A DNA stretch of 64,000 bases, taken from positions 37,522 through 101,521 of IMG/VR virus record IMGVR_UViG_3300024268_000035; one strand, given 5' to 3'. Below the pieces are notes generated by a model, which was not told the origin of the DNA, ran no database searches, and saw only the letters and a list, made by a program, of their open reading frames with translations. Positions 1-64,000 of the stretch are shown in pieces. The position numbers were made by a program, and so were the translations under genes. This stretch comes from a virus. Taxonomy: Duplodnaviria; Caudoviricetes. Numbering within the stretch: the first letter of the stretch is position 1; each line of letters opens with the position of its first letter.

Positions 1-207
1 ATATATCCGCATATTGTTTGCGTTACCGTTTGAAAGATACAGTCCATCCAGATACCGTTTAAGACCCGCTTTGCATTCTGCATGAGTAATACCGAATTCC
101 AATGCTTTTTGAGCATTTTTGTCTGCAATCTTTTTACTTAGCCCAACACGGTCTTTGGTACGTTTGATACTATGGTTTGTCATAATTACATCACTCATCG
201 TATCCAT
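1..207 (-). CDS. hypothetical protein (partial, runs off window)
   Basis: Open frame MDTMSDVIMTNHSIKRTKDRVG... directly after the stop of the 210..491 gene. Confidence 0.6.
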   Translation of the reverse strand, partial: MDTMSDVIMTNHSIKRTKDRVGLSKKIADKNAQKALEFGITHAECKAGLKRYLDGLYLSNGNANNMRIY

Positions 208-209
208 CA

Positions 210-491
210 TTATCTTCCTCGCAAACACATCTGTAATCCGGAAATTGCTTCTTCCATTGAACGAATGCGCCCCCGAAGCGAATCGATTGTTTCTTGGATT
301 TCTGTTACATCCTGAGCGATATAGTATCCCTTTGCATTGGAGCAAATGGGATCGCCATTGTTTCTGGCATGATTGATGAGTTTTCTGACTTCTACCCCTG
401 AGACACCAAGTCCCGCTGCGATAGCAGAGCCGCAGATTGGATTATGTCTGCCGTCAGAATGAGTCATGATATACTTTGTAATGGGATCCAT
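210..491 (-). CDS. winged-HTH DNA-binding protein
   Basis: SAIAAGLGVSGVEVRKLINHAR...GYY HTH pattern; start moved to the ATG at 491 (GAAGGTG RBS). Confidence 0.6.
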   Translation of the reverse strand: MDPITKYIMTHSDGRHNPICGSAIAAGLGVSGVEVRKLINHARNNGDPICSNAKGYYIAQDVTEIQETIDSLRGRIRSMEEAISGLQMCLRGR

Positions 492-550
492 AAGCACCTT
501 CCATGTGCAAAAATATAGCGGCGGAACCGAAATCCCGCCGCACAAAATGT

Positions 551-2101
551 TTAGATATTCTTCAGAACCTCACCAATGGGAGCATAACGATCAGTGTTCA
601 GAGTTTCCAGCAGACATTCATAAGGATCAGTTTTTCCACTCATAACAAGTTTTACGATGTTTGTGCTGAATCCGCTGACAAGAGCAACGCCCATATCATT
701 TTCAATAACAGGGATTGTTGCTGTACGACTATTTACATTCCAGAATACAAGGCGGGGGAGCTTGTAACCGGCATTTTCATAACGCTGAGAAATAATCTCG
801 AACAGACGAGCGTTGGGACGATTACGATTCCATCTGTCAGAGGATCTGCCGCAAGTAGCACAGCTATCAAATTCCATGTCGGAGATGATAAGGATATTCT
901 GAGGAATATCTTCCTGTGCCATGTTGTTATGGACGGCTGTATCCAAAATCAGATCGAATACCGCTTCGATATTGGTGTTTGCAACTTCATTGTGTGCGAG
1001 AGCAATCTGAAGTTTGTCACGAAGGTTCTTGCCTCTGCTCAGATCTACCAATTTCGGAGATTCCGAGAAGGTAATGTAGTTGTTTTTGAACTGACCAGAA
1101 GATCTTTCGGCGAAATAGATTGCAAGTGCGTTGGCTACACTCAATGCGCTAACGCTGGATCCGCCAACGGTACTTGTCATACTTCCACTTCCATCAGCGA
1201 CAACGATAGTATTTCCGCAGCCTGCTACAGTATCGGGAAGGGAATCCCACATTGCTTCCAGTGCAGAATCAACGATACCCTTCACATTGTAGCTGTTCGA
1301 CATATACTTATGTACAATATCGTGCGGATACAGTGTTCCGGCGTTGATTTTTGTTTCACCCTTTTCCAGTCTGGAAAGGTAATTGCGGCGACGTTCTTCA
1401 TCGTTGCGAAGGAAGGCTGAATTGTAGATCAAGTTTGCACGGGAAGGAACAGTTTCATAAATGATTTCGTTCCAATGCTTTGCGGACATCTTCTTTTCCA
1501 CCACATTCAGCTTGGTACGCAGTCTGGAAAGAGCTTTGCGATAGTCGCGTTCTGTAACCCCCATATGCTTATAAATAAGCTTTGCATAACGCTTGGTTTC
1601 CTTAGAAGAGGCGTTTACAGAAGGAAGCCACTTTGCCAGAAGGGAAATGCTGCCATTCTTTTTAAGATTCTGAATATCCTGTGTAAGCTGAACGGAAACA
1701 AGGTCAAGTACGTTTATCTGAAGGTTGGTATCCAGCAGACACCACAGATCATCATAACGTCCATATTCAGGAATCAGGTTCAGAAGGGGGATGATGTATT
1801 CCGGATTGTGTTCAGCCATATTGGAAAGGATGATTCTGAACAAACGACGTTCACCAAGACCACCACGGATATCTCTTGCGAAAAACAGCCACTTCATTGC
1901 TGTCACCTTGTCTTCAAAGAAAGCCTTAGTGAATCGTTTGGCAATATCGTCCGGGGATGCGGAACGAAGAGATGCAACGGCGAAGTTCAGATCCAACAGT
2001 TCTTTACCAGTGGTACGATATCCCATAGCACCATTTTCGGTCATAGAGTAATTGTTATCTGCGAGCATGGTTTTCTTCATGTTTGAAACAAAGTTACTCA
2101 T
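551..2101 (-). CDS. DUF2828-type TROVE/Ro60-like protein with C-terminal vWA domain
   Basis: Motifs TENGA, ARDIRGGLGER, YGRYDDL, AKWLPS; MIDAS DGSGS; ISDMEFD; FWNV; strong AAGGAGG RBS. Confidence 0.85.
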   Translation of the reverse strand: MSNFVSNMKKTMLADNNYSMTENGAMGYRTTGKELLDLNFAVASLRSASPDDIAKRFTKAFFEDKVTAMKWLFFARDIRGGLGERRLFRIILSNMAEHNPEYIIPLLNLIPEYGRYDDLWCLLDTNLQINVLDLVSVQLTQDIQNLKKNGSISLLAKWLPSVNASSKETKRYAKLIYKHMGVTERDYRKALSRLRTKLNVVEKKMSAKHWNEIIYETVPSRANLIYNSAFLRNDEERRRNYLSRLEKGETKINAGTLYPHDIVHKYMSNSYNVKGIVDSALEAMWDSLPDTVAGCGNTIVVADGSGSMTSTVGGSSVSALSVANALAIYFAERSSGQFKNNYITFSESPKLVDLSRGKNLRDKLQIALAHNEVANTNIEAVFDLILDTAVHNNMAQEDIPQNILIISDMEFDSCATCGRSSDRWNRNRPNARLFEIISQRYENAGYKLPRLVFWNVNSRTATIPVIENDMGVALVSGFSTNIVKLVMSGKTDPYECLLETLNTDRYAPIGEVLKNI

Positions 2102-2156
2102 TGTTTAATTCCTCCTTGGTTTGTTTAGTTAATTTCTAAAGTGTTTGTTTATCCTC

Positions 2157-2270
2157 AAGACACACAAAGAACGCGCAGAAGTGTGGAGTCGAACCATCAT
2201 CACTGTTTTCAGTTGTCCTAAACCAATTAGACGAACCTCTGCTACTATGTAACATTGCTGATCGTGTCTT
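2157..2270 (-). ncRNA. Y-RNA-like/tRNA-like RNA: outer helix AAGACAC/GTGTCTT plus ATCAGCAA, enclosing a tRNA body with a shrunken anticodon arm
   Basis: Acceptor GCAGAGG/CTTCTGC, D-arm, ACTG-AAAA-CAGT mini arm, T-loop TTCGACT. Confidence 0.65.
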
Positions 2271-2280
2271 TAAGGAGGGA

Positions 2281-2394
2281 AACGGTGGGCAGGAATCGAA
2301 CCTGCGCTTGCAGCTTGGATTTTTACATTGCTGTCAGTGAACCTTACGGATCACACGAAGGGGAGCCGCCGTCTTCCCGCTTGACTACCACCGT
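2281..2394 (-). ncRNA. tRNA-like RNA with a hairpin+ACAGCAA insert in the anticodon loop (Gly-like remnant TCCAA)
   Basis: Acceptor ACGGTGG/CCACCGT; T-arm GCAGG-TTCGATT-CCTGC; anticodon stem GCGGC/GCTGC; insert GTGA..GTAA..TCAC-TG-ACAGCAA. Confidence 0.7.
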
Positions 2395-2399
2395 ATGTG

Positions 2400-2516
2400 C
2401 GTCAGGGGTGGGACTCGAACCCACGACCTCGGGTTTAACAGACCTTGAATAAATTTGCTGTAAATGTCTCACACAAGACATATTATACGCGCTCTATCCA
2501 ACTGAGCTACCCTGAC
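2400..2516 (-). ncRNA. tRNA-Asn(GTT)-like RNA with a ~45-nt hairpin+ACAGCAA insert between the D-arm and the anticodon hairpin
   Basis: Acceptor GTCAGGG/CCCTGAC; D-arm GCTC..GAGC; TGTCTTGTGTGAGACA-TTT-ACAGCAA; GGT-CTGTTAA-ACC; T-arm GTGGG-TTCGAGT-CCCAC. Confidence 0.7.
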
Positions 2517-2522
2517 ATTTGA

Positions 2523-2595
2523 CTCGTGCAACCGGAATCGAACCGATATTTACCAATCGCATCCACAGTGTACTTTTGCAGGTGTTACGCACGAA
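2523..2595 (-). pseudogene. degenerate tRNA-like element (possible His GTG loop)
   Basis: Acceptor TCGTGCG/TGCACGA; T-arm ATCGG-TTCGATT-CCGGT; loop CTGTGGA; poor D-arm. Confidence 0.4.
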
Positions 2596-2717
2596 TATTG
2601 AATCGGATTCATCGGTTTTTCCGAAATGCTGAAATCTGGCAAGTGAATTTCAAGCACGACCCTTATCCGATATGGGTCAGCAGAAAGGAGTTATATGAAG
2701 CGTATTATGTACGCTGA

Positions 2718-2836
2718 AGCGGAAGGAAGGAATCGAACCTTCGACACGTGAACCCATTTCAAAGAACATTGCTGTTAATGTCAGCATACGCGACACCATA
2801 TCTTTTTCATTGCTCTGCCGACTGAGCTACTTCCGC
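2718..2836 (-). ncRNA. tRNA-like RNA with the anticodon loop replaced by a hairpin+ACAGCAA module
   Basis: Acceptor GCGGAAG/CTTCCGC; canonical D-arm; TGAA/TTCA stem; insert TGTC..GACA-TTA-ACAGCAA; T-arm GAAGG-TTCGATT-CCTTC. Confidence 0.7.
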
Positions 2837-2852
2837 ATAATGACGGCTGATT

Positions 2853-2967
2853 GTGGGAACTGTGGAATCGAACCACAAGCATAAGATGTACCAGATCTCA
2901 AAGGTAAATTTGCTGTTAGTGTACGCCGTCCGTTACACTTTATAACGCTGCCTCCCAGACGTTCCCA
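2853..2967 (-). ncRNA. tRNA-like RNA with a hairpin+ACAGCAA module and a Thr(GGT) anticodon-like hairpin
   Basis: Acceptor TGGGAAC/GTTCCCA; GTGTA..TACAC-TA-ACAGCAA; GAGAT-CTGGTAC-ATCTT; T-arm TGTGG-TTCGATT-CCACA. Confidence 0.65.
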
Positions 2968-2974
2968 GAATAAA

Positions 2975-3057
2975 TGCCGGAGAAGGGACTTGAACCCATA
3001 CGCGCTACGCGCATCAGGGCTTAAACCTGATGTGTCTGCCAATTACACCACACCGGC
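2975..3057 (-). tRNA. tRNA-Leu(TAA)
   Basis: Cloverleaf; TCAGG-TTTAAGC-CCTGA; long variable arm. Confidence 0.85.
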
Positions 3058-3228
3058 ATATCAAGCAAGGTATGGGCTATTCTCCCATACAATAGATGGT
3101 CTATTTTGTATCTTACGACAAACAGGCAGGAGGGAGGTTGAAAAGAGAAGGGAGGTTCAGTTATTGTTTGTCGTTTGATAGGCTTTCTCTTTGCCTACTT
3201 GCTTTTAAGTTTCCAAAGGAATACTTGA

Positions 3229-3316
3229 CGGAGCAGACAGGACTCGAACCTGCACATCCTTACGAATTACTGACGGTTTAGCAAACCGCTGCCTTACCAA
3301 TTAGGCTTACTGCTCC
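3229..3316 (-). tRNA. tRNA-Ser(GCT)
   Basis: Cloverleaf; GCGGT-TTGCTAA-ACCGT; long variable arm. Confidence 0.9.
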
Positions 3317-3340
3317 ACATGAGAAGCAAAGCTTCTCTGT

Positions 3341-3399
3341 AAAACGCTTTCGATAATCAGTCGATGAATGGCGATTAGTGATATTGCTGTAAGCGTCTT
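3341..3399 (-). ncRNA. stand-alone ACAGCAA-module RNA
   Basis: Helix AAGACGCTT/AAGCGTTTT followed by ACAGCAA; inner TCGA-CTGATTA-TCGA. Confidence 0.6.
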
Positions 3400-3410
3400 T
3401 ATTTTTTGTC

Positions 3411-3468
3411 ACGGCACATATACATTCATAACCCCAAATTATGCGTATCAAATTGCTGTAAGTGCCGT
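3411..3468 (-). ncRNA. stand-alone ACAGCAA-module RNA
   Basis: Helix ACGGCAC/GTGCCGT, then TT-ACAGCAA; inner CATAA-TTTGGGG-TTATG. Confidence 0.6.
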
Positions 3469-3491
3469 TGTGTTGTTCAGAGTTTTAAGCT

Positions 3492-5075
3492 TTAACCTTC
3501 CACAGTCTTAAAGAACACATCTGTACGGCGGTTCTTTTCACTGTCTTGTGCGGAAGGGTCTACGATCATTTTTGTATTGCCGTTACCAACAACGATAATA
3601 CGATTTACATCAATGCCATTCGCCACGAAGAAATTCTTTACGGTCTTGGCACGTTCTTCGGAGAGCTTACGTCCGGCATCAGTATCATCATAAGAATTGA
3701 TGTTACCTTCGATCTGAATTACAGTGCCGTCCAGAGTTTTTGCGATTTCCACGAATTCACTGAGAGTTGCATTTGCTTCTGCATTGTCAAGGAACTTTGC
3801 GGTATTGATGACAAAGTTTACGGTTGCAGACTTGGAAAGCAGTGCCTGTGCATTCTTAATGGATTCCTTCTGTTCTTCTGTGATCTCAAAGGCTTCCTTC
3901 TCTGTGATAGAAGAATAATTATCGGAAAGCGTCTTGATATAGGAAGTATCGAACAGGGTTGCTCCAAGGGTTCTGTCTACAGTTTCACCGATGCTTTCCC
4001 AGATGGTACACATATCAGCATAAACAGTGGGGCAGTCATTTTCCAGAGCGGAGAGATTTTCTGAATATCCCATCAGACCGGCATCGCCGCACATGGAGAG
4101 GATTTCTTCATCAGAAGAGTCAGCGAACATGGGCATAACCTTACGGATGTATTCAAACTCAGTGGTGTACATATCTTCGGCTTGGAAGATACCATCAATA
4201 AACTTGGACACTACATCCGGATGTGCCGATGCGAAATCGGAACGGAAGAGGATACCGTCCATGATGAGTTTGTTGGAAGCGGTAGTGTCAAACAAAATGT
4301 GAGAATTGGTACTGTTTTCGGCGTTGGAAAGATACGGCTGCCATGTTGCTGCAACATCAAGGCTTCCGGCAAAGAACGCCTGACCAGTTTGTTCTGCGTC
4401 TTCCAGCAGAATAAGGTTGTCGATGATCTTCTGCTTATCTGCGTCGGGGAGGTCTGATTTATTGACAAACCAGATAACAAGAGACTGGGCTTCACTGAAT
4501 TTGGGAACACCAATCTTGGCATCTACGAGACTTTCGATGGATTTGAACTTGCTGAGTGCGATGATGCCATCACCACCGTCAGAGAAGTTAGTGTACACAG
4601 GAATTACTACATCCAAACCGGCATCGGTGAACTTTCCGGAAAGGAATGCTGTACGGTTGAGAGTATATCCGGCTGCGTTAAGATCACCCTTAATCAGCGC
4701 ATTACTGGATGCTTCTGCATCGTTGATAATATTGATATTGACGGTGATTCCAAGTTTATCAAAAATGGAACCGGGCTGAGTGGTCAAACCACCATTTGCG
4801 TCGATGATCGGCTTCCAACCAATCCATTCATCCAGTGAAAGATTGATAGTCGGATCTGCGGTATCCGTCTTGTTTACTGCGGGAGTGTTTGAAGTCTTAT
4901 TGTCAGTATCGGATGTGCCGATAATGGAGTCCAATGTATCGCTTCCGAAACTGGGGATAAGATCGGGCTTATGTTCTTCAATGTAGCGATAGCCGAAGAA
5001 TCCGGCGACACAGAGAATAGCGATGATGATTACGAACAGGACGACGCGACCAGCGGTGGTCAACTTGAGTTTCAT
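3492..5075 (-). CDS. membrane-anchored NitT/TauT-type ABC substrate-binding protein fused to an OmpA-like C-terminal domain
   Basis: N-terminal TM; WIGW, DGGDGI, ATWQP motifs; C-terminal LSEERAKTV...NRRTD. Confidence 0.8.
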   Translation of the reverse strand: MKLKLTTAGRVVLFVIIIAILCVAGFFGYRYIEEHKPDLIPSFGSDTLDSIIGTSDTDNKTSNTPAVNKTDTADPTINLSLDEWIGWKPIIDANGGLTTQPGSIFDKLGITVNINIINDAEASSNALIKGDLNAAGYTLNRTAFLSGKFTDAGLDVVIPVYTNFSDGGDGIIALSKFKSIESLVDAKIGVPKFSEAQSLVIWFVNKSDLPDADKQKIIDNLILLEDAEQTGQAFFAGSLDVAATWQPYLSNAENSTNSHILFDTTASNKLIMDGILFRSDFASAHPDVVSKFIDGIFQAEDMYTTEFEYIRKVMPMFADSSDEEILSMCGDAGLMGYSENLSALENDCPTVYADMCTIWESIGETVDRTLGATLFDTSYIKTLSDNYSSITEKEAFEITEEQKESIKNAQALLSKSATVNFVINTAKFLDNAEANATLSEFVEIAKTLDGTVIQIEGNINSYDDTDAGRKLSEERAKTVKNFFVANGIDVNRIIVVGNGNTKMIVDPSAQDSEKNRRTDVFFKTVEG

Positions 5076-5821
5076 TACTTAGATCCTCCATATTTCTTTT
5101 TGAGATTTTCAAGATATTCGTCATTGGCGAGTTTGGCTGCTTGCTGTTCGGCGCGTTCCACCTTGGTGGAGGTACGGTTTTCATGAACAATCCGTGCGCC
5201 GTCCACTTCCTTCTTCAAGTCACTGGAACCTTCCATGACGGAATCCAGAAGTTTCTTGGTGGCTGTATCCTTTTTGAGTTCATCCAGATCTCCGAGGATG
5301 TCTTTGAGCTGGTCGTTCATACGCATTCCGTTGACGGTTTCTTTCTTGAGACGCTGAGTTTCACGAAGTTTCTTGCCGAGTGTGTCGTATATCTGCGTAG
5401 CATCAGCTACCATCGGCTTCAGACGAGCGATACACTCCCTCTTTTGTGCGAGTTCCGTCATGAGTTCTGAACGGCTTTCAGCATAGATTTCAGCTTCCTT
5501 CATCTTGCCGTTCCTTACAAGGTTTTCACAAGCGGCTTCCGCTTCCTTGATTTTGTTTTCAAGAATTTTGGCGGCATCTTCCGCGTGTTTCAATTCTCCT
5601 GAAAGTTTGTTTAATGTATCGGAAGCGCGGTTGTATTTTGCGCGAATTTCTTCGATTGCTTCACTAAAGATTGCCGCCGCGCCTTCAGGAGTTTTGGCGG
5701 CATCTTCAACGAAAACATTCAGAAATCCGCTGACAAGTACCTTTAACTTCTTGCGGACTTCCGGGAAGAGAATAAGAGCGAGAAGGATAATAGCAAGGAT
5801 AATTCCGAGAATGATTTTCAC
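5075..5821 (-). CDS. PspA/IM30-like coiled-coil membrane protein
   Basis: N-terminal TM followed by a long coiled coil; operon context. Confidence 0.55.
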   Translation of the reverse strand: MKIILGIILAIILLALILFPEVRKKLKVLVSGFLNVFVEDAAKTPEGAAAIFSEAIEEIRAKYNRASDTLNKLSGELKHAEDAAKILENKIKEAEAACENLVRNGKMKEAEIYAESRSELMTELAQKRECIARLKPMVADATQIYDTLGKKLRETQRLKKETVNGMRMNDQLKDILGDLDELKKDTATKKLLDSVMEGSSDLKKEVDGARIVHENRTSTKVERAEQQAAKLANDEYLENLKKKYGGSK

Positions 5822-6363
5822 TTGGATTCCTCCATTCCTTTACAGAATTCTATGAGATTTGTGATGGACTTTACCTCATCTGTAATAGAGGACTGAGCGG
5901 CAGAAATGATATCTTCTGCTTCCTTGATCTTGATGTTGGCAGATTCGATTGCCTGTTTCAGTGCTTCAATATCCATCTTGGCGATTTCGATTTCTGCTGT
6001 ACGTTCTCTGGTAATCTTAGATTCTGCAGCTTTCAGCATCGACATTCTGGTATCACCATCAGAAAGCAGTGTTTCTACCTTGATACCAGACACCGCCAGA
6101 ATTCCGGCGATAGTAGCCTGTTTTGTTGCCGTAGGCATTTCCGGCGGGAGCGTTGCGATAAGAGCCTGTACGGTAAAGATAGAATTTGTCTTATCTGACA
6201 GGTCATTTTGATCGTAGATTTCGTCGATAATATTTGCAGGAGACTCGATATCCGCATCAACTGCAATCGGGACTTCTTCTGTCGGTTCTTCCTGTACGGG
6301 AACAGGTACGGTAGTCTCCGCTTTATCGTCTTCAAATACGATAAGCTTCTTTAATAATCCCAT
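5818..6363 (-). CDS. hypothetical coiled-coil protein
   Basis: RBS GGAAAGGAAAG before ATG 6363; operonic. Confidence 0.7.
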   Translation of the reverse strand: MGLLKKLIVFEDDKAETTVPVPVQEEPTEEVPIAVDADIESPANIIDEIYDQNDLSDKTNSIFTVQALIATLPPEMPTATKQATIAGILAVSGIKVETLLSDGDTRMSMLKAAESKITRERTAEIEIAKMDIEALKQAIESANIKIKEAEDIISAAQSSITDEVKSITNLIEFCKGMEESK

Positions 6364-6383
6364 TTTCTTTCCTTTCCTTTCCT

Positions 6384-6971
6384 TTATGAGAGCTTGATTA
6401 TATGTTCGCACATCCTCACAGCTTCCTCTTCGCTGTGTGTTACCATGAGGATTGTGTTTGCGGTTTCATGATGGACTTCCATGATAAGGTTCTGCATCTT
6501 TGTTCTGGTTACATCATCCAGTGCGGAAAGCGGTTCGTCCATCAGCAGGTATGTAGGCTTGACAAACAGGACTCTGGCAAGAGCCAATCTTTGCTGCATA
6601 CCGCCGGAGAGTTCCGTTGGATATCGATCAAGATAATCACCAAGACCAACTTCTTGCAGGATTCGCTCTGCTGTTGGAACAAGTGACTTGCGTTTGCTGC
6701 GAGTTCTTTCAGCAATCAGGATGTTGTCTCTGCAGGAAAGCCAATCGAAATTGGTGTATCTCTGGTGCATCATATAGATAAGCTGTCTGTCTTTTCTGAT
6801 GATTTCGCCTGAGAGTGGTTTATGCAGTCCAGCAATGGTTTTCAGCAATGTGCTTTTTCCACAGCCAGATTTTCCGAGTATTCCGTAAATCTTCCCATTC
6901 TCAAATGTGAAATTCAACGGATCGGTGAGAGGGTGATCGTACCCAACCGATAGATTATTCAATGTTATCAT
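6384..6971 (-). CDS. ABC transporter ATP-binding protein (TauB/SsuB-like)
   Basis: Walker A GKSGCGKST, LSGGMQQR, LLMDEP, VTH. Confidence 0.95.
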   Translation of the reverse strand: MITLNNLSVGYDHPLTDPLNFTFENGKIYGILGKSGCGKSTLLKTIAGLHKPLSGEIIRKDRQLIYMMHQRYTNFDWLSCRDNILIAERTRSKRKSLVPTAERILQEVGLGDYLDRYPTELSGGMQQRLALARVLFVKPTYLLMDEPLSALDDVTRTKMQNLIMEVHHETANTILMVTHSEEEAVRMCEHIIKLS

Positions 6972-7728
6972 CTTTGTATCTCCACTGAAATGTTTTCCGG
7001 ATCAGCATCTTTCCGATACGATCAAACAGATAACTGAACACCACAATCGTGAGGATTGCTGCAAACACAATGGCGGTTTTACCTCTGGCGGCTCCTACAT
7101 TGATGATGAAGCCAAGACCTTTTATGGCGTTCACTTCTTCCACAACAGCAACATACGTCCATCCGATTCCATACATCATCAGGAACGAATTCATAATAGA
7201 GGGCAGTGCGGCTGGCAAAAGAATTTCTGCAATAATTTCATGTGGTCGCATTCCGATTGACTTCCCGGTATCAATCAGATCCTGCGGCACATCTTCCATG
7301 CACAGTATGGTTGATGGGAGAAGATACACAAAGGTTGCAAGGAACAGAAACGAAATTTTCATAGTCTCATCTATTCCAAACCACAGGATCAGAAGGGGCG
7401 AAAATGCTGTAACTGGAATGTACCTCATTGCAGATACGATTGGTGTGATCGCATCTTTAACAGGTTTTACTGCACAAATCAGTAATGCAAGGGGAATTGC
7501 TACTGCCATCGACAGAATGGCGGACACAGATATACGAGCGAAAGAGTAAAGCAAACCGGGAAGTAGTTGATTGGTTTTAATAAGTCCAACCAATGCAGAT
7601 ACAACGGATAACGGGGAGGGGATAAAGAGCGGCGTTGTCATGGCGGATCCAATCTGCCATATTATCAGAAGAATAATAACTCCCATTGTTTTCTTCAAGA
7701 TATTGCAGCCGCTTTTACCGCCGAGCAT
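6955..7728 (-). CDS. ABC transporter permease (TauC/SsuC-like)
   Basis: Multiple TMs; RYIP..A..PLLILWFG; EAA-like loop; start uncertain. Confidence 0.9.
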   Translation of the reverse strand: MLGGKSGCNILKKTMGVIILLIIWQIGSAMTTPLFIPSPLSVVSALVGLIKTNQLLPGLLYSFARISVSAILSMAVAIPLALLICAVKPVKDAITPIVSAMRYIPVTAFSPLLILWFGIDETMKISFLFLATFVYLLPSTILCMEDVPQDLIDTGKSIGMRPHEIIAEILLPAALPSIMNSFLMMYGIGWTYVAVVEEVNAIKGLGFIINVGAARGKTAIVFAAILTIVVFSYLFDRIGKMLIRKTFQWRYKDDNIE

Positions 7729-7997
7729 TAGGACTCCTTTTTCTGTTCCTTCTGCTCCGCCTGTTCTTTCTTGTATGTACAGTCGGCAGGTTTCAGGACA
7801 GCTACATAGTTGTCTGCGTTTACATAGGTGGACAATGGCTTAACTTTGCCCTGAGGCTGATTTCTGCGGCAGCCGCGTTTGTGGAAATTCAGAAACTTAC
7901 AGCCGTTACAGGTAATGGACTTGTCCACCCAGTAACTACCCGTTTCTGTTTTTGCCTCGATTTTGGGTTCATTCTTGATCTTTTCAGTCTTTTCCAT
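7728..7997 (-). CDS. hypothetical protein
   Basis: ORF with AAGGAG RBS; CxxC. Confidence 0.65.
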   Translation of the reverse strand: MEKTEKIKNEPKIEAKTETGSYWVDKSITCNGCKFLNFHKRGCRRNQPQGKVKPLSTYVNADNYVAVLKPADCTYKKEQAEQKEQKKES

Positions 7998-8021
7998 GAT
8001 TGTTTACTCCTTGTTCAGAGA

Positions 8022-8276
8022 TTATGATGTTACTTCTTTGAGTTTTCCTATTCGGAAAAAGTACGGCAAGGATGTTGACCCTACCCCCCCATTATCAGGC
8101 GGACTCGGTAGCGGCTTTCCGCACATTGGGCAGTATTTGAACTGAATATGATTACCAGCAGTATCAGAGAAAACATTGGTTCCAAGGCGAATAAACGCTT
8201 TTTTAGGAGCATTTACTGACACAGACGATTCTACCCAAAAGCCTCTCTGCCATTGGCAATATCCGCATCCAATCAA
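8022..8276 (-). CDS. small Cys-rich hypothetical protein
   Basis: GGGAGGTG RBS; CGYC and FKYCPMCG. Confidence 0.55.
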   Translation of the reverse strand: MIGCGYCQWQRGFWVESSVSVNAPKKAFIRLGTNVFSDTAGNHIQFKYCPMCGKPLPSPPDNGGVGSTSLPYFFRIGKLKEVTS

Positions 8277-8450
8277 ATCGCATCACCTCCCATTCATAGA
8301 ATTAACATAGCAAGTTTTCTGCATTTGTTATCCGTTCGGGAGTTAAACCCGCTCTCCGTTAAGGCGTTCCACCGGGAACTGTGCGGACAAATAGGGTTGA
8401 TTAGTTAATTCCATAGGTGTACTTAAAAGGCTTGCGCCTTTGTAAGTATG

Positions 8451-9401
8451 TTATCTTGTCGGGAAGAAGTAATCCACAAACTTTCGATAAGACTGTAAGC
8501 GTTTATTTGCCACAGAAACATTGATGTATTTTTCGTTAAAAACCTTGCTGATAGTTTCCATATCACCTTGACGGATTGTTCCGTTTGCACATTCATACAG
8601 ATACGCTCTGTGATATATCCCAGACCAATATACCTTATCATAATGGAATAGGTTAGCGTCCTGATCCGGGTCGCTTTTACCGAAATTCCTTATAAAGATT
8701 CGCATGACCTTAGGTTCTTCTATTCTTGCGGATCTTACGGTTCGTAAAAGATAACTGGATTCGACATATTTCAGAGTGATTATTCCTCTGGCAGAAGATC
8801 TATATTCGGTGGCATCCTTATACTCAGTCAAAAAACTCATGATTTTCTGGTTTGGGTATATGTTTTTGTTTCCAACAACAATATGATCGTCCTTGACATC
8901 CGATTTCAACATGGCGATAGCATCTTCTAATTGAACTCCACACCATGCCATATAGATAGCGGCAATTTGTGTAGCAAAAATAGCATCATCTATTCTATCT
9001 GCTGCGTCCAAAGTTGCATCAATGGCATTCTGCAATTCCTGAAAGTTCTTGAAAAAGTTTGCTTCGTAGACCTGACTTGTATCAATATCGTCATATTTTA
9101 TAGATACGAGCAGTTCAATGTTGTCTTCGTTTACGATACCGTATTTCAAAAGGAACTCAAGGTATTTTTTGATACGGCTTTTGTCTGCAAGGAAACCTTG
9201 AATATTGCTTGTGTTCAGATCGGAGATCAGACGAATGAACTCATCTTTGGTATAGCCTTGTTCCAAGGTTTTTTGGTATTTTTGTTCAAAGCGATGCAGG
9301 CGCATCCAGAAATTTTGAACCGTTCGTGCAGATGCTTCGGAATGTGCATTTCCGTTCAGAAGCTTTTCGATATAAAGGTCACGGTAACTACTGTTATCCA
9401 C
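8451..9401 (-). CDS. degenerate tyrosine-recombinase-fold protein (SPbeta MrpR/YopR-like repressor candidate)
   Basis: Integrase-like layout (IYMAWCGV..EDAIAMLKSDV; KVYWSG) without the catalytic R/H/Y set; GTG start at 9401 with GGAGGGG RBS. Confidence 0.5.
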   Translation of the reverse strand: MDNSSYRDLYIEKLLNGNAHSEASARTVQNFWMRLHRFEQKYQKTLEQGYTKDEFIRLISDLNTSNIQGFLADKSRIKKYLEFLLKYGIVNEDNIELLVSIKYDDIDTSQVYEANFFKNFQELQNAIDATLDAADRIDDAIFATQIAAIYMAWCGVQLEDAIAMLKSDVKDDHIVVGNKNIYPNQKIMSFLTEYKDATEYRSSARGIITLKYVESSYLLRTVRSARIEEPKVMRIFIRNFGKSDPDQDANLFHYDKVYWSGIYHRAYLYECANGTIRQGDMETISKVFNEKYINVSVANKRLQSYRKFVDYFFPTR

Positions 9402-9453
9402 GTTCACCCCTCCATGCCTATGAAGTTGTTTAGTTTGCTCCTCGGATGATGTT

Positions 9454-9482
9454 ATTATACCACACAGAAAACGATTTGTCAA
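9454..9482 (-). promoter_or_regulatory. sigma-A promoter
   Basis: TTGACA-N17-TATAAT with extended TG. Confidence 0.85.
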
Positions 9483-9502
9483 TAGGAGTTAGCAAAATAA
9501 TT

Positions 9503-9943
9503 TTAATTTTTTTCGTATTTTTTCCAAGTAAGATACATGGAGATGAAATACTCTGCAAACTCCGGAGATACACCATGACAATTGTTGGCAATAACATGAT
9601 CGAGAATGTTAGCTATTTCTTCATTCTTTGCACTTACAGGGAAACGCTTGCTTACAGATTCACCGGATACTGTTGTAACAAATAAATCTGCATAGGGGCG
9701 GACATACTTTTTTTGGATATGAAATCCAATATGTAATTCGGCATCAGAGACTATTTCTTCGTACACGTCGGTATAGATGTTCGGTACGGTTCCGCTGGCA
9801 AGAGCCAACTGTACTGCTTCATACAGTACATCATCCCAGAGTTTTTTATGACATTTGAATACGAATCGCTTGGGATTAACGCTGATCGTATCCAAGTCAA
9901 CCGCTGAGATCGGTTCGTCCCTCATACCATTATTGATTATCAT
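9503..9943 (-). CDS. hypothetical protein
   Basis: GGAGG RBS; ATG at 9943. Confidence 0.7.
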   Translation of the reverse strand: MIINNGMRDEPISAVDLDTISVNPKRFVFKCHKKLWDDVLYEAVQLALASGTVPNIYTDVYEEIVSDAELHIGFHIQKKYVRPYADLFVTTVSGESVSKRFPVSAKNEEIANILDHVIANNCHGVSPEFAEYFISMYLTWKKYEKN

Positions 9944-9972
9944 GGTTCTGCCTCCAATTTCATTATTATGTC

Positions 9973-10001
9973 TTGACAAAAGAGAAAATATGAGTTATAA
10001 T
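9973..10001 (+). promoter_or_regulatory. sigma-A promoter for the repressor operon
   Basis: TTGACA-N17-TATAAT. Confidence 0.85.
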
Positions 10002-10037
10002 ATATCCGAAAAAGATAATATATTCTCGGTTGCTCTT

Positions 10038-10066
10038 ATTATAGCACACAAAAGTGTTGCTGTCAA
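10038..10066 (-). promoter_or_regulatory. sigma-A promoter for the leftward operon, facing the repressor promoter
   Basis: TTGACA-N17-TATAAT with extended TG on the minus strand. Confidence 0.85.
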
Positions 10067-10074
10067 TAGGAAAA

Positions 10075-10090
10075 CGATAAAATATTATCG
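10075..10090. promoter_or_regulatory. palindromic operator CGATAA-AATA-TTATCG
   Basis: Identical copy at 31116-31131, also just upstream of a leftward -35. Confidence 0.7.
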
Positions 10091-10108
10091 CAAATTGCGG
10101 AGGTTTTT

Positions 10109-10486
10109 ATGGATTCAATTTTATTTCAGAGAATACGAAAATTATGTAAGGATAGAAATATCACAATCAAGAAAATGTCAGAAGATCTTGATATTGGCAC
10201 GTCTCTGATCCGAAAATGGAAGACTACAACATCTCCATCCATTGATAAAATAAAAACTATTGCTGAATACTTTGATGTTTCGATTGACTATTTGATTGGA
10301 CGTACCGATATCGAACAGCCGCTTGAAAAATTCATTGGCGATAAAGATATCATATCTATCCAAAGAGCAAGGAACAGAATGTCTGATGAAGATCGTAGCC
10401 GTATGATGAATAGTTTACGTGCTACATTTGATAAAGCGTTCAGTGAAGAAAGTGAAGAATCAAGCGGAGACGACGAAGAAGAATAG
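10109..10486 (+). CDS. XRE-family HTH repressor (ImmR/CI-like)
   Basis: IKKMSEDLDIGTSLIRKWK..SPSIDKIKTIAEYFDVSIDYLIG. Confidence 0.9.
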   Translation: MDSILFQRIRKLCKDRNITIKKMSEDLDIGTSLIRKWKTTTSPSIDKIKTIAEYFDVSIDYLIGRTDIEQPLEKFIGDKDIISIQRARNRMSDEDRSRMMNSLRATFDKAFSEESEESSGDDEEE

Positions 10487-10516
10487 TATATTGTATTTAT
10501 CCAAGAGATATTTAAG

Positions 10517-11191
10517 GTGCGAATAATGATTAGATATCAGTATATTTATAATCAGGTGCTACAGATTTATAAGCAAATGGAAAACATTGAGTTTCCGATT
10601 GAACCATCCGACATTATTGCACGACTTCCGAACTGCAAGTTAATGACATATGCGAAATTTGCAAAACTGAATAATTGTTCCGTTGAAGATGTTGCGGCGT
10701 TATGCGAAAGCAGTTCTGGATGTACACATTACGATATTGCCAACGACAGATATTTGATTCTGTGGAATAATGATCGATCTGATAACAATGTCTCTGGAAG
10801 ACGACGCTGGACAAAGGCACATGAACTTGGTCATGTAGTCCTCCGACATCTTCCTCTTATGACAGAACCTAAGATCGCAGAAGAAGATGAAGATTTCTTT
10901 TGGGATGAACGTCCAACAGAAAACTTAAATCATATTTCTACCGCTGCTTTTGAGCAGGAGGCAAATGTATTTGCAGCAACGCTCCTGTGTCCGATGCCAT
11001 TTTTTGAAATGATGGAAATTGAATCGCCGGATGATATTCGCAGTGTGTTCGGTTTGTCCGTATCTGCGTCAGAAAACCGGTGGAACGAATATCAGAAATG
11101 GAAACGCTCTCATGTAAAAACTGCATGGGAAAGTAATATGCGTAAAATTCTCACACAAAAGGATCCGCTGTTCCATATGTACAAATCGTGA
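10517..11191 (+). CDS. ImmA/IrrE-family metallopeptidase (anti-repressor)
   Basis: RRRWTKAHELGH and EQEANVFAATLLCP; adjacent to the XRE gene. Confidence 0.9.
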   Translation: MRIMIRYQYIYNQVLQIYKQMENIEFPIEPSDIIARLPNCKLMTYAKFAKLNNCSVEDVAALCESSSGCTHYDIANDRYLILWNNDRSDNNVSGRRRWTKAHELGHVVLRHLPLMTEPKIAEEDEDFFWDERPTENLNHISTAAFEQEANVFAATLLCPMPFFEMMEIESPDDIRSVFGLSVSASENRWNEYQKWKRSHVKTAWESNMRKILTQKDPLFHMYKS

Positions 11192-11212
11192 GCCTACAAA
11201 TCTGCTCCCCAT

Positions 11213-11446
11213 TTAAGGGGAGCTTTCTTTGTTTGCGGGAATGGGTTTAAGCGTTACGGATCCGTCCTTGGTATTGAATTCTACGATGATATGGTCACGG
11301 CTGGCAAGTTCGCGCAGCTTTTTTAAGATTCTGTATGTTTTAGAATCCCACCGACCATCTTTCCGGCGTTTTCCGATGATACCGCATCCATCAAGACACA
11401 GTTCGTCGTAGATAAGTAAAATTTCATTCTCCATCTGTATTACCAC
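11213..11446 (-). CDS. hypothetical protein
   Basis: ORF in operon; start uncertain. Confidence 0.55.
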   Translation of the reverse strand: MVIQMENEILLIYDELCLDGCGIIGKRRKDGRWDSKTYRILKKLRELASRDHIIVEFNTKDGSVTLKPIPANKESSP

Positions 11447-11762
11447 TCTGAGAAATGATATTACCGTATTTGTCGATAGTCACAACGTCAACCCCTTTAC
11501 AGAACATACCCCATCCATTATTTGTCCATTTATAAATATAGACGATAGTTGTGCCGTAGGCTTTATTATATTCGGAGCGTTGGATCAGACGATCTCCATC
11601 ATATATTTCTGTAACATATCCATTGGTTGTTGAGAGAGACGAGGCGGTATTACTATCCACTGCGTTTTCTGATGTATAGTTATTGACAGAAACATTATTC
11701 TGTGATCCGCAACTGCTGAAAGCAAACAGTGCAATCAGCAGGCAGATAAGTATTCTTTTCAT
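11424..11762 (-). CDS. lipoprotein
   Basis: Signal peptide with lipobox-like FAFSSC; AAGGAG RBS. Confidence 0.7.
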   Translation of the reverse strand: MKRILICLLIALFAFSSCGSQNNVSVNNYTSENAVDSNTASSLSTTNGYVTEIYDGDRLIQRSEYNKAYGTTIVYIYKWTNNGWGMFCKGVDVVTIDKYGNIISQSGNTDGE

Positions 11763-11773
11763 GTTGTGTCTCC

Positions 11774-14700
11774 TTATGAAATATCCTGATTGCCCCAGCG
11801 GATGTGGAAGTTGCCGTTTTCATCCGCTTCACGGGACATGAGTACGGAAAGAAGATCGTAGTCAACACCAAACTTGTCGTAGATTTCATCCAAATCTGCG
11901 TCCTGACCACGCATGAACAGATTCAGTTTTTCCTTTGCGAGAACCATTTGCATCTGGTTGGACTCGATACTTCCAAGATAGGTAACAAAGTAGATATGCT
12001 TCTCGTTTGTGGAATTGTATCGGATAAAACGGTGATAAAACTGGCTCATCCGGGAATTGTTGTAGTGCAGTTCGGGGATGATTACGTTATCCACAAATTC
12101 AAAGTTTACACTGGACGGAAGGCTTTGCTGCGTACAGAGAAGAATTCCGTTCTTGCTTTCTTTCAGGGTTTTACGGAGCGCACGTCTCTTTGCAAGTGTG
12201 GTGGTAGAACCAGTGACGATAAACAGAGGGCGATCCGGCATAGTTTCCTTGATTGCCTGTGCATAGGCATCCACCACATTTTTATGACGCACACCGATTG
12301 CTACGATCTGAGTGTCCATAGACTGACAAAGTTCCAGTACGGTTTTTATTTTCTCTGGTGTTCCTCCTTGGTATTCCATAACGGTATTAGGAGCTGCACT
12401 GATTCTGAGAAGCAATGTAATCTGCTGAATCAAACGCATCATGGAATCCTTACGGGAGTTTCCGGTGGAAGCGAAGTAATGACTACGCATCGCATGGAAT
12501 TCGTTGATCGCTTTCTGATATACAGCGCGTTCCGCATCCGCAAATCGAACGGGAATCTGATGAATCTGCTTGATATTCTTGCCGGATACTTCTTCAAAAG
12601 TTCGAGTGATTACGAAACGTCCGAGAATCTGCTGAAGTTCTTCAGCGTTATAGATATCCTGTGTTTTCTGACCTACGCCGAATACAGTGATCCGTTCCGG
12701 CAAATGACTTGCTGAGAACAGGGCATATCCTGCCTTGTATGCGGGGATCGGTCTGCCGTAATGGGGATTGCCTTTACAGGACAGTCCGGCTTCCGGATTA
12801 TCCTTGGTGGCGCGTTCATAATGGTAAATGGTATCGCACCATGAAATCATATTCGCAGAGTTGTTATATGCAAGCTCCAACTGCGGCGCAAATTCTCCGA
12901 TGTTGTTTCTTGTGCTGGTTCCAGTCATAAGCAGTTTATACTTACATCTTCTGAAAGCGTTCAAAACTGCCTTAGCACGAACACTGGAAGGGTTGGACAT
13001 TTCATCACTTTCATCGAAGCACAGAGCGATTTTCTGTCCATGCTGTCTGACCCAGTTCTTGATCTGTTTGTGGTATGCGGACAGTTTATTCAGGGTAATA
13101 AGAACGAAGTCGCCCTGTTTGATTCTGTTCAGGTCATCCACTTTATCAATGACAACATAAGAAAGATCGTAGTTAGGCAGTACCACATCCCAGTTGTTCT
13201 TGATGGAAATAGCAGGGGAGACAACCCATGTACAAAAAGCGTTCTGCTTCTCCATCCGATACAGACCGGCGGCAATCCCGGCAAGTGTTTTACCGGAACC
13301 CTGTTCCCACTGCAAAAGCATATAGCGTTTCTGCAGTACAAGATTCAGGTCGTGTTTCTGGATGTCATTCAAACGAATTTCTTCTTCATTTTCCTTATCG
13401 TAAAGGGTGAATTTATCCAGCCATGCAGAGAGCTTGGGATCCTGTTCCATATCAAGAAGCTGCATCTGTTCAATCTGGTATTCTCTTTGACGGCGACGGA
13501 TCATTCTGGCATAATTCCCGAACGCAGAGGAATCCATTTCTTCGGAAACGATCTGATAGAAAGGTTTGATTTCTTTCATTTCATCTGTGAGCTGACGGGC
13601 TGCCTTGGGGCTGTATGCCTTATATCCGATGGAATCGTCGTGCTTTACCATCCGAATTATATCTTCGTACTTCTGCGGATGCTGTTTGCGGATTGTATTG
13701 CGGAGATATGCAAGCACCTTGGCTTCAGTAATGCGGACTCTGCACCATTCCTCATCGGACATATCATCCGGCTGTTTCTGGGTATAGAAACGATTTAGAT
13801 ATTCACAGCATTTGACATACTTTTCACGCAGGAGAGGGTGGGACTGGATGTGGTACAGATATTTCTTTACTTTATATGTAAAGTCATCGGCTGCGTTCTC
13901 GCTTCTTGCTATTTCCAACAGGATGTGCGAATGATTTTTGCGGAACTGTTCCTGTGCGGTATCCAGAAAGTTAGAACGAACAAACTGTCTGCCGGATTCA
14001 TCCAAACTAACAGTATCGTAGGTCTGAACGGAATAGTGGTTTGCATTCCATCCGTCCATTTCGCTGTTTTTCTGCCAGAACTGAACCTTGGTAGTATAAC
14101 CTGTCACGCCGAGAGAGGCGAACGTATTTTTGTCCAGTGAGAACTGACCGAGGAAACTGAAGTGCTTTTCCATTTCCTTAATCAGTCCGCCGTCAGAGAA
14201 GTCATCCGCAAGGAACGACTGGGGAACAACAAGAGCCATAATTCCCATAGGTTTCAAAAGCTCTGCCGCTTTCTGGCAGTAGTAAAGCTGGGACAGAATC
14301 TGTGCGCCATCCACCCACCAATACAGATTGAACGGAGGATTGCCAACAACGTAATCCAGCTTAATACCCGGAGTGTATGTACGGATGTCTCCACAGGTAA
14401 GGTTTGCTTTCGGATACAGATACTTCGCAACTTTATAGGCTTTTACATCCAACTCACAGCCGTACACATTGCTTTCCAAAGGAGCAAAGTTAAAGAATGT
14501 ACCCATTCCGCAGGTCAGGTCAGCCACGATTTCCGTGTTGTTCAGGGCAAGGCAATCCATGATAAATTCGCAGACTTTATGAGGGGTGAAAAACTGTCCG
14601 TTTTCGATCTCCTTCTTGGCTTCCGAATATGCGTGGTAGCTGTCGAAGTCACTGAACTTCAGACCGTGTAATCCGCCGTCACCGGTGTACGCATTGTAAA

Positions 14701-14821
14701 TATCTTCACAGGTGATCCCGGAAGATTCCGCCAAATCGTTGTCAATCAGGTACAGTATTTTATCGTTCAATCCCTGACGGCTTTCCTGCGGTATCGTTTG
14801 CTGTAAGTTTTTGTATTTCAT
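11774..14821 (-). CDS. N6-adenine DNA methyltransferase fused to an SNF2-like helicase
   Basis: GQFFTP, DLTCGMG, GNPPF; WEQGSGKT, FDESD, MTGT. Confidence 0.85.
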   Translation of the reverse strand: MKYKNLQQTIPQESRQGLNDKILYLIDNDLAESSGITCEDIYNAYTGDGGLHGLKFSDFDSYHAYSEAKKEIENGQFFTPHKVCEFIMDCLALNNTEIVADLTCGMGTFFNFAPLESNVYGCELDVKAYKVAKYLYPKANLTCGDIRTYTPGIKLDYVVGNPPFNLYWWVDGAQILSQLYYCQKAAELLKPMGIMALVVPQSFLADDFSDGGLIKEMEKHFSFLGQFSLDKNTFASLGVTGYTTKVQFWQKNSEMDGWNANHYSVQTYDTVSLDESGRQFVRSNFLDTAQEQFRKNHSHILLEIARSENAADDFTYKVKKYLYHIQSHPLLREKYVKCCEYLNRFYTQKQPDDMSDEEWCRVRITEAKVLAYLRNTIRKQHPQKYEDIIRMVKHDDSIGYKAYSPKAARQLTDEMKEIKPFYQIVSEEMDSSAFGNYARMIRRRQREYQIEQMQLLDMEQDPKLSAWLDKFTLYDKENEEEIRLNDIQKHDLNLVLQKRYMLLQWEQGSGKTLAGIAAGLYRMEKQNAFCTWVVSPAISIKNNWDVVLPNYDLSYVVIDKVDDLNRIKQGDFVLITLNKLSAYHKQIKNWVRQHGQKIALCFDESDEMSNPSSVRAKAVLNAFRRCKYKLLMTGTSTRNNIGEFAPQLELAYNNSANMISWCDTIYHYERATKDNPEAGLSCKGNPHYGRPIPAYKAGYALFSASHLPERITVFGVGQKTQDIYNAEELQQILGRFVITRTFEEVSGKNIKQIHQIPVRFADAERAVYQKAINEFHAMRSHYFASTGNSRKDSMMRLIQQITLLLRISAAPNTVMEYQGGTPEKIKTVLELCQSMDTQIVAIGVRHKNVVDAYAQAIKETMPDRPLFIVTGSTTTLAKRRALRKTLKESKNGILLCTQQSLPSSVNFEFVDNVIIPELHYNNSRMSQFYHRFIRYNSTNEKHIYFVTYLGSIESNQMQMVLAKEKLNLFMRGQDADLDEIYDKFGVDYDLLSVLMSREADENGNFHIRWGNQDIS

Positions 14822-14824
14822 GTT

Positions 14825-15070
14825 TCATCCATCCTGCTTTATGATCTCATTAGTATCCGGTATATGCTTCATGAAATGGAACAGCTCACCGCCGTAATGC
14901 TGAACTGCCCATTTCACTCCGGTTATAAAGGCTTTGGCTTCGTCTTGCGTTTTGAATTCAATCGGATAATCGGCGATCCGACTGCTGCATATATGAACGA
15001 CGTTCCCCATCTGGTATAACTCCATGATGGGGAAGCCGTCTACTTTCAGTATATCGGTCAGAACTTTCAT
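14825..15070 (-). CDS. hypothetical protein
   Basis: Tightly packed ORF. Confidence 0.65.
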   Translation of the reverse strand: MKVLTDILKVDGFPIMELYQMGNVVHICSSRIADYPIEFKTQDEAKAFITGVKWAVQHYGGELFHFMKHIPDTNEIIKQDG

Positions 15071-15555
15071 ACGGCTTTTGCTTCCAGAGCTTCCACAGCT
15101 TCTTTGTAGTATCCGATCTTAGCACGGATGTTGTTCAGTTCTTCTTCCGTGACACCGGAGCGGGAAGCTGTCTTTTCAAGGCTTCTGGTGTGTTTTTCGA
15201 TCTGTTTCTTCATGTATTCGACGGATGCCTTATCTGCCTTACCTTCCGGATTTGCTTTAATAACATCCGGTTTTTTGTATACCGAGAGATAATAGACAGC
15301 CTCATATTCTTCTTTTGAAATTTCTGTGAAATTGTTTTCATCAACCATTGAGCAAGTCATCCTTGTGATTTCTACAATGGCGTTACCCAGTGTAAGATAA
15401 CAATATTCAACTAAAAATTCCTTATCCTTAAAGTCAAGGATCTTTATAGCAACATGATCGCACTCAGTTTTTGTAATTCTTTTGAAATACTTTCCAACAT
15501 ACTGGAGATAGTATTCATCACTCTTATAAAGATATTCCATTTTTTTATCCTCCAT
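15067..15555 (-). CDS. hypothetical protein
   Basis: ORF; start probably ATG 15540 after GGAGG. Confidence 0.65.
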   Translation of the reverse strand: MEDKKMEYLYKSDEYYLQYVGKYFKRITKTECDHVAIKILDFKDKEFLVEYCYLTLGNAIVEITRMTCSMVDENNFTEISKEEYEAVYYLSVYKKPDVIKANPEGKADKASVEYMKKQIEKHTRSLEKTASRSGVTEEELNNIRAKIGYYKEAVEALEAKAV

Positions 15556-15572
15556 TGTTATATAGATTTTAT

Positions 15573-16493
15573 TTATACTGCATCTCCCAGATATTCTTCG
15601 GCAAACTGACGGGCGTAGGCTTCACTGGTAAAACGGACATCCACACGTCCGTTCTTGAAACACTTGATACTCTTGAGCTTATCCAGATGGAAGGGTATTT
15701 CGGTTTCTTCCGTTATCCAACGATAACTAAGCAGTACGGAAAATTTGTACGGGAAATCGCTCATGATACCGAGATCGAAATGAGCAAGCGCACGGATGAC
15801 CGCTTTCATACTGTCGGTCAGTTCGATCTGATGTTCACCCTTATGGTATTCCTCATACCATCCATCGAAATGGCAGGCGTAACCGGGGAAGGAGAGAACT
15901 GCTTTCTTTTGTTCGTATGCTTTCTTGCCATTGTAGCTGTTCCATCCAGCTTTGTGTGCTGCGTCTTTGAGTTCCTGAACTGCCTTATCCTTGAAGGTGA
16001 ATCCGCCAAGCTGAATGAACACCTGATCCAGAATGTCGCTGTACTTCAATGCCAGATTGTTCAGGGATTCATTGTAGGCTTTTGTAGCTTCGGTAAGAGC
16101 CTGAATTTCTTCCTTTGTGTAAGCTCTGGAGCCATCAGGTTTTTTCGGAAGCAGCACTTCCTTAGCATCACTTTCCGAAATTGTAACCTTGTAGGTCTGG
16201 CGGAAGTAAGAGAAAATTCTGCCGATGAACAGGCTGTGGGAGTTTTGCAGGTCATCGACAAATCTGTTCGGCTTGAAATCGCCGAGATAGGTAGAGTAAA
16301 CTTCCTGTTCGCTTTGATTAAGCAAGCGAGTCTGTTCATCCAAATCTGCCTTACTACGTTCAGCCATCACTTTCAAAACACCTCTTGCATGGTCGTATGC
16401 TTCCTGCTGTGTCTGGCAGTACACACGATCCTCTTCGGAAATTCTGGTGTCGGCTGCAATTTCGACTGCGTTGAATTTATTGAGAAGATTCAT
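15573..16493 (-). CDS. hypothetical protein (phage/ICE type)
   Basis: 306 aa; AAGGAG RBS; C-terminal IKCFKNGRVDVRF. Confidence 0.8.
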   Translation of the reverse strand: MNLLNKFNAVEIAADTRISEEDRVYCQTQQEAYDHARGVLKVMAERSKADLDEQTRLLNQSEQEVYSTYLGDFKPNRFVDDLQNSHSLFIGRIFSYFRQTYKVTISESDAKEVLLPKKPDGSRAYTKEEIQALTEATKAYNESLNNLALKYSDILDQVFIQLGGFTFKDKAVQELKDAAHKAGWNSYNGKKAYEQKKAVLSFPGYACHFDGWYEEYHKGEHQIELTDSMKAVIRALAHFDLGIMSDFPYKFSVLLSYRWITEETEIPFHLDKLKSIKCFKNGRVDVRFTSEAYARQFAEEYLGDAV

Positions 16494-16660
16494 TTTCTGT
16501 TCTCCTTGTGATTATTCATGTGTTTTCTGTATTCGATATAGGGATTGTAGGATGCGGCGGCTACCTGTGCGAAAAATGATGTTACCCCATCATAAATGAG
16601 CTTGCCAATCAAAATGGCGGCAAGGATCATGGTCATGCAGATTCGTCCTCCTGTTTTTAT

Positions 16661-17365
16661 TCAGGCTTCCATCTTCCAACTGATCCGAAGGATGTCCGTA
16701 TCAGTCAGGCGATACCCTTTGGTTCTGGCGTATTTTTTCATGAAGAATACACCATTTGCGGTCTGGACGATCTTACCTTCCATTCTGCCATAAGTACACC
16801 TTTTGCCAAGAAGACCGGGAAGGACGGCTTTTGCATCTTCTGTGAGCTTTTGTTCATCCGTTGTCGTTGTGTACTGGACAGTGACGCACAGGTGAATCAT
16901 ATCGGAGAAGTTTTCTGTCAGGAACGCAAGGACGCGATCCCGGATTTCCATCCTTTGCTGGGTGGTCATACGCTCATTGAAAGAGAGGGTGAAGTAGGAA
17001 AAGTCTCTGCCGGATTCTTTGCCGTCCGTCTTATTGTAGAGATCACCGCACCAGAAATACAGCTCCCAGTCGGTACTGCGGTATGGGATGGGACAATCCG
17101 GTTCGTACTGATAACAGACAAACTTTTCCGCAATCGCTTCCATAACGGGCTGGATTTCATTACTTCTCTCGATACCCCACTTGATACATTCAGTTGTCCA
17201 TTCATCCTGTGAATGTTGATCTGCGTACTCTTTGTTGGCTTTCATTTCGTCTTCTGTGTAGCGGAACTCGATCCGAAAGGAATGCAGGTCTTCTACTGCG
17301 TATCCACGTTCCAGAAGGAGCATTTCGGAATCTGTGATATATGTTTTATCATGGTTGATTGTCAT
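16661..17365 (-). CDS. hypothetical protein
   Basis: GGAGG RBS; directly downstream of a bipartite promoter copy. Confidence 0.75.
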   Translation of the reverse strand: MTINHDKTYITDSEMLLLERGYAVEDLHSFRIEFRYTEDEMKANKEYADQHSQDEWTTECIKWGIERSNEIQPVMEAIAEKFVCYQYEPDCPIPYRSTDWELYFWCGDLYNKTDGKESGRDFSYFTLSFNERMTTQQRMEIRDRVLAFLTENFSDMIHLCVTVQYTTTTDEQKLTEDAKAVLPGLLGKRCTYGRMEGKIVQTANGVFFMKKYARTKGYRLTDTDILRISWKMEA

Positions 17366-17481
17366 AAATGACCTCCGTGTTTTTCTCTTATTACAACTAA
17401 CTATTTTGCGGAAGGGAAATTAACCGAATTTCTGAAATTTCTGCAAAAAAAAAGAACGCCGGGTTCATCCAGCGTCTTTAC

Positions 17482-17697
17482 TCATTCGTATATAAAATTT
17501 TCTCTGCCGACATATTCGCCATCGACATAATCTTCATCGTTTACTCCGGAATACCATGTCAGTTCTCCATGCTTTTCCTGCTTGGCAATCAGCTTCATCA
17601 TGCAGTCTTCTTCATCGAAGCCGCCTACTGTGATTTCTTCATCGTCTGCATATCTTCCGACCATCATCCACGGGAAGCATAATTTTACTTTTCCCAT
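17482..17697 (-). CDS. hypothetical acidic protein
   Basis: GGAGGG RBS; overlaps the upstream stop. Confidence 0.65.
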   Translation of the reverse strand: MGKVKLCFPWMMVGRYADDEEITVGGFDEEDCMMKLIAKQEKHGELTWYSGVNDEDYVDGEYVGRENFIYE

Positions 17698-18191
17698 ACG
17701 CCCTCCAGACCGAAGGTAAAACGGATTGCGGAATCCTTGATACCGGACATGAAGACGGAATCTGCAAGAATGTTCATGGCAGAAAATACCCGCAGTTCCT
17801 TACCACGAAGGGAAGCCAGACGGCGGATTTCGATGGTGATAACGGCATTGGGACGGTTCTTTGACAGCGGTTCGATTTCGATACCGGTGACTTCCATGCT
17901 GTTTGCTTCCAACCACTGTGCTGCCTGCTTGACCTTGTTATATCTCTGCATAACGGAGAGGTTGGCTACCTTGCCGCTGAAATAATCGTCGGAGAGAATC
18001 CGATCCAGTTCTTCCGGGGTGAAGAAGTCACGAACGTCTACGTCCGCTTCGCGGGATTTATTGATTTTGTCGTTGTAGTCTGCTTCTGCTTTCTGTTTGG
18101 CGGCTTCGATCCGCTGACCCATGTTCATGTTGTTCTTAGAAAAATCCACTGCAAGCACCTTGCCTCTGTTCATATTCATTCGCAACTCCAT
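17685..18191 (-). CDS. hypothetical protein
   Basis: 168-aa ORF in gene train. Confidence 0.7.
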   Translation of the reverse strand: MELRMNMNRGKVLAVDFSKNNMNMGQRIEAAKQKAEADYNDKINKSREADVDVRDFFTPEELDRILSDDYFSGKVANLSVMQRYNKVKQAAQWLEANSMEVTGIEIEPLSKNRPNAVITIEIRRLASLRGKELRVFSAMNILADSVFMSGIKDSAIRFTFGLEGVWEK

Positions 18192-18214
18192 TATATCATA
18201 AATTTAATTTGATT

Positions 18215-18460
18215 TCAATGTTTTGTCTGCATTCTCTGTTTCCGGAATGCTTCTCTGCGGTTGGCTTCCGCTTCGATTTCGTACAGTTTTCTTTCGATAA
18301 CAGCAACGGAGCCATATCGCTCCAGACTGTTATTTCTCCACCAATTCTGAAAATCCTTCTGGAATACTTTACACGTTTTTCCATCCGTAAAGACAGCGAC
18401 CTGACACGGTGTATTATACATGGTCGGTATCCGAATCTGATATATCTTATGTAGTTTCAT
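18215..18460 (-). CDS. hypothetical protein
   Basis: GAGGG RBS. Confidence 0.6.
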   Translation of the reverse strand: MKLHKIYQIRIPTMYNTPCQVAVFTDGKTCKVFQKDFQNWWRNNSLERYGSVAVIERKLYEIEAEANRREAFRKQRMQTKH

Positions 18461-18467
18461 GATTCCC

Positions 18468-18905
18468 TCACAGTCTGTATGGAGCTACTGCCTGCAAAAC
18501 TTTTGCTCTGGGGTTATTCTTGACTGGCGTATAAACCGCTTCGCCATTGCTGAATACAGCACTGCAGAATACTTCTTCAAAACCGTACTGGTCAGCCATC
18601 CGACTCAGAATTCGATTGATCTTGTTTGTCTCACTGGTATGACGGCGGATTGCAACGCTGCGAAACATATCGAAGTAGTACCGGCAATCATCGTTATCCA
18701 GTTCATCCAGATCGTAGTTTTCTTCTACATAAAACTGGATACCATAATAATGACCACTCTCTACCGAAATCTTGTGAAAGAGAAAAGAGTGATTCAGTTC
18801 TTCCAGAGCTTCCTCTATATCGCGGACAAGGAAATAGTCTTCCTCATCGTAATCACGAATGAACAGATTGAAATTGTCCATCTTTTTGAAATTTGCACAT
18901 GACAT
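18468..18905 (-). CDS. hypothetical protein
   Basis: GAGGTG RBS right after a promoter copy. Confidence 0.75.
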   Translation of the reverse strand: MSCANFKKMDNFNLFIRDYDEEDYFLVRDIEEALEELNHSFLFHKISVESGHYYGIQFYVEENYDLDELDNDDCRYYFDMFRSVAIRRHTSETNKINRILSRMADQYGFEEVFCSAVFSNGEAVYTPVKNNPRAKVLQAVAPYRL

Positions 18906-18974
18906 AATATCACCTCTCTATTACAACTAACTATATTTCTGCGGAACAATTAACCTGTCCGGAAGAATATTTTC

Positions 18975-19208
18975 TTACCCGCGATGGAGTTCAGAGGAAT
19001 CAAAATAGACGATGATTCCATCGTCTGCTTCCATTTTTGCGGTAGTATGAGAAACGCTGCGGATGATCCCGGTGATGAATTTTCTGCGTCCCAGAATCAT
19101 CATTGCCTTTTCACGGGAAATAGGTTCGCCGTGCAGTTTATAGGTTGTCTGTCTTTGGTGTAAAGCGTCCTCCATAGGATGTTGGCTGATTTGTTCTTCA
19201 CTTACCAT
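18975..19208 (-). CDS. hypothetical protein
   Basis: Overlapping ORF in gene train. Confidence 0.55.
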   Translation of the reverse strand: MVSEEQISQHPMEDALHQRQTTYKLHGEPISREKAMMILGRRKFITGIIRSVSHTTAKMEADDGIIVYFDSSELHRG

Positions 19209-19390
19209 ACCTGCTTCCAGCCTTTCTGCTTTACAGTTTTGTTCAGTTCTTCTTCACGCTTGTCTGCGGCTTCCTGTTCGCTATCGTCCGGATAATCGGA
19301 AACATCCAGATCGACAACATCTACTTCGATTTCACAATCGGCATACACAGCCTGTACCATGCCGCCTTCCACCTTGATAATAATTTTCAT
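19202..19390 (-). CDS. hypothetical protein
   Basis: GGAGGG RBS; IIIKVEGGMVQAVY N-terminus. Confidence 0.7.
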   Translation of the reverse strand: MKIIIKVEGGMVQAVYADCEIEVDVVDLDVSDYPDDSEQEAADKREEELNKTVKQKGWKQVW

Positions 19391-19648
19391 TTTGCACCCT
19401 CCTGATTTTGCTTTTTATATAATTCGATATACAGTGGCGAATCTTCACCAGCACAGTTGAGTTCAAGTTCGTCAAATACCTCTCCGTCAATTATGCCTAC
19501 AACATCCATATCTCCGTTATAAGACATCGTTTCTTTTAGGATTTCGATCAACTTGCTTAATTTCATAATTATAACTCCTTTGGATTGACAGATAACAGAA
19601 TACCGCCCATCGTAGATTCCGACAGGCGGCGTTCTGTTTTACTTCTGT

Positions 19649-20575
19649 TTACTTTACTCCGACCAGTTCAGCGGTACGATCCAGCAGTTTGTGACCGTCC
19701 ATGATCCGGTTCCAGTTGTTTGCGCGGTAGTCCTGCGTCTTGCGGAGCGGTTCGGAGTGTGTTACCATATCACTCATGGCATTGACAACACCCCATGCAG
19801 TGTTCAGGTACATAGCGATGTCAGGACGAAGGTAGCATACCATAAATTCTTCTTTTGCTTTCTGGGCAGTAGTCTTCCTGCGTTCGGTATCGTTTTCATC
19901 AACCGGGAACATTTCATCCAGAATTTTGTTCAGCTCATCGTCGGTGACTCTCTTGTTAGCGAGTTTCTCTGCGTATTCGGAAAGCTCATCCATATAGGTA
20001 TCTGCCAGTTCCAGACAGATTCTTGCTTCCTGCATCTTCTGGTTGATGTCGCCGACGTGTTTGGTAGACCACTGACGACGGGCGGTATTCAAGGCAAGAT
20101 TCAGGGTATTATTGCATACCACTCTGATGGGTGTCATACAGACGCGGATCGCACCGGAACCGTCGTGCGTATTGGAGAAACAGAGGTAAGGTTCCACTTC
20201 ATCGTCGATCACCTTGCGGGTAGGCATCTTGGCAAGGAGCCAGATTTTTCTGCCGTCCTGTAGGCTGCCTGCGGTTTCGTATCGAACGTCTCCGCCGACA
20301 AGTTCATCAGTGAAGCTGAAGGCTTCGGTATTCTGGACGATCTGGTATCTGTCGCTGACCACGCCCAGCACCTTGCCATCCGTGCTGCGGACGTTTGCCT
20401 TGAAGTTTTCGATCTTTGCGCCACCGCACACCTGAATGCTGCGCTGCTTTACTTCCCAGTCCAGACCGGCAAGACGGAGAGCGTCTGCGCTGGTGGGAGC
20501 TTCCTGCACCATCGTGCCAAGACCGTGCCACGGAACCTCACGAACATAGAACATAGATTCAACATTTGCTGCCAT
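19649..20575 (-). CDS. DUF932/DUF945-family phage/plasmid protein
   Basis: PWHGLG, AGLDWEV, YQIVQN, YETAGSL..GRKIW, HDGSG, RVVCNNTL. Confidence 0.85.
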   Translation of the reverse strand: MAANVESMFYVREVPWHGLGTMVQEAPTSADALRLAGLDWEVKQRSIQVCGGAKIENFKANVRSTDGKVLGVVSDRYQIVQNTEAFSFTDELVGGDVRYETAGSLQDGRKIWLLAKMPTRKVIDDEVEPYLCFSNTHDGSGAIRVCMTPIRVVCNNTLNLALNTARRQWSTKHVGDINQKMQEARICLELADTYMDELSEYAEKLANKRVTDDELNKILDEMFPVDENDTERRKTTAQKAKEEFMVCYLRPDIAMYLNTAWGVVNAMSDMVTHSEPLRKTQDYRANNWNRIMDGHKLLDRTAELVGVK

Positions 20576-20819
20576 AATTTTATCCTCTCAATTCTGCTTT
20601 TTTTGATTTGGGATTCGATCCCCTATTACAACTAACTGTTGTCATACGGTTTAATTAACCGGATTTTGAGATTTTTTGAAATTTATTTTGCCAGCCAGAA
20701 ATTCTCACCCAGCTTTACAAGGTTGTACTTTTTCTGCATCTGACGGAATTTCTTTTCAGTCGTACAGATGTACGGGTTGCTTCCGTCTGCGAATTTGATA
20801 TGCTGCCAGTTAAAAGGTT

Positions 20820-21308
20820 TCATCCGAAGTCCACATCCTCCTCACACAGAATCATGGAGTAGCTGATAGATGTGATGTACTTGATGTCTGCCATTTTCAT
20901 GAATTTCAGCATCATGTCATTGGCATCGACAGCGGAGATCATGTAACCGCGATTGGTTCCGTTCTGAAGGGTAGCGATTACTGCGAATTTTTCCAGACGG
21001 GGTACTCCTAACTCTGCCAGTTTTTCCGTCAGCTCATCTTCGGAGCATCCAGAAAATATATCGCCTTTACAATACGGGCAAGTGCAAAAGGTATGATATG
21101 CTGTGACTTTCTTATTGCAGAGCTTATCATTGGTGAAATAGTTGCCGCAGGCTTCACACTGGACAATCTTACCTTTTTCAATGGCGTCATCACAGCACGA
21201 CTTACACAGTATGTATTTATCTTCCATACCGGGATTGATTTCGCAGTAACATTCAAAGTTTGCGTCCCTGATGATTCTGCGACAGGTCTTACAAATAAGA
21301 TGGTTCAT
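20820..21308 (-). CDS. Cys-rich (zinc-binding) hypothetical protein
   Basis: Multiple CxxC motifs. Confidence 0.7.
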   Translation of the reverse strand: MNHLICKTCRRIIRDANFECYCEINPGMEDKYILCKSCCDDAIEKGKIVQCEACGNYFTNDKLCNKKVTAYHTFCTCPYCKGDIFSGCSEDELTEKLAELGVPRLEKFAVIATLQNGTNRGYMISAVDANDMMLKFMKMADIKYITSISYSMILCEEDVDFG

Positions 21309-21320
21309 CTTTTACCTCGC

Positions 21321-21515
21321 TTATTTTTCATAAAGGTAATTGCCTTTTGCGTCTTCGACGATGATGATTTCGCCTTCGATGTTTTCCGCTTCACCAAAGT
21401 CTGCGCTGTCCCATTCTTCTTCGGCTTTTTCCTTTGCTTCTTCAAGGTCTTCGGCTTCAACCTCAGCCACATATCTGGCTTCGATTTTATAGGTAACATA
21501 GAATTTCTTTTTCAT
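21321..21515 (-). CDS. small acidic hypothetical protein
   Basis: AAGGA RBS; VEAEDLEEAKEKA. Confidence 0.7.
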   Translation of the reverse strand: MKKKFYVTYKIEARYVAEVEAEDLEEAKEKAEEEWDSADFGEAENIEGEIIIVEDAKGNYLYEK

Positions 21516-21589
21516 GATGATTTCCTTTCTGGTTTTGTTTCTATTATAACTAACCGCTGAACGATCCGATAATTAACCGGAATCTGAAA

Positions 21590-21784
21590 TTATTTTTCTT
21601 TGATTTCGATATGGAGAACGCCGTCCTTGACGGAAAGTTCCGATACCTTACGGTGGTCAAGTCCGGTATAATCCAGAAGCTCCATTGCCGTACCTTCAAA
21701 CATGATACGGCGGGATTTCTTGTTGATAAGTACGACTTTCTGATCCGGGTTCCCAAGGATCATTGTCAGATCATAAAGTTTCAT
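21590..21784 (-). CDS. hypothetical protein
   Basis: GGAGG RBS; ATG 21784. Confidence 0.6.
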   Translation of the reverse strand: MKLYDLTMILGNPDQKVVLINKKSRRIMFEGTAMELLDYTGLDHRKVSELSVKDGVLHIEIKEK

Positions 21785-21895
21785 AGGGCAACCTCCATTT
21801 GTAGTTGTATTTATGGGGTAGGGTTTTTGATAACGGAAGCCCTCCAAAACCGCAATAGCTGCATCTCTGGCACCTCCCATCAGGATTTGATGTTG

Positions 21896-22201
21896 TCAGG
21901 CAAATATCATCTTGTCACCGCGCTCCGTGATTTCACCACGGAAGCAGTTGCCGCAGTACATCCACACACCGGGAGCGATCCGGGTGAAGGTCAGATAGGT
22001 ATTGCGGTAGTTGCCTGTGTCCGGGTCTTTCCGCATAGAATAGGGTTCGCCGAGCTGGGAACATCTGCTGCTCATACAGGCAGGCGGCATACAATCCATG
22101 AAGTCATCCACCACAGCCTGCGAAACATAGTCGCCGATTTTTGCGGTACTGGTATCAAATTCGCCCTCCTGAATAACGGGCTTATTGTTGTAGGTAGTCA
22201 T
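21896..22201 (-). CDS. hypothetical protein
   Basis: AAGGAGG RBS after a promoter copy. Confidence 0.75.
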   Translation of the reverse strand: MTTYNNKPVIQEGEFDTSTAKIGDYVSQAVVDDFMDCMPPACMSSRCSQLGEPYSMRKDPDTGNYRNTYLTFTRIAPGVWMYCGNCFRGEITERGDKMIFA

Positions 22202-22261
22202 TGTAAATCCTCCTTGATGTGTTGTCCACCTATTACAACTAACTGCCGATCATGGCGGAAA

Positions 22262-22672
22262 TTAACCTTGATGAACGAAATTTTTGAAGTTTTCTTCTGC
22301 GCGAATAGATTGGATAAATGCCTTATAGCTGTCAATTTCTTTGGTACTTTCATCCATCTGCATTCGCAGGTCATTTACTTCTCGTATGGATTCATCACGA
22401 AAAGTCGTTCGCAGGGAATGAAGTATGGTGTTTACCGGTTCGATCCAGCTTTCGCGGATGACTTCGCCATCCAGAACGACCTGCTCAAACAGCTTCACAT
22501 CGTTGATACAGTCAGGATCGTTCGTGCTGCACATCCGGAAAAACATAACCAGATAGAAAGAAAGAGCTTCATCCAGTGAAGGGAAGCTCTTAATTCTTTC
22601 TTCTTCTCGTTCAGTGTATTCTACCTGATACCGGGTTTCGATCTTTACGCTTTCTTTCTGGTATGAAATCAT
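22262..22672 (-). CDS. hypothetical protein
   Basis: AAGGAG RBS; ATG 22672. Confidence 0.7.
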   Translation of the reverse strand: MISYQKESVKIETRYQVEYTEREEERIKSFPSLDEALSFYLVMFFRMCSTNDPDCINDVKLFEQVVLDGEVIRESWIEPVNTILHSLRTTFRDESIREVNDLRMQMDESTKEIDSYKAFIQSIRAEENFKNFVHQG

Positions 22673-22712
22673 GGGTATCTCCTTATGTATAAATATACAG
22701 TATTTATGTATA

Positions 22713-23396
22713 TCAGGTATTTTCGGTGGTTTTGGGGCGGAAATTGCGGTTAAAGGTATTGCTATAGGCGCATACGCCATTCCAGTCGTTGTAGGTAACT
22801 TTTTCCGTCTGGTCGCCGTTCTGAAAAATCAGATTTGCTCTGGGCGGGTTTCCGTCATCCGTTCGTCTTCTGGTTCCGCAGATAAGCCACTTTGCAAAGT
22901 CTTCACGACGGGAGACTTCACGCAGATAATAGTTTTCGGATTCGGTTCCGCGATATACTTCCCGTCCGGTTCCGCATTCGATTTCAACAAACTCCACGGG
23001 GATGATCTTTTCGGGATTTCTGGTCAGATCGTTGTGATAGTCGTTCTGGGGGATTTCTACGAAATAGGTATTTAATCTGCGAATGAGTACAGCATGATCC
23101 TTGATATACTCTACGCCCAGCATCTCAAATTCCTTTTTGGGAAGAAAAACATAGTCCTGAACATCTCTGCAGGAGCATATCACCTTGATCCAGTCATCCA
23201 TATTGATGTTGAACTCGCTGTACTCGCGGCGGTCTTCTTCGGTAGGTTCAGTGAATGTGGTTACAAACTCCGCAGCTTCGATGGAATAGAAATCTTCGTC
23301 GCAGTCGAAGCACTGATAGGTATATTCCGGATTGTCAGACTTTGCAAGCACTTTACCGCATTTCGGGCAGCGGTAGGATATGTGTTTTTCGTTCAT
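22713..23396 (-). CDS. zinc-ribbon hypothetical protein
   Basis: CPKC...CFDC N-terminus. Confidence 0.7.
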   Translation of the reverse strand: MNEKHISYRCPKCGKVLAKSDNPEYTYQCFDCDEDFYSIEAAEFVTTFTEPTEEDRREYSEFNINMDDWIKVICSCRDVQDYVFLPKKEFEMLGVEYIKDHAVLIRRLNTYFVEIPQNDYHNDLTRNPEKIIPVEFVEIECGTGREVYRGTESENYYLREVSRREDFAKWLICGTRRRTDDGNPPRANLIFQNGDQTEKVTYNDWNGVCAYSNTFNRNFRPKTTENT

Positions 23397-23620
23397 GATT
23401 TTTCACTCCATTCTTGAGCTTTCAGCTCATCATTGACTTGTTTGTAATTTTTGTTTCGCCAGTCGTTGATGTGCTTACATATCCAACGACCTTTTCTCCA
23501 TTTATGCACGGTCATTCCGTAGGTTCCGAAAACAATGTAACCGCCCGGAATATCCCAGTCGAAACTTTCTTCTCGCTGACCGATCTGACGGAGTTCTTCC
23601 CATTCAGTTTTCGTGAACAT
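23393..23620 (-). CDS. hypothetical protein
   Basis: Overlapping gene train. Confidence 0.6.
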   Translation of the reverse strand: MFTKTEWEELRQIGQREESFDWDIPGGYIVFGTYGMTVHKWRKGRWICKHINDWRNKNYKQVNDELKAQEWSEKS

Positions 23621-23858
23621 TTTTGTTTTCCTTTTTCAGAAATTCTTTGGCACAGTCAGGGCATCGGATAAGATCACTTTCCTGCATGATCTTCCGGTAT
23701 CCATCCTCTCCCACGGCATCTTTCAGGCATTTGGAACAGAATATACTTCCGCAGACCTCGCAGCCCCACATTTCACCGTGGATTTCATCGGTTTTGTCCC
23801 ATTCGATTTCCGTCTCACAGAAATCACATGAGTAAAGGTTTTCGTTGATATACGGCAT
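23604..23858 (-). CDS. Cys-rich hypothetical protein
   Basis: GGAGGTG RBS after a promoter copy; four CxxC. Confidence 0.7.
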   Translation of the reverse strand: MPYINENLYSCDFCETEIEWDKTDEIHGEMWGCEVCGSIFCSKCLKDAVGEDGYRKIMQESDLIRCPDCAKEFLKKENKNVHEN

Positions 23859-23921
23859 CCAGTATCACCTCCTATTATAACTAACTGCCGTCAATACAGA
23901 TAATTAACCAGAAAACAAAAA

Positions 23922-23947
23922 AGCGGGAAAGATTTTGCCTTCCCGCT
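23922..23947 (-). terminator. intrinsic terminator
   Basis: AGCGGGAA/TTCCCGCT hairpin followed by a T-run on the minus strand. Confidence 0.65.
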
Positions 23948-23951
23948 ATTC

Positions 23952-24170
23952 TTAATCTGTGATGATATAAAGAACCAGAGAATCCATACCGGATTTCTGA
24001 TCGTAGCTTGATGTGATACGGTCAATCCTGTATTCTCCGTATTCATTTACAGCATACTCAATAGAACATCCGCTGTCCAATGTTCTTTGCTTTGTTTGAT
24101 CCCAGACAATAGCCCACTGAAGATTGCCGGTTACACTGCGAAGGATCGGCTTCAGGTCTTTGAGCTTCAT
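23952..24170 (-). CDS. hypothetical protein
   Basis: AGGAGG RBS. Confidence 0.7.
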   Translation of the reverse strand: MKLKDLKPILRSVTGNLQWAIVWDQTKQRTLDSGCSIEYAVNEYGEYRIDRITSSYDQKSGMDSLVLYIITD

Positions 24171-24182
24171 ATATACCTCCTG

Positions 24183-24581
24183 TTATACAGCGTAAATCAG
24201 TTTTACGCCGTCGCGTTCTGCGTGGAATGCTTCTGCCACAGGGCAGTCATAGCACAGTGCGGTGTTGCATTTTCTGGGGCTTCGGCAGGCTCGTCCATCC
24301 ACTCCGCAAATCACAGGCACTTCTTTCTTTGCATGGAGGACGATCCGGCATCCGGTCAGCTTTTCGGAAATCAGGGTTTTCAGATAATTCAAGGCATATT
24401 CATCCTTATCAAAATACTGGCTTTCGATCTTCCAACGCCAGATGCTTCCTTTATCATCCTTCGGAAGCTCCGTAATCTTGATTTCTTTGCCGTTTGTCAA
24501 GTGGATGATGTATCTGTTATCGCTGACCTGCTCTGCATTCAGATACAGGCTGTCAGTGATGTACATTTTCATTTTACTCAT
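24183..24581 (-). CDS. hypothetical protein
   Basis: AGGAGG RBS. Confidence 0.7.
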   Translation of the reverse strand: MSKMKMYITDSLYLNAEQVSDNRYIIHLTNGKEIKITELPKDDKGSIWRWKIESQYFDKDEYALNYLKTLISEKLTGCRIVLHAKKEVPVICGVDGRACRSPRKCNTALCYDCPVAEAFHAERDGVKLIYAV

Positions 24582-24591
24582 GTGTTTCCTC

Positions 24592-24852
24592 CTATAATAC
24601 GCCCAGCTCTTTCAGGGCGGTTCTGCCGAGAGTGTAGATATGAGAATCTCCGCAGTTATACTTTCTGTACCATTCGCAGATGGTATTTGTACCGATAAAT
24701 GCTCTCAGGCATTCCCATGTCAGACGCTCATCGTAATTGATGTATTCATGACTCTTTTTCAGGCGAGGTGCGTACTCCTTGATTTTTGCAAGGTTCTTTG
24801 AAAAAGCGGATTTCACTTCGGGAAATTCATCCGCCAGTTTCATTCTGGGCAT
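24592..24852 (-). CDS. hypothetical protein
   Basis: AAGGAG RBS after a promoter copy. Confidence 0.7.
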   Translation of the reverse strand: MPRMKLADEFPEVKSAFSKNLAKIKEYAPRLKKSHEYINYDERLTWECLRAFIGTNTICEWYRKYNCGDSHIYTLGRTALKELGVL

Positions 24853-24921
24853 TTGTTTTGCTCCTTTGTTGTGTTTGAGTTCCTATTATAACTAACTGTC
24901 CGGAAACGTGAAAATTAACCG

Positions 24922-25335
24922 TTAGCCGTAAATTACTTCATTAAAAACGGCAAACTGGAGAATCTGATCTGCGGCTTCTCCGTCCATATCATCAATGCCG
25001 GTACGTCCATCCGACGCAACGAGCTTCATATAGTCACGGAAGCCATTCAGAAGGGAAGACAGGGGGAGATCATAGTCTTCGTCGTCCTCTCTGTCGTAGA
25101 CTTTCAGAATTCCGCCGTGTTCCAGAATTTCGGCGCATACATCTTCATAGCAGATGTCTTCTGGATTCTTCTTTTCTTTGGTCATCCGATCCACAAGGCG
25201 CAGTCTGGCAGCTTCATAATCATTTTCATCCCAGCAGATTTCCGCCCAGTAATCAAATCCGCCGCCCTCCATTGCAAGCAGGTTTACGATGTCGTCCGTA
25301 GTGATAACAGTTTCGATAATGATTTTATGTTCCAT
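24922..25335 (-). CDS. hypothetical phage protein
   Basis: GGFDYW...DGEAADQILQFAVFNEVIYG. Confidence 0.75.
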   Translation of the reverse strand: MEHKIIIETVITTDDIVNLLAMEGGGFDYWAEICWDENDYEAARLRLVDRMTKEKKNPEDICYEDVCAEILEHGGILKVYDREDDEDYDLPLSSLLNGFRDYMKLVASDGRTGIDDMDGEAADQILQFAVFNEVIYG

Positions 25336-25338
25336 TTT

Positions 25339-25548
25339 TTATTCCTCCGATATGCTATTTATCGCTGTTAAACCGAACAAACTGCCATCTGATTCAAGTG
25401 ATCCGACAAATTTGATCCAGTTTAGATATATCCTTTTCCATTTTTCGATCTCTTCTGGGCTATTTGATTTTGCGGCACTTTTTACTTTTTCTACCAGCAA
25501 ATTTGTTATCTCAGAAGATGTTTCTCCATAAAGAATTACTCTTTCCAT
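25339..25548 (-). CDS. hypothetical protein
   Basis: ORF in gene train. Confidence 0.55.
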   Translation of the reverse strand: MERVILYGETSSEITNLLVEKVKSAAKSNSPEEIEKWKRIYLNWIKFVGSLESDGSLFGLTAINSISEE

Positions 25549-25558
25549 TGGTTTTCAC

Positions 25559-25840
25559 CTACACTTCCGATTCATCCATTTCGCTGGATTCTTTTTCGTG
25601 CTTTTCGATGATCCGCTTATACTTTTCCGGCATTTTATGATACATCCGGATTTTATGTGCGCTGCTATACATATCCAGATAAACCTCCGTCACGACGGTA
25701 GTTTTCAGTCCGTCGCCATACATCAGGATGTCGCCGCATCCGAGAACGGGATCACGCATCTGGATGATCTCGCCGCCTTTTTCGATGTACTCATTCATGA
25801 GCTTATCCACGGCGGAGCTGGTATATAATGATTGGGTCAT
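25559..25840 (-). CDS. hypothetical protein
   Basis: GGAGG RBS after a promoter copy. Confidence 0.7.
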   Translation of the reverse strand: MTQSLYTSSAVDKLMNEYIEKGGEIIQMRDPVLGCGDILMYGDGLKTTVVTEVYLDMYSSAHKIRMYHKMPEKYKRIIEKHEKESSEMDESEV

Positions 25841-25948
25841 GGTGTGTCCTCCGTTTTGTTCGTTTTGTTTTCCCTCTATTACAACTTACTGCGTAGAACG
25901 GGATAAATTAACCGGTAAAATAAAAAAATGCAGAAAAATCTGCATTGG

Positions 25949-25978
25949 TTGACTTTGGTTGGTATTGTGTGGTATAAT
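25949..25978 (+). promoter_or_regulatory. sigma-A promoter
   Basis: TTGACT-N18-TATAAT with extended TG. Confidence 0.7.
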
Positions 25979-26027
25979 GTGAATGGTTCGGTATATTCAA
26001 AATTCTACATAAAAGGAAGTATAATAT

Positions 26028-26426
26028 ATGGCACTCATAAAATGTCCGGATTGCGGAAAGGAAGTCAGCGACAGAGCGAAAGCCTGCATCCACTGCGGCT
26101 GTCCTTTGGATGAAATTGTAACAAGCGGAGTTGTACGCATTAAGATTCCGAACAATATTGTCACCGGATGGGCAGGGCTGTTCTCATCCCGCAGAGCAGT
26201 GATAACCTCCGATGGTGGTGAAACAGTTTGGGAAGGCAGCCACGGAGACAATGCCAGCTTTACGATTGATAAACCGATGAACATCCAGATTGATCTTGGC
26301 GGCTGGGCAAATCCGGTTATGGGAACCGTAGAGCCTAAAAAGAAATATTCCTGTGTTCAGGATATGGGCGTTCATATGCTTGCAACATATCGACTGACGG
26401 AAGTTGATGTGATTGATGCAGACTGA
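26028..26426 (+). CDS. zinc-ribbon domain protein
   Basis: MALIKCPDCGKEVSDRAKACIHCG. Confidence 0.8.
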   Translation: MALIKCPDCGKEVSDRAKACIHCGCPLDEIVTSGVVRIKIPNNIVTGWAGLFSSRRAVITSDGGETVWEGSHGDNASFTIDKPMNIQIDLGGWANPVMGTVEPKKKYSCVQDMGVHMLATYRLTEVDVIDAD

Positions 26427-26428
26427 AG

Positions 26429-26731
26429 GTGATAGAGGTGTTTGACAGAAAAGCAATACTTGAAATGGCAAAAGAAAATCCGGAGTTGAAACGATATATA
26501 AGTAAAATTGATGAAAGTTTCAAAATTAAATTTGATAATAAACCTTGCGTCTGTTCATTTTGCAATGGGAAATCGCCGCATTCAAGATGTATTTTAGGAT
26601 ATGAAAACAGAGAAGTAGCATATATGTGTGAGAGATGCTTTCAGTCTATGTACAATTCCGCATTACTTTCAGATGCTGTAATTCAAATCGAAAAAGAAAA
26701 AGCAAGAACAGAAAATAATACCGAAAATTAA
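26429..26731 (+). CDS. hypothetical Cys-containing protein
   Basis: CSFC..CERC; followed by a terminator hairpin at ~26740-26772. Confidence 0.55.
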   Translation: MIEVFDRKAILEMAKENPELKRYISKIDESFKIKFDNKPCVCSFCNGKSPHSRCILGYENREVAYMCERCFQSMYNSALLSDAVIQIEKEKARTENNTEN

Positions 26732-26819
26732 ATAAAACGAAGAGAGCTAAGTTGTATAACCCAGCTCTCTTTTCTGTTCATGTTCTGGTGGATGCTGTTC
26801 ATGATCCAGTAGGCGATTT

Positions 26820-27050
26820 TCAGTCATTATTAGCGCATTCAGAGTTTAATGTGATATTCTGAAATGCGCCTTCTCTCTGCATGGTTTCATAAATTGCCCG
26901 CTTGATAAACTCATTTGCCGATTCGCCTTTTGATTCTGCGTACATCCGAATTATTTCCCTGTCACCTTTTTTTACACGAACTTTAATATCATCGTAATTA
27001 TTTTTCATGTATTTTGCTACTGCGCGTTGGTTTGCTTTCGGTACTGACAT
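26820..27050 (-). CDS. ribbon-helix-helix DNA-binding protein
   Basis: YDDIKVRVKKGDREII..YAESKGESANEFIKRAI. Confidence 0.7.
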   Translation of the reverse strand: MSVPKANQRAVAKYMKNNYDDIKVRVKKGDREIIRMYAESKGESANEFIKRAIYETMQREGAFQNITLNSECANND

Positions 27051-27070
27051 TATAAACACCTCCATCTACT

Positions 27071-27208
27071 ATTATAACATAAATATATATAGGGTACAAT
27101 ATGCCATTTGCACAAAAATACACATAAATCATTTTCAAATATTGTATTCAAATATTGTACCCGATATTGGGCGAAAATCTTGACATATTGTACCCGATAT
27201 GATATAAT
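27071..27208. promoter_or_regulatory. divergent promoters with three ATATTGTACCC operators
   Basis: TTGACA-N17-TATAAT at 27180-27208; minus-strand TTGTAC-N17-TATAAT; repeats at ~27092 (inverted), ~27152 and ~27185. Confidence 0.65.
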
Positions 27209-27337
27209 ATATATAAAGAAAAACCGAGGGACGCAACCCCTCGGTTTCGCCTGACGGTCAAGAGGTTCAACCATCAAGCCAGCTTGCGCTGCACCTCTAT
27301 TATATCACACCGCAGGTCTATTGTAAAGAGGTATTTT

Positions 27338-27910
27338 ATGAACGTATCCATTACCAATCCCAACAGACGCGACAGCGAACCCGTAGCTGTGATCCAGCTT
27401 AACACCCAGCCGCACAATATCAGATTCTCCCATGTGGAACACTGCAACTGTCTCTTTGTGAAGCTCGTCCATTTTCCGTACAAGGAAATCATGAACCATC
27501 TTTCATCCATTGAAGACGGTGAAGTGATCCAGCTTAAAGGCTACATCCGTATTTGTATCAAGAAACAGTACACTACATACTATTTTGTAGTACGTTACGG
27601 TGTCCGTGTCGGCGGAGCTTCCAAAAACCAGTACACGGTGACAGAGAAGGAAAGATTATATCCGATTGAAGCGGAACGGGTTCATCTTTTCAATCTCACC
27701 CGTGCGTATCTGTCCCGCCTGTATGAGTTTAACACCCAGCGTGATGCAGATTTGCTTGCATCCTATTTCAAGGCGTTTATCACTCCGCCCACGCTTGAAG
27801 CAATTTCCGAACGGCTGACCGAAGAAGAAAGGCAGAGAGCTTTAAGAACCCTTTGTGCTATCTTCGATTTCGATCCTCCTATTACAACTAACCGTCCCCA
27901 ATCCAGATAA
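27338..27910 (+). CDS. hypothetical protein
   Basis: AAGAGG RBS; ATG 27338. Confidence 0.65.
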   Translation: MNVSITNPNRRDSEPVAVIQLNTQPHNIRFSHVEHCNCLFVKLVHFPYKEIMNHLSSIEDGEVIQLKGYIRICIKKQYTTYYFVVRYGVRVGGASKNQYTVTEKERLYPIEAERVHLFNLTRAYLSRLYEFNTQRDADLLASYFKAFITPPTLEAISERLTEEERQRALRTLCAIFDFDPPITTNRPQSR

Positions 27911-27972
27911 TTAACCAAACAACGAAAAAAAGGCAGGGAATTTTTCATCCCTGCCAATTTTGTTTTCATCTG

Positions 27973-28383
27973 TTATGCGAATACGAACGGGTTGTTGAGC
28001 TGCTTCATGTTTTCGTTTGCCAGTCGCAGAATTTCTTCATCTGTTATGGTTCCGGACAGCTTGCACAGAAGATCGAAATTCTTTCTGGGCTGCATATCTC
28101 CCATGACTACATCCACACCCAGACCGGAAGACTTCATGAATCCGGGGGTATCGCAGTCAACCCAGATCGACAGGTGAAGTACCGGACGAACGCCCACGGT
28201 CTTCCAGTTTTCGCGGACTTCGGTATATTCCAGCTTTGCCTGAAGGGTTTTCCCGCCGTCCAGTTTCAGCGACTTTACCGCTTTTTTATCACCGCTCATA
28301 AGGAAACTGTGAAGATCAAAACCGAATCCGTTTGTCAGCTTTTCGTTCCACTTGTTGAGCTGTTCTCTTGTACACTTTGCCAT
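27973..28383 (-). CDS. hypothetical protein
   Basis: GGGAGG RBS; followed by a hairpin terminator at ~27932-27955. Confidence 0.75.
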   Translation of the reverse strand: MAKCTREQLNKWNEKLTNGFGFDLHSFLMSGDKKAVKSLKLDGGKTLQAKLEYTEVRENWKTVGVRPVLHLSIWVDCDTPGFMKSSGLGVDVVMGDMQPRKNFDLLCKLSGTITDEEILRLANENMKQLNNPFVFA

Positions 28384-28574
28384 TTTTATATCCTCCCTTT
28401 ATGCCTTTACGAATGTTAAGATTTTTCTGCCGATATATACCGGGTATTCACTGCCTGCGCTTTTCCGCGCTTTATTGTACAGCTCCTTGAATTTGTCTGT
28501 ACTCTTGCAGAGATTCCGTGCTTCCAGAATCCCCGCGTCCTTGTCGTTGATAATGTATCTCATGCTATCCTCCG

Positions 28575-28796
28575 TCAGTCAATGGCGATCCGCTTGCTTC
28601 CGTTTGTTGCTGCCTTTTCCATCCGGTCTGCAATGGACGTGAGCTGTTCCGAACGGAGTTTGAATAATGCTTTATGCAGGTGTGTTGGGGATCCCTCCGG
28701 CACATCCAGACGTGCGGCTGCTGCGTTTGCTTCTGCTCTGTCGCGGAGTGCATCCACGATCCACGTCAGCTCTGTTTTTGTAAGATGTATCATCAT
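28575..28796 (-). CDS. hypothetical protein
   Basis: GGGAGG RBS after a promoter copy. Confidence 0.65.
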   Translation of the reverse strand: MMIHLTKTELTWIVDALRDRAEANAAAARLDVPEGSPTHLHKALFKLRSEQLTSIADRMEKAATNGSKRIAID

Positions 28797-28855
28797 GTTG
28801 TTGTGTACCTCCCTATTACAACTAACTGCCTGATTTGCGAGAAATTAACCGTGAA

Positions 28856-29053
28856 TTAAAATTCAAGTACAATTTTGTTTGTGACCAGCAGGGCGATCCC
28901 GGTGGGGATCATGAATACAAGACAGGTTCCGTCTTTATCTTCCGGCGTTTCGCCATTGGAACACATCCAAACTATCAGGGCGCAGAGGGCGAGAATGCCC
29001 AGCCCCATGAGCTTCTGAAGAATCAACCGCTTCCAGTATGTTCTATTATCCAT
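28856..29053 (-). CDS. small two-TM membrane protein
   Basis: Two hydrophobic segments. Confidence 0.65.
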   Translation of the reverse strand: MDNRTYWKRLILQKLMGLGILALCALIVWMCSNGETPEDKDGTCLVFMIPTGIALLVTNKIVLEF

Positions 29054-29324
29054 TGTTTACAGACTCCTTCCATTCTTCCGATCCGATTCTTATCCACCAG
29101 AGCGGCGCAATGTAAACGCCTTCTTCACTCTCCAGTATGCCGATCCCAATTTCGCTGCCTTCAAAGTCTTCACCGGACAGCCAGAGCGATCTACCGTTAT
29201 CCAATACAAGATGTATTTCCATACAAACCCATTCAGCCTTCAGGACTTTCCGTGTTACTGTTCCATCAGTGACGAAAACGGCGCGTCCTGCTTCCAGTGC
29301 TTCGGGGATTTCATGCCATTTCAT
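29046..29324 (-). CDS. hypothetical protein
   Basis: GGGAGG RBS; ATG 29324. Confidence 0.6.
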   Translation of the reverse strand: MKWHEIPEALEAGRAVFVTDGTVTRKVLKAEWVCMEIHLVLDNGRSLWLSGEDFEGSEIGIGILESEEGVYIAPLWWIRIGSEEWKESVNNG

Positions 29325-29398
29325 TCTGTCTTCTTCCTCCCTGCTTCCGGTCATCCGCTCCCAGCCTGATTGACTGGGGCGGCGTTCCGTTCTTTTGG

Positions 29399-30178
29399 TC
29401 AAGCGGCTTCAAAGTCTGTTATCAGACCTGCGGCGCGTCCTGCTTCCTTGATCTTCTTCAATCTCTTGCAGATTGCTGGTTCAGAGATACCGACCATCTG
29501 GGCAATCTCCTTGCTGCTGTAACCGTCCCGGCGACCTTCAATGATGATTCTGTCGATCTCGTCGCGGCTGTTGATGAAGTCAGCCAGCATCACACCAGTG
29601 ACGGCGGAGGCTTCCGTGTTATCCTTGCGGCTTGTCGCCATCTCGTCGATATACTGCACATCGTCGCCGTTTTTGTCCTGCACCGTATGAACACGGGCGC
29701 GGATGTGCTTGACCTCTGCACGGTACACCGCACGGATAGAATACAGGCTTGCACGGTACACGAGCTGCACCAGTGAAATATTGAGCTTCCCGGATTCTTC
29801 GCGGCGTTCGTTGATCCTTGCCAGATTTCCCGGTTCCATCATCTGCATGAGCTTCAGCCATGCGTCATTCACAAAACCGTCAAGATCATTGTTGCGGAAA
29901 AACCATGCTACAGACTCGTTATACTCGTTATAGTGATCTTCCGTGCTGTGGGCGATCTCGTCCTTAGCGGCGCGCTTGACGTTTGCGCGGAGGAACTGCA
30001 TTTGCTGTTCGCCGGTCAGGGCGTTCCAGCTTGCAATGATTCTTTCAGGCTGGTTCTTTTCATGCGCCCATGCCATCTTCAGGCATTCGCCGAACGTCTT
30101 TTCGCCGTCTTCCTGATCCCGGAAAAGCTCCCACGCCATACGCATGATAGACTTCAGATCGTACTTTTTCATTTTCAA
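29399..30178 (-). CDS. phage sigma70/ECF-like sigma factor
   Basis: Region-4 HTH (RRDGYSSKEIAQMVGISEPAICKRLKKIKE); region-2-like DLDGFVNDAWLKL. Confidence 0.7.
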   Translation of the reverse strand: MKMKKYDLKSIMRMAWELFRDQEDGEKTFGECLKMAWAHEKNQPERIIASWNALTGEQQMQFLRANVKRAAKDEIAHSTEDHYNEYNESVAWFFRNNDLDGFVNDAWLKLMQMMEPGNLARINERREESGKLNISLVQLVYRASLYSIRAVYRAEVKHIRARVHTVQDKNGDDVQYIDEMATSRKDNTEASAVTGVMLADFINSRDEIDRIIIEGRRDGYSSKEIAQMVGISEPAICKRLKKIKEAGRAAGLITDFEAA

Positions 30179-30222
30179 AACTCCTTTTCATTCATGCGCT
30201 GACGCGCCGTTATAATTGGTTT

Positions 30223-30278
30223 CCTGCGACGGGCTGCGCCCGTTTCGGTTAGTTACCGGCTAACCATCGTCAGGCAGG
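30223..30278 (-). ncRNA. hammerhead ribozyme (type I)
   Basis: CCUGC-CUGACGA-U-GGUUAG(loop)CUAACC-GAAA-CGGGC(GCA)GCCCG-UC^GCAGG: catalytic core and three stems present. Confidence 0.8.
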
Positions 30279-30279
30279 T

Positions 30280-30546
30280 TCATTCAATCGCGCCACGCTT
30301 CTTCAGATCATAGAAGCACCAACGGTTTACGCTGTTTTCGTCCATCGTTTTGAATGCGTCTAACTCTGCGTCAAACTGCGCTTTATACCGGGCGATTTCG
30401 TCCCGCTGTTTCGTGATACTGGTGCCGAAATAGCTATAGCCAGCTTCCAAATCCGCCGCCATGTTACGCGCCATAGTTGCGATCATGCTCTGTTTATCTT
30501 CATACCAAAGATCAAACCAGTCGTTTCTGTCGGTCAGTCGTGCCAT
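30280..30546 (-). CDS. hypothetical protein
   Basis: GAGGG RBS. Confidence 0.7.
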   Translation of the reverse strand: MARLTDRNDWFDLWYEDKQSMIATMARNMAADLEAGYSYFGTSITKQRDEIARYKAQFDAELDAFKTMDENSVNRWCFYDLKKRGAIE

Positions 30547-30629
30547 TGTAAAGCCCTCTCTTTCTGTGTGTCGGTCAGGTTGGCGGCATTGCTGCCGCCG
30601 TTTACCTGACGGATTGATTAGTTAATTCC

Positions 30630-30974
30630 TTAGATGAAGTACATTGCGCCGTTGTATTCAAGGGCTATTGCTTCCTGCCCCATTTCGTGCTTCAGCTCAA
30701 CGCACATAGAAACGATGTCGTCAATGTACTTTTCAGCGTCTGCGGTATCACAGTATGCAAATACCATCGTAGTTCGTTCTGCGATCAAGTCGCCGTTGTT
30801 GGCTACCCAATAGCCTGCTGCCTGTGTAGCAGTGGCACCGCCGAATGCGTTTGACAGAGTACGCGCCACACGCTCAACAAAAGGCGTGTTGTCGATTTCT
30901 TCATTGATGTTTACCGTCGCGGGAACGTAGACGGTGATTTTGCTTTTCAGGGGGATCATGTTTGCCAGTTTCAT
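30630..30974 (-). CDS. hypothetical protein (DUF3574-like)
   Basis: TVYVP...FGGAT..GYWV..E pattern; first gene after the early promoter. Confidence 0.65.
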   Translation of the reverse strand: MKLANMIPLKSKITVYVPATVNINEEIDNTPFVERVARTLSNAFGGATATQAAGYWVANNGDLIAERTTMVFAYCDTADAEKYIDDIVSMCVELKHEMGQEAIALEYNGAMYFI

Positions 30975-31079
30975 TTTCAGTACCTCCGATATTCTTTAGC
31001 TACATCCTTTAGAGCTTTTCAGTACCGCCAGTCAGACGGTGGGTTTGGTTGGGGTTTTGCTTTCCTTTACTGCACCTAT

Positions 31080-31108
31080 ATTATACCACACTCGCCGCCT
31101 AAAGTCAA
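31080..31108 (-). promoter_or_regulatory. sigma-A promoter for the left-arm early operon
   Basis: TTGACT-N17-TATAAT with extended TG; operator at 31116-31131. Confidence 0.85.
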
Positions 31109-31929
31109 TAGAAAACGATAAAATATTATCGCTTTTAGGCTTAAAAAGTCACTAAATTAGCAAGACTTTATTTGTGCATTTTGCTACATCTTGACTATGC
31201 TTGCCAGCCTGACAGAGTGAGCCAAAACAGACCGGAAGACAGCCAGACGGCGACCGCTGCACCAGACCTTCAGCAGATGCAGAGACGGCAGAACGTGCGG
31301 AGGAATCGACCCCAGCGGACAACATGACGCACGGAACGCTGGAGAATATGACAGCCGAAAGGAAGGAAAGCAAGCACCCACGGAGAGCCAGAGCTTCAGA
31401 ACGTCGTGAGAGATGGAACGCGGGAGGAAGCGAGGAAGGAGAGGAAGCTGGAGAGGAGGGGAGAAGGAAGGGGAACGACTGAAGAACAACAACACTTCAG
31501 CCCGTCCCGATCTCCAGCCCGAACGTCTGCCATTATCCGCCGTCCGTCCACCGTCTGCCAGCCTGACAGAGACAGAACAGGACGCACACGACAGAACCGC
31601 TTGAAATCAATTCCGCTTTTCAAGAGTATGCAGAACCCGTTGAGAAACGACCCATTCAGCGTGTCAATAAAGGCAATAGGCAAGTTAATATTTATAGGCA
31701 TTCCCGATCCGCAGAAATGGCGGATAGTACCCCCTTCTCCACGCCTCATCTTCGATTTTCCGCCTCGACACCACCACCTTCATCAACGCATCTTTCTCAA
31801 GATCTTGTACCCCTACGGACAAATACCCGAATACGATCTTATATTGAGAAAACACCGTTTAACAACGTGAAATAATCGAAGTTCTGTTCTCTAAAGGAAA
31901 TAACTAAACAAAAATATTGTATAAATCTA

Positions 31930-31958
31930 TTGACAAACAACGTAGTTTATGGTATAAT
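31930..31958 (+). promoter_or_regulatory. sigma-A promoter for the right arm
   Basis: TTGACA-N17-TATAAT with extended TG. Confidence 0.85.
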
Positions 31959-32053
31959 ATTTAATGTAAGGATCCAGTTGATAATATACGAATATCAACG
32001 GGTTTAAGTGAATGTTAAGCAATTAACTAAAGAATACAATAAGGAGAACCGAA

Positions 32054-32806
32054 ATGGGTAAAGTGTCCGAAGTTGTAACAAATTCAATCTCTTTAACTCC
32101 CGAAAACGCAGTAAAAAAAAGTAGACCTCAGAACTACAAGAAAGATGAAAGCCAGACTGTTTTTCCGATCAAGAAACATGATGAAATCATTGCTATCGCT
32201 AACTGGCTTCTTGAAAACAAAGGAAAGAAGTATGTCCTTGCATTTACTCTTGGTATCAATCTTGGGCTGAGAGCAAATGAACTCCTTGCCATTAAGATTA
32301 AGAGTGTATACAATCCTGATGGATCTGTAAGGTTTATTGATGACGTAGAAGATACTTCTGATGCTATCGAAATTTTACAGAGCAAAACCAGAAAATTCCG
32401 TAAGGTATTTCTTAATCAGGCTTGTAAGGATGCTCTTGAATGGTGCAATCCTGTAAGAGAATCCAATAGTGATGTAACTACTCCTTATCTATTTCCCAGT
32501 AGAGAAGGTGGATCCATTCAGGTTGGTACTTTCCGTAAGGTTCTCAAAGAAGCTGCACAGGCGTGTGGACTGAAGCAAAATGTAGGAACACATACTTGTA
32601 GAAAGACGTGGGGCTGGCATCAATATAAGTATAACTGTGATAATGCTAATATGGATATCACGCTTCTCCAGAGAGCATTCGGACATAGTTCTCCGGAAGT
32701 GACTCTCAGATATCTTGGTATTACAGATGAGGAAGACAAAGCACTGTATCATACCATGAATATTCATGTTGTTTCAGACAATGCTTTTGGAAACAAGGTT
32801 CACTGA
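32054..32806 (+). CDS. tyrosine recombinase
   Basis: GLRANEL, THTCRKT, FGHSS..VTLRY catalytic set. Confidence 0.9.
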   Translation: MGKVSEVVTNSISLTPENAVKKSRPQNYKKDESQTVFPIKKHDEIIAIANWLLENKGKKYVLAFTLGINLGLRANELLAIKIKSVYNPDGSVRFIDDVEDTSDAIEILQSKTRKFRKVFLNQACKDALEWCNPVRESNSDVTTPYLFPSREGGSIQVGTFRKVLKEAAQACGLKQNVGTHTCRKTWGWHQYKYNCDNANMDITLLQRAFGHSSPEVTLRYLGITDEEDKALYHTMNIHVVSDNAFGNKVH

Positions 32807-32987
32807 GAACATGAAATCTGCGGTAGTTTTCCTTGAAGACGAAGGAAAACAATACATTATTTCCCCACCCATCTAAAAGGGAGCCGTTTTCAGAAAGCCA
32901 TTGTTCAACGGTCTTTTCTCACTCTTCCGGAGTGTATTTTGCCTACCAAAATTCAGCAAAAATCTGATTTCAAAAAGGAGAAAAATC

Positions 32988-34196
32988 ATGGATATCAAAA
33001 TCTGTGATGCGATCATGGGAGCTGGTAAGACCAGTGCTGCCATAAACTACATGAATCAGTCGGACGGTAACTTTGTTTTTATCACGCCGTATCTGAATGA
33101 GTGTGATCGTATCATTGATAACTGCGCTATCAAGAGCTTCAAATCTCCTAAGGATAAGCCTCGTAGCAAGCTCTTTAATCTACATTTTCTGTTGGAGAAA
33201 CAGTACAACATTTCCAGTACCCATGCACTTTTCGCAAGCTACAATGATGATACTGTAAGGCTTATCAAAGAGGGACATTACACACTTGTGATGGACGAAG
33301 TGTTTGAGATTGTCAAAGAAATCAATATCACAAAGGGTGATGTGCAGGATTTGATGAACAGCGGCTACATTGAAGTTGATAAGGAGACTTGCCGAGTTCG
33401 CTGGTTGAACGATTCGTATGTTGGCACTACTTTTCAGGATCTTATGCTCAGAGCTAAGGCGGGGACACTGTTATATTATAACGACACATTCCTGTTCTGG
33501 ATGTTCCCTCCGGAAGTTTTTGAAGCCTTTGATGAAGTGATTGTCCTTACATATCTCTTTGAAGCACAGCTCCAAAAGTATTACTTCGATATCAATGGAT
33601 TTCAGTACAGATATATTGGGGTTGAGGTTGATGCGGACGGACAGTATATGTTTTCTGAAAATCGCAATCAATTTACAAAGATATACGGTTTGCGGGATAG
33701 GGTACACATTTTCGACAATGAAAAACTCAACAGCATTGGCGATGAGAAATTTGCTCTTTCCTCCAGTTGGTCGGAACGGCAGTTCAATAATCCTAAGGTC
33801 GCAAGCAAGATGCGGAACAACATCTATAATGTTCTGCGTCATTACTATGGCGGCAAGGGAAAAGATTGTATGTGGACTGCATTTAAGGCACAGAGAGATA
33901 AGATAGCCCCACCGAATTACAGTCGCTGCTTTATTCCTTGCAGTTGTCGTGCAACCAATGAATACCGTGACAGGACATACCTTGCATACTGTGTAAACAT
34001 TTTCTTCAATCCGTTTTTGAAGCGATATTTTGAAGAACATGGATGTACTGTAAATGAAGACCGGTATGCGCTGAGTGAAATGGTACAGTGGGTGTGGAGA
34101 TCTGCCATCAGAGATGGCAAGGAAATCAGTATTTATATTCCCAGTTTACGGATGCGGACGCTTCTGAAGGATTGGCTTGATGAAGTGTCTGAATAA
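32988..34196 (+). CDS. helicase-like P-loop protein
   Basis: DAIMGAGKT, VMDEV, QWVWRSAIR; AAGGAG RBS before ATG 32988. Confidence 0.7.
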   Translation: MDIKICDAIMGAGKTSAAINYMNQSDGNFVFITPYLNECDRIIDNCAIKSFKSPKDKPRSKLFNLHFLLEKQYNISSTHALFASYNDDTVRLIKEGHYTLVMDEVFEIVKEINITKGDVQDLMNSGYIEVDKETCRVRWLNDSYVGTTFQDLMLRAKAGTLLYYNDTFLFWMFPPEVFEAFDEVIVLTYLFEAQLQKYYFDINGFQYRYIGVEVDADGQYMFSENRNQFTKIYGLRDRVHIFDNEKLNSIGDEKFALSSSWSERQFNNPKVASKMRNNIYNVLRHYYGGKGKDCMWTAFKAQRDKIAPPNYSRCFIPCSCRATNEYRDRTYLAYCVNIFFNPFLKRYFEEHGCTVNEDRYALSEMVQWVWRSAIRDGKEISIYIPSLRMRTLLKDWLDEVSE

Positions 34197-34226
34197 ATCA
34201 CGAAAGGAATTAACTAAATAACCGAT

Positions 34227-34538
34227 ATGTGCGAGTTTTGCAGAAAATTCGATTTCGGAAGTGCGAAAGCAGAGACAGACCGTTATGGCGCGAGACTGTG
34301 TGTGTCTGGCGGTTGGGGGCGTTTCCCTGAAAACGAGCAATTCAATTTCTGTCCGGTTTGTGGAGAGGGCTTACGAAAACCTCCTGAGGGTAGAATGTCT
34401 AATGATAAGGCTCGTGAAATCTTATATAGCCATATCAGACAGTGTGGTATGTTGATGCCAAATGATTGGATTCAGAAAAACGGTGAAGGAAGCGATTTTC
34501 ATAAGGCAATGGAAGTGGCGTTGGATGCTCTAAAGTGA
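34227..34538 (+). CDS. Cys-rich hypothetical protein
   Basis: MCEFC...FCPVCG. Confidence 0.65.
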   Translation: MCEFCRKFDFGSAKAETDRYGARLCVSGGWGRFPENEQFNFCPVCGEGLRKPPEGRMSNDKAREILYSHIRQCGMLMPNDWIQKNGEGSDFHKAMEVALDALK

Positions 34539-34539
34539 G

Positions 34540-34782
34540 GTGCGTGTGGTGCTGATAAACAAATTACGGCGTAAACGAAAAATTTTGTGTCATGTAGACA
34601 CTGGCAACAGACAGTTATTCTATACCGATGGTATCAATCCGTGTGGATGTGGCTCGAATCTATTTCGTTATGAATACGACGGTGAAAATATCTACGGCGT
34701 GTGTAATTCATGTGATACGGACATTTATGCGCTGAAAGAAGAATACAAACAAGAATACCTTGAACGTGGCATATGGAAGTGA
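34540..34782 (+). CDS. hypothetical protein
   Basis: Operonic ORF. Confidence 0.55.
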   Translation: MRVVLINKLRRKRKILCHVDTGNRQLFYTDGINPCGCGSNLFRYEYDGENIYGVCNSCDTDIYALKEEYKQEYLERGIWK

Positions 34783-34834
34783 TGAAGTATGTTCGTTCTT
34801 CAATAAAAACATTATCAAATGGAGGAAAATTGGT

Positions 34835-35155
34835 ATGAAAAAGATGATGATCTCTCAGCCGATGGCTGGAAAGACGGAGCAGGAAATCGCGGAAACCAGA
34901 GAGAGGGCGATCCAGTTTGCAGAGGAAAACGGATACGAATTTGTGAATACTCTGTTTACAGACGAATGGTATTCCCGTGAATCTATGGAAAAGCGTGGAG
35001 TTGTTCAGATTCCTCTCTGTTTCCTTGCAAAGTCCCTCGAAAACATGAGTCTTTGCCATATTGCGTATTTCGGTAAGGGCTGGGAAAATGCTCGTGGCTG
35101 CCGTATTGAACATGAAGCGGCTGTCGCATATGGTCTTGAAGTTGTCTATGAGTAA
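34835..35155 (+). CDS. DUF4406-like protein (nucleoside deoxyribosyltransferase-like fold)
   Basis: ISQPMAG...GWENARGCRIEH. Confidence 0.65.
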   Translation: MKKMMISQPMAGKTEQEIAETRERAIQFAEENGYEFVNTLFTDEWYSRESMEKRGVVQIPLCFLAKSLENMSLCHIAYFGKGWENARGCRIEHEAAVAYGLEVVYE

Positions 35156-35165
35156 GGAGGATATT

Positions 35166-35708
35166 ATGGATAACAGAAAACTTCTCATCGTAGTGGATAT
35201 GCAGCGTGATTTTGTAGATGGTGCGCTCGGATCCGCAGAAGCGGCGGCTGTCGTTAAAAAGATCGCGGATAAAGTAAACGATACCGAAAAGGTAGTATTC
35301 ACATTCGACACTCACGAAGATAATTACATGGAAACGCAGGAGGGAAGAAATCTTCCGATTCCTCATTGTATTCGCGGGACTGACGGTCATCGCCTTGTAC
35401 CGGAACTTGAAATTTTCAAGGACAGATGCTATACGGCAGAGAAAAAGACCTTTGGATCTGTACAGCTCGGTTTGTTTGTTGCCGAGATGTTTGAGAAGGA
35501 TTTCATCGATGAAGTTGAGCTTGTAGGTGTCTGCACAGATGTGTGCGTGATCTCCAATGCAATGATAATCAAGGCATTTTGCCCGGAAATTCCGATCAAG
35601 GTTGATGCCTCCTGCTGTGCTGGTGTTACCGTTGAAAACCACATGAATGCTCTGAAAGCTATGCAGGCTTGTCAGATTGAAATTCTGAATATGGAGGAAA
35701 CCGTATGA
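35166..35708 (+). CDS. pncA: nicotinamidase (isochorismatase family)
   Basis: VVDMQRDF, DTH, PHC, KKTFG, GVCTDVCV. Confidence 0.85.
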   Translation: MDNRKLLIVVDMQRDFVDGALGSAEAAAVVKKIADKVNDTEKVVFTFDTHEDNYMETQEGRNLPIPHCIRGTDGHRLVPELEIFKDRCYTAEKKTFGSVQLGLFVAEMFEKDFIDEVELVGVCTDVCVISNAMIIKAFCPEIPIKVDASCCAGVTVENHMNALKAMQACQIEILNMEETV

Positions 35709-36511
35709 TTAAGGTAAATGGTGTGGAAATTTCGCCTGAGAAGTTTCCGGATGGAACGTATAAGCTGAAATTACAGCGTTTTGGAGAAGATCATTTCTGT
35801 GTCACATGGCTGTATGATGGGGAACATGAACTGCCCACCCTGATTTACATTGCGTCCCACTTGAGAAATTACGGATGCAGAGAGATGATTCTGTATATGC
35901 CGTACATTCCCAACGCTCGTATGGATCGTGTTAAGGATAAGAGTGAGGTATTTACTCTGAAATACTTCGCGGATATAATCAACGGTCTGTTTTTCGACAA
36001 GGTATTCGTGCTGGATCCACATTCCAATGTAGCTACGGCACTTATTGACAGGGTATATGTCGTTCAGCCTAAGGAGTATATTAAAAGAGCGATCCGCGAT
36101 ACTATGCAGAATGATCTGATGATGGTATATCCGGACGAAGGGGCGATGAAACGATATTCCGGTATGATTCGTGCGCCGTATCTGTTTGGCATCAAGAAGC
36201 GCGATTGGGAAACCGGCAATATTGAAGTGCTTTCGATTGTCGGCAATAAGCCAGATGATATGAAATCCGCTTTGATTTGCGACGATATCTGCAGCAGGGG
36301 CGGCACATTCTATTATACAGCAAAAGCGTTGCAGACGATGGGTTTTGAAAACATCTATTTGTATGTAACACACTGCGAAAACACGATTTTGTCAGGCGAT
36401 CTCATCGACAGCGGACTTTTGAAGGGAATCTTTACAACAAGTTCTATTTTCCGCAAGGAACATCCTTTGATTACAACATATTCTATGGAGGATTATATTT
36501 ATGGAGACTAA
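35705..36511 (+). CDS. PRPP-synthetase-like protein (candidate ADPR-PP synthetase)
   Basis: FPDG, PYIPNARMDR, DPHS, PDEGA, DDICSRGGTF. Confidence 0.85.
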   Translation: MIKVNGVEISPEKFPDGTYKLKLQRFGEDHFCVTWLYDGEHELPTLIYIASHLRNYGCREMILYMPYIPNARMDRVKDKSEVFTLKYFADIINGLFFDKVFVLDPHSNVATALIDRVYVVQPKEYIKRAIRDTMQNDLMMVYPDEGAMKRYSGMIRAPYLFGIKKRDWETGNIEVLSIVGNKPDDMKSALICDDICSRGGTFYYTAKALQTMGFENIYLYVTHCENTILSGDLIDSGLLKGIFTTSSIFRKEHPLITTYSMEDYIYGD

Positions 36512-37994
36512 TCCGCTTCTGCTTTTGGACTATTACAAAACGACACATCACGAACAATATCCGAAGGGGCTTACGAAATTGGTTTCGTATCTCACACCTC
36601 GCATGACGAGAATTCCCGGTCAGGACAAACTGGTGATGTTCAGTCTGCAAGCATTCTTGAAAACATATCTCGTTGAATATTTCAACAAGAACTTTTTCAA
36701 TAAAAGCTGCGACGAAGTTATACATGAATACTGGCGTGTACTCGACTATACACTCGGCGAGGATACGTATGACCTTAAAAAGATCATTGATTTGCACAAC
36801 CTCGGATATTTACCCCTTGAAATCAAGGCAATTCCGGAAGGAACCCGTGTTCCCGTAAAGGTTCCTATGATTGAAATCAGTAATACACATCCCGATTTTG
36901 CATGGCTCGTGAACACCATCGAATCGCTGATGTCCGCTGAATTGTGGCATCCAATGATTTCTGCCAATGTCGGTTATTGGTATCGTGAGATTGTAAACCG
37001 TGCCTACGACATTTCTGTGGATGACAATGTGCCGCGCAGTCGTGCGCTTGGCGATTTTTCCTTCCGTGGTCAGGAAAGTCTGCAGTCTGCCGTCAAGAGT
37101 AGTGCCGGTTTTTGCCTCTCCTTTTTGAACACCGCAACAGTTCCCACGATTCCTTATCTGGAAGAAATGTATAACTGCGATTGCAGAAAGGATGATGTAG
37201 CATACGGAGCTATTTCTACGGAGCATAGTGTAATGTGCAGTAATTACGCAATCGACGGAGATGAAATTTCATTTATCCGCCGTTTGCTTACTGAGATTTA
37301 TCCCAATAACAGTTTCTCTATGGTTTCTGACAGCTATGATTACTGGCATCTCGTTGACGAAATTCTTCCTCAGCTCAAAGAAGAGATTATGAATCATAAA
37401 GGGTGCCTGCTGATTCGCGGAGACAGCGGCGATCCCGTACAGATCGTAACGGAAACTGTATTCCACCTCTGGGATATTTTTGGCGGCACTATAAACAGCA
37501 AGGGGTTCAAAGTTCTTAATCCTCATGTAAAGGCAATTTATGGTGACTCTATCACGGTGAGCCGTTGTGCTGAAATTTATCGTGTGCTGATTGAAGCTGG
37601 ATTTGCCTGCAATAATGTTTCTCTTGGTGTTGGTAGTTTCTCTATGCAGTGTCTTGAGACAACGAATGAGAGGGATGAAACAGTTCTGAATCCGTACACA
37701 AGAGACACCTTTGGTATTGCGGTGAAAGCTACATATGGCGAAGTGAATGGGGTGGGATTTGAGATTTTCAAGAATCCGAAAACCGATACTGGCAAATTCA
37801 AAAAGAGTCAGAAGGGGATTTGCAGAGTGTATCACAATGCAGAGGGCGAAATCACATATGAAGACGGTCTTACCCCGGACACTGTTTCAGGGGAAAATCT
37901 GTTGATTACAGTATTCAAAAATGGCGATATTACCAGAGAGTATTCGTTGGCTGAAATCAGAGCGCGGCTTCATGATGAAAATGGAGGTTTCTGA
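36501..37994 (+). CDS. nicotinamide phosphoribosyltransferase-like protein (Nampt/NadV; candidate Namat)
   Basis: LDYYKTTH, DFSFRG, STEHSVM, SDSYD, IRGDSGDP, IYGDSI, KKSQKG. Confidence 0.85.
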   Translation: METNPLLLLDYYKTTHHEQYPKGLTKLVSYLTPRMTRIPGQDKLVMFSLQAFLKTYLVEYFNKNFFNKSCDEVIHEYWRVLDYTLGEDTYDLKKIIDLHNLGYLPLEIKAIPEGTRVPVKVPMIEISNTHPDFAWLVNTIESLMSAELWHPMISANVGYWYREIVNRAYDISVDDNVPRSRALGDFSFRGQESLQSAVKSSAGFCLSFLNTATVPTIPYLEEMYNCDCRKDDVAYGAISTEHSVMCSNYAIDGDEISFIRRLLTEIYPNNSFSMVSDSYDYWHLVDEILPQLKEEIMNHKGCLLIRGDSGDPVQIVTETVFHLWDIFGGTINSKGFKVLNPHVKAIYGDSITVSRCAEIYRVLIEAGFACNNVSLGVGSFSMQCLETTNERDETVLNPYTRDTFGIAVKATYGEVNGVGFEIFKNPKTDTGKFKKSQKGICRVYHNAEGEITYEDGLTPDTVSGENLLITVFKNGDITREYSLAEIRARLHDENGGF

Positions 37995-38761
37995 TGACAG
38001 TAATAAAAACGGAATTTGATGTCGAAAGAGTCAAGAATGAGTGTGTACAATGGATTCGAGACTACTTTGAAAAGAATGGTAAGGATTGTAATGCGGTTGT
38101 CGGGATCTCCGGTGGTAAAGATTCATCTGTTGTTGCAGCTCTGTGTGTAGAAGCTCTGGGACGTGACAGAGTTATCGGTGTTTTGATGCCTCAGGGTGAA
38201 CAATCTGATATCGAATACAGTTATAAGCTCGTCAATCATTTAGGTATTCGCAACTACGTGATCGATATTGCAATGCCGGTGTTTAATGTTTTGCAGAACA
38301 TGAGAAAGACCGGCATTGAACCAAGTGAACAGACAATAGTGAATCTTCCTGCAAGAATTCGTATGGCTACTTTATTTGCCGTATCTCAGAGCTGCAACGG
38401 ACGTGTTGCCAATACGTGCAATCTTTCTGAGGATTGGATCGGGTATTCTACTTTGTTTGGAGATAGCGTAGGACAATTTGCTCCTATCTCGCAGTTGACG
38501 GCAAGTGAAGTGGTTTTGCTTGGCAAAGCACTTGGTTTACCGGACGAGTTGATTTACAAGGCTCCTTCTGATGGTCTTACCGGAAAGACAGACGAGGAAA
38601 ACTTCGGATTTACATACGATGTGCTTGATCTGTATCTCAGAACCGGTTTCTGCTATGATGAAGAAATCAAAAAGAAGATTGATTCTAAACATCGTGCAAA
38701 CAAGTTCAAGCTGGAACCCATGCCGTTCTATGATCCGGGGATTATGAATTATGCGGCTTGA
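37994..38761 (+). CDS. nadE: NH3-dependent NAD+ synthetase
   Basis: GISGGKDS, ARIRM, NLSE..IGY.TLFGD, KAPSDGL..TDE. Confidence 0.9.
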   Translation: MTVIKTEFDVERVKNECVQWIRDYFEKNGKDCNAVVGISGGKDSSVVAALCVEALGRDRVIGVLMPQGEQSDIEYSYKLVNHLGIRNYVIDIAMPVFNVLQNMRKTGIEPSEQTIVNLPARIRMATLFAVSQSCNGRVANTCNLSEDWIGYSTLFGDSVGQFAPISQLTASEVVLLGKALGLPDELIYKAPSDGLTGKTDEENFGFTYDVLDLYLRTGFCYDEEIKKKIDSKHRANKFKLEPMPFYDPGIMNYAA

Positions 38762-39251
38762 GAATGTGAAGTATTTGAAACTTTGCGGAGAAGCGGTTGA
38801 GATGGTATTTAATCGTACCAAAACTCAATTCCGCTTCCCTGTAAGGGATATTGAACAACCACCATATGCTATTGGAGATATTATCGGTATCAAAGAGGCG
38901 TGGGCTAAGATTGAAGATGTTTACTTTTACAGAGTATCGGGTGTCCTTCCTAACTGGACAAATGAGACGTGGCATTCATCTGTGTGTATGCCGGAAGAAG
39001 CGGTACGGATTTTCTTGAAAGTAGAGAATGTAGAGGTACAGCATCTTAAAGATATTACAGTAGATGAGGTAGATAAGGAAGGTATATGGAAGTATGGTTC
39101 CATGTTCCCTATCCTGACATTTGCCAATGCTTGGGATAAATCACTATCTGCGAAAAAGAAAGATGTATATTGTTGGGATAAAAATCCGCTTGTATGGGTT
39201 GTAACATTCCGAAGAATGGATGAGCAGGAGTGTTCTGAGGAATATGAATGA
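38751..39251 (+). CDS. ASCH-like phage protein
   Basis: KTQFR, PY..GD.I..KEAW, WHSSVCMP, NPLVWVVTF. Confidence 0.65.
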   Translation: MRLENVKYLKLCGEAVEMVFNRTKTQFRFPVRDIEQPPYAIGDIIGIKEAWAKIEDVYFYRVSGVLPNWTNETWHSSVCMPEEAVRIFLKVENVEVQHLKDITVDEVDKEGIWKYGSMFPILTFANAWDKSLSAKKKDVYCWDKNPLVWVVTFRRMDEQECSEEYE

Positions 39252-39583
39252 ACGAAATCAGAGAAACAGCGATTGACCACATGGCTGGAGAAGACTACGC
39301 AACAATATGTAGTAGTGAAAAGAAATGGATTAACTATATACAGAAGTTGAAAGCTAAAAATCCTAAAGAAGTTGAAATCAAATGTGTAAATTCAGATGGG
39401 AGTGTAGTAGCCAAGTTCCCAGCAGCGTGGATAAGAATCAAGCCGAAGAAAAAAGTGAACTTAACTCCGGCACAGATTGAAGCATCAAAAGAGCGGCTTG
39501 AGGCAGGAAGACTGAAAAGATTAAAAATGATTGGAGATGGGAGTGCTTATGTAGAAAAACTGAAAGGAAGCATAACCGAATGA
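39248..39583 (+). CDS. hypothetical protein
   Basis: Operonic ORF. Confidence 0.7.
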   Translation: MNEIRETAIDHMAGEDYATICSSEKKWINYIQKLKAKNPKEVEIKCVNSDGSVVAKFPAAWIRIKPKKKVNLTPAQIEASKERLEAGRLKRLKMIGDGSAYVEKLKGSITE

Positions 39584-39768
39584 ACGAAGAGAAGAAGACG
39601 TGTAAGGGGTGTATTTGGGTAGATCAATGCGAATCAGATAAGAGATGTGAAGATTATACCCCGGTAGATGTTGATGAAGATGATGTTAAATATTACAATC
39701 AGATAATCAAAGAAAATACAGAAGAATATGAAGATCTTGTTAAGGAACAGGATGAGACAAAAGAATAA
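39580..39768 (+). CDS. hypothetical protein
   Basis: Operonic ORF. Confidence 0.6.
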   Translation: MNEEKKTCKGCIWVDQCESDKRCEDYTPVDVDEDDVKYYNQIIKENTEEYEDLVKEQDETKE

Positions 39769-39816
39769 TAGCCTTGGCGGGGAATCCCGCCTTGGTATAT
39801 TCAAAGGAGCGTAATA

Positions 39817-40374
39817 ATGAATGGATTTAACAAAGAGGAATGGTTGCAAAAAACCGAAGAATACTTAATCTATATTGATCGTCACAAGAAAAACATTGCT
39901 GAGGCGTGGCGTGAGTTACGTACAGCATTGAAGAATATTGGTTTGGTCAAATGGGATGTGATCCAGTGCGAAATGGAAGCTCGTATTGAGTATCATGACG
40001 ACAGTAAATTGGACGAGGGAGAGTTTTTACCGTACCGTCAGAAGTTCTATCCAGTTTCCGGAGAAATTGTCTCAGAGGATTCATTTGCTGCTGCGTGTCA
40101 GCGTCACTATTTTATAAACGATCATCACTGGCAGCACTGGATTGATAAAGAGGGAAATTTTGAAGAGTGTTGCGATGTAAGAACGAAGATGTGTGCGTTT
40201 ATTGAAATGATTTGCGACTGGCAGGCGATGAGTTATGAGTTTGGTGGTTCTGCTCCGCAGTATTTCAGAGAGAATAAGGATAAGATCCGTATTGATCCCA
40301 ACTGGCTTCCGTTTGTTGAAGAAATTTTGGATTGCCTTGAACAGCATTTATCTCAGAAAGAGAGCTGCGTATGA
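39817..40374 (+). CDS. DUF5662-like HD-domain protein
   Basis: HDDSK, H...NDHHWQHW, EMICDW. Confidence 0.7.
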   Translation: MNGFNKEEWLQKTEEYLIYIDRHKKNIAEAWRELRTALKNIGLVKWDVIQCEMEARIEYHDDSKLDEGEFLPYRQKFYPVSGEIVSEDSFAAACQRHYFINDHHWQHWIDKEGNFEECCDVRTKMCAFIEMICDWQAMSYEFGGSAPQYFRENKDKIRIDPNWLPFVEEILDCLEQHLSQKESCV

Positions 40375-40712
40375 ACCGGAAACAAAAGAGAAATTTTATA
40401 AAACTTGCTAAGGGCAAGGGCGTAGATCCAAAAATTGCCGAATTGTATATGCGCCTAAAGGATCAAGGTGTGATGCTTGACAATATCAGCGATGGAGATA
40501 GAGTAAAACTGAACCTTAAAGTAATTCAGTCTCATCCTGATTACAAAAGACTTTCCGAAAAGTATAAAAATTTCGTTATGGAAAATGCAGACACAATTTT
40601 TACAGTTCGTTTGGATCCGCGAGGTGGAGATCTCAATAATGTTGTCAGTCTGAAGGAAGATTCAGCAGGATGGTTGTTTTGGACTGGTGATTTGATAAAA
40701 GTAAACGAATAG
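40371..40712 (+). CDS. hypothetical protein
   Basis: Operonic ORF. Confidence 0.7.
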   Translation: MNRKQKRNFIKLAKGKGVDPKIAELYMRLKDQGVMLDNISDGDRVKLNLKVIQSHPDYKRLSEKYKNFVMENADTIFTVRLDPRGGDLNNVVSLKEDSAGWLFWTGDLIKVNE

Positions 40713-40731
40713 ACTCAAGGAGGGGTGCAAT

Positions 40732-43509
40732 ATAAGTCTTGATAAGCAAATACATATCTACAGTTTCGACACAAGTGCATTTTACACGGATGAAGAACAC
40801 GAACTGGAGATTAAGATAAATACACTGTGTACTGAGAAGCTCATTTTGAAATCACAGCGCAGTATTTTGTCTGGATATTATTACGGAGGGGTTCCGTATG
40901 AAAAAGCAATTTCGCAATATAGAGCATTATTGAAAATGCGGCGTGATGAACCGGTAGAATTGGACGACCCTGAACGCATTAAGGATATCAATGATGAAGT
41001 AAAAGCGTTGAATGCCCAAATCAAGTCCCACAAAGAGCGTTTGGTAACTCTCTTATCAGAGCATAATGGAACGCGAATCCTTAGAAGTGAGTATGTTATA
41101 AGCAAGAACATTATTTCTGTGTTTGAATCAATGCTGACTCGCACACTTGGAATGCAGGCAGGTATTCTGTATGATGATTTTATGGTTATCCGAACATATT
41201 ATTTCGATGTTGTAAGAGACATGATTTTGAATGGGTATATGTATAACGGCGAGAAATATGTGTGCTTTACTGCTTCTGCCGGACAGATTCGGACTAAAAA
41301 AACAGTTTTCATAAAAGAGAGCGTATGGAAACAGTATCAAAAAACGCTGATGTGTGGGCTTACTGTGGACAGCATCAATTCATATGGCGGTATCAACATC
41401 AATAAATATCTTGCTTATCTTGCCTTGTGCAACAGCGCAACTGATCCGTGGCTTGATTTCGATATACATAAATCTATCGTTGTAGATGATATGGAAACAA
41501 GTGTAAGTGGTGTTGTTGATTTTATCGATCATCATACATATCAGATTGAACGTAAAACGATGGAGATTCCAATCAAGCATACGGATGGATGCGGAATGGT
41601 ACTGCCGACAAGATGTCCTAAAAATACAATGGTACGCTTACCTTGGGTTAAAGGTTTGTTGGCGGTTTTTCCATTCGACAAGTTTATCAGGGAAGCAGAC
41701 AAACGCGAACCTGAAATCCGTCATGGGGTAGTAAAAGATATATATGGAAAAGAACATGATATTCTCGAAGAAGGAATTGAAATTATCTTCACCAAAAGTC
41801 AGTTCAAAATGTACAAGTATTATAAGAGTTGGGAGGAATACACCGACTTTTATCTCAAATATGGGTGTACAGCGGGTAAATGTAATGAGGAAGAAGATTT
41901 TCTTCCTGACGCTAAACTGAATTATCAGATGCTTCAAACCCTTACGGACATCACTGACGAGGAACTGGAAAAACTTGCTGCGCGTTCTGTAGATAAGATT
42001 GCTCGGATTGCTTCTGATCGTACCACAATGCTTGAAGTATTTGGTGCGTCTACACAGTACAAGAATAAAAATGCCTTTCAGGAGTGTTTGCAGATTTATC
42101 CTGAATTGCTGTCTGACCCATATACAAAAGAGATGTTGAAGCAGATTAAGAAAAATCTTGTTCAGGAAGCGAAGTCAGCGAAGATTGACATTTCTGCAAA
42201 ATATATGTTTTTGATTCCTGATTTATATGCTTTTTGTGAATGGCTGTTTTTAGGAATCAAAGATCCTGTTGGACTTCTGGCAGATAATGAAGTGTCTTGT
42301 CACTTATATCGAAACGCATATAAGCTCGATTGTCTGCGTTCTCCGCATTTGTACAGGGAACACGCTGTACGACAGAATGTAATAAAACCTGCAACTCGTA
42401 AGTGGTTTACTCCGAATGCCATTTATACAAGCTGTCATGATTTGATTTCAAAGATACTGCAATTCGATTGTGATGGAGATAAGAGTTTGGTGTGTGCGGA
42501 CGAGCTGATTGTTGAGATCGCAGAACGTAATATGAAGGATATTGTTCCGCTGTATTATGAGATGGCAAATGCAGGTGTTGTGCAAATTACAGATGAAGAG
42601 ATTTTCAAAGGACTTCGCGCTGCGTGGACAGGAGGCAACATCGGTGTTATCAGTAATGATATCACAAAAATCTGGAACAGCAAAGATGTTGATCTTAACT
42701 CTATTAAGATATTATGTATGGAAAACAATTTCTGTATAGATTATGCCAAGACCTTATATAAGCCCACTCGTCCGGCTGAGATCGACAGTAAACTTTCTCG
42801 TATTACTGGTGAAAAGGCTCCACACTTTTTTACGTATGCAAAAAAGAAGGAGATTGGACGTGTACAGAAACTGAACAACAGTGTTGTAAATCGGCTTGAG
42901 ACAATCATTCCGAATAAACGAATGTCTTTCTCTGCCAAAAATATCGGAGCTTTCCGATATCAATATATGCTTTCAAAACCATCTGAATGTATCGACATGG
43001 TACAGGATGTAGTAAATCTGTATAATGAGGTTGAGAAAAAGTACCGTTATTCTATTAGCTTCTATGATGATGTAACGAACTTCGCGTATATCAGAGATAT
43101 GATACTCAAAGAATTTGCATCACTGGGATACGACATGAATGATGTGTGTGATACGCTTGTAAAATATCTGTTTGATATGAAACAGAGTAAGCGGAAGAAT
43201 GTGTTTTGGATGTGTTTCGGAGATATAGTATATCAGAATCTTGCGAACAATTTGCCGGAAGGATCCATCCAGTGCAGGAAATGCGGTGAACGGTTTATTC
43301 CTACTTCTCCACAAAAACAGATTTGCGATAAGTGTGCCACATACAAGCCTGCAGGCAAAAAGATAAAGCGTTGTGCTGACTGCGGCAAAGAATTTGAAGT
43401 TGCAGGGTATGTAAAGAATAAAAAGCGTTGTGATGAGTGTCAGAACGCACATGATAAGGAACTGAGAGCCGAACGAAATTCAAGATACTACACAAATCAC
43501 AAAAATTAA
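40732..43509 (+). CDS. YonO-like single-subunit RNA polymerase
   Basis: TASAGQIR, TDGCG, RLPWVKG, LRSPH, catalytic QFDCDGD; C-terminal zinc ribbons; frame extends upstream to ATA 40732 behind AAGGAGG. Confidence 0.85.
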   Translation: MSLDKQIHIYSFDTSAFYTDEEHELEIKINTLCTEKLILKSQRSILSGYYYGGVPYEKAISQYRALLKMRRDEPVELDDPERIKDINDEVKALNAQIKSHKERLVTLLSEHNGTRILRSEYVISKNIISVFESMLTRTLGMQAGILYDDFMVIRTYYFDVVRDMILNGYMYNGEKYVCFTASAGQIRTKKTVFIKESVWKQYQKTLMCGLTVDSINSYGGININKYLAYLALCNSATDPWLDFDIHKSIVVDDMETSVSGVVDFIDHHTYQIERKTMEIPIKHTDGCGMVLPTRCPKNTMVRLPWVKGLLAVFPFDKFIREADKREPEIRHGVVKDIYGKEHDILEEGIEIIFTKSQFKMYKYYKSWEEYTDFYLKYGCTAGKCNEEEDFLPDAKLNYQMLQTLTDITDEELEKLAARSVDKIARIASDRTTMLEVFGASTQYKNKNAFQECLQIYPELLSDPYTKEMLKQIKKNLVQEAKSAKIDISAKYMFLIPDLYAFCEWLFLGIKDPVGLLADNEVSCHLYRNAYKLDCLRSPHLYREHAVRQNVIKPATRKWFTPNAIYTSCHDLISKILQFDCDGDKSLVCADELIVEIAERNMKDIVPLYYEMANAGVVQITDEEIFKGLRAAWTGGNIGVISNDITKIWNSKDVDLNSIKILCMENNFCIDYAKTLYKPTRPAEIDSKLSRITGEKAPHFFTYAKKKEIGRVQKLNNSVVNRLETIIPNKRMSFSAKNIGAFRYQYMLSKPSECIDMVQDVVNLYNEVEKKYRYSISFYDDVTNFAYIRDMILKEFASLGYDMNDVCDTLVKYLFDMKQSKRKNVFWMCFGDIVYQNLANNLPEGSIQCRKCGERFIPTSPQKQICDKCATYKPAGKKIKRCADCGKEFEVAGYVKNKKRCDECQNAHDKELRAERNSRYYTNHKN

Positions 43510-43762
43510 GACGGTTTTTATTTAGAAGTCATGGCTACAAAAATTGCCGTTGTTCAACGTGTGTTACGGTTGGCGATTATCACAAAACACTATGTTTCAG
43601 AAAGATGACAAAGACGTTGACCAACGTGGTTTTCTGCGTCAAATAAATAATTGTCTATAAGGGAAGAAAACCGTTTTTATAAATATATTCGGCATCACCC
43701 GTCCGTAGGCTGCGGGAGCAACCGTAGCCTCGGATATCTTATTAACAAAGGACTGATAAATA

Positions 43763-43993
43763 ATGATCCAAGTAACAAAAGAAGAAGCTCGTGTATTGAG
43801 AGAACTGTATCCTGAATACAAGGTTACAAGAACGATGAAACAGGACTCCAGCCGTCATCATTATTATGCCACTGAAGCTGAGGGCATGATGAGAGCGATT
43901 GCAAGCACAAATAGTGCTGCCGCTGCTGTTGTGGCTCGAATTGATCGTGAGCGTGAACTTAATCGTAAACGTCATGAAAGACAGAGAGGTTAA
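43763..43993 (+). CDS. hypothetical protein
   Basis: ORF with RBS. Confidence 0.65.
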   Translation: MIQVTKEEARVLRELYPEYKVTRTMKQDSSRHHYYATEAEGMMRAIASTNSAAAAVVARIDRERELNRKRHERQRG

Positions 43994-43996
43994 ATC

Positions 43997-44197
43997 ATGG
44001 CAAGCGTTGTAAAAAGTGAAAGCTTTGAAAATGCTACCATAGATATTAACGATATGACGATTACGGAGTATGGTAGGGACGATACAAAATCGTATAGTTT
44101 ACTTGAACTGTTGAAACGATGGGACGGAATACCTAATATCACTCTGTCTGTCCGGAAAATTGAAACATTGCCACCAGACGGGAGGGATGAAGTGTGA
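43997..44197 (+). CDS. small protein (SPbeta YonK-like)
   Basis: TITEY..D...YSL.ELL..WDG; position before the phosphoesterase. Confidence 0.5.
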   Translation: MASVVKSESFENATIDINDMTITEYGRDDTKSYSLLELLKRWDGIPNITLSVRKIETLPPDGRDEV

Positions 44198-45429
44198 ATC
44201 CTAAATACAATCGTCTTGAAAACGAAAACGAATATGAATATGGGCTTCGACTTATTGAGATAAAGGTAGAACAGAATCCGGAAGATCTGGATTGGTCAGA
44301 TATTGTTTCGTTACTCGGAATGAATGTGCATTACGACAGCTTGCGTAAAGCTGCCAATGTTACGCCTTATTCCGGCTATCATGTAATGAAATACTTCAAG
44401 TCTAAGCAAAACAATGGTTCTGAGGACAATTCATATCTTAGTGAGTTGGATCAAAAAATGCTTGAGTTTCAAAAGGAACGACAGAGGTTTTTCGATCAAA
44501 GAGTAGAACTGAATAAGGCTATACGCAAGATGGCGCGATGTGATGAGAACTCAGAGATTTTTGAACGTGCGATTGCCAATGGTGTATTCCCGCGTCTGGA
44601 ATATAATCCAAACACTGTAGAACAGTCTGAGTATGATTTGCTTGTAAGTCTTAACGATCTTCATTTTGGGGCGTATGTAGACAACTATTGGAATTATTAT
44701 AATTCTGATGTGTGTAGAGGCTTTTTGCAGGACTACATTTCAAGTATCATCGAAACAGCCAAGCGGTATGATGCGGAAAACTGTTATGTGTGGGCGAATG
44801 GCGATTTGATTAGCGGAAATATACATAAGACAATTGCTGTATCAAACAGAGAAAATGTGATTGAACAGGTTGTCGGTGTGTCTGAATTGATTTCGGAATT
44901 TCTGGCAGAACTGAGCAATCATTTTCGTAACGTATATTTTTCTTCTGTTGCTGGCAATCATTCCAGACTTGAAGAAAAAGATAAGGCATCCATTCATGAA
45001 CGAATGGATGATCTTGTAGAGTGGTATCTGAAGGCACGTTTACAGAATTTTGAGAATGTTGTATTCGACCATTATCGCAAGATTGACGATACTATGTACT
45101 TACTTGATATTAGAGGAAAGACATATCTTGGTGTACATGGAGATTTTGATAATTCAGAAAGCAAAGTGCAATCGCTTAAAACAATGGCAAAAGAGCCTAT
45201 ATATGCAATTTTGTCTGGGCATTTACACCATAATAAAAATGACAATGTTCAGGATGTTAAGACAATAATGGCGGGGAGCTTTCTCGGTATGGATGATTTT
45301 TGTGTAGAGAAACGTATATATGGTATTCAACAGCAGTTGATCTGTGTATGCAGCTCTTCTGGCGTAAAGGCATTTTGCGATGTGGATTTTGATGCGGATA
45401 AATACCGTACAAAAAGTTTGATTAGTTAG
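44194..45429 (+). CDS. calcineurin-like metallophosphoesterase
   Basis: NDLHFG, GDLISG, GNH, HGD, GHLHH. Confidence 0.85.
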   Translation: MNPKYNRLENENEYEYGLRLIEIKVEQNPEDLDWSDIVSLLGMNVHYDSLRKAANVTPYSGYHVMKYFKSKQNNGSEDNSYLSELDQKMLEFQKERQRFFDQRVELNKAIRKMARCDENSEIFERAIANGVFPRLEYNPNTVEQSEYDLLVSLNDLHFGAYVDNYWNYYNSDVCRGFLQDYISSIIETAKRYDAENCYVWANGDLISGNIHKTIAVSNRENVIEQVVGVSELISEFLAELSNHFRNVYFSSVAGNHSRLEEKDKASIHERMDDLVEWYLKARLQNFENVVFDHYRKIDDTMYLLDIRGKTYLGVHGDFDNSESKVQSLKTMAKEPIYAILSGHLHHNKNDNVQDVKTIMAGSFLGMDDFCVEKRIYGIQQQLICVCSSSGVKAFCDVDFDADKYRTKSLIS

Positions 45430-45440
45430 TTGGTGAAAAG

Positions 45441-45716
45441 ATGAATAAATCTGATCTCATAAACGCTGTTGCTAAAAGAGGCAATACGAAATATATGGTC
45501 AAGAATATTGTAGACGATGTTTTTGATGAAATTCAGAAGGCTTTGGTAAGTGGCGAGAAGGTACAGATCCGTGGGTTTGGTACTTTTGAAATTAAGGAAT
45601 TCAAGGGGCATCCTGCGGTTCATCCTGAAACGAAAGAGCGAATTGAGATTCCAAGCTATAAGAATATTGTCTTCAATCCCGGAGATGAACTCACACGTTC
45701 CGTAAGAGACAAGTAA
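45441..45716 (+). CDS. hup: HU-family DNA-binding protein
   Basis: MNKSDLI...VQIRGFGTF..HPET. Confidence 0.9.
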   Translation: MNKSDLINAVAKRGNTKYMVKNIVDDVFDEIQKALVSGEKVQIRGFGTFEIKEFKGHPAVHPETKERIEIPSYKNIVFNPGDELTRSVRDK

Positions 45717-45756
45717 AAAAATACGTAAAAATCTAAAATTATTTTGCTAAATCCTA

Positions 45757-45785
45757 TTGACAAACCGTACCGAGTGTGGTATAAT
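45757..45785 (+). promoter_or_regulatory. sigma-A promoter for the RNA cluster
   Basis: TTGACA-N17-TATAAT with extended TG. Confidence 0.85.
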
Positions 45786-45817
45786 AATGATGTCGAAAGG
45801 AAATAGCAAAACAATCT

Positions 45818-45890
45818 GCTGGCGTAACACAAATGGAAGTGTAGCTGACTTGTAATCAGCAGGTTGCAGGTTCGATTCCTGTCGCCAGCT
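45818..45890 (+). tRNA. tRNA-Thr(TGT)
   Basis: GCTGA-CTTGTAA-TCAGC cloverleaf. Confidence 0.9.
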
Positions 45891-45906
45891 TAACAGTTCC
45901 TTGAAA

Positions 45907-46512
45907 ATCAATATCTGAATCATGCTTATTATTAACTCTGTGAAGAAAGTGCGTCAGCACTCGGAGATGCACAGTATTTTCTGTTCAGTATATGAGGGAT
46001 ACCTTATATGTCTGAGCGGCTGGAACATAGCAATGTGTTGTGGGGAGACGGAAACCGTCAACAAAAATGTGTGATGCCAAGAGTTATCGCTACAAAATGC
46101 ACGGAACTTTCGGACGCAGCAATAGACGCTCCCTGTGGGAGAATAAGCCTAAGGGGTTATGGTGTGGCAGCCATAATGACAGAGGTAAAGCCAATAATGC
46201 GTTTCGCCTTGATGTTGAAGAAATTCGACTATAACGAAAGTAGCCGGTTAAAGTAGCCGTAGGGCGTTTGTAAATTTTCTGAATACTCTGATGCGATATT
46301 ATAGAGATTACAAAAAATTATCAAATATAATTCTGAACGAACGGTGAAATTTGCAGGTAAACATTCCTGCGCGGGATTTGGCAGAAATGCTGGGGCAAGA
46401 AGTTAGGAGTCGCTCTCCGAAGCTCAGACTTGTCTCCTCGGTGGCAGAAAATTGGAAGAAGGTAATGGAGGTACGGCGAAGGTCGGATGATAGGTGTGAT
46501 TGAGATATTGAT
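45907..46512 (+). ncRNA. large (~606 nt) structured RNA, ROOL/GOLLD-like
   Basis: 5' ATCAATATCTGAATCATGCTTATTATT pairs with 3' GATGATAGGTGTGATTGAGATATTGAT (~27 bp with G-U pairs, one mismatch); no credible ORF; tRNA-adjacent. Confidence 0.65.
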
Positions 46513-46560
46513 CTATCTAAGGAATTAGCTAATCAATATAATTAGGCAAGGGAGAATGAT

Positions 46561-47379
46561 ATGCAGATTTGCATTAACGCCAAAGACGCAGCACTATTTC
46601 AGAAAATGACCATTGCATATAATGACAATGGTTTGGTGCTGGATTTTGATTCCAATGAAGACGCAAGTGGTTCTGCTCCGCTTGTTTGCTCCGCTACATC
46701 ACCTCTTTATCCCATGGAGGATCTTAACTATCTTTCTTGGAAGGACATTGAGGCAATCGGTGCTTCTGGTAAAGCGCGTGAGTATTTTGCGCTTGGCGCA
46801 CAGAAGAAAGATTACATGAAAAACGGATTTGTTGCAGTATATCAGATTATTGGATTTGACCATGATGATCTGGCAGACGGCTCCGGTAAGGCTCCTATTT
46901 CATGGGATTTGGTGGGTCTTTATAAGGATTCCCACGAAATGAATGAAACGAACACCAATCGTGGTGGATGGGATTCCTGTGGAATGAATAAATGGTTGAA
47001 TGAATACGTCATTCTCATGTGTTCTGACGACCTTCAGTCCGTAATCAAGCCTGTTATCAAACTGACTGCCGAAGGCGGTTGCAGTAAAGAAATCGTTAAG
47101 AGCGTCTGCAAACTGTGGTTAAAGAGTGAAAAAGAACTTTTCGGCAGAACGACATATACTGTCCCCGGAGAAGGTCATTGGTACGAACTCTATCGTCAGG
47201 AAGACACCCCATATTACAGAGAAGATGAAGACGGGGATAAGCGTTGGTATTGGCTCCGCTCTCCGAATGCCAGCAACTCCACCCTCTTCTACAGTGTCTA
47301 CAACCTCGGCCTCTCCGGCAGCAGCTACCTCTACACTGCGTCCGGCTCGAATGGCGTGTGCTTCGGCTTCTCATGTTAA
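46561..47379 (+). CDS. DUF6273-like C-type-lectin-fold protein, probable DGR target
   Basis: IIGFDHD, GGW..C.M..WLN; C-terminal WYWLRSP...GVCFGF with an NNC-rich region and downstream GC hairpin. Confidence 0.75.
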   Translation: MQICINAKDAALFQKMTIAYNDNGLVLDFDSNEDASGSAPLVCSATSPLYPMEDLNYLSWKDIEAIGASGKAREYFALGAQKKDYMKNGFVAVYQIIGFDHDDLADGSGKAPISWDLVGLYKDSHEMNETNTNRGGWDSCGMNKWLNEYVILMCSDDLQSVIKPVIKLTAEGGCSKEIVKSVCKLWLKSEKELFGRTTYTVPGEGHWYELYRQEDTPYYREDEDGDKRWYWLRSPNASNSTLFYSVYNLGLSGSSYLYTASGSNGVCFGFSC

Positions 47380-47537
47380 TCTTTTAATCTCGCCCCCTTG
47401 TGGGGCGGGAAAATCCTGAAAATATGCCGTGTTGGTTAAGTTTACGATTGTGCGGTTTAGCTCATTACTCGACTGCTATTTCAGTAAAAAACCTATCGGT
47501 TGCAAACGAGGTTCTTCGGACGCATGGCTATCCATCT

Positions 47538-47946
47538 GGGGTAGAAATGGATTCGACGGGGTTTTGAGAATGTAAAATACGCAGGCGTGAGTCACCTTAT
47601 GATTCAAAAATGAAAATAAACGACAAAAACGAAACTATTATCGCTTTCCATCCCGCTTTCATGGCTTGTGTAGCAGAAAGAGCTGCCGCCTAAGTGGAAC
47701 TGGAACCAAAATGATGAGCTTCCGATCTGAGCATCATCTGAGGTCGCAAATTAACAGATCGGCGTTGCAGTTTTCCTTGTTCCTGCTAAAAGAAACAAGG
47801 TGGTGGAGCTACCTAACCGGTACGTCCTTAGGTAATGATGTCGTCAGTCATCCGGCTGCCTTATAGAGCCTAAACACTGACTATTGCGTAAAAATATTTT
47901 GCATATGTAAGAATTTCGGACAGGGGTTCGATTCCCCTCTACTCCA
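47538..47946 (+). ncRNA. ssrA: tmRNA
   Basis: GGGGTAG..GGATTCGAC 5' end; G3-U70 acceptor; T-arm AGGGG-TTCGATT-CCCCT; tag ORF 47622-47693 ending AAA-stop. Confidence 0.9.
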
Positions 47947-47952
47947 TAAAAA

Positions 47953-48025
47953 CTGGGTGTACGCCAATCGGCAGACGGCGTGATTTGGGATCACGAGGAT
48001 AAGAGTTCGAGCCTCTTCACTCAGA
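47953..48025 (+). tRNA. tRNA-Pro(TGG)
   Basis: CGTGA-TTTGGGA-TCACG. Confidence 0.85.
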
Positions 48026-48033
48026 TACATATT

Positions 48034-48093
48034 AAGGCATTAACAGCAATTTTCACTTTCTATGGCGTGTATTTGTAGAGATAAAAATGCCTT
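48034..48093 (+). ncRNA. stand-alone ACAGCAA-module RNA
   Basis: AAGGCATT/AATGCCTT helix then A-ACAGCAA. Confidence 0.6.
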
Positions 48094-48106
48094 GCACATA
48101 ACAAAA

Positions 48107-48204
48107 GAGACACGAACTGCAAATTTCAATCTTTGATGATAACAGTAATTGGGTACTTATGCGGCGATGAGTATTGCCGTGATTTCATAAAAATAAAGTG
48201 TCTC
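48107..48204 (+). ncRNA. ACAGCAA-module RNA (ACTGCAA variant)
   Basis: GAGACAC/GTGTCTC helix then GA-ACTGCAA. Confidence 0.5.
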
Positions 48205-48212
48205 GTACATAT

Positions 48213-48286
48213 TGGTGCGTAGCTCAGTTGGTCAGAGCGTCCGCCTGTTAAGCGGAGGGTCGGCGGTTCAAGTCCACCCGTACCAG
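48213..48286 (+). tRNA. tRNA-Asn(GTT)
   Basis: TCCGC-CTGTTAA-GCGGA. Confidence 0.9.
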
Positions 48287-48292
48287 TCATAT

Positions 48293-48368
48293 TGCGGAGT
48301 CGAGCAGTGGCAGCTCATCAGCCTCATAAGCTGAATGTCGTGGGTTCGAGTCCCACCTCCTGCAACCA
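48293..48368 (+). tRNA. tRNA-Met(CAT)
   Basis: TCAGC-CTCATAA-GCTGA; CCA encoded; one-base bulge in the acceptor stem. Confidence 0.8.
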
Positions 48369-48519
48369 TGCCCATCTCACATACAGAGCGGGACTGTAAA
48401 CCGAATGAGAAATGAAACCTTCACGTCTGGCAGTGATGAAGTTCAGCAGGTTTGGATGAAACCGCCGCGAACTGACAGCGAATAGTTGGTAGGCACAGCC
48501 GATGCCTTGAATCGGTTAT

Positions 48520-48593
48520 GTAGATGTAGTGTTTAACGGCAAGCATATTAGCCTTCCAAGCTGAGGGTGTGGGTTCGAGTCCCATCATCTACT
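48520..48593 (+). tRNA. tRNA-Gly(TCC)
   Basis: TTAGC-CTTCCAA-GCTGA. Confidence 0.85.
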
Positions 48594-48598
48594 TTTAT

Positions 48599-48690
48599 GC
48601 AGGGTTAGCTCAGTCGGTAAGAGCTTCTGGCTTATATCCAGAGGGCGGTAGTCCCGGTCACGGTGGGTTCGATTCCTGCACCCTGTACCA
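48599..48690 (+). tRNA. tRNA-Ile(TAT) with an abnormally long variable arm
   Basis: TCTGG-CTTATAT-CCAGA; GGG..CCC variable arm; CCA end. Confidence 0.7.
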
Positions 48691-48694
48691 AAGA

Positions 48695-48759
48695 AAAGCG
48701 CAGACAGCAACTCAATTAAGGAATTGCTTTGTAAACAATTTAACCGTAAAATGCGCTTT
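48695..48759 (+). ncRNA. stand-alone ACAGCAA-module RNA
   Basis: AAAGCGCA/TGCGCTTT helix then G-ACAGCAA. Confidence 0.6.
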
Positions 48760-48767
48760 GTAAATAT

Positions 48768-48851
48768 GCTGGCGTGGCGGAACTGGCAGACGCGGCAGAC
48801 TCAAAATCTGTTGGTAGCGATACCGTATGGGTTCAAGTCCCATCCTCAGCA
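48768..48851 (+). tRNA. tRNA-Leu(CAA)
   Basis: GCAGA-CTCAAAA-TCTGT; variable arm. Confidence 0.9.
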
Positions 48852-48993
48852 TCGACTGTATTACATGGTGGTAAAAGCACGATCAACAAAATAGCCACAA
48901 TCTGTTGTTACACCTAAAAGGGCTTAATATCATGGGTAAGTCAGAAGATTGTTCTGCTTGGAGAATCGGGAGGGCAGATGTAATACTATATAT

Positions 48994-49067
48994 GCGTCTG
49001 TAGCTCAGTGGAATAGAGCATTCGGCTACGAACCGAATGGTCGGGAGTTCAAATCTTCTCAGGCGTA
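48994..49067 (+). tRNA. tRNA-Arg(ACG)
   Basis: TTCGG-CTACGAA-CCGAA. Confidence 0.9.
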
Positions 49068-49074
49068 TCATTAT

Positions 49075-49145
49075 GATATCGTAGCCAAACGGTAAGGCAA
49101 CGGACTGCAACTCCGTGATTATAGGTTCAAATCCTATCGGTATCT
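49075..49145 (+). tRNA. tRNA-Cys(GCA)
   Basis: ACGGA-CTGCAAC-TCCGT. Confidence 0.9.
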
Positions 49146-49150
49146 TATAA

Positions 49151-49223
49151 TGGGGTATCGTCAAAAAGGTAAGACACAGGACTTTGACTCCTGCATTTGC
49201 TGGTTCGAGTCCAGCTACCCCAG
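49151..49223 (+). tRNA. tRNA-Gln(TTG)
   Basis: CAGGA-CTTTGAC-TCCTG. Confidence 0.9.
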
Positions 49224-49240
49224 TTGCTTACGAGGTATGT

Positions 49241-49501
49241 ATGAAAACCAAGAAACTTAAAGGTTACGCAACACTGCGGGAAGCTCGTCAAGAAGCACGT
49301 AGAATTGCAGAACAGTGTAATTCGCGTGGGTATTGCGTTGATATTTATCTGGAATCAGACGGATCGTATTCTGTTGGTAAACCAAATGATAAGAAAGCAG
49401 TTTTTCATATTGCTATTGATAAGGGTGGTGCAAGACACACCATCCAGCGTGTGCGCGACGCATACGGCAGGGTGATGAGATGTTATGTCCGAATAAAATA
49501 A
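49241..49501 (+). CDS. hypothetical protein within the tRNA array
   Basis: GAGG RBS; ATG 49241. Confidence 0.6.
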   Translation: MKTKKLKGYATLREARQEARRIAEQCNSRGYCVDIYLESDGSYSVGKPNDKKAVFHIAIDKGGARHTIQRVRDAYGRVMRCYVRIK

Positions 49502-49504
49502 GAT

Positions 49505-49577
49505 GCTCCCATCCTCTAACGGAATAGGAGGCTGGCTTCTCACGCCGGTAATACGGGTTCGAGTCCCGTTGGGAGTA
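49505..49577 (+). tRNA. tRNA-Glu(CTC)
   Basis: CTGGC-TTCTCAC-GCCGG. Confidence 0.85.
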
Positions 49578-49601
49578 TGAATCAAATTCAGAGGTTTTAC
49601 T

Positions 49602-49838
49602 ATGCCAAGGAAATCTGCTAATGCAGTTGATACTGCTACAACAAAACTTGTGAAGAAAATTCCTGCTACTGAAACTGGTCATGGTGTAATCTATCATACA
49701 TTGTTCGGTAAAGAGTATCGGATTACTCAAAATCCAATAAAGCAAATGCACACATTATGGAAGGTGGTTGATGGTGGTTTTGAAAAGATCGCCGTTGACG
49801 CATCTCCAAACAATTTGTATCCGCTTATTGAGGAATAA
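49602..49838 (+). CDS. hypothetical protein within the tRNA array
   Basis: GAGG RBS. Confidence 0.65.
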   Translation: MPRKSANAVDTATTKLVKKIPATETGHGVIYHTLFGKEYRITQNPIKQMHTLWKVVDGGFEKIAVDASPNNLYPLIEE

Positions 49839-49852
49839 ACGGATTTATATAT

Positions 49853-49939
49853 GCTGTTATGGTGGAATAGGCAGACACGTCAGCTTGAGGGGCTGATGGG
49901 AGAAATCTCGTATGGGTTCAAGTCCCATTGACAGTACCA
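49853..49939 (+). tRNA. tRNA-Leu(GAG)
   Basis: TCAGC-TTGAGGG-GCTGA; variable arm; CCA. Confidence 0.85.
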
Positions 49940-49943
49940 TTAT

Positions 49944-50019
49944 GGTGCGTTAGACAAATTTGGCTACAGTCACCAGCCCTTCACGCTGGAATTTGTGGGT
50001 TCGAGTCCCACACGCATCA
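49944..50019 (+). tRNA. tRNA-Glu(TTC)
   Basis: CCAGC-CCTTCAC-GCTGG. Confidence 0.8.
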
Positions 50020-50026
50020 TTCAATA

Positions 50027-50116
50027 AAGGCACACACAGCAACGTCACAATACAAATTCTTACATCTAAAAGATTATTTGCTTTTCATCAAGCCTCCCTT
50101 TCCTTTCAAGTGCCTT
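50027..50116 (+). ncRNA. stand-alone ACAGCAA-module RNA
   Basis: AAGGCAC/GTGCCTT helix then AC-ACAGCAA. Confidence 0.6.
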
Positions 50117-50227
50117 GTAATTAACCGCTTTCACTGGGCGGTGCGCCCTGACTATGGGATAAATAGTTGACAACGAAAAGAGTTTGATGGTTTTGCTCTT
50201 TCGTATTGTCTGGAAATCATCACATAT

Positions 50228-50314
50228 AGGAGAGCGTCAGAGTTGGTGAGCTGAGGCGGTCTGTAACACCGTTGCCTTCGGGCTGAGTGGGTTCAAATCC
50301 CACCTCTCCTACCA
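50228..50314 (+). tRNA. tRNA-Tyr(GTA)
   Basis: GCGGT-CTGTAAC-ACCGT; variable arm; CCA. Confidence 0.85.
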
Positions 50315-50431
50315 AAAGCGTGTCGCATTACGCTTTGTGAAATGCGAGGTCATATGATTCCGACCTGCACACAGGTGGCTTAGGATCCCTGAGTACGGTT
50401 TTCTTGGGTGAGTATGTGTGAAAACCGATAC

Positions 50432-50521
50432 GGCGGAGTGGCAGAGTCCGGTTTATTGCGGCAGTCTTGAAAACTGCAGGCGGGAAACCGTCCGTGGGTT
50501 CAAATCCTACCTCCGTCGCCA
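50432..50521 (+). tRNA. tRNA-Ser(TGA)
   Basis: GCAGT-CTTGAAA-ACTGC; variable arm; CCA. Confidence 0.9.
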
Positions 50522-50560
50522 GATCGTGTTCGGATGTACTACGGTACTCCGAATTTTTAT

Positions 50561-50637
50561 GGAACGATAGCTTATGCGGTCTGAGCGGTGGTCTGAAAAA
50601 CCACAGGATGAAGGTTCGACACCTTCTCGTTCCACCA
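50561..50637 (+). tRNA. tRNA-Phe(GAA)
   Basis: GTGGT-CTGAAAA-ACCAC; CCA. Confidence 0.9.
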
Positions 50638-50841
50638 TCCCGTTTGGGAGAATCGCTGTCCGATGACGAGTGACGGTTCTGACTCGTCGGTAAAATAAAA
50701 AGTGACCGAGTGTGGACAGTATTGGGAACGTATGCCCTCCGTGAAAAACGGACGGACTGGCAGACCGATAGCACTGCTGCTCTAATGGGAGTCACTAACG
50801 GAGGGTAAATAAGTAGGGAAACCGTGCAAACCGGACAATAT

Positions 50842-50917
50842 GCGCCTGTAGCCCAGTTGGTAGAGCAGTAGACTTTTAATCTATTTGTCGGAGGTTCGAG
50901 TCCTCTTAGGCGCACCA
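50842..50917 (+). tRNA. tRNA-Lys(TTT)
   Basis: GTAGA-CTTTTAA-TCTAT; CCA. Confidence 0.9.
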
Positions 50918-50968
50918 AAACACACAGAAATGTGTGTTTTTTTATTTGTCATGAAAGGAGGACGAGAG

Positions 50969-51907
50969 ATGGCAAACGGAAACAAATCTACAAAATTGGA
51001 TTTTGATAATCAAGACAAATATCCATATCGCTGCACAGCTTGCGGCAAGGGATTTATGAGACAAAAGGATAATTTCAATGTGTCTCCGTCCCCATACTAC
51101 ACTAAAAATGGTGGGTATCTGACAGTATGTAAGAATTGCTTGGATAAAGCATTTGAATATTATCGTGATGAAGTATTTGACGGCGATCAGGATAAAGCTA
51201 TGGAGCTTTTGTGTGCTACTATCAATACCTGTTATGACGAGACGGCTTGGGCAAATGCGAAGAAGCATCCGCAAAGCAATCGTAGTAAGGTAAGTCTTTA
51301 TTTTTCAAAGCTGAACTTGTCTCAAACTAAGGGAGCGTCTTATGCGGATACAATTATTCTTCGTGAAGCAAACAAGGTTGAAAACGCAACTTCTATTCAG
51401 GCTGTGGAAGACAATCCTAATATGGGTACATCCATTGATACAATAAAGTTGTTTGGTCTTGGATTTGGCGATGCTGATTATGAAACCCTTCAATATGAAT
51501 ATGATGATTGGGTTGAAAAATATGGCGAACCGGAAGACAAACGACAGGATGAACTTTATAAGAGTTTGTGCTACTTGAAGCTTCAGCTTCAAAAGTCTGT
51601 TCAAAATGGTGATGCCGGTATTGGAGCATTAGCAAAGACATACAAAGAGTATATCAACGCAGCGACCACTGAGCTTGAAGACAGAAAACAGAAGAAAGAA
51701 GATGCTGTACGATTAGATCCGCTTGGTGTATGGATTTCCGAGATCGAGAAATACACTCCGGCTGAGTATTACAAAGACAAAAAGTTATATCATGATGCAG
51801 ATGGATTTGGTTCATATGCAAGCAGATTTATTTTCAGACCTTTGAAAAATCTTCTGACGGGATCCAAGGAGCTTGATAAAGAGTTCAGCTTATCCAAGGA
51901 GGAATAA
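50969..51907 (+). CDS. probable terminase small subunit
   Basis: N-terminal CxxC pairs; immediately upstream of the terminase large subunit; AAGGAGG RBS. Confidence 0.55.
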   Translation: MANGNKSTKLDFDNQDKYPYRCTACGKGFMRQKDNFNVSPSPYYTKNGGYLTVCKNCLDKAFEYYRDEVFDGDQDKAMELLCATINTCYDETAWANAKKHPQSNRSKVSLYFSKLNLSQTKGASYADTIILREANKVENATSIQAVEDNPNMGTSIDTIKLFGLGFGDADYETLQYEYDDWVEKYGEPEDKRQDELYKSLCYLKLQLQKSVQNGDAGIGALAKTYKEYINAATTELEDRKQKKEDAVRLDPLGVWISEIEKYTPAEYYKDKKLYHDADGFGSYASRFIFRPLKNLLTGSKELDKEFSLSKEE

Positions 51908-51909
51908 GT

Positions 51910-53706
51910 ATGGACTACAGCAAGTTAATGGATGAACGACAAGCTAAACTGCATAAAAATTTTCCATCTACACACTATTTAAGCAGACCGGAGTATTTAC
52001 AACGATTACTGCTGTGGATTACTTTTTATAAGCGAAATCCCTCCAGATTTGTTGAACATTATTTTGGCATTACACTCCATCTTTATCAGCACATAATTTT
52101 GTATTTGATGGAGTTTGTGCCCAGCTTTTGTATCGTTGCGGCTCGTTCTGCGGCAAAATCATTTTTGATTGCAGTATTTGCCTGCAAAGAAGCAATATTA
52201 AAGCCGGGAGCAAAAATTGTTGTCGCTTCTGCTACGAAGAAACAGGCGAGGTTGATTGTATCAGAAAAAATAAAAAAAGAACTGATGCCGAAGTCAAAAT
52301 TGCTTGAGGCGGAGATAGAAGGTTTTAAGGATAACCAAAATGAAATTGAAGTAACATTCAGGAATGGAAGTTCAATTATCGTTGTCGCTGCAAACGAGAA
52401 TGCTCGTGGTTATCGTGCTACCGTAATGATTTACGAAGAGTTTAGAATGATTGTTAAGAATATCATTGACAGCGTTCTTTCTCCTTTCTTGTATATCAGA
52501 CAGGCAGAGTTTCTGAATCACGAAGAATATGCCGGAATGTATGAGGAACCGAAAGAGGTATATATTAGTTCCGCATGGTATCAGAACCACTGGATGTGGA
52601 AACTCATTCGTGATTTTGTAAAAGATATGCTCACAGACGGATCCTCTTGTGTTATTGCGATGGATTATAGCATATCGTTAAAGCACAATATCAAAACGAG
52701 AAACTTCTTAATTAAAGAGCGAAAGAAACTTGACCCTATGTCTTGGGCGATTGAATATGAGAATCATATGATCGCTGAAAACGCAAGGTCATTTTTTAAT
52801 TATGAACAACTCAACAGAAACAGACGATTAAAGAGGGCTTTCTATCCGAGAAGAAATGACGAAGTTTTGTTAAAACAGAAAAACAAGTACGATATTCCGA
52901 AACAGGTTGGAGAGGTACGGGTTCTTTCATGTGATATTGCTATGGAAGGTGGTAAAGATACTGACAACTCTATCTTTACCTGTATCAGACTTCTTCCCGA
53001 AAGTCAAGAATACAAAGTCATGGATTCAACGGGTGAACACATCGAGATCAAAGGTGGATATCGCAGACAGATTGTTTACATGGAAGCGGTACACGGCGGA
53101 GAAACAACAAAGCAGGCTATTCGTATCAAGCAGTTATATACAGATTTTAATGCGGATTATTGCGTGCTTGACGGACGAAACGCCGGTATCTCCGTATATG
53201 ATATGCTGGCGAAAGTGTTATTTGATGAAGAACGCAATGTGGAATACAAACCTTGGAAATGTATGAACGATGACAAGGTTGCAAATCGTATCCAGATTGC
53301 CGGTGCGATAGAAAATGTATATATTATTAAAGCACAGCTTGAAACAAATAGCTTTATTGCGGAATCCATGCGTAATGCGTTGAATTCCGGAATGATTGAT
53401 TTACTTATTAGTAACACAGAAGCAGTCGATGAGATCACTAATTTTATACCTGAATATGCGATTTCTGATGTAGACACACAGTTATTCTTTGAGCGTCCGT
53501 ATTTGGAAACCGTTGCACTTATCAATGAAATGATTAACCTTGAATATGAGCGCGGCGAACAGACCGGACTTATCAAAATTATAAACAACAATGACCGTAA
53601 AGACCGATATACCTCGGTTTCTTACGGTAATTATTTTGCTCAGATGTTGGAGCATGACTTATTGTCGGACAGCTCAGAATACGAGTATGTCCCGTTATTT
53701 AACTAA
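51910..53706 (+). CDS. terminase large subunit
   Basis: AARSAAKS Walker A variant, ARGYRA, YEEFR, SCDIA nuclease motif, RKDRYTS. Confidence 0.85.
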   Translation: MDYSKLMDERQAKLHKNFPSTHYLSRPEYLQRLLLWITFYKRNPSRFVEHYFGITLHLYQHIILYLMEFVPSFCIVAARSAAKSFLIAVFACKEAILKPGAKIVVASATKKQARLIVSEKIKKELMPKSKLLEAEIEGFKDNQNEIEVTFRNGSSIIVVAANENARGYRATVMIYEEFRMIVKNIIDSVLSPFLYIRQAEFLNHEEYAGMYEEPKEVYISSAWYQNHWMWKLIRDFVKDMLTDGSSCVIAMDYSISLKHNIKTRNFLIKERKKLDPMSWAIEYENHMIAENARSFFNYEQLNRNRRLKRAFYPRRNDEVLLKQKNKYDIPKQVGEVRVLSCDIAMEGGKDTDNSIFTCIRLLPESQEYKVMDSTGEHIEIKGGYRRQIVYMEAVHGGETTKQAIRIKQLYTDFNADYCVLDGRNAGISVYDMLAKVLFDEERNVEYKPWKCMNDDKVANRIQIAGAIENVYIIKAQLETNSFIAESMRNALNSGMIDLLISNTEAVDEITNFIPEYAISDVDTQLFFERPYLETVALINEMINLEYERGEQTGLIKIINNNDRKDRYTSVSYGNYFAQMLEHDLLSDSSEYEYVPLFN

Positions 53707-53723
53707 GTTAGGAGGTGAGATGA

Positions 53724-55391
53724 TTGTCAGATAGTAGAAAATGGTATCAGTTCTGGAAAAGAGAATCTGATGTATTTGAAGAAAATTCTATTGATATGGT
53801 TCCAGAAGAACCAGTTCATGAATTCAATACAGATATCGGAACCGCATATATCAAGATGTTACAGGCATCAGGTGAAATGCCATACAGCATTAAGGAAATC
53901 CGGAGCTTTACGAAGAATCCGCTTTCACATATTACAGAAATCCGAAGAATGGCACATTGGGCGTATCACACTAATGGTGTTGTGGCAAGTGCTATTGATT
54001 ATATGAAGTCAATGCACACATTGGATGGCGTTGTTGTATGTAAGGCAAGAAAATTTGATGGAAGTAGACCGAAAAACTATCGTATGAATAAATCAAAAAT
54101 GGAAGCGACATTAAATACGATTCGATATAAGCAGATAATTCGAGACGGTATTTTTAAGGATGCTAATGATGGTATGTATGTTGCTTATTTTGAAACGGTT
54201 TATTCAACACCCGATATGCGTACAGTTTTGACAGATTATGATATCCAAAATATTACCGAAATCAATGCGATTGGTATGAATGCTACTGTAATTCCACTTC
54301 CTGTTGGTTATGTGAAGATAGTTGGTAGACGCAATAACAGCTATCAAATAGCTTTTGACTTGCGTTATTTTGATAATTATCCGGACGATGAGGCACGTAA
54401 ACAAAAGCTTGCTGGATTTCCAAGAGAAATTCAAGAAGGTTGGATCAAGTATTCAAACAGCGATACTTCTGCTCCGTGGCTTATCTTAAACAACGATAAA
54501 ACAATTGTTACAAAGATAAAGAGTGATATTTCGGATCCATATGGGATTCCATTTGCGATAGCTGCACTTGATGATATTAGCTATGCTCAATATTTTGTTG
54601 ATACAAAACGAAATGTGCTGGATTCGGTAAATAATCAAATTGTTTATGAAACTTTTCCGGAAGGTAAAGAAAAAGGTACTTCTGCTTTGACTGAAAAGCA
54701 ACAGAGACAGCAGCATGATATGGTCAAAAATGCGTTAGCGAGCAAGTCCAGAAACAGTAGCGGAACATCGTTCTTCTCGTTAGCGTCAGGTACAAAATTG
54801 GACAGCATATCATTAGATGTTTCTTTGTTAGATGAGAAAAACGAAAATTCTATTGTAGATTCAGTCAACAAAGATATAGGTGTAGCGGCAAGTGCTTTAG
54901 ATGGCAGTAGTGCTGGTAACTATTCAAGTGCAACTCTTAATCTGGAACTTGTATCAGCTAACGTCTATACATGGATCGAAGATATTGTTGATGAGTTAAA
55001 TAAGTGCATAAATAAGAACATCATTAACGATCCGTCGTGTAGAGTTGAATTTTATGTGCTTCCAATTACTATGGTCAACAGGGATAAAATAGTTGACTAT
55101 ATGTCTGCGCTGTATGCTCGTGGTAAAGGAAGCCTTTATGCGTGGATTGCTTCCACAGGATTTAATCCGGATAATTACATTGCGCTCATGGAATATGAAT
55201 TGCAGGAAGATTTTGAAAATCGTTATCCTGTTCATAGAACCTCATTTACTATAACTGGAAAAGACGATCCGGAACACGAGGATCATAATCAGGGCAAAGG
55301 CGGAAGACCACCAACGGATAGTAATAATCCTTCATCTATTCAACAAAAAACTAATGGTGGGAATAATATGCCGAAGCCATCATCCGGGTAA
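53724..55391 (+). CDS. portal protein
   Basis: 555 aa following terminase; PYGIP motif; synteny. Confidence 0.75.
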   Translation: MSDSRKWYQFWKRESDVFEENSIDMVPEEPVHEFNTDIGTAYIKMLQASGEMPYSIKEIRSFTKNPLSHITEIRRMAHWAYHTNGVVASAIDYMKSMHTLDGVVVCKARKFDGSRPKNYRMNKSKMEATLNTIRYKQIIRDGIFKDANDGMYVAYFETVYSTPDMRTVLTDYDIQNITEINAIGMNATVIPLPVGYVKIVGRRNNSYQIAFDLRYFDNYPDDEARKQKLAGFPREIQEGWIKYSNSDTSAPWLILNNDKTIVTKIKSDISDPYGIPFAIAALDDISYAQYFVDTKRNVLDSVNNQIVYETFPEGKEKGTSALTEKQQRQQHDMVKNALASKSRNSSGTSFFSLASGTKLDSISLDVSLLDEKNENSIVDSVNKDIGVAASALDGSSAGNYSSATLNLELVSANVYTWIEDIVDELNKCINKNIINDPSCRVEFYVLPITMVNRDKIVDYMSALYARGKGSLYAWIASTGFNPDNYIALMEYELQEDFENRYPVHRTSFTITGKDDPEHEDHNQGKGGRPPTDSNNPSSIQQKTNGGNNMPKPSSG

Positions 55392-55404
55392 GGAGGTGAT
55401 TTGA

Positions 55405-56553
55405 GTGAGTAAAGATATTGTTGGACGTATATATGAGGTTTCCAGCGAAAGACATATTGCAGGAAGACGGAAGATTAAACTCATTTTACATGAAATCTAT
55501 CCGAGTAGAGACATCTGGCAAACCAATGGTATTTCGTGGGATGAAACCTATACGGCACAAAATATTGAGTCTGTAGCCAATATGTCATTATGTGTTGAGT
55601 TTTTAACAGAAGAACGAAGACTTCCATATGGACATGGTTTAACAGAAATTCGAGATAATATGCCATATCTTGAAAACGCAACTGTGGTAGGTCACTGTGA
55701 AAAAGGATATATCTCAGATGTGGAAATTGATGGTGAAATTAAAAGAGTTCTTGTAGCAGAGGGGTACATTGATGAAATGCGATACCCCAAATTTGTGGCA
55801 TGGCTACAGGAAAAGATGCTTTCGGACGGTGTAAAGGGCAGTGTTGAAATTGTCGGGCGTTCGGAATATGACAATCGTATTATTTACGATGGCGGTTGGA
55901 AAGAGAATGGACGTGTACCACAGATATATGACTACAGTGGGTATGCCATTCTTGGTATCAAACCAGCAGATGATACTGCAATCGTTATGGAGTTAAATAA
56001 TAAATCTAATGACAAACAGGAGGACACAATTATGGACGAGAAGACCTTAAATCAGATCGCCGATGTTGTGAAAGCTTCCGTCAATCAGACCGTTACTGAG
56101 CTTAATACCAAAAGCGAAGAGTATGAGGGGAAGATTTCTGAACTTAACAGTCAGGTGGCAGCTAAGGATCAAGAAATTGCTGAATTGAATGAGAAACTTT
56201 CTGCGGCACAGGCGGATTCTGCGGCTAAGGATCAGACTATTGAAGCGCAGAACACCGAATTGAATAGTCTGAAAGAGGCAAACGCAGCTCTCGAAAAGGA
56301 AAAGAAGCTGGCGGAGCTTAATTCTGCTTTGGCTGAGTTCAGCCCAGAGGAACAGGCACTGGCACAGGCAGAAATTGACGCATTCAAGGCAGATCCTAAC
56401 TCTGTCGAGTTGAATAGCATTACCAGCAAAATTTGCGTTGAAATGGTGCGTAAAAACAAAGAAGCACGTACCAATGAACAGAACAGCGCACCTGATATTT
56501 TCGGTGGCGTAAATACTCCCGAAGATAAGGGCGATGTTGATATCTTTGGTTAA
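55405..56553 (+). CDS. prohead protease/scaffold protein
   Basis: N-terminal protease-like region (GHG, SVEI) plus C-terminal coiled coil; synteny. Confidence 0.7.
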   Translation: MSKDIVGRIYEVSSERHIAGRRKIKLILHEIYPSRDIWQTNGISWDETYTAQNIESVANMSLCVEFLTEERRLPYGHGLTEIRDNMPYLENATVVGHCEKGYISDVEIDGEIKRVLVAEGYIDEMRYPKFVAWLQEKMLSDGVKGSVEIVGRSEYDNRIIYDGGWKENGRVPQIYDYSGYAILGIKPADDTAIVMELNNKSNDKQEDTIMDEKTLNQIADVVKASVNQTVTELNTKSEEYEGKISELNSQVAAKDQEIAELNEKLSAAQADSAAKDQTIEAQNTELNSLKEANAALEKEKKLAELNSALAEFSPEEQALAQAEIDAFKADPNSVELNSITSKICVEMVRKNKEARTNEQNSAPDIFGGVNTPEDKGDVDIFG

Positions 56554-56571
56554 TAAAAGGAGGATAAGAAG

Positions 56572-57033
56572 ATGAAATACAAGACTATTGGTGCATTTAA
56601 GAATGTACAGAACATCCCTTATTGCAAAGCAACCACAGAGCTTCATGTGGGCATGGGTGTTATTATTGACCGTGTAGCAAAAACAGCTTCATTGCCTGCA
56701 TCCGCAGACGAGGCAAAAGCAGCGGTTTATATTGTAACAAATATTAACGACAAGCCTGAAAAGCACAATACAGCAGAAGCCTACACCGTTGATGCCGGTG
56801 ACTATGTTCGTGCAGATGATCTGCGAACTGTCAATGGTTTGGAAATCGAATTTGCAGCTTCTGAAATTGCTGACGCAACAGCAGATCTTGCTGTAGGTGA
56901 CACACTTGCTTTTGACGCTACAGGTAAAGTTAAGAAAGTTGCCGACGCATCCGGATACGCAGTATCTTTCAAAGTTCTTGCAAAGACTGCATATATGGAT
57001 GATGGAATCCTCGCAGAGATTGTTTGTCTGTAA
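56572..57033 (+). CDS. capsid decoration protein
   Basis: Small Ala/Val-rich protein between scaffold and capsid genes. Confidence 0.6.
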   Translation: MKYKTIGAFKNVQNIPYCKATTELHVGMGVIIDRVAKTASLPASADEAKAAVYIVTNINDKPEKHNTAEAYTVDAGDYVRADDLRTVNGLEIEFAASEIADATADLAVGDTLAFDATGKVKKVADASGYAVSFKVLAKTAYMDDGILAEIVCL

Positions 57034-57067
57034 GGATTTTATTATTTGATAAGGAGGAAAGAAAATA

Positions 57068-58180
57068 ATGAATAACATTTTTGAAATGAACACCGTCAAC
57101 AATGTTAAAGACACTGCTGGCGCATCTAAAGTGAAATCAACATCTCCTGTCGTAGAAGTGTTCTCTGCTCTTATTCAGGGTAAGAGTACAAGCGGTATGG
57201 ACGGTAAGGTAGTTGATAAGTCTGTTGCTCATATCAAGGAATTGGCTGAACGCGCTCTTGACAACGATCAACAGGCTATTTCTGAGTTGAATGCTATCCA
57301 GCGTTTTGCTATTGAACCCAAGCTTATTGACGCTGTAAAGATTTTTAACTTCATGGGTACATATAAGTCTGTTCCTTATGACACTGTTCCTATGATGAAG
57401 ACTTACAAGTATGAGAGTGTAGATTCTCGTTTCCAAGCTTCAAGCGGTGACGTACCTTTCGCTGCTGCAAGTTTCCGTGAGTATCCTATCGGCACACAGA
57501 CCATCTCTGCCGGTTATGCTTGCGACTATCGTGAATTGCAGAGCGGTAACTTTGAAGGTACTGTTGCAGAAGGTATGAATCAGGTACAGATCGATATGCA
57601 GAATAAGGCTGTTTACTACGTAATTGCAAAGCTTTATGAAGCATTGAAGAATGCAAAGGGTGTAAAGCACTTCTCTGAAAGTGCAGGTCTTACACAAACA
57701 GGCGTTGACGATATGCTCAAGGCAATGCGTCGTTATGGTCGCGTAAATATTTGCGGCGATTATTCTGTTGTATCCCAGTTCAACGACTTCGTTGGATATA
57801 AGACAGTTGCGGCTACTCCTATTCCTTTCGGTTCTGAAGCCGTTGCAGAAGAGATCCGTAAGACCGGTCTTGTGAGCTTCTACGGTGGTTCTCACATTGT
57901 TGAGCTTCCTAATGCTCTCAACTTTACCCGTATGAATGCGGACAAGACTTCCTATGAGCTTTATATGCCTCAGGGCTTGCTGTTCTTCGTTCCTCAGGGT
58001 ACTGTTGCACCTCTTCAGATTTTCCGTCGTGGCGGAATGACTTCTATGACTGGTGATGATATCGTTACTCGTCAGCGTCTTACTCGTTTCGACATGGAAA
58101 TCGGTGCTGGTGTAGCTGAAGGCATGGAAGATCAGATCGGTCTTATTTCCGATACAAACTTTGACGTACCTACTCTCTGA
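57068..58180 (+). CDS. major capsid protein
   Basis: 370 aa; strong RBS; synteny; followed by a terminator. Confidence 0.8.
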   Translation: MNNIFEMNTVNNVKDTAGASKVKSTSPVVEVFSALIQGKSTSGMDGKVVDKSVAHIKELAERALDNDQQAISELNAIQRFAIEPKLIDAVKIFNFMGTYKSVPYDTVPMMKTYKYESVDSRFQASSGDVPFAAASFREYPIGTQTISAGYACDYRELQSGNFEGTVAEGMNQVQIDMQNKAVYYVIAKLYEALKNAKGVKHFSESAGLTQTGVDDMLKAMRRYGRVNICGDYSVVSQFNDFVGYKTVAATPIPFGSEAVAEEIRKTGLVSFYGGSHIVELPNALNFTRMNADKTSYELYMPQGLLFFVPQGTVAPLQIFRRGGMTSMTGDDIVTRQRLTRFDMEIGAGVAEGMEDQIGLISDTNFDVPTL

Positions 58181-58199
58181 TTAGGCAAACATAATTAAC

Positions 58200-58230
58200 G
58201 GAGGGGGAGAGATCTCCCTCCATATTTTTT
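58200..58230 (+). terminator. intrinsic terminator after the capsid gene
   Basis: G-rich/C-rich hairpin (GGGGAGA-GA-TCTCCCC) followed by ATATTTTTTT. Confidence 0.75.
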
Positions 58231-58253
58231 ATATTAAGGAGCGATAAGCTAAT

Positions 58254-58730
58254 ATGGAACTGACCGAAAAGGTTTTAATCAATAATTTGTGCAACTGGGC
58301 ATTGTATTTTCGTCGTTTGAATGGTGTTGGAGATATTCGTATTCCTGCCAATGTAACCAATTTTGCTATGCTTGATGTTGCAGAGGTGCAGATGCAGATT
58401 CAGTCTGGCAACAAGCTGTTCGTAGGCAATGATGAGGCACATCCCGGCGATCATGCGAGACTCTATATTGTAGATGACAAGCAGAGAAAAGCTTTGCTTG
58501 GATACGGTGAAGAATCAGAGGAAGATGCTTTGGTTTTGAACGTAGAAAGCATCACAAAGCTTTTGGCTGTGAAGAAGAAGGATGAGTTTAACCGTCAGCT
58601 TGCAGAACTTGTGAAGACTGACGCTGAAAAGAAGATGGTAGTCCAGATTGCGAAAGAAGCAGGCGGCGATGAGGTTGCTGCGTGGAAGATGGACGCTATC
58701 AATAAGCTGTCAGAAACAATCGTAATTTAA
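58254..58730 (+). CDS. virion morphogenesis protein (hypothetical)
   Basis: Synteny after capsid. Confidence 0.65.
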   Translation: MELTEKVLINNLCNWALYFRRLNGVGDIRIPANVTNFAMLDVAEVQMQIQSGNKLFVGNDEAHPGDHARLYIVDDKQRKALLGYGEESEEDALVLNVESITKLLAVKKKDEFNRQLAELVKTDAEKKMVVQIAKEAGGDEVAAWKMDAINKLSETIVI

Positions 58731-58745
58731 CAGGAGGATCGGGGT

Positions 58746-59144
58746 ATGGATCAACGAACCACTTTTACTGAAATCGAAACAAATTTCCACTCCATGCCTC
58801 TGACGAAGTATGAGATTCCTTCGGAGTTAGCCCACGAATGGTTAAAAACTGCGATTGCCGATTATGAACTTGAAATAAGTTGTGATTTGAAATACGATCC
58901 GATCAATCAGACTTTCACTGACAAATTGGAACGCCCAGTAGCGCGTGTACTTGCACTTATGATGTATGTTTCGTATTTACAAAGAGAACTTAGCAGAGTT
59001 ATGACTTTGAATGGTATTTACGGAAAAGACATTCAAATAACTGGCGGCGATGCTACCAAAAGGGTTACAAAGCAAGAGCTTGAACACGAAATTGGTCGTG
59101 TTTCACAGATGCTTCATAAAATGAAACAACATTCTTTTGAGTGA
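58746..59144 (+). CDS. probable head-tail adaptor
   Basis: Size and synteny. Confidence 0.5.
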   Translation: MDQRTTFTEIETNFHSMPLTKYEIPSELAHEWLKTAIADYELEISCDLKYDPINQTFTDKLERPVARVLALMMYVSYLQRELSRVMTLNGIYGKDIQITGGDATKRVTKQELEHEIGRVSQMLHKMKQHSFE

Positions 59145-59158
59145 CAGGAGGTTACGGT

Positions 59159-60193
59159 ATGCCTATTGAATGGTATTTAATGGATCGTCCTCTGTTTAAT
59201 AATGGTTTTGAAAATGAAGAATTCTGTGCGTATTCACGAGACGGGTTTGAAGAAGTGCTTTCTTCCGTACTGGCTGACAACATAAAAATTTACGATAAAA
59301 GGCTGGATGCAGAGCCAGTTGTGACAAGAGCTATTATTCAAGGGACAACAAGTGACACATACAACGATAGTAGCTTACGGCAATTTTTATGTAGAATTGG
59401 GACATTACGCAGTGGACAGTACATCAAGGCGCGTAATCAGATGTGGATGGTATACTCCATGCCTGATAATAACAAGATGTACGAAAAGGCTGTTGCATGG
59501 CAGTGCAAATATTCGATTCGCTTTATATCTCCGATAACCGGGAAGATTGTTGAATATCCTGTACATGATATAAACAGTACCCAGTATGGATCTGGCGAAA
59601 CGCCTAAAGAGCGACTGACCATTGGTACAGCACAGCACTTGATTTACATACCGTATAATGAAGAGACTATTAAAATTGACAGCGGATTCCGTTTTCTGAT
59701 CGATAAGAACAAGGAAAATCCTACGGCATACCGATTGGCTCAGGTTGACCCGGCTGCGTATTCGTGCGGTGAACGTGATGGAGTAATACAATGGACTGTA
59801 GTAGAAAGTCAGTTTGACAAAGACACTGACAATCGTGAGCTTATGATTGCAGATTATTATGGAAGATCTGATTTGTCATATGCTGAAGAAATCAAAGGAT
59901 ACGATATCAATTTTTCATCGGATGTTTTAGATAACACGGTTGTATTTGGAGAAGAAGCACACATTGACGTTTCGTTCAAGAACGATGGAGTTGATATAGA
60001 GCCACTTGCATTTACTGCAACTGTAATTGACGGAAATGAATACGGCAGTATTACGGAAGTTGGTTCTGATTACATTGTTGTTCGTATGCTCGATAACCGT
60101 GATTATATAGGACAGGAAGTCACTATTTTGGTGGAAAATAGTGAATGCGATATATCAAAACAACTGACATTAAAAATTGGGGGGTGGTATTGA
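59159..60193 (+). CDS. probable head-closure/neck protein
   Basis: Synteny; AGGAGG RBS before ATG 59159. Confidence 0.5.
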   Translation: MPIEWYLMDRPLFNNGFENEEFCAYSRDGFEEVLSSVLADNIKIYDKRLDAEPVVTRAIIQGTTSDTYNDSSLRQFLCRIGTLRSGQYIKARNQMWMVYSMPDNNKMYEKAVAWQCKYSIRFISPITGKIVEYPVHDINSTQYGSGETPKERLTIGTAQHLIYIPYNEETIKIDSGFRFLIDKNKENPTAYRLAQVDPAAYSCGERDGVIQWTVVESQFDKDTDNRELMIADYYGRSDLSYAEEIKGYDINFSSDVLDNTVVFGEEAHIDVSFKNDGVDIEPLAFTATVIDGNEYGSITEVGSDYIVVRMLDNRDYIGQEVTILVENSECDISKQLTLKIGGWY

Positions 60194-60648
60194 TGTACTT
60201 TGATGAGATTCCGAGATACAGAGATACCATTATGGAAAGTATCTGTAAGTGTAATTCTATTACAAATTTGATTCGATCAGAGGAAACACCGGAGATGAAA
60301 GTTTCCGAGATGCCTTACAAGTTTATATATCCGTATGGTTATATAATAAATAAAACGACCAGTGTAGGAACATATTTATGCTTTGATTTGTTTGCACCGA
60401 GAACGATTGGCAGAACATTCACAGATTTCAGAATTGATTTTTGGATAATGGCTCATGAACGGCGGATGAGGACACCAAAGGGATTGGTAACAGACCTTTT
60501 GACAACAGAAGTGGATAAACTTATCAATGGGAGCAGATGTTTCGGATTGGGTCGTGTGGAGCTTATGACGTGGGACAGATTTGTTCCGGCTGAAGATTTT
60601 TATGGGCGTATTTTATCCTACAGAACAGTAGATTTCAACAGGGAGTGA
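60193..60648 (+). CDS. probable tail terminator/completion protein
   Basis: Synteny. Confidence 0.5.
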   Translation: MYFDEIPRYRDTIMESICKCNSITNLIRSEETPEMKVSEMPYKFIYPYGYIINKTTSVGTYLCFDLFAPRTIGRTFTDFRIDFWIMAHERRMRTPKGLVTDLLTTEVDKLINGSRCFGLGRVELMTWDRFVPAEDFYGRILSYRTVDFNRE

Positions 60649-60651
60649 CGA

Positions 60652-61383
60652 ATGGAATTAGAAGATATTGGTTTACAACTCTGTTCAAAAGAACCTATAT
60701 ATGTTGGCAAAGTGCCGATATATCCTATTCCGTTACAAACAATTGCTCGGATAGGATATAAGAAGTACAGTGCTGAAATTCGCTATTTGTGCCTAACTCC
60801 CATTGATATTCATGCAATGACAGGAGAAGATATTTCTGAAATAGGCGTGTACAGATATTTGGTTCAAAATGCAATTAAGGATCCCAAAATTATGGAAATC
60901 ATGATGTTTTGGTTTTCACAAATAACGCACAGCCCAATTACATTTTCAGCAAAAAAGATGTGTTTTACTGGAAATTCATTTGTGATTTCAAAAGAGAATT
61001 TTGATGATATTCAAGCGATTATCAAAATGCGAAATGGGTTACAGGATCCTTGCGAAGAGGATGAAAATCCTGATAATGATGCAGCACGTAGAGTTCTTCA
61101 GCGTAGGAAAGAAGAACGGATGAAGCGTCGTAAAGCAAAATCAACAGATGAAGATGGGTCAGCAATTACATTGGCGGATCTTGTAAGTATACTGGCAAGC
61201 GGACATGGTATGCTGATGGATACTGTGATGGAATATGATTTATATCAATTCAACGACCAGTTCAATCGTTTGAAAATCATGGATGATTATGAAGTCAGTG
61301 TGCAAGCTCTTTTGCATGGGGCAAAGAAAGAAAATGTTAATTTAACACATTGGATCACAAAAATCAAACGTGATTCAGAATAA
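60652..61383 (+). CDS. hypothetical virion-module protein
   Basis: ORF between neck and tail-tube genes. Confidence 0.65.
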   Translation: MELEDIGLQLCSKEPIYVGKVPIYPIPLQTIARIGYKKYSAEIRYLCLTPIDIHAMTGEDISEIGVYRYLVQNAIKDPKIMEIMMFWFSQITHSPITFSAKKMCFTGNSFVISKENFDDIQAIIKMRNGLQDPCEEDENPDNDAARRVLQRRKEERMKRRKAKSTDEDGSAITLADLVSILASGHGMLMDTVMEYDLYQFNDQFNRLKIMDDYEVSVQALLHGAKKENVNLTHWITKIKRDSE

Positions 61384-61442
61384 CAAGCAAACAACGGCAG
61401 GATTCGTCCATGCTGTTTTTTTATTTTACAGGAGGTACTAAA

Positions 61443-62231
61443 ATGGCTAACGCAAAATTTGGCGCAAAAGAAGTCATGGATGTCGTTTTGTATGACATGG
61501 AAACAGATAAGCCTATCATTCAGTTCGACAGTTTGAAGACTTCAAGCATTAGCGTAACTTCCGAGAAAGTTTACGCAAGAGGTGGTAAGGGTAATCCTAA
61601 GCTTATTACATGGGAAATCAATAAAGAAGCTACTTTGACTATCGAGGATGCTTTGATTTCTCCTAAGTCACTTGAGCTTATTTCCGGTATTGCCCGTAAG
61701 GTTGGTGTTCAGACAATCCGTATGAGACAGGTTACTGAATACGAAGACGGCGAAAATAAGGGTAGAATGTATCCGCTGAAAGCTGACGGCGAGGGTAAGA
61801 TTATACTTGCTTTCAAACCTAAAACTGCGGCTGACAAGATTCTTGTATATCCTTATGAATCAGATTGTGAAGACGACGCTTTGATTGATATGACTGGTGC
61901 AACACTTGCAGAAAATGTTCTTACTGTTGCCGCTGCAAAGGATCAGCGTGTTGTTGTGTACTACGATTATGAAAGTGAAGAGACTGCTGAAACTTACGTA
62001 ATCGATGCTGAACATTTCAGCGGTACATATAAGCTCGTCGGTGACACTGTGCTTCGTAACCAGCAAACCGGTAAAGACGAAGCCTTCCAGATTACCATTC
62101 CTAATTTGAAGTTCACTTCTAACTTGGAACTTGGCTTTGCTGCAGACGGCGATCCTTCAACTACTACTTTTGAGTGTGAAGTTATGAGAGACGCCGGAAC
62201 CGGCATTATGATCCAGATGGTCAAGTATTGA
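61443..62231 (+). CDS. major tail (tube) protein
   Basis: YARGGKGNPKLITW, ADGDPSTTTF; strong RBS; terminator after. Confidence 0.7.
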   Translation: MANAKFGAKEVMDVVLYDMETDKPIIQFDSLKTSSISVTSEKVYARGGKGNPKLITWEINKEATLTIEDALISPKSLELISGIARKVGVQTIRMRQVTEYEDGENKGRMYPLKADGEGKIILAFKPKTAADKILVYPYESDCEDDALIDMTGATLAENVLTVAAAKDQRVVVYYDYESEETAETYVIDAEHFSGTYKLVGDTVLRNQQTGKDEAFQITIPNLKFTSNLELGFAADGDPSTTTFECEVMRDAGTGIMIQMVKY

Positions 62232-62252
62232 TATCCGATGCTGAAACGCAAC

Positions 62253-62290
62253 AGGGTGGGAAGGTAATAATCTCCCCACCCTATTTTTTA
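62253..62290 (+). terminator. intrinsic terminator
   Basis: GGGTGGG/CCCACCC hairpin plus T-run. Confidence 0.7.
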
Positions 62291-62302
62291 TTTATTCAAA
62301 AT

Positions 62303-62851
62303 ATGAAAATTTTAGCATTGGATCAGGCGAGAAACGGAGCGTGGGCAGTATATGATTACGAAAGCAAACAGCTTGAAGATTATGGAGTATTTTCGTTTGA
62401 TAACAAAAAATACACATATGCCAAAGCAATTCTCGCTATCGAAGAACTGGTTGATACATTGATTAAGACTCATAGAATATCTGCGATTTTTATTGAAGAT
62501 ATCCAGCTTCGCGTGAACGTACAGTCGTTCAAGAAACTTGCCCAGCTTCAGGGTGTCCTCGTGAATCTCTTTGAGAAAAACGAATACTTGTATGATTTTG
62601 TGGCTCCGACCCAATGGCAGAATTATTGCAAAGCCAGAGGAAGGAGTTCTAAGGAAATCAAAGATAATGTAACTGCCTTGAAAACATCCGGCAAGAAAGA
62701 GTCAAAAATTTTATCAATCCAATATGTAAAAGAACACTTTAATGTCGAGACGGATAATGATAATTTATCGGATGCTATATGTCTCGGACATTATGCAGTC
62801 AACCATTTTATAATTGAAGGGAATAAATTATATGGCAAAGAAAAGAAATAA
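62303..62851 (+). CDS. RuvC-like Holliday junction resolvase
   Basis: ILALDQ, IFIED, DNLSDAICLG acidic catalytic motifs. Confidence 0.75.
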   Translation: MKILALDQARNGAWAVYDYESKQLEDYGVFSFDNKKYTYAKAILAIEELVDTLIKTHRISAIFIEDIQLRVNVQSFKKLAQLQGVLVNLFEKNEYLYDFVAPTQWQNYCKARGRSSKEIKDNVTALKTSGKKESKILSIQYVKEHFNVETDNDNLSDAICLGHYAVNHFIIEGNKLYGKEKK

Positions 62852-63443
62852 TGTTTCTATCAATACACTGGAAAAGTATTGCGATGGACTTGGAGAAGGC
62901 GTAATCGAAATGACATTTCCTGAAGGGGATGAAAGCAGTATTACTTTTGAAGTGAAAAAGATACTTTCTCTGGAAGAAACAATGCGCTATATTGAAGATG
63001 TTGTGAGTGCAAGCATTATGGAGGATGATCTGATGATCGTTCCAGTTGCAAGAGAATATATCAACCGTAAGAATGTCCTTACATATTATGCGAATTTCAC
63101 TATGCCTTCAAATTCCAGCAGGGCATATGAACTTGTGATGGGAGCATCTGAATTGATTGATGAAATCATCAAGAGCATTGATAAGCCTCAGTACAAGATG
63201 ATCCAGAGATGTATTGATGAAAGAATTGAATTTGAAAAGCAGAAGATGCTTTCTACTCAGGTTCAGCAGATTCAGAAACTTGCAGGTGAGATTGAGCATA
63301 TGACTGATAATTTCTCTGCGCTTTTCAGCGGAGTAAATGGAGAACAGATGTCAGATTTTATCAAAAATATGTCTGAGCTGAGTAAGAATGCAAATGTTTC
63401 GGGACAGGATATTGCCCGTGCTATGGTAGAAAATAAATCTTAA
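62832..63443 (+). CDS. hypothetical protein (possible tail assembly chaperone)
   Basis: Position after tail tube. Confidence 0.5.
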   Translation: MAKKRNNVSINTLEKYCDGLGEGVIEMTFPEGDESSITFEVKKILSLEETMRYIEDVVSASIMEDDLMIVPVAREYINRKNVLTYYANFTMPSNSSRAYELVMGASELIDEIIKSIDKPQYKMIQRCIDERIEFEKQKMLSTQVQQIQKLAGEIEHMTDNFSALFSGVNGEQMSDFIKNMSELSKNANVSGQDIARAMVENKS

Positions 63444-63492
63444 AAGAATCTAAAACTGTAAAAATTATCCTTTGAATGAAAGGGGATTTTCT

Positions 63493-63975
63493 ATGAGTAG
63501 AGAAAATAGATACAACCTTTGTGAAGATTGTTCAATGTGCAGCATGGCTGTATTGCCGCAGTATATTGATGAAGAATGTGATGTAATGACAGAATGTTGT
63601 ATGTGCGATAAGACTCAGATGAGATTTTATACGGGCTGCGACTGTGGAGACATTATGGATCAAGATCAATATTGTAAGGCTGGTGTCCGTAAAACAGGTA
63701 GAGCGTACCGTCGGCGTATGAAACATATCAAAAATAAACGGTTGATGAAGATTGTCAATATGGGTAACGGTTATAACATTTCCGCTGGATATGTTGACTG
63801 GGCTTTAGTGGATGGGGAATATGTTCCTGTTGGTAAGTACATAAAATACCCCAAAAACTCCAATAAGCAAAAGTATTTCAAACGCTATTCCAACCATATT
63901 GCTCGTAAGAAAGAGGTTCCCGTTAAAGGAAATGGTTACAGAAAACATTTTGATTACTGGTGGACATTATATTAA
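63493..63975 (+). CDS. hypothetical Cys-rich protein
   Basis: ORF with RBS; ends YRKHFDYWWTLY. Confidence 0.6.
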   Translation: MSRENRYNLCEDCSMCSMAVLPQYIDEECDVMTECCMCDKTQMRFYTGCDCGDIMDQDQYCKAGVRKTGRAYRRRMKHIKNKRLMKIVNMGNGYNISAGYVDWALVDGEYVPVGKYIKYPKNSNKQKYFKRYSNHIARKKEVPVKGNGYRKHFDYWWTLY

Positions 63976-64000
63976 AAGATAAAGGAATATTTGTATGTAC

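Follow-up and report, generated by a model that had tools for sequence, protein, structure and literature searches.

A probable XRE/ImmA immunity switch with head-on promoters and three candidate operators in a large temperate gut phage

Genes and promoters of the locus

The locus described here is probably the immunity switch of a large (~100–145 kb) temperate gut phage and was analyzed within a 64 kb stretch (hereafter, the window) of its 101.5 kb virus record. The plus strand encodes an XRE-family, ImmR-like repressor of 125 aa (10109..10486; recognition helix GTSLIRKW). Beginning 31 bp after its stop codon is an adjoining, co-oriented gene for an ImmA-like M78 metalloprotease with an HELGH motif (10517..11191, plus strand; the true start may be the ATG at 10526), followed by a terminator-like hairpin found in a terminator scan (11204–11223). 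The repressor matched Pfam HTH_19 (5.8e-10; 39.4 bits, cut-off 30.2), HTH_3 (3.7e-8) and PHROG 8, transcriptional regulator (2.4e-23); its 21.6 bits against Pfam Phage_CI_repr (cut-off 22) reflect a general HTH resemblance. The protease is of the COG2856 type, has the HEXXH motif and matched Pfam Peptidase_M78 (2.1e-8; 34.4 bits, cut-off 22). With these matches, the ImmR/ImmA pair named in an earlier, sequence-only reading of this DNA was confirmed. The C-terminal domain of the repressor is conserved across the XRE family; used as a single query, the protein retrieved just three loci in viral contigs and four distant ones (≤36%) in species genomes.

Two promoters converge upstream of the repressor gene. 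P_R, the promoter of the XRE–ImmA operon (9973..10001, plus strand), reads TTGACA-17-TATAAT, matches 12 of 12 consensus positions and has a predicted start at ~10008. P_L (10038..10066, minus strand) has the same hexamers, spacer and 12/12 score, carries a TG before its −10, and is the promoter of a 146-aa gene, reading on into an MrpR-like gene; its predicted start, at ~10031, is 23 bp from that of P_R. Six 12/12 promoters were found in the window, where 300 first-order Markov random sequences averaged 0.07 (maximum 2), and 9454–10066 holds three of the six; all these promoter calls are consensus matches. A metatranscriptome contig covers 10008–10226, and its first base is the predicted start of P_R, a weak hint in favor of that start, which contigs cannot prove. 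The RNA-library contigs of run X17 leave 9914–10007 uncovered, although contigs cannot show absence. In the DNA variant X8, none of the 38 listed differences (of 47) falls within 9590–10593. The claim of the earlier reading that two consensus sigma-A promoters converge at the switch thus stands, both scoring 12/12, but facing promoters are not peculiar to this phage. Among other relatives of this XRE, 37 of the 39 upstream regions that could be scored look head-on as well, and for ImmR/ImmA prophages the idea is already in print, convergent promoters with 186-like interference having been proposed from software predictions for LM41 phi5 and phi12 (PMC11318856).

The first gene of P_L (9503..9943, minus strand) encodes a 146-aa protein without assigned function and has a homologue at the same position in 8 of 8 family loci examined. 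Its AlphaFold2 model (pLDDT 90.8, from nine sequences) matched no known fold (best Foldseek E 0.07, best VIA-align Z 3.3), the protein has no Pfam or PHROG family, and a search of the ESM Atlas gave no usable match. Next to it lies the gene for a 316-aa SroF/MrpR-like integrase-fold protein (8451..9401, minus strand; GTG start at 9401, ribosome-binding site GGAGGGG). Its own promoter, P_mrpR (9454..9482, minus strand; 12/12), has an AT-rich upstream box, TTTTGCTAACTCC, lacks an XRE dyad, and is kept in the eight family loci compared. Foldseek placed the 316-aa model nearest SroF–DNA (9rd5, 6.1e-7), YopR (8bj6, 2.0e-6), MrpR (8a0a, 4.2e-6) and 9rgl (1.7e-5), ahead of XerA (2.8e-4), with TM-scores of just 0.38–0.45 and a model of pLDDT 73 built from six sequences. 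The fold, that of a tyrosine recombinase closest to SroF/YopR/MrpR, thereby bears out the earlier description of this neighbor as MrpR-like. In 6/6 aligned proteins the first catalytic Arg is replaced by Q, T or S after an invariant W-x-G, and all six keep E159, R265 and Y305, the residue equivalence being set by eye. MrpR's own catalytic-residue pattern is given in Table 3 of PMC10516654. By sequence, the 316-aa protein scored below the cut-off of Pfam MrpR_N_CB (E 8e-4; 20.5 bits, cut-off 27), and a profile search of PDB sequences gave no match at E ≤1; the MrpR-like query found no confirmed locus in viral contigs and, by tblastn, no match among cultured phages.

The phage also encodes an HU-like protein and an RNA polymerase gene (Pfam RdRP, 8.7e-16), which we take to be YonO-like. 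Candidate boxes for the MrpR-like protein, TTTTGCTAA..CTATTGACAAA at two promoters and an element present in 10 copies, are noted as leads only.

A dyad at two leftward promoters and between the starts

The sequence-only reading had reported a 21-mer containing a palindrome at two leftward promoters 21 kb apart. This was borne out: the copies at 10071–10091 and 31112–31132 differ by 0 mismatches, no third match with up to three mismatches occurs in the window, and none of 100 dinucleotide shuffles gave two matches. The full identity is 22 bases (10070–10091 and 31111–31132); beyond it, after a 1-base indel, the copies agree again through the CTATTGAC of the −35 region. Within the 22-mer lies the dyad CGATAA-N4-TTATCG, 8 bp (O_R) or 7 bp (O_E) upstream of the −35 hexamers of the two leftward promoters, and these are the only two exact 16-bp dyads in the whole virus record. 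O_R (22-mer 10070..10091) contains the perfect-armed dyad CGATAAAATATTATCG at 10075–10090, centered at ~−51.5 of P_L, and sits inside the P_R leader, directly before the XRE ribosome-binding site. O_E is the exact second copy (31111..31132; dyad 31116–31131), centered at ~−50.5 of P_E. No strand is assigned to these sites.

A third, weaker dyad, O_L (AGATAATATATTCTCG; 10013..10028, likewise unstranded), was missed in the earlier reading. It spans +6..+21 of P_R and +4..+19 of P_L, where the two expected polymerase footprints overlap; the copy as a whole (10008–10029) is 82% identical to the 22-mer. The centers of O_R and O_L are 62 bp apart, bracketing P_L. O_L weighs more for the mechanism than does the distant O_E copy. 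With a weight matrix for this operator class (class A, below), only three sites in the window, scoring 24.0, 24.0 and 21.2 (O_L), exceeded the random maximum of 18.9, which was the top score over 30 random 64 kb sequences; the matrix included the window's own sites. When the matrix was limited to switch sites, O_E reached 23.7. A loose search of the window for CGATAA-N4-TTATCG with up to two mismatches showed no enrichment (4 matches, 3.17 expected). The exact 21-mer had no match in IMG/VR contigs, a set from which near-identical records were perhaps absent, and blastn of the switch against cultured phages returned a single 56-bp match, within a repressor gene. A GAAAA flank on one same side is common to all three window sites.

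The second leftward promoter, P_E (31080..31108, minus strand; TTGACT-17-TATAAT, 11/12, TG-extended), is of a CTATTGAC-N18-TATAAT type common to five window promoters; the remaining three of these have no XRE dyad. Under P_E lies an early operon (29046..30974, minus strand) with genes for proteins of 114 aa (PHROG 3543), 88 aa, 259 aa (sigma-region-4/HTH-like) and 118 aa. The sigma assignment of the 259-aa protein is weak, its matches to Sigma70_r4_2 (4e-4) and PHROG 1740 (4.7e-4) both being below curated strength. A ATTGCACAAA box upstream of O_E was not enriched (9 matches, 9.5 expected). Rfam gave no match at E ≤1 within 30900–32100, and RNAalifold found no consensus structure in nine early leaders, probably because of misaligned hairpins.

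Conservation of the layout and covariation with the recognition helix

The order P_R, O_L, P_L (on the other strand), O_R, XRE gene was found in 17 of 17 distinct switch sequences, derived from 21 loci of this phage family. Across these sequences the dyads are spaced 62–65 bp apart, the O_L dyad of the sequence's own class follows the P_R −10 by 10–11 bp (17/17), and the P_L −35 is 8 bp from the O_R dyad in 16 and 9 bp in one. P_R scores at least 10/12 with a 17-nt spacer and P_L at least 11/12 in all 17, with predicted starts 22–26 bp apart. In G009-like phages O_L and O_R trade places in relative strength.

Within this constant layout, the dyad varies in step with the XRE recognition helix, and three classes can be distinguished: half-site CGATAA with helix (G/A)(T/A)SLIRKW (class A), CACGAA with SQYSIG(R/K)W (class B), and ACAGAA with SSGSIGKW (class C). 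In L085 (the same as L003) and L125, two small phages that are unrelated, the ACAGAA pairing recurs with STGS(I/V)CKW helices, and 6-4-6 dyads with an A/T-rich center are usual beside relatives of this XRE. Because XRE and MrpR-like proteins co-occur in every family member having either, covariation within the family cannot separate them as binders; the outside examples do, since L003 has a true integrase, an ImmA and a CI-like gene and lacks any MrpR-like gene. The most likely binder of the dyads is the XRE (ImmR-like) protein, acting locally at each promoter, because the dyad changes with the helix and because the pairing recurs in small phages without an MrpR-like gene. The earlier proposal of the XRE protein as regulator of these sites was in this way supported as likely.

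That one regulator serves both leftward promoters, as the earlier reading also held, is probable, both having the same dyad at the same offset from the −35 hexamer. In the related provirus G001, the switch dyads and a dyad 19.9 kb away all carry G at position 4 and the center AAAATTTT instead of the T and AAAATATT of the window; since switch and remote dyads share the changed bases, one regulator at both promoters is again probable. The remote G001 dyad matches the G001 O_R at 14/16 positions inverted and at 12/16 direct, the better inverted match being as expected for a symmetric dimer.

The remote site did not hold up as a feature of the family. Related loci have a promoter homologous to P_E ahead of the same gene. 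With the switch-site matrix, the corresponding place upstream of the early gene in 28 related loci scored 18.7 in 3, 11.4 in 9 and ≤8.8 in 16. Besides this phage, only 3 of the 28 have a strong site; it is moderate in 9 and absent from 16, among them the G009-like phages, whose switch has the same operator class. The early promoter of the class-C genome carries a different triple repeat, AGCGCGTCATT, and no XRE-type dyad was found there; at the early promoters of class-B genomes only 8–9 of 12 positions match. In G011 and G013, class-B dyad candidates with two mismatches, 23–24 kb away from the switch, were attributed to chance because they fall among the opening codons of a gene (MKKFV...). 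Class-C candidates in G014 were rejected, none being at the early promoter.

Proposed circuit, alternatives and related systems

From the sequences, their geometry, their conservation and the helix covariation, all read directly, we infer how the repressor binds, whether it represses or activates, its cleavage, and interference between the promoters, as follows. The XRE repressor, made with the ImmA-type protease from P_R, would bind the 16-bp dyad as a dimer at three sites: O_R and O_L around P_L, and O_E at ~−50 upstream of P_E, 21 kb away. Bound repressor would weaken P_L and P_E, probably through the AT-rich zone from −43 to −59, the expected site of a polymerase alpha-subunit or UP-element contact. 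Occupancy of O_L would probably block the start region, that of P_R as well as that of P_L, and would add negative autoregulation of P_R. Because the starts are only ~23 bp apart, two polymerases could not occupy P_R and P_L together, and from this distance we infer transcriptional interference, in which the favored promoter would exclude the other. Once DNA is damaged, the repressor should be cut by ImmA; P_L would then fire, expressing the 146-aa gene with read-through into the MrpR-like gene and suppressing P_R, and P_E would fire the early operon with its sigma-like factor. We consider this XRE/ImmA switch, with three operators and competing promoters, probable as a whole. Several features count against it: the centers of O_E and O_R, at ~−50 and upstream of the −35, are in a nonclassical position for a repressor, P_E has one site only, most related loci lack a strong remote site, and O_L would block both promoters while its strength relative to O_R differs in the G009-like phages.

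Were the SroF/MrpR-like protein (8451..9401) the binder of the 22-mer in place of XRE, it would control P_L and P_E as a master repressor, in the manner of MrpR on the SPBRE boxes of SPbeta. Its gene adjoins the switch, its best fold matches are SroF/YopR/MrpR, and the shared GAAAA flank would suit such a protein; SPbeta MrpR occupies promoter-region boxes at ten places (PMC10516654), and SroF recognizes a long AT-rich box with A-tracts (10.1101/2025.11.27.690993). The same SroF source, however, describes a monomer on a 26-bp asymmetric box, whereas the 6-4-6 dyads here are two-fold symmetric. The dyad type and the helix/half-site pairing are found in small phages without an MrpR-like gene, the G001 remote site matches best when inverted, there are three sites rather than many, and P_mrpR has no dyad; we regard the MrpR-like binder as unlikely. 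The 22-mer might also be a recently copied strong-promoter module, an UP-element-like AT tract with −35 context and no dedicated regulator. Its identity extends into the CTATTGAC of the −35 region, a motif shared by five window promoters; it occupies the usual UP-element position, P_mrpR has an AT-rich tract at the equivalent place, and 16 of 28 relatives lack the remote site. Yet O_L lies beyond both starts, a place in which an UP element would be without function, the arms are symmetric, contain G+C and vary by class with the XRE helix at a constant position, and the other three CTATTGAC promoters have no dyad, so that a mere promoter module seems distinctly improbable.

A different sign of regulation, with XRE bound to the dyads but activating P_L and P_E from ~−50 with no repression, would fit a position upstream of the −35 that is typical for activators, and ImmR of ICEBs1 is said to activate as well as repress its own promoter. 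Against this, O_L covers the start of P_L, the centers at −50.5 and −51.5 do not fall on the faces that activators usually occupy, and neither P_L (12/12 with TG) nor P_E (11/12 with TG) should need an activator. Known ImmA-paired XRE proteins are repressors (ICEBs1, as given in PMC11318856), and we judge activation to be every bit as improbable as the promoter module. The earlier reading had further raised looping as a possibility; in such a DNA loop of 21 kb, repressor multimers would join the two sites. The sites are identical and predicted to be of high affinity, the conserved XRE C-terminal domain could oligomerize, the phage encodes an HU-like protein, and long-range loops are known in lambda. 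To our knowledge, however, 21 kb is far beyond known phage repressor loops, the switch is kept while most relatives lack the remote site, and no tested feature requires looping. It is unneeded because the local geometry is alike at each site's own promoter; the suggestion did not stand, and we hold looping to be highly improbable.

The ImmR/ImmA modules of ICEBs1 and of Clostridium clostridioforme LM41 phi2, phi5 and phi12 likewise have an XRE gene beside a co-oriented M78 protease gene, and repressor sites between their own and the opposing promoter (predicted sites, in our case). In ICEBs1, PimmR and Pxis diverge (PMC11318856), whereas our pair converges, its starts lying 22–26 bp apart. The operators here flank the opposing promoter instead of lying over its hexamers, an extra exact operator stands at a promoter 21 kb away, an integrase-fold repressor-like gene takes the place of an integrase in the module, and the carrier is a phage of 100–145 kb rather than an ICE or a siphovirus of 48 kb. 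P2/186 switches likewise use convergent promoters for their lytic and lysogenic programs, with mutual interference possible (186 as cited in PMC11318856). Their repressor is probably unrelated, the Phage_CI_repr match here being below cut-off, and induction here would need the protease partner. The starts are 35 bp apart in P2 and 62 bp in 186; since they are 22–26 bp apart here, occlusion rather than collision would dominate. In CI/Cro-type small Firmicute phages such as L003, the HTH subfamily (47% identity over residues 5–63), the 6-4-6 dyads and the head-on promoters recur; these phages differ in having several dyad copies within promoter spacers and starts 53–149 bp apart, and their XRE homologue is a small Cro-like protein, the ImmA partner being a separate CI-like protein.

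In SPbeta-like phages, SroF/MrpR is a master repressor of SPBRE boxes and Sar a LexA-controlled antirepressor (PMC10516654; 10.1101/2025.11.27.690993). SroF/MrpR (YopR) is likewise an integrase-fold protein without the first catalytic Arg, encoded in the lysis–lysogeny region, and SPbeta likewise has a small neighbor gene under a DNA-damage-responsive repressor (same sources). The YonO-like RNA polymerase gene is a further point in common. The sequence similarity is marginal, the 146-aa neighbor has no fold match to Sar, the repeated dyad is symmetric and fits the XRE protein rather than an SPBRE box, and the damage sensor here would be the phage XRE/ImmA pair, not host LexA. A fuller, doubtful extension would have large gut Clostridia phages use a relay of two repressors, resting on the overlapping head-on promoters: XRE/ImmA would serve as a phage-borne damage sensor in place of host LexA, with P_L as its chief target, the P_L-driven, new-fold 146-aa protein would be an antirepressor of the SroF/MrpR-like master repressor, and O_E would gate the early operon, whose sigma-like factor would fire ten repeated middle promoters.

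The circuit is of an ordinary kind with an unusual layout, and the duplicated operator alone is ordinary phage regulation. If the proposal is true, the switch has a compact, testable design, with two consensus promoters too close for joint occupancy and the sites of one repressor placed in the UP-element zone and where the promoters overlap; the same site, repeated far away, would give control of the early operon. Helix and half-site vary together in three natural classes, which are ready-made swaps for studying how a common XRE subfamily reads DNA. The proposal would also connect, in uncultured 100–145 kb gut phages, an ImmR/ImmA circuit to integrase-fold repressors of the SroF/MrpR type, which were described only recently.

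Opposed promoters and predicted operators at the switch

The window is phage along its whole length. Its immunity region encodes a 125-aa XRE-type helix-turn-helix protein (10109-10486; Pfam HTH_19, 5.8e-10) and an M78 ImmA-type protease (10517-11191; M78 match 2.1e-8, motif HELGH), with a terminator-like hairpin directly 3′ of the latter gene. A sequence-only reading had proposed two converging σA promoters here, and both were recovered with 12 of 12 consensus positions: P_R (9973-10001, + strand), ahead of the XRE and ImmA genes, and P_L (10066-10038, − strand, with a TG extension), whose first gene encodes a 146-aa protein of no known family (9943-9503, − strand). When predicted starts were placed 7 nt past each −10, they fell at ~10008 for P_R and ~10031 for P_L, and the two promoters would thus fire head-on, 23 bp apart. 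The gene after the 146-aa gene has a weak MrpR_N_CB match (8e-4, below the cut-off), a likely GTG start at 9401, and its own promoter, P_mrpR (9482-9454, − strand), the third with 12/12 matches. Six such promoters occur in the window; 300 Markov-1 random sequences averaged 0.07. A 219-nt gut metatranscriptome contig (run X17) spans 10008-10226 with 0 differences; its 5′ edge coincides with the predicted P_R start, which is only a hint in favor of that start, as contigs cannot prove start or strand.

The same reading had noted a 21-mer containing a palindrome upstream of both leftward −35 elements. It occurs exactly twice in the window (10071-10091 and 31112-31132); allowing up to three mismatches added no match, and two matches were never seen together in any of 100 shuffles. 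The true repeat is 22 bases long (10070-10091 and 31111-31132) and, past a 1-base indel, the similarity extends through CTATTGAC of the −35 region. Its core is the 16-bp dyad CGATAA-AATA-TTATCG, of which the whole 101.5-kb virus record holds only two exact copies: O_R at the switch and O_E at the early leftward promoter P_E (31108-31080, − strand; TTGACT-17-TATAAT). The dyad lies upstream of the −35 hexamer, at a gap of 8 bp for P_L and 7 bp for P_E, and its centers are at about −51.5 and −50.5. A third member of the repeat family (D12; 10008-10029, 82% identical) contains the predicted operator O_L (AGATAATATATTCTCG, 10013-10028), which lies between P_R and P_L, at +6 to +21 of P_R and +4 to +19 of P_L, exactly where the footprints of the two polymerases would overlap. 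O_L brackets P_L together with O_R, 62 bp away. In a divergent relative (X18), a 1-base insertion at 10028 and a 1-base deletion at 10035 together keep the spacing from O_L to the P_L −10. With a weight matrix for dyads of this half-site type (class A), built with the window's own sites included, only O_R, O_E, and O_L (24.0, 24.0, and 21.2) in the 64 kb exceeded the best score of 30 random sequences (18.9). A loose dyad consensus at two mismatches was not enriched in the window (4 matches versus 3.17 expected), and the case for O_L therefore rests on position and conservation.

The XRE protein alone retrieved few close relatives. The first early gene retrieved 28 related loci in virus records of 55-144 kb, and a profile of five family XRE proteins retrieved 80 loci, 20 of which (L056-L075) encode full-length XRE relatives at 46-64% identity. 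Together with the window, these 21 loci comprise 17 distinct switch sequences. In all 17, P_R is followed by a dyad, P_L on the opposite strand, a second dyad, the ribosome-binding site, and the XRE gene, with at least 10/12 matches for P_R, at least 11/12 for P_L, and every spacer 17 nt. The dyads are 62 to 65 bp apart, the first is 10 to 11 bp from the P_R −10, and the second is 8 bp from the P_L −35 (9 bp in one sequence); start-to-start distances are 22 to 26 bp. The 146-aa, MrpR-like, ImmA, and methylase-helicase genes are likewise conserved in the family.

Several other features of the window were observed. The arrangement CTATTGAC-N18-TATAAT is common to five promoters (9454-9485, 10038-10069, and 31080-31111 on the − strand; 31927-31958 and 45754-45785 on the + strand; 0.02 expected by chance). 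Their −40 to −60 zones differ: two of the five have the XRE dyad, and two (P_mrpR and 45742-45764) have a TTTTGCTAA(A/C)TCC box, where a different regulator, for instance the MrpR-like protein, may bind. Amid leftward middle genes, a 12/12 promoter (27180-27208, + strand) precedes a 208-aa reading frame (27284-27910) for which no family match was found. ABC-transporter permease and ATPase genes and an OmpA-domain gene adjoin the MrpR-like gene (3492-7728, − strand); because a related provirus, G001, has the same permease at the same place (L048, 5092-6511), the transporter seems to be phage cargo rather than host flank. Regions 35061-38761, 40846-43509, 45441-45716, and 48200-50900 hold NAD-salvage genes (isochorismatase-like, PRPP-synthetase-like, NAMPT-like, and NAD synthase), RNA polymerase and HU genes, and tRNA clusters or tRNA-like repeats. 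The single-subunit RNA polymerase gene (Pfam RdRP 8.7e-16; PHROG 8308, 4e-261) is YonO-like.

The remote site and the early operon

P_E precedes four genes, including one for a 259-aa protein with weak matches to sigma region 4. To see how widely the remote site is shared, we ran a matrix made from switch sites only over the 300 nt preceding the early gene. The window scored 23.7. Among 28 related loci, three scored 18.7, nine scored 11.4 (one good half-site), and 16 scored at most 8.8; among these 16 are the G009-like phages, whose switch has class-A dyads. In the 143.8-kb provirus G001, CGAGAAAATTTTAGCG at up to two mismatches matches three places (none for the backwards control): the early promoter and, 19.9 kb away, two switch sites 63 bp apart. 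The G001 sites share a G at position 4 and the center AAAATTTT, where the window sites have T and AAAATATT. The G001 remote site matches its own O_R better inverted (14/16) than direct (12/16), which fits a symmetric binder and speaks against mere duplication of a promoter segment.

The relatives with other half-site types differ at this promoter. In class-B genomes the sigma-like gene is the first of the early operon, and its promoter has 8-9/12 matches overlapping the −35, and a similar copy recurs ahead of the ribosome-binding site. In the single class-C genome, the early promoter has three copies of AGCGCGTCATT and no XRE-type dyad. The class-B and class-C early promoters (L162, at 7897-8090 of G014; L157 and L158, of G011 and G013; L161, of G012) carry short repeats of their own, placed at the −35 and again directly ahead of the ribosome-binding site, such as AGCGCGTCATT, present three times in G014, and ACGAA(T/C)AAAATC(A/G)TTG, present twice in G011 and G013. 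These repeats are a hint that the early operon may have a further regulator. Given the weak or absent sites in relatives, direct XRE control of the early promoter looks like a sub-lineage feature, clearest in the window. The idea of looping over 21 kb found no support.

Downstream of the P_E operon, a promoter-like element, GGTTAATT-N14/15-AGTTAGTT(G/A)TAATAG in gene orientation, occurs ten times among − strand genes (17378-28850), each copy just before the ribosome-binding site of a leftward gene. Its block spacing does not fit a standard σA −35/−10 pair, and relatives keep GGTTAATT...T(G/A)TAATA in the 3 kb that follow the early gene. These elements may be promoters for the sigma-like protein. 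The ~100-nt operon leader (30975-31079, − strand) has a G+C-rich hairpin between conserved TAAAGGA-type boxes, and leaders of relatives have a hairpin of other sequence at the same place; no consensus structure emerged from automatic alignment, and Rfam had no match. Between the divergent promoters P_E and 31927-31958, 800 bp without long reading frames (31133-31926), partly purine-rich and G+C-rich (e.g., 31380-31480), could be an origin or a noncoding RNA.

Binder of the dyads

Across the family loci, three dyad classes go with the XRE recognition helix: half-site CGATAA with (G/A)(T/A)SLIRKW (class A; window, L056-L070), CACGA(A/T) with SQYSIG(R/K)W (class B; L071-L074), and ACAGAA with SSGSIGKW (class C; L075). 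This covariation cannot by itself separate XRE from the MrpR-like protein, a conceivable binder in its own right, since both are present in all family members and diverge in parallel; examples from outside the family do separate them. Two small unrelated phages, L003 (= L085) and L125, encode XRE homologues with the helices STGSICKW and STGSVCKW and have ACAGAA-N4-TTCTGT dyads in intergenic regions, five of them in L003. L003 lacks an MrpR-like gene but has genes for ImmA, a true integrase, and a CI-like protein. Other XRE relatives usually neighbor a 6-4-6 dyad with an A/T-rich center, and the similar helices SRNSLYAW and GRNTIYQW both accompany AGCTAA. The boxes of MrpR-type proteins also contrast with these dyads: phi3T SroF is a monomer on its asymmetric 26-bp box (10.1101/2025.11.27.690993), and MrpR recognizes a 15-bp element, SPBRE, in ten promoter regions (PMC10516654). 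Because of these pairings and contrasting boxes, the XRE protein is probably the binder of the dyads, and binding by the MrpR-like protein instead is improbable. The earlier interpretation is supported in part: a single regulator, most likely XRE, would act at both leftward promoters.

The label MrpR-like, given from sequence, is supported by predicted fold; sequence similarity by itself does not secure it. An AlphaFold2 model of the 316-aa protein (six sequences, pLDDT 73) best matched SroF on DNA (9rd5, 6.1e-7), YopR (8bj6, 2.0e-6), MrpR (8a0a, 4.2e-6), and SroF-Sar (9rgl), all ahead of XerA (2.8e-4), with TM-scores of 0.38 to 0.45 for the best matches. All six aligned sequences have another residue in place of the first catalytic arginine, while a glutamate, an arginine, and the tyrosine are invariant, a pattern resembling that tabulated for MrpR (PMC10516654). 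The 146-aa protein, whose gene lies beside the MrpR-like gene in 8/8 family loci examined, gave a confident model (pLDDT 90.8) with no PDB fold match by two methods (best Foldseek E 0.07, VIA-align Z 3.3) and no family match. In phi3T, DNA damage lifts LexA off the promoter of the small antirepressor Sar, encoded one reading frame from sroF, and Sar then frees SroF from DNA (10.1101/2025.11.27.690993). By analogy, the gene for the 146-aa protein, with XRE/ImmA as its predicted control, may encode an antirepressor that acts on the MrpR-like protein.

A predicted switch and its setting

On the observed sequences, geometry, conservation, and covariation we base a scheme in which every mechanistic step is a prediction. 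XRE dimers would occupy O_R, O_L, and O_E. At P_L and P_E, the XRE site would cover −43 to −59, where UP-element and α-subunit contacts are made; the A/T center of the dyad resembles an UP element, and P_mrpR has an AT tract without CG arms at the equivalent position. O_L, over both start regions, would autoregulate P_R and impose a second block on P_L; in the G009-like phages this site, which would block both promoters, is the stronger one. With starts 22 to 26 bp apart, two polymerases could not bind at once, and a modest handicap on P_L would let P_R win. Upon loss of repressor, presumably triggered by ImmA, the TG-extended P_L would win and shut off repressor synthesis, and P_E would then make the sigma-like protein.

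Head-on promoters seem to be the norm for switches of this XRE subfamily. In 53 distinct regions from 60 other loci (L076-L135), we looked for promoters, by consensus matches only, in the 300 nt that precede the XRE homologue; many of the loci are from the same phage groups. Sites of at least 10/12 were present on both strands in 39; 37 of these were head-on, with start gaps of 53 to 149 bp, and two were divergent. In the other 14 regions, at least one strand had no such site. Software has proposed convergent promoters with 186-like interference for two Clostridium clostridioforme ImmR/ImmA-like prophages, ~48-kb siphoviruses outside this phage family (PMC11318856), and a literature search of limited coverage found no experimental study of a head-on ImmR/ImmA switch. 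The locus is a known kind of immunity switch in a varied form. Particular to it are the very short start-to-start distance, hence overlapping promoters; predicted operators that flank the opposing promoter rather than cover it; the distant but exact duplicate of the dyad at the early promoter; and the SroF/MrpR-like protein alongside, in gut phages of 100 to 145 kb.

What the first reader, a model, noticed from the sequence alone, without database searches (positions are those of the whole stretch)
35166..38761. NAD reconstitution cluster extended with PncA and NadE: possible deamidated NARP variant
Seen: four overlapping genes, pncA, prs-like, Nampt-like and nadE, with no NMN/NaMN adenylyltransferase recognisable in the window. 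Known: phage NARP1 uses a PRS-like enzyme (ADPR to ADPR-PP) and a Nampt-like enzyme to rebuild NAD+ after depletion by Thoeris/DSR/SIR2-type defences, and needs no adenylyltransferase. PncA would consume the nicotinamide that NARP1 uses. Inference: the route is nicotinamide to nicotinate, nicotinate + ADPR-PP to NaAD, then NaAD to NAD+ via NadE.
Basis: partly seen in the sequence, partly recalled or inferred. Interest (0 to 1): 0.78.

Follow-up and report, generated by a model that had tools for sequence, protein, structure and literature searches.

The report
Nicotinate-type phage NAD+ rebuilding module
A phage from animal-gut samples carries four overlapping genes that most likely rebuild NAD+ from its breakdown products through nicotinic acid rather than nicotinamide. 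This would be an untested variant of the known phage counter-defence NARP1, and it implies an enzyme reaction I found in no paper.

Summary
Four translationally coupled genes lie at 35166-38761 (+): a nicotinamidase (PncA), an Adps-like Prs homologue, a Namat-like transferase and an NH3-type NAD synthetase (NadE). They sit in a 101.5-kb phage record that has no adenylyltransferase gene.

- The Namat-like enzyme lacks the nicotinamide-binding Asp (SPbetaL1 Asp215, human Nampt Asp219; Ala212 here). Two further base-pocket residues are also changed (Gly213 to Asn, Ala242 to Ser).
- It keeps the ribose-phosphate residues and the adenine-clamp pair Arg40 and Phe392.
- Among 136 viral loci, all 38 with Asp or Glu lack PncA and NadE nearby. 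Of the 98 with Ala or Ser, 97 have at least one of them.
- This is one evolutionary event. The Ala/Ser clade is nested among experimentally validated Namats, and its Prs-like partners are nested among validated Adps enzymes.

The same operon, with the ADP-ribose-responsive regulator NrtR, is chromosomal in gut Clostridia that also keep canonical PncB and Prs.

The main rival is ordinary salvage through PRPP and NaMN using the host's NadD. It is not excluded.

This scan noted the same module before on other DNA (at least 130 genomes). I found no paper that describes it.

The parts
35166..35708 (+). pncA: metal-dependent nicotinamidase (180 aa). Proposed step: nicotinamide to nicotinate plus NH3.
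   Evidence: PF00857, E 1.5e-23. The best solved relatives are nicotinamidases/pyrazinamidases: M. tuberculosis PncA 3pl1 and P. horikoshii 1ilw. The catalytic residues Asp11, Lys93 and Cys127 and the metal ligands Asp48, His50 and His67 are invariant in 80 of 80 module homologues. The start has an AAGGAGG site, and the stop overlaps the next ATG.
35705..36511 (+). Adps-like Prs homologue (268 aa, P0002). Proposed step: ADP-ribose plus ATP to ADPR-PP plus AMP.
   Evidence: phrog_619, E 1e-67. It is 37% identical (149 bits) to SPbetaL1 Adps and 31% identical (103 bits) to ICP1 Adps, but scores at most 67 bits against canonical PRPP synthetases in the PDB and falls below all NCBIfam Prs cut-offs. 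In ICP1 numbering, Arg87, His121, Asp161, Lys185, Asp212 and Asp213 are invariant. Its PP loop reads DDICSRGGTFYY. It is short, like Adps enzymes, which lack the C-terminal alpha11-alpha12 of PRPS. In the tree it is sister (99*) to SPbetaL1-type Adps, with ICP1 Adps outside and canonical PRPS on a very long branch.
36501..37994 (+). Namat-like transferase with a remodelled base pocket (497 aa, P0001). Proposed step: nicotinate plus ADPR-PP to NaAD plus PPi.
   Evidence: The best solved relative is SPbetaL1 Namat (9w5x/9w5w) at 421 bits, against 178 bits for human Nampt. The AlphaFold2 model has pLDDT 95.5, and its top Foldseek hits are the Namat crystals (TM 0.91-0.93, rmsd 1.6 A). Ala212 replaces Asp215, Asn210 replaces Gly213 and Ser239 replaces Ala242. 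Phe186, Arg189, Arg306, Asp308, Gly348, Asp349, Gly378, Ser379 and Thr400-Arg401-Asp402 are kept, as are the clamp residues Arg37 (=Arg40) and Phe380 (=Phe392). The clamp helix motif reads GSFSMQC, then a 14-residue insert, then YTRD. The insert is modelled as an ordered beta-hairpin.
37994..38761 (+). nadE: single-domain NH3-dependent NAD synthetase (255 aa). Proposed step: NaAD plus ATP plus NH3 to NAD+.
   Evidence: PF02540, E 3.2e-52. TIGR00552 scores 177 bits against a cut-off of 63.65. The best solved relatives are NH3-dependent NAD synthetases: 2e18 at 115 bits and 3fiu at 98 bits. The SGGxDS P-loop (GISGGKDSS) is conserved. There is no glutaminase domain.

Best explanation
The four genes form a nicotinate-type ('deamidated') version of the phage NAD+ reconstitution pathway NARP1.

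When a host NADase defence splits NAD+ into ADP-ribose and nicotinamide, the proposed steps are:
1. PncA deamidates nicotinamide to nicotinate.
2. The Adps-like enzyme pyrophosphorylates ADP-ribose to ADPR-PP.
3. The Namat-like enzyme, whose base pocket has lost the amide-binding Asp, joins nicotinate to ADPR-PP and gives deamido-NAD (NaAD) directly.
4. NadE amidates NaAD to NAD+.

No mononucleotide adenylyltransferase is needed.

Shown here: gene identities, active-site residues, the pocket substitutions, their linkage with PncA and NadE, and the phylogenetic nesting. Inferred: every catalytic activity, above all nicotinate plus ADPR-PP to NaAD. The counter-defence role is also inferred, by analogy with NARP1.

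The phage probably captured the module from gut Clostridia. There the same operon is chromosomal and usually lies beside the ADP-ribose-responsive repressor NrtR.
For: 1. Pocket changes. Of 468 alignment columns, those that best separate this clade from Asp-type Namats are D215 to A/S, A242 to S, H187, I240, G213 to K/N, S239 and V304. All lie at or next to the nicotinamide-contact residues named in the Namat crystal paper (PMC12774641). The ribose-phosphate residues and the clamp residues R40, F392, T398, R399 and D400 are kept. Human Nampt Asp219 is reported to define nicotinamide specificity, with D219S switching substrate affinity (PMC7096376; PMC4919578, table 2, citing Khan 2006). One subclade here has exactly Ser.

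2. Linkage. None of the 38 Asp/Glu-type viral loci has PncA or NadE within 5 kb. Of 98 Ala/Ser-type loci, 91 have both, 6 have one and 1 has neither, across several gene orders. All 80 bacterial loci have Ala, and 62 have all four genes. The distant code-15 gut phage Phass-1 has the same set.

3. Nesting. With true Nampts as root, the Ala/Ser clade (100*) is sister (95-97*) to SPbetaL1-type Namats, and ICP1 Namat lies outside. The Prs-like tree mirrors this topology. Both reference pairs have been assayed (10.1101/2024.02.11.579819; PMC13586617).

4. Clamp in basal lineages. Ten of 52 Ala/Ser clusters, the basal lineages, keep the canonical 11-residue adenine-clamp motif GSYTYQYxTRD. The four whose loci I examined (Phass-1, P0020, P0040, P0116) still sit with NadE, and three of them also with PncA.

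5. No adenylyltransferase. There is no PF01467 gene in this record, and 32 of 37 relatives that are at least 90% complete lack one.

6. Redundancy in bacteria. Four of five bacteria with the operon also have canonical PncB, and all five have canonical Prs.
Against: - No member of the Ala/Ser clade has been assayed.
- The Asp to Ala/Ser change is a single evolutionary event, so its association with PncA and NadE is one observation, not many.
- In the window's enzyme the clamp residue Tyr396 is lost and a 14-residue hairpin is inserted in the clamp motif. ADPR-PP use is therefore less certain here than in the basal lineages.
- SPbetaL1 Namat still makes NMN from PRPP in vitro (PMC12774641), so PRPP use by this enzyme is plausible.
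- About 4 of 55 relatives carry a NadD- or NadM-like gene. One sits directly after nadE and one about 3 kb away.
- PDB entries 6ta0 and 6ta2 show wild-type human NAMPT crystallised with nicotinic acid and with NaMN, so the Asp is not an absolute gate.
- NrtR also controls ordinary pncA-pncB operons (PMC2330246).
- The route costs one more ATP than NARP1, and I can only guess at the advantage.
Confidence: 0.6

Rival explanations
1. Ordinary Preiss-Handler-type salvage carried by a phage. The Prs-like enzyme makes PRPP, and the Nampt-family enzyme with the altered pocket acts as a nicotinate phosphoribosyltransferase and makes NaMN. The host's essential NadD then makes NaAD, and phage NadE finishes the pathway. 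ADP-ribose is not a substrate.
For: Namat-family enzymes retain PRPP activity in vitro (PMC12774641). The window's enzyme has an insertion in the adenine-clamp motif and has lost Tyr396. NCBIfam names the family 'nicotinate phosphoribosyltransferase' (NF006629, 453 bits). A few relatives carry NadD/NadM-like genes in or near the module. Every host has NadD, so its absence from the phage proves little. A survey of gut jumbo phages files such genes under ordinary salvage labels (PMC11662467).
Against: Both enzymes are nested between validated Adps and Namat enzymes, not with Prs or Nampt. P0002 fails every canonical Prs cut-off and scores at most 67 bits against solved PRPP synthetases. The clamp pair Arg40 and Phe392 is kept; its double mutation removes ADPR-PP activity but not PRPP activity in SPbetaL1 Namat. 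True Nampts have Gly at 392. Basal members have the full canonical clamp. Bacteria with the operon already have PncB and Prs.
Confidence: 0.22
2. Canonical NARP1 chemistry is unchanged: the transferase still joins nicotinamide to ADPR-PP despite lacking the Asp. PncA and NadE are separate auxiliary genes, for example to remove excess nicotinamide or to boost host deamidated synthesis.
For: The family resemblance to Namat is strong. No substrate test exists.
Against: D215A lowered SPbetaL1 Namat activity about 8-fold (PMC12774641), and D219A is listed as loss of activity in human Nampt (PMC4919578). PncA would destroy the enzyme's own substrate. Three pocket positions change together, and the changes are linked with PncA and NadE in every lineage seen, with no reversion to Asp among 55 clusters.
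Confidence: 0.07
3. Francisella-type route: the transferase makes NaMN, NadE acts as an NMN synthetase (NaMN to NMN), and a host NMN adenylyltransferase completes NAD+.
For: The phage NadE is of the short type. Its second-best solved relative is 3fiu (98 bits), which from my own knowledge is the Francisella tularensis enzyme that prefers NaMN.
Against: The best solved relative is a different NAD synthetase (2e18, 115 bits). The bacterial versions of the operon use a two-domain glutamine-dependent NadE. This route needs an NMN adenylyltransferase that the phage lacks. All the evidence for ADPR-PP use listed above also counts against it.
Confidence: 0.04

Closest known systems
NARP1 (Adps plus Namat) of Bacillus phage SPbetaL1, Vibrio phage ICP1, Escherichia phage Bas63 and Paenibacillus foliorum (10.1101/2024.02.11.579819; PMC12774641; PMC13586617)
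   Same: It has an adjacent Prs-like and Nampt-like gene pair. Both proteins are nested inside the clades spanned by the assayed enzymes. The catalytic core is the same, as are the Arg40 and Phe392 clamp residues and the fold (TM 0.91-0.93 to 9w5x). No adenylyltransferase is needed.
   Different: The nicotinamide-binding Asp215 is Ala, and Gly213 and Ala242 are also changed. The clamp helix motif carries a 14-residue insert. A nicotinamidase and an NAD synthetase are fixed parts of the module. The predicted product of the transferase is NaAD, not NAD+.
Preiss-Handler salvage (PncA, PncB, NadD, NadE)
   Same: It starts with PncA, ends with NadE and passes through nicotinate and NaAD.
   Different: There is no PncB-family enzyme: P0001 has the NAMPT_N domain, not NAPRTase_N. 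There is no NadD in the phage. The Prs-like partner is of the Adps type. Host-type bacteria carry canonical PncB in addition to the operon.
NARP2 (Nampt plus bifunctional NMNAT/Nudix, Vibrio phage KVP40 type) and NARP3 (PnuC plus NadR; PMC13464706)
   Same: These are phage-borne routes that restore NAD+ after depletion.
   Different: Both depend on an adenylyltransferase and on amidated intermediates (NMN). This record has no PF01467, NUDIX or PnuC gene. True Nampts of this type (Vibrio phage D484, KP15) form the outgroup in the tree and have Asp215 and Gly392.
NrtR-regulated prs-nadV operons of bacteria (Rodionov et al. 2008, PMC2330246)
   Same: A dedicated second Prs paralogue is paired with a Nampt-family gene under an ADP-ribose-responsive repressor. 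58 of the 80 bacterial versions of this module have NrtR next door.
   Different: Those operons lack PncA and NadE and were read as PRPP plus nicotinamide to NMN. The phage versions have dropped NrtR (1 of 133 viral loci) and use a short NH3-type NadE.

Membership tests
NARP1 (Adps + Namat) | Adjacent Prs-like and Nampt-like genes in one operon | tested here: met
   The genes at 35705-36511 and 36501-37994 overlap by 11 nt.
NARP1: Adps | PRPS-like enzyme with the conserved acceptor and catalytic residues (ICP1 Arg87, His121, Asp161, Lys185, Asp212, Asp213), without the PRPS C-terminal alpha11-alpha12 (PMC13586617) | tested here: met
   All six residues are invariant in the alignment with ICP1 and SPbetaL1 Adps. 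The protein is 268 aa. It scores 149 and 103 bits against the two assayed Adps enzymes and is nested between them in the tree.
NARP1: Namat | Nampt-like catalytic core (Phe189, Arg192, Arg306, Asp308, Gly360, Asp361, Gly390, Ser391, Arg399, catalytic His) | tested here: met
   All are conserved in P0001. His242 is invariant.
NARP1: Namat | Adenine selectivity clamp: loop Arg40 plus an aromatic residue at position 392 | tested here: met
   P0001 has Arg37 and Phe380. In the Ala/Ser clade the Arg40 column is R in 46 and K in 3 of 55, and the 392 column is F in 40 and Y in 11. True Nampts have Gly at 392.
NARP1: Namat | [quoted passage not shown] | tested here: not met
   The window has GSFSMQC, a 14-residue insert, then YTRD (25 residues). 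Position 7 is Cys. Ten of 52 clusters of the same clade do meet the consensus.
NARP1: Namat | Nicotinamide-binding Asp215 (human Nampt Asp219) | tested here: not met
   P0001 has Ala212. All 55 clusters of the clade have Ala, Ser or Val.
NARP1 | ADPR plus ATP to ADPR-PP, and ADPR-PP plus nicotinamide to NAD+, demonstrated biochemically | not testable with these tools
   This needs purified enzymes and LC-MS.
Nampt / NadV (NARP2 type) | Asp219-type pocket, GGG at the clamp-equivalent helix, and a partner NMN adenylyltransferase | tested here: not met
   P0001 has Ala212 and Phe380. There is no PF01467 in the record. Human Nampt scores 178 bits against 421 for Namat.
PncB-type NAPRTase | NAPRTase_N domain (PF17767) plus the NAPRTase catalytic domain | tested here: not met
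   P0001 carries NAMPT_N (PF18127), not PF17767. Canonical PncB is encoded elsewhere in 4 of 5 bacteria that have the operon.
Nicotinamidase (PncA) | Asp-Lys-Cys catalytic triad plus an Asp/His/His metal site | tested here: met
   Asp11, Lys93, Cys127 and Asp48, His50, His67 are invariant in 80 of 80 homologues.
NH3-dependent NAD synthetase (NadE) | SGGxDS ATP pyrophosphatase loop, a score above the family cut-off, and no glutaminase domain | tested here: met
   The loop reads GISGGKDSS. TIGR00552 scores 177 bits against 63.65. The protein is a single 255-aa domain.

The most novel reading that the evidence does not exclude
The Ala/Ser clade of Namat-like enzymes catalyses a reaction not yet described: nicotinate plus ADPR-PP to NaAD. 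That would define a further NAD+ reconstitution pathway (PncA, Adps, 'nicotinate ADP-ribose transferase', NadE). The pathway would be a regular, NrtR-controlled ADP-ribose recycling route in gut Clostridia, repeatedly captured by their phages as a counter-defence.
Probability: 0.55. Interest if true: 0.8.

Novelty: new variant of a known kind. Interest (0 to 1): 0.72.

Why it matters
NAD+ depletion is one of the commonest bacterial anti-phage strategies, and three phage pathways that restore NAD+ are known. If this reading holds, four things follow.
- It would add a fourth pathway and a new enzyme reaction, the direct synthesis of deamido-NAD from ADPR-PP and nicotinate.
- It would explain why a large clade of 'Nampt' genes lacks the nicotinamide-selecting Asp: at least 55 clusters at 50% identity among the 150 closest representatives.
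- The pathway would be native to the chromosomes of gut Clostridia under an ADP-ribose-responsive repressor. That would make recycling of ADP-ribose into NAD+ a normal part of bacterial NAD homeostasis, not only a viral trick.
- It would correct current annotations, which file these genes as nicotinamide or nicotinate phosphoribosyltransferase and ribose-phosphate pyrophosphokinase.

The hypothesis can be tested directly with four small soluble-type enzymes and LC-MS.

Tried and rejected
- Megablast of the cluster against GenBank phages found nothing. Only protein-level relatives exist there.
- I looked for fusions of the transferase with PncA, Adps or NadE among long representatives. The extensions were an HNH endonuclease read-through or had no annotation, so they were uninformative.
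- I first read the Asp versus Ala/Ser association with PncA and NadE as many independent co-occurrences. The trees show a single bipartition (100*), so it counts as one event whose linkage has persisted.
- NrtR next to the bacterial operons looked like evidence that ADP-ribose is the substrate. NrtR also controls ordinary pncA-pncB-nadD-nadE operons (PMC2330246), so this is only weak support.
- ICP1 Adps Phe92, an adenine contact, is not conserved even in the assayed SPbetaL1 Adps, so it cannot serve as a diagnostic residue.
- The upstream DUF4406 / nucleoside-deoxyribosyltransferase-like ORF (34760-35155) is found at none of the related loci. The downstream ORF166 (38751-39251) is found only at the closest relatives. 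Neither is part of the core module.
- A 5.3-kb contig from a metatranscriptome library spans 34648-39948 at about 97% identity. DNA carry-over in that library cannot be excluded, so I do not count it as expression.
- The AlphaFold model gave fold and confidence only. No ligand docking was possible, so it does not settle substrate choice.
- Literature searches for NARP1 with nicotinamidase returned no paper. ADPR-PP with nicotinic acid returned five papers, of which three were listed. I did not read them for this question, and by title none concerns this reaction.


Full report
**What is there.** The window is the right-hand 64 kb of a 101,521-bp IMG/VR virus record that CheckV rates 76% complete. 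It is a tailed phage. It encodes a large terminase (51910-53706), a portal (53724-55391), a helicase (11774-14821, minus strand), an exonuclease and a tyrosine integrase (32054-32806).

Four genes lie on the + strand at 35166-38761:
- an isochorismatase-family nicotinamidase;
- a Prs-like protein of 268 aa;
- a Nampt-family protein of 497 aa;
- a single-domain NAD synthetase.

Each ATG has a GGAGG-type site upstream, and the genes overlap by 4, 11 and 1 nt, so they are translationally coupled. The whole record has no PF01467 adenylyltransferase, no NUDIX and no PnuC.

**The transferase.** Its closest solved relatives are the SPbetaL1 Namat crystals 9w5x and 9w5w (421 bits, 43% identity), far above human Nampt at 178 bits. 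An AlphaFold2 model (pLDDT 95.5) superposes on those crystals with TM 0.91-0.93 and rmsd 1.6 A.

The alignment shows that Namat Asp215, the residue that hydrogen-bonds nicotinamide (PMC12774641), is Ala212 here (GTDT becomes NTAT). The equivalent residue in human Nampt is Asp219, which reviews citing Khan et al. 2006 describe as defining substrate specificity. They list D219S as the mutation that switches substrate affinity (PMC7096376; PMC4919578).

**Is the substitution meaningful?** I collected three sets of sequences:
- 80 viral loci closest to the window's enzyme;
- 52 viral loci closest to SPbetaL1 Namat;
- the 150 best cluster representatives from a library of 1.84 billion proteins.

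Among the representatives, 95 have Asp, 35 Ala, 19 Ser, 2 Glu and 1 Val at this column.

At the viral loci, none of the 38 with Asp or Glu has a PncA or NadE gene within 5 kb. Of the 98 with Ala or Ser, 91 have both, 6 have one and 1 has neither. Gene order varies:
- pncA-adps-namat-nadE, as in the window;
- adps..namat..nadE-pncA, in a large group of 140-150 kb gut phages;
- pncA several kb downstream, in others.

The code-15 gut phage Phass-1, only 33% identical, has pncA-prs-namat-x-nadE and Ala.

An unbiased ranking of 468 alignment columns puts these at the top: D215, A242 (to Ser), H187, I240, G213 (to Lys/Asn), S239 and V304. All lie at or beside the nicotinamide-contact residues of the crystal structure. 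The residues that hold the ribose phosphate, and the adenine-clamp residues Arg40, Phe392, Thr398, Arg399 and Asp400, are unchanged. So the remodelling is confined to the base pocket.

**One event, not many.** FastTree and IQ-TREE both place all Ala/Ser sequences on one side of a single branch (support 100). The association with PncA and NadE is therefore one evolutionary event. What counts is that the linkage has persisted across at least 55 clusters at 50% identity, several gene orders, phages and bacteria. Ala and Ser have interchanged without any return to Asp.

Five results bear on it.

1. With true Nampts as root (Vibrio phage D484, which is KVP40-like by my own recollection, and Klebsiella phage KP15 NadV), the Ala/Ser clade is sister (95-97*) to the SPbetaL1-type Namats. 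ICP1 Namat branches outside.
2. The Prs-like partners give the same topology. The module's proteins are sister (99*) to SPbetaL1-type Adps, ICP1 Adps lies outside, and canonical PRPP synthetases sit on a very long branch. Both SPbetaL1 and ICP1 enzymes have been assayed (10.1101/2024.02.11.579819; PMC13586617), so use of ADP-ribose and ADPR-PP is the parsimonious ancestral state.
3. P0002 keeps ICP1 Arg87, His121, Asp161, Lys185, Asp212 and Asp213. It is short like Adps. It fails every NCBIfam Prs cut-off.
4. In SPbetaL1 Namat the R40A/F392G double mutant lost ADPR-PP-dependent NAD+ synthesis but kept PRPP activity (PMC12774641). Both residues are kept here (Arg37, Phe380), whereas true Nampts have Gly at 392.
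5. Ten of 52 Ala/Ser clusters, the basal lineages, keep the exact 11-residue clamp motif, for example GSYTYQYNTRD. The loci I looked up for three of them contain NadE, two also contain PncA, and one also has an NrtR-like gene.

The caveat is that the window's enzyme belongs to the crown group. There Tyr396 is lost and a 6-14-residue insert (14 here) follows GSFSMQC. The model folds it as an ordered beta-hairpin. What it does to adenine recognition is unknown.

**Adenylyltransferases.** Five 100%-complete relatives have no PF01467 gene. Of 50 further records, 7 have a hit, and among those at least 90% complete the figure is 5 of 32. Of the six hits I scanned, two are unrelated enzymes (CoaD and a sugar-phosphate nucleotidyltransferase), three resemble NadD or NadM and one is only a weak NMNAT-like match. 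One lies directly after nadE in a module without pncA, and one about 3 kb away. An eighth hit, in a seventh record, was not scanned. Most phages with the module therefore lack such an enzyme. The exceptions show that a mononucleotide branch exists in some. The host's NadD is always available, so this argument is weak on its own.

**Bacterial versions.** A scan of one genome per prokaryote species returned 80 loci at 59-71% identity, mostly Lachnospiraceae, Ruminococcus and Oscillospiraceae. All have Ala, and 62 have all four genes in the window's order.

In the isolate Pseudoruminococcus massiliensis the operon is pncA-adps-namat-nadE-nrtR. Its NadE is a 648-aa glutamine-dependent form, and the neighbours are ordinary chromosomal genes. 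An NrtR-like gene flanks 58 of the 80 bacterial loci but only 1 of 133 viral loci. NrtR is released from DNA most effectively by ADP-ribose (PMC2330246), but it also controls classical pncA-pncB operons, so this is only mild support.

More telling, four of five such bacteria also encode a canonical PncB, and all five encode a canonical Prs elsewhere. The operon's enzymes are extra copies, not the cell's only nicotinate phosphoribosyltransferase and PRPP synthetase. The phage module looks like a captured host operon that has lost its regulator and uses a short NH3-type NadE.

**The other two enzymes.** PncA has the invariant Asp11-Lys93-Cys127 triad and the Asp48/His50/His67 metal site typical of nicotinamidases. 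NadE has the SGGxDS loop and scores well above the family cut-off. Its second-best solved relative is 3fiu, which I recall is the Francisella enzyme that prefers NaMN. A mononucleotide-level amidation therefore cannot be excluded from sequence alone.

**Literature and earlier notes.**
- No paper in the library holds both NARP1 and nicotinamidase.
- Five papers hold both ADPR-PP and nicotinic acid, and three were listed. I did not read them for this question, and by title none concerns this reaction.
- The original NARP1 preprint mentions neither PncA nor NadE.
- NARP3 is a PnuC-NadR system.
- A survey of gut jumbo phages lists NAMPT, pncA and nadE under ordinary pathway names.
- Earlier agents of this scan reported the same module on other DNA, in at least 130 genomes, with the same reading. 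Those notes are not independent evidence. I re-derived each point used here.

**Occurrence.** Near-identical DNA is present in animal feces and gut metagenomes and one compost metagenome, from about 15 studies. A 5.3-kb contig from a metatranscriptome library covers the whole cluster, but DNA carry-over cannot be excluded.

**Verdict.** The main rival is salvage through PRPP and NaMN using the host's NadD (about 0.2). The module works like NARP1 but fails two defining features of Namat, the Asp and the strict clamp motif. I file it as a new variant of a known kind, not as a member.

Noticed in passing
window 40846-43509 (+): An 887-aa protein matches Pfam RdRP (PF05183, E 8.7e-16) and phrog_8308. 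From my own knowledge, this fold occurs in the single-subunit RNA polymerases of some phages (YonO-like, crAss-like).
   Followed up: no
window 31930-31958 and 32054-32806 (+): A perfect sigma-70 consensus promoter (TTGACA, 17 nt, TATAAT, with TG; 12 of 12) lies just upstream of a short tyrosine integrase (250 aa). This is the point where gene orientation and GC skew switch. The NAD module lies about 3 kb into the rightward gene block that starts here, so it may be expressed early. That is inference only.
   Followed up: partly
window 34760-35155 (+): A DUF4406 / nucleoside 2-deoxyribosyltransferase-like ORF (phrog_355, E 5e-20) ends 11 nt before pncA. It has no counterpart at any of the related loci.
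   Followed up: partly
window 38751-39251 (+): A 166-aa ORF (phrog_874, unknown function) overlaps the end of nadE by 11 nt. It is conserved after nadE only in the closest relatives (L003, L004, L056), so it may be a lineage-specific fifth gene of the operon.
   Followed up: partly
window 11774-14821 (-): A 1015-aa helicase (phrog_24008) has an N-terminal part that also matches methyltransferase and DarB-like antirestriction families.
   Followed up: no
L001 (Phass-1) 5784-6203 (-); L234 2399-2818 (+): In Phass-1 and in a related metagenome contig, a 139-aa ORF without annotation sits between the Namat-like gene and nadE.
   Followed up: no
P0006, P0022, P0044 and many other representatives: Many Namat-family representatives are 550-900 aa and match in two stretches that break near residue 317-320. 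One has an HNH/AP2 segment. These could be inteins, homing-endonuclease insertions or gene-calling read-throughs.
   Followed up: partly
L066 / L229 1459-2046 (+): One relative lacks pncA and instead has a NadM-like NMN adenylyltransferase gene directly after nadE. L077 lacks nadE and has a PF01467 gene inside the locus. These are hybrid versions of the module.
   Followed up: partly
L143 7482-10315 (+): The bacterial versions of the operon use a two-domain glutamine-dependent NadE (648 aa) followed by NrtR. The phage versions use a 240-260-aa NH3-type NadE and no regulator.
   Followed up: yes
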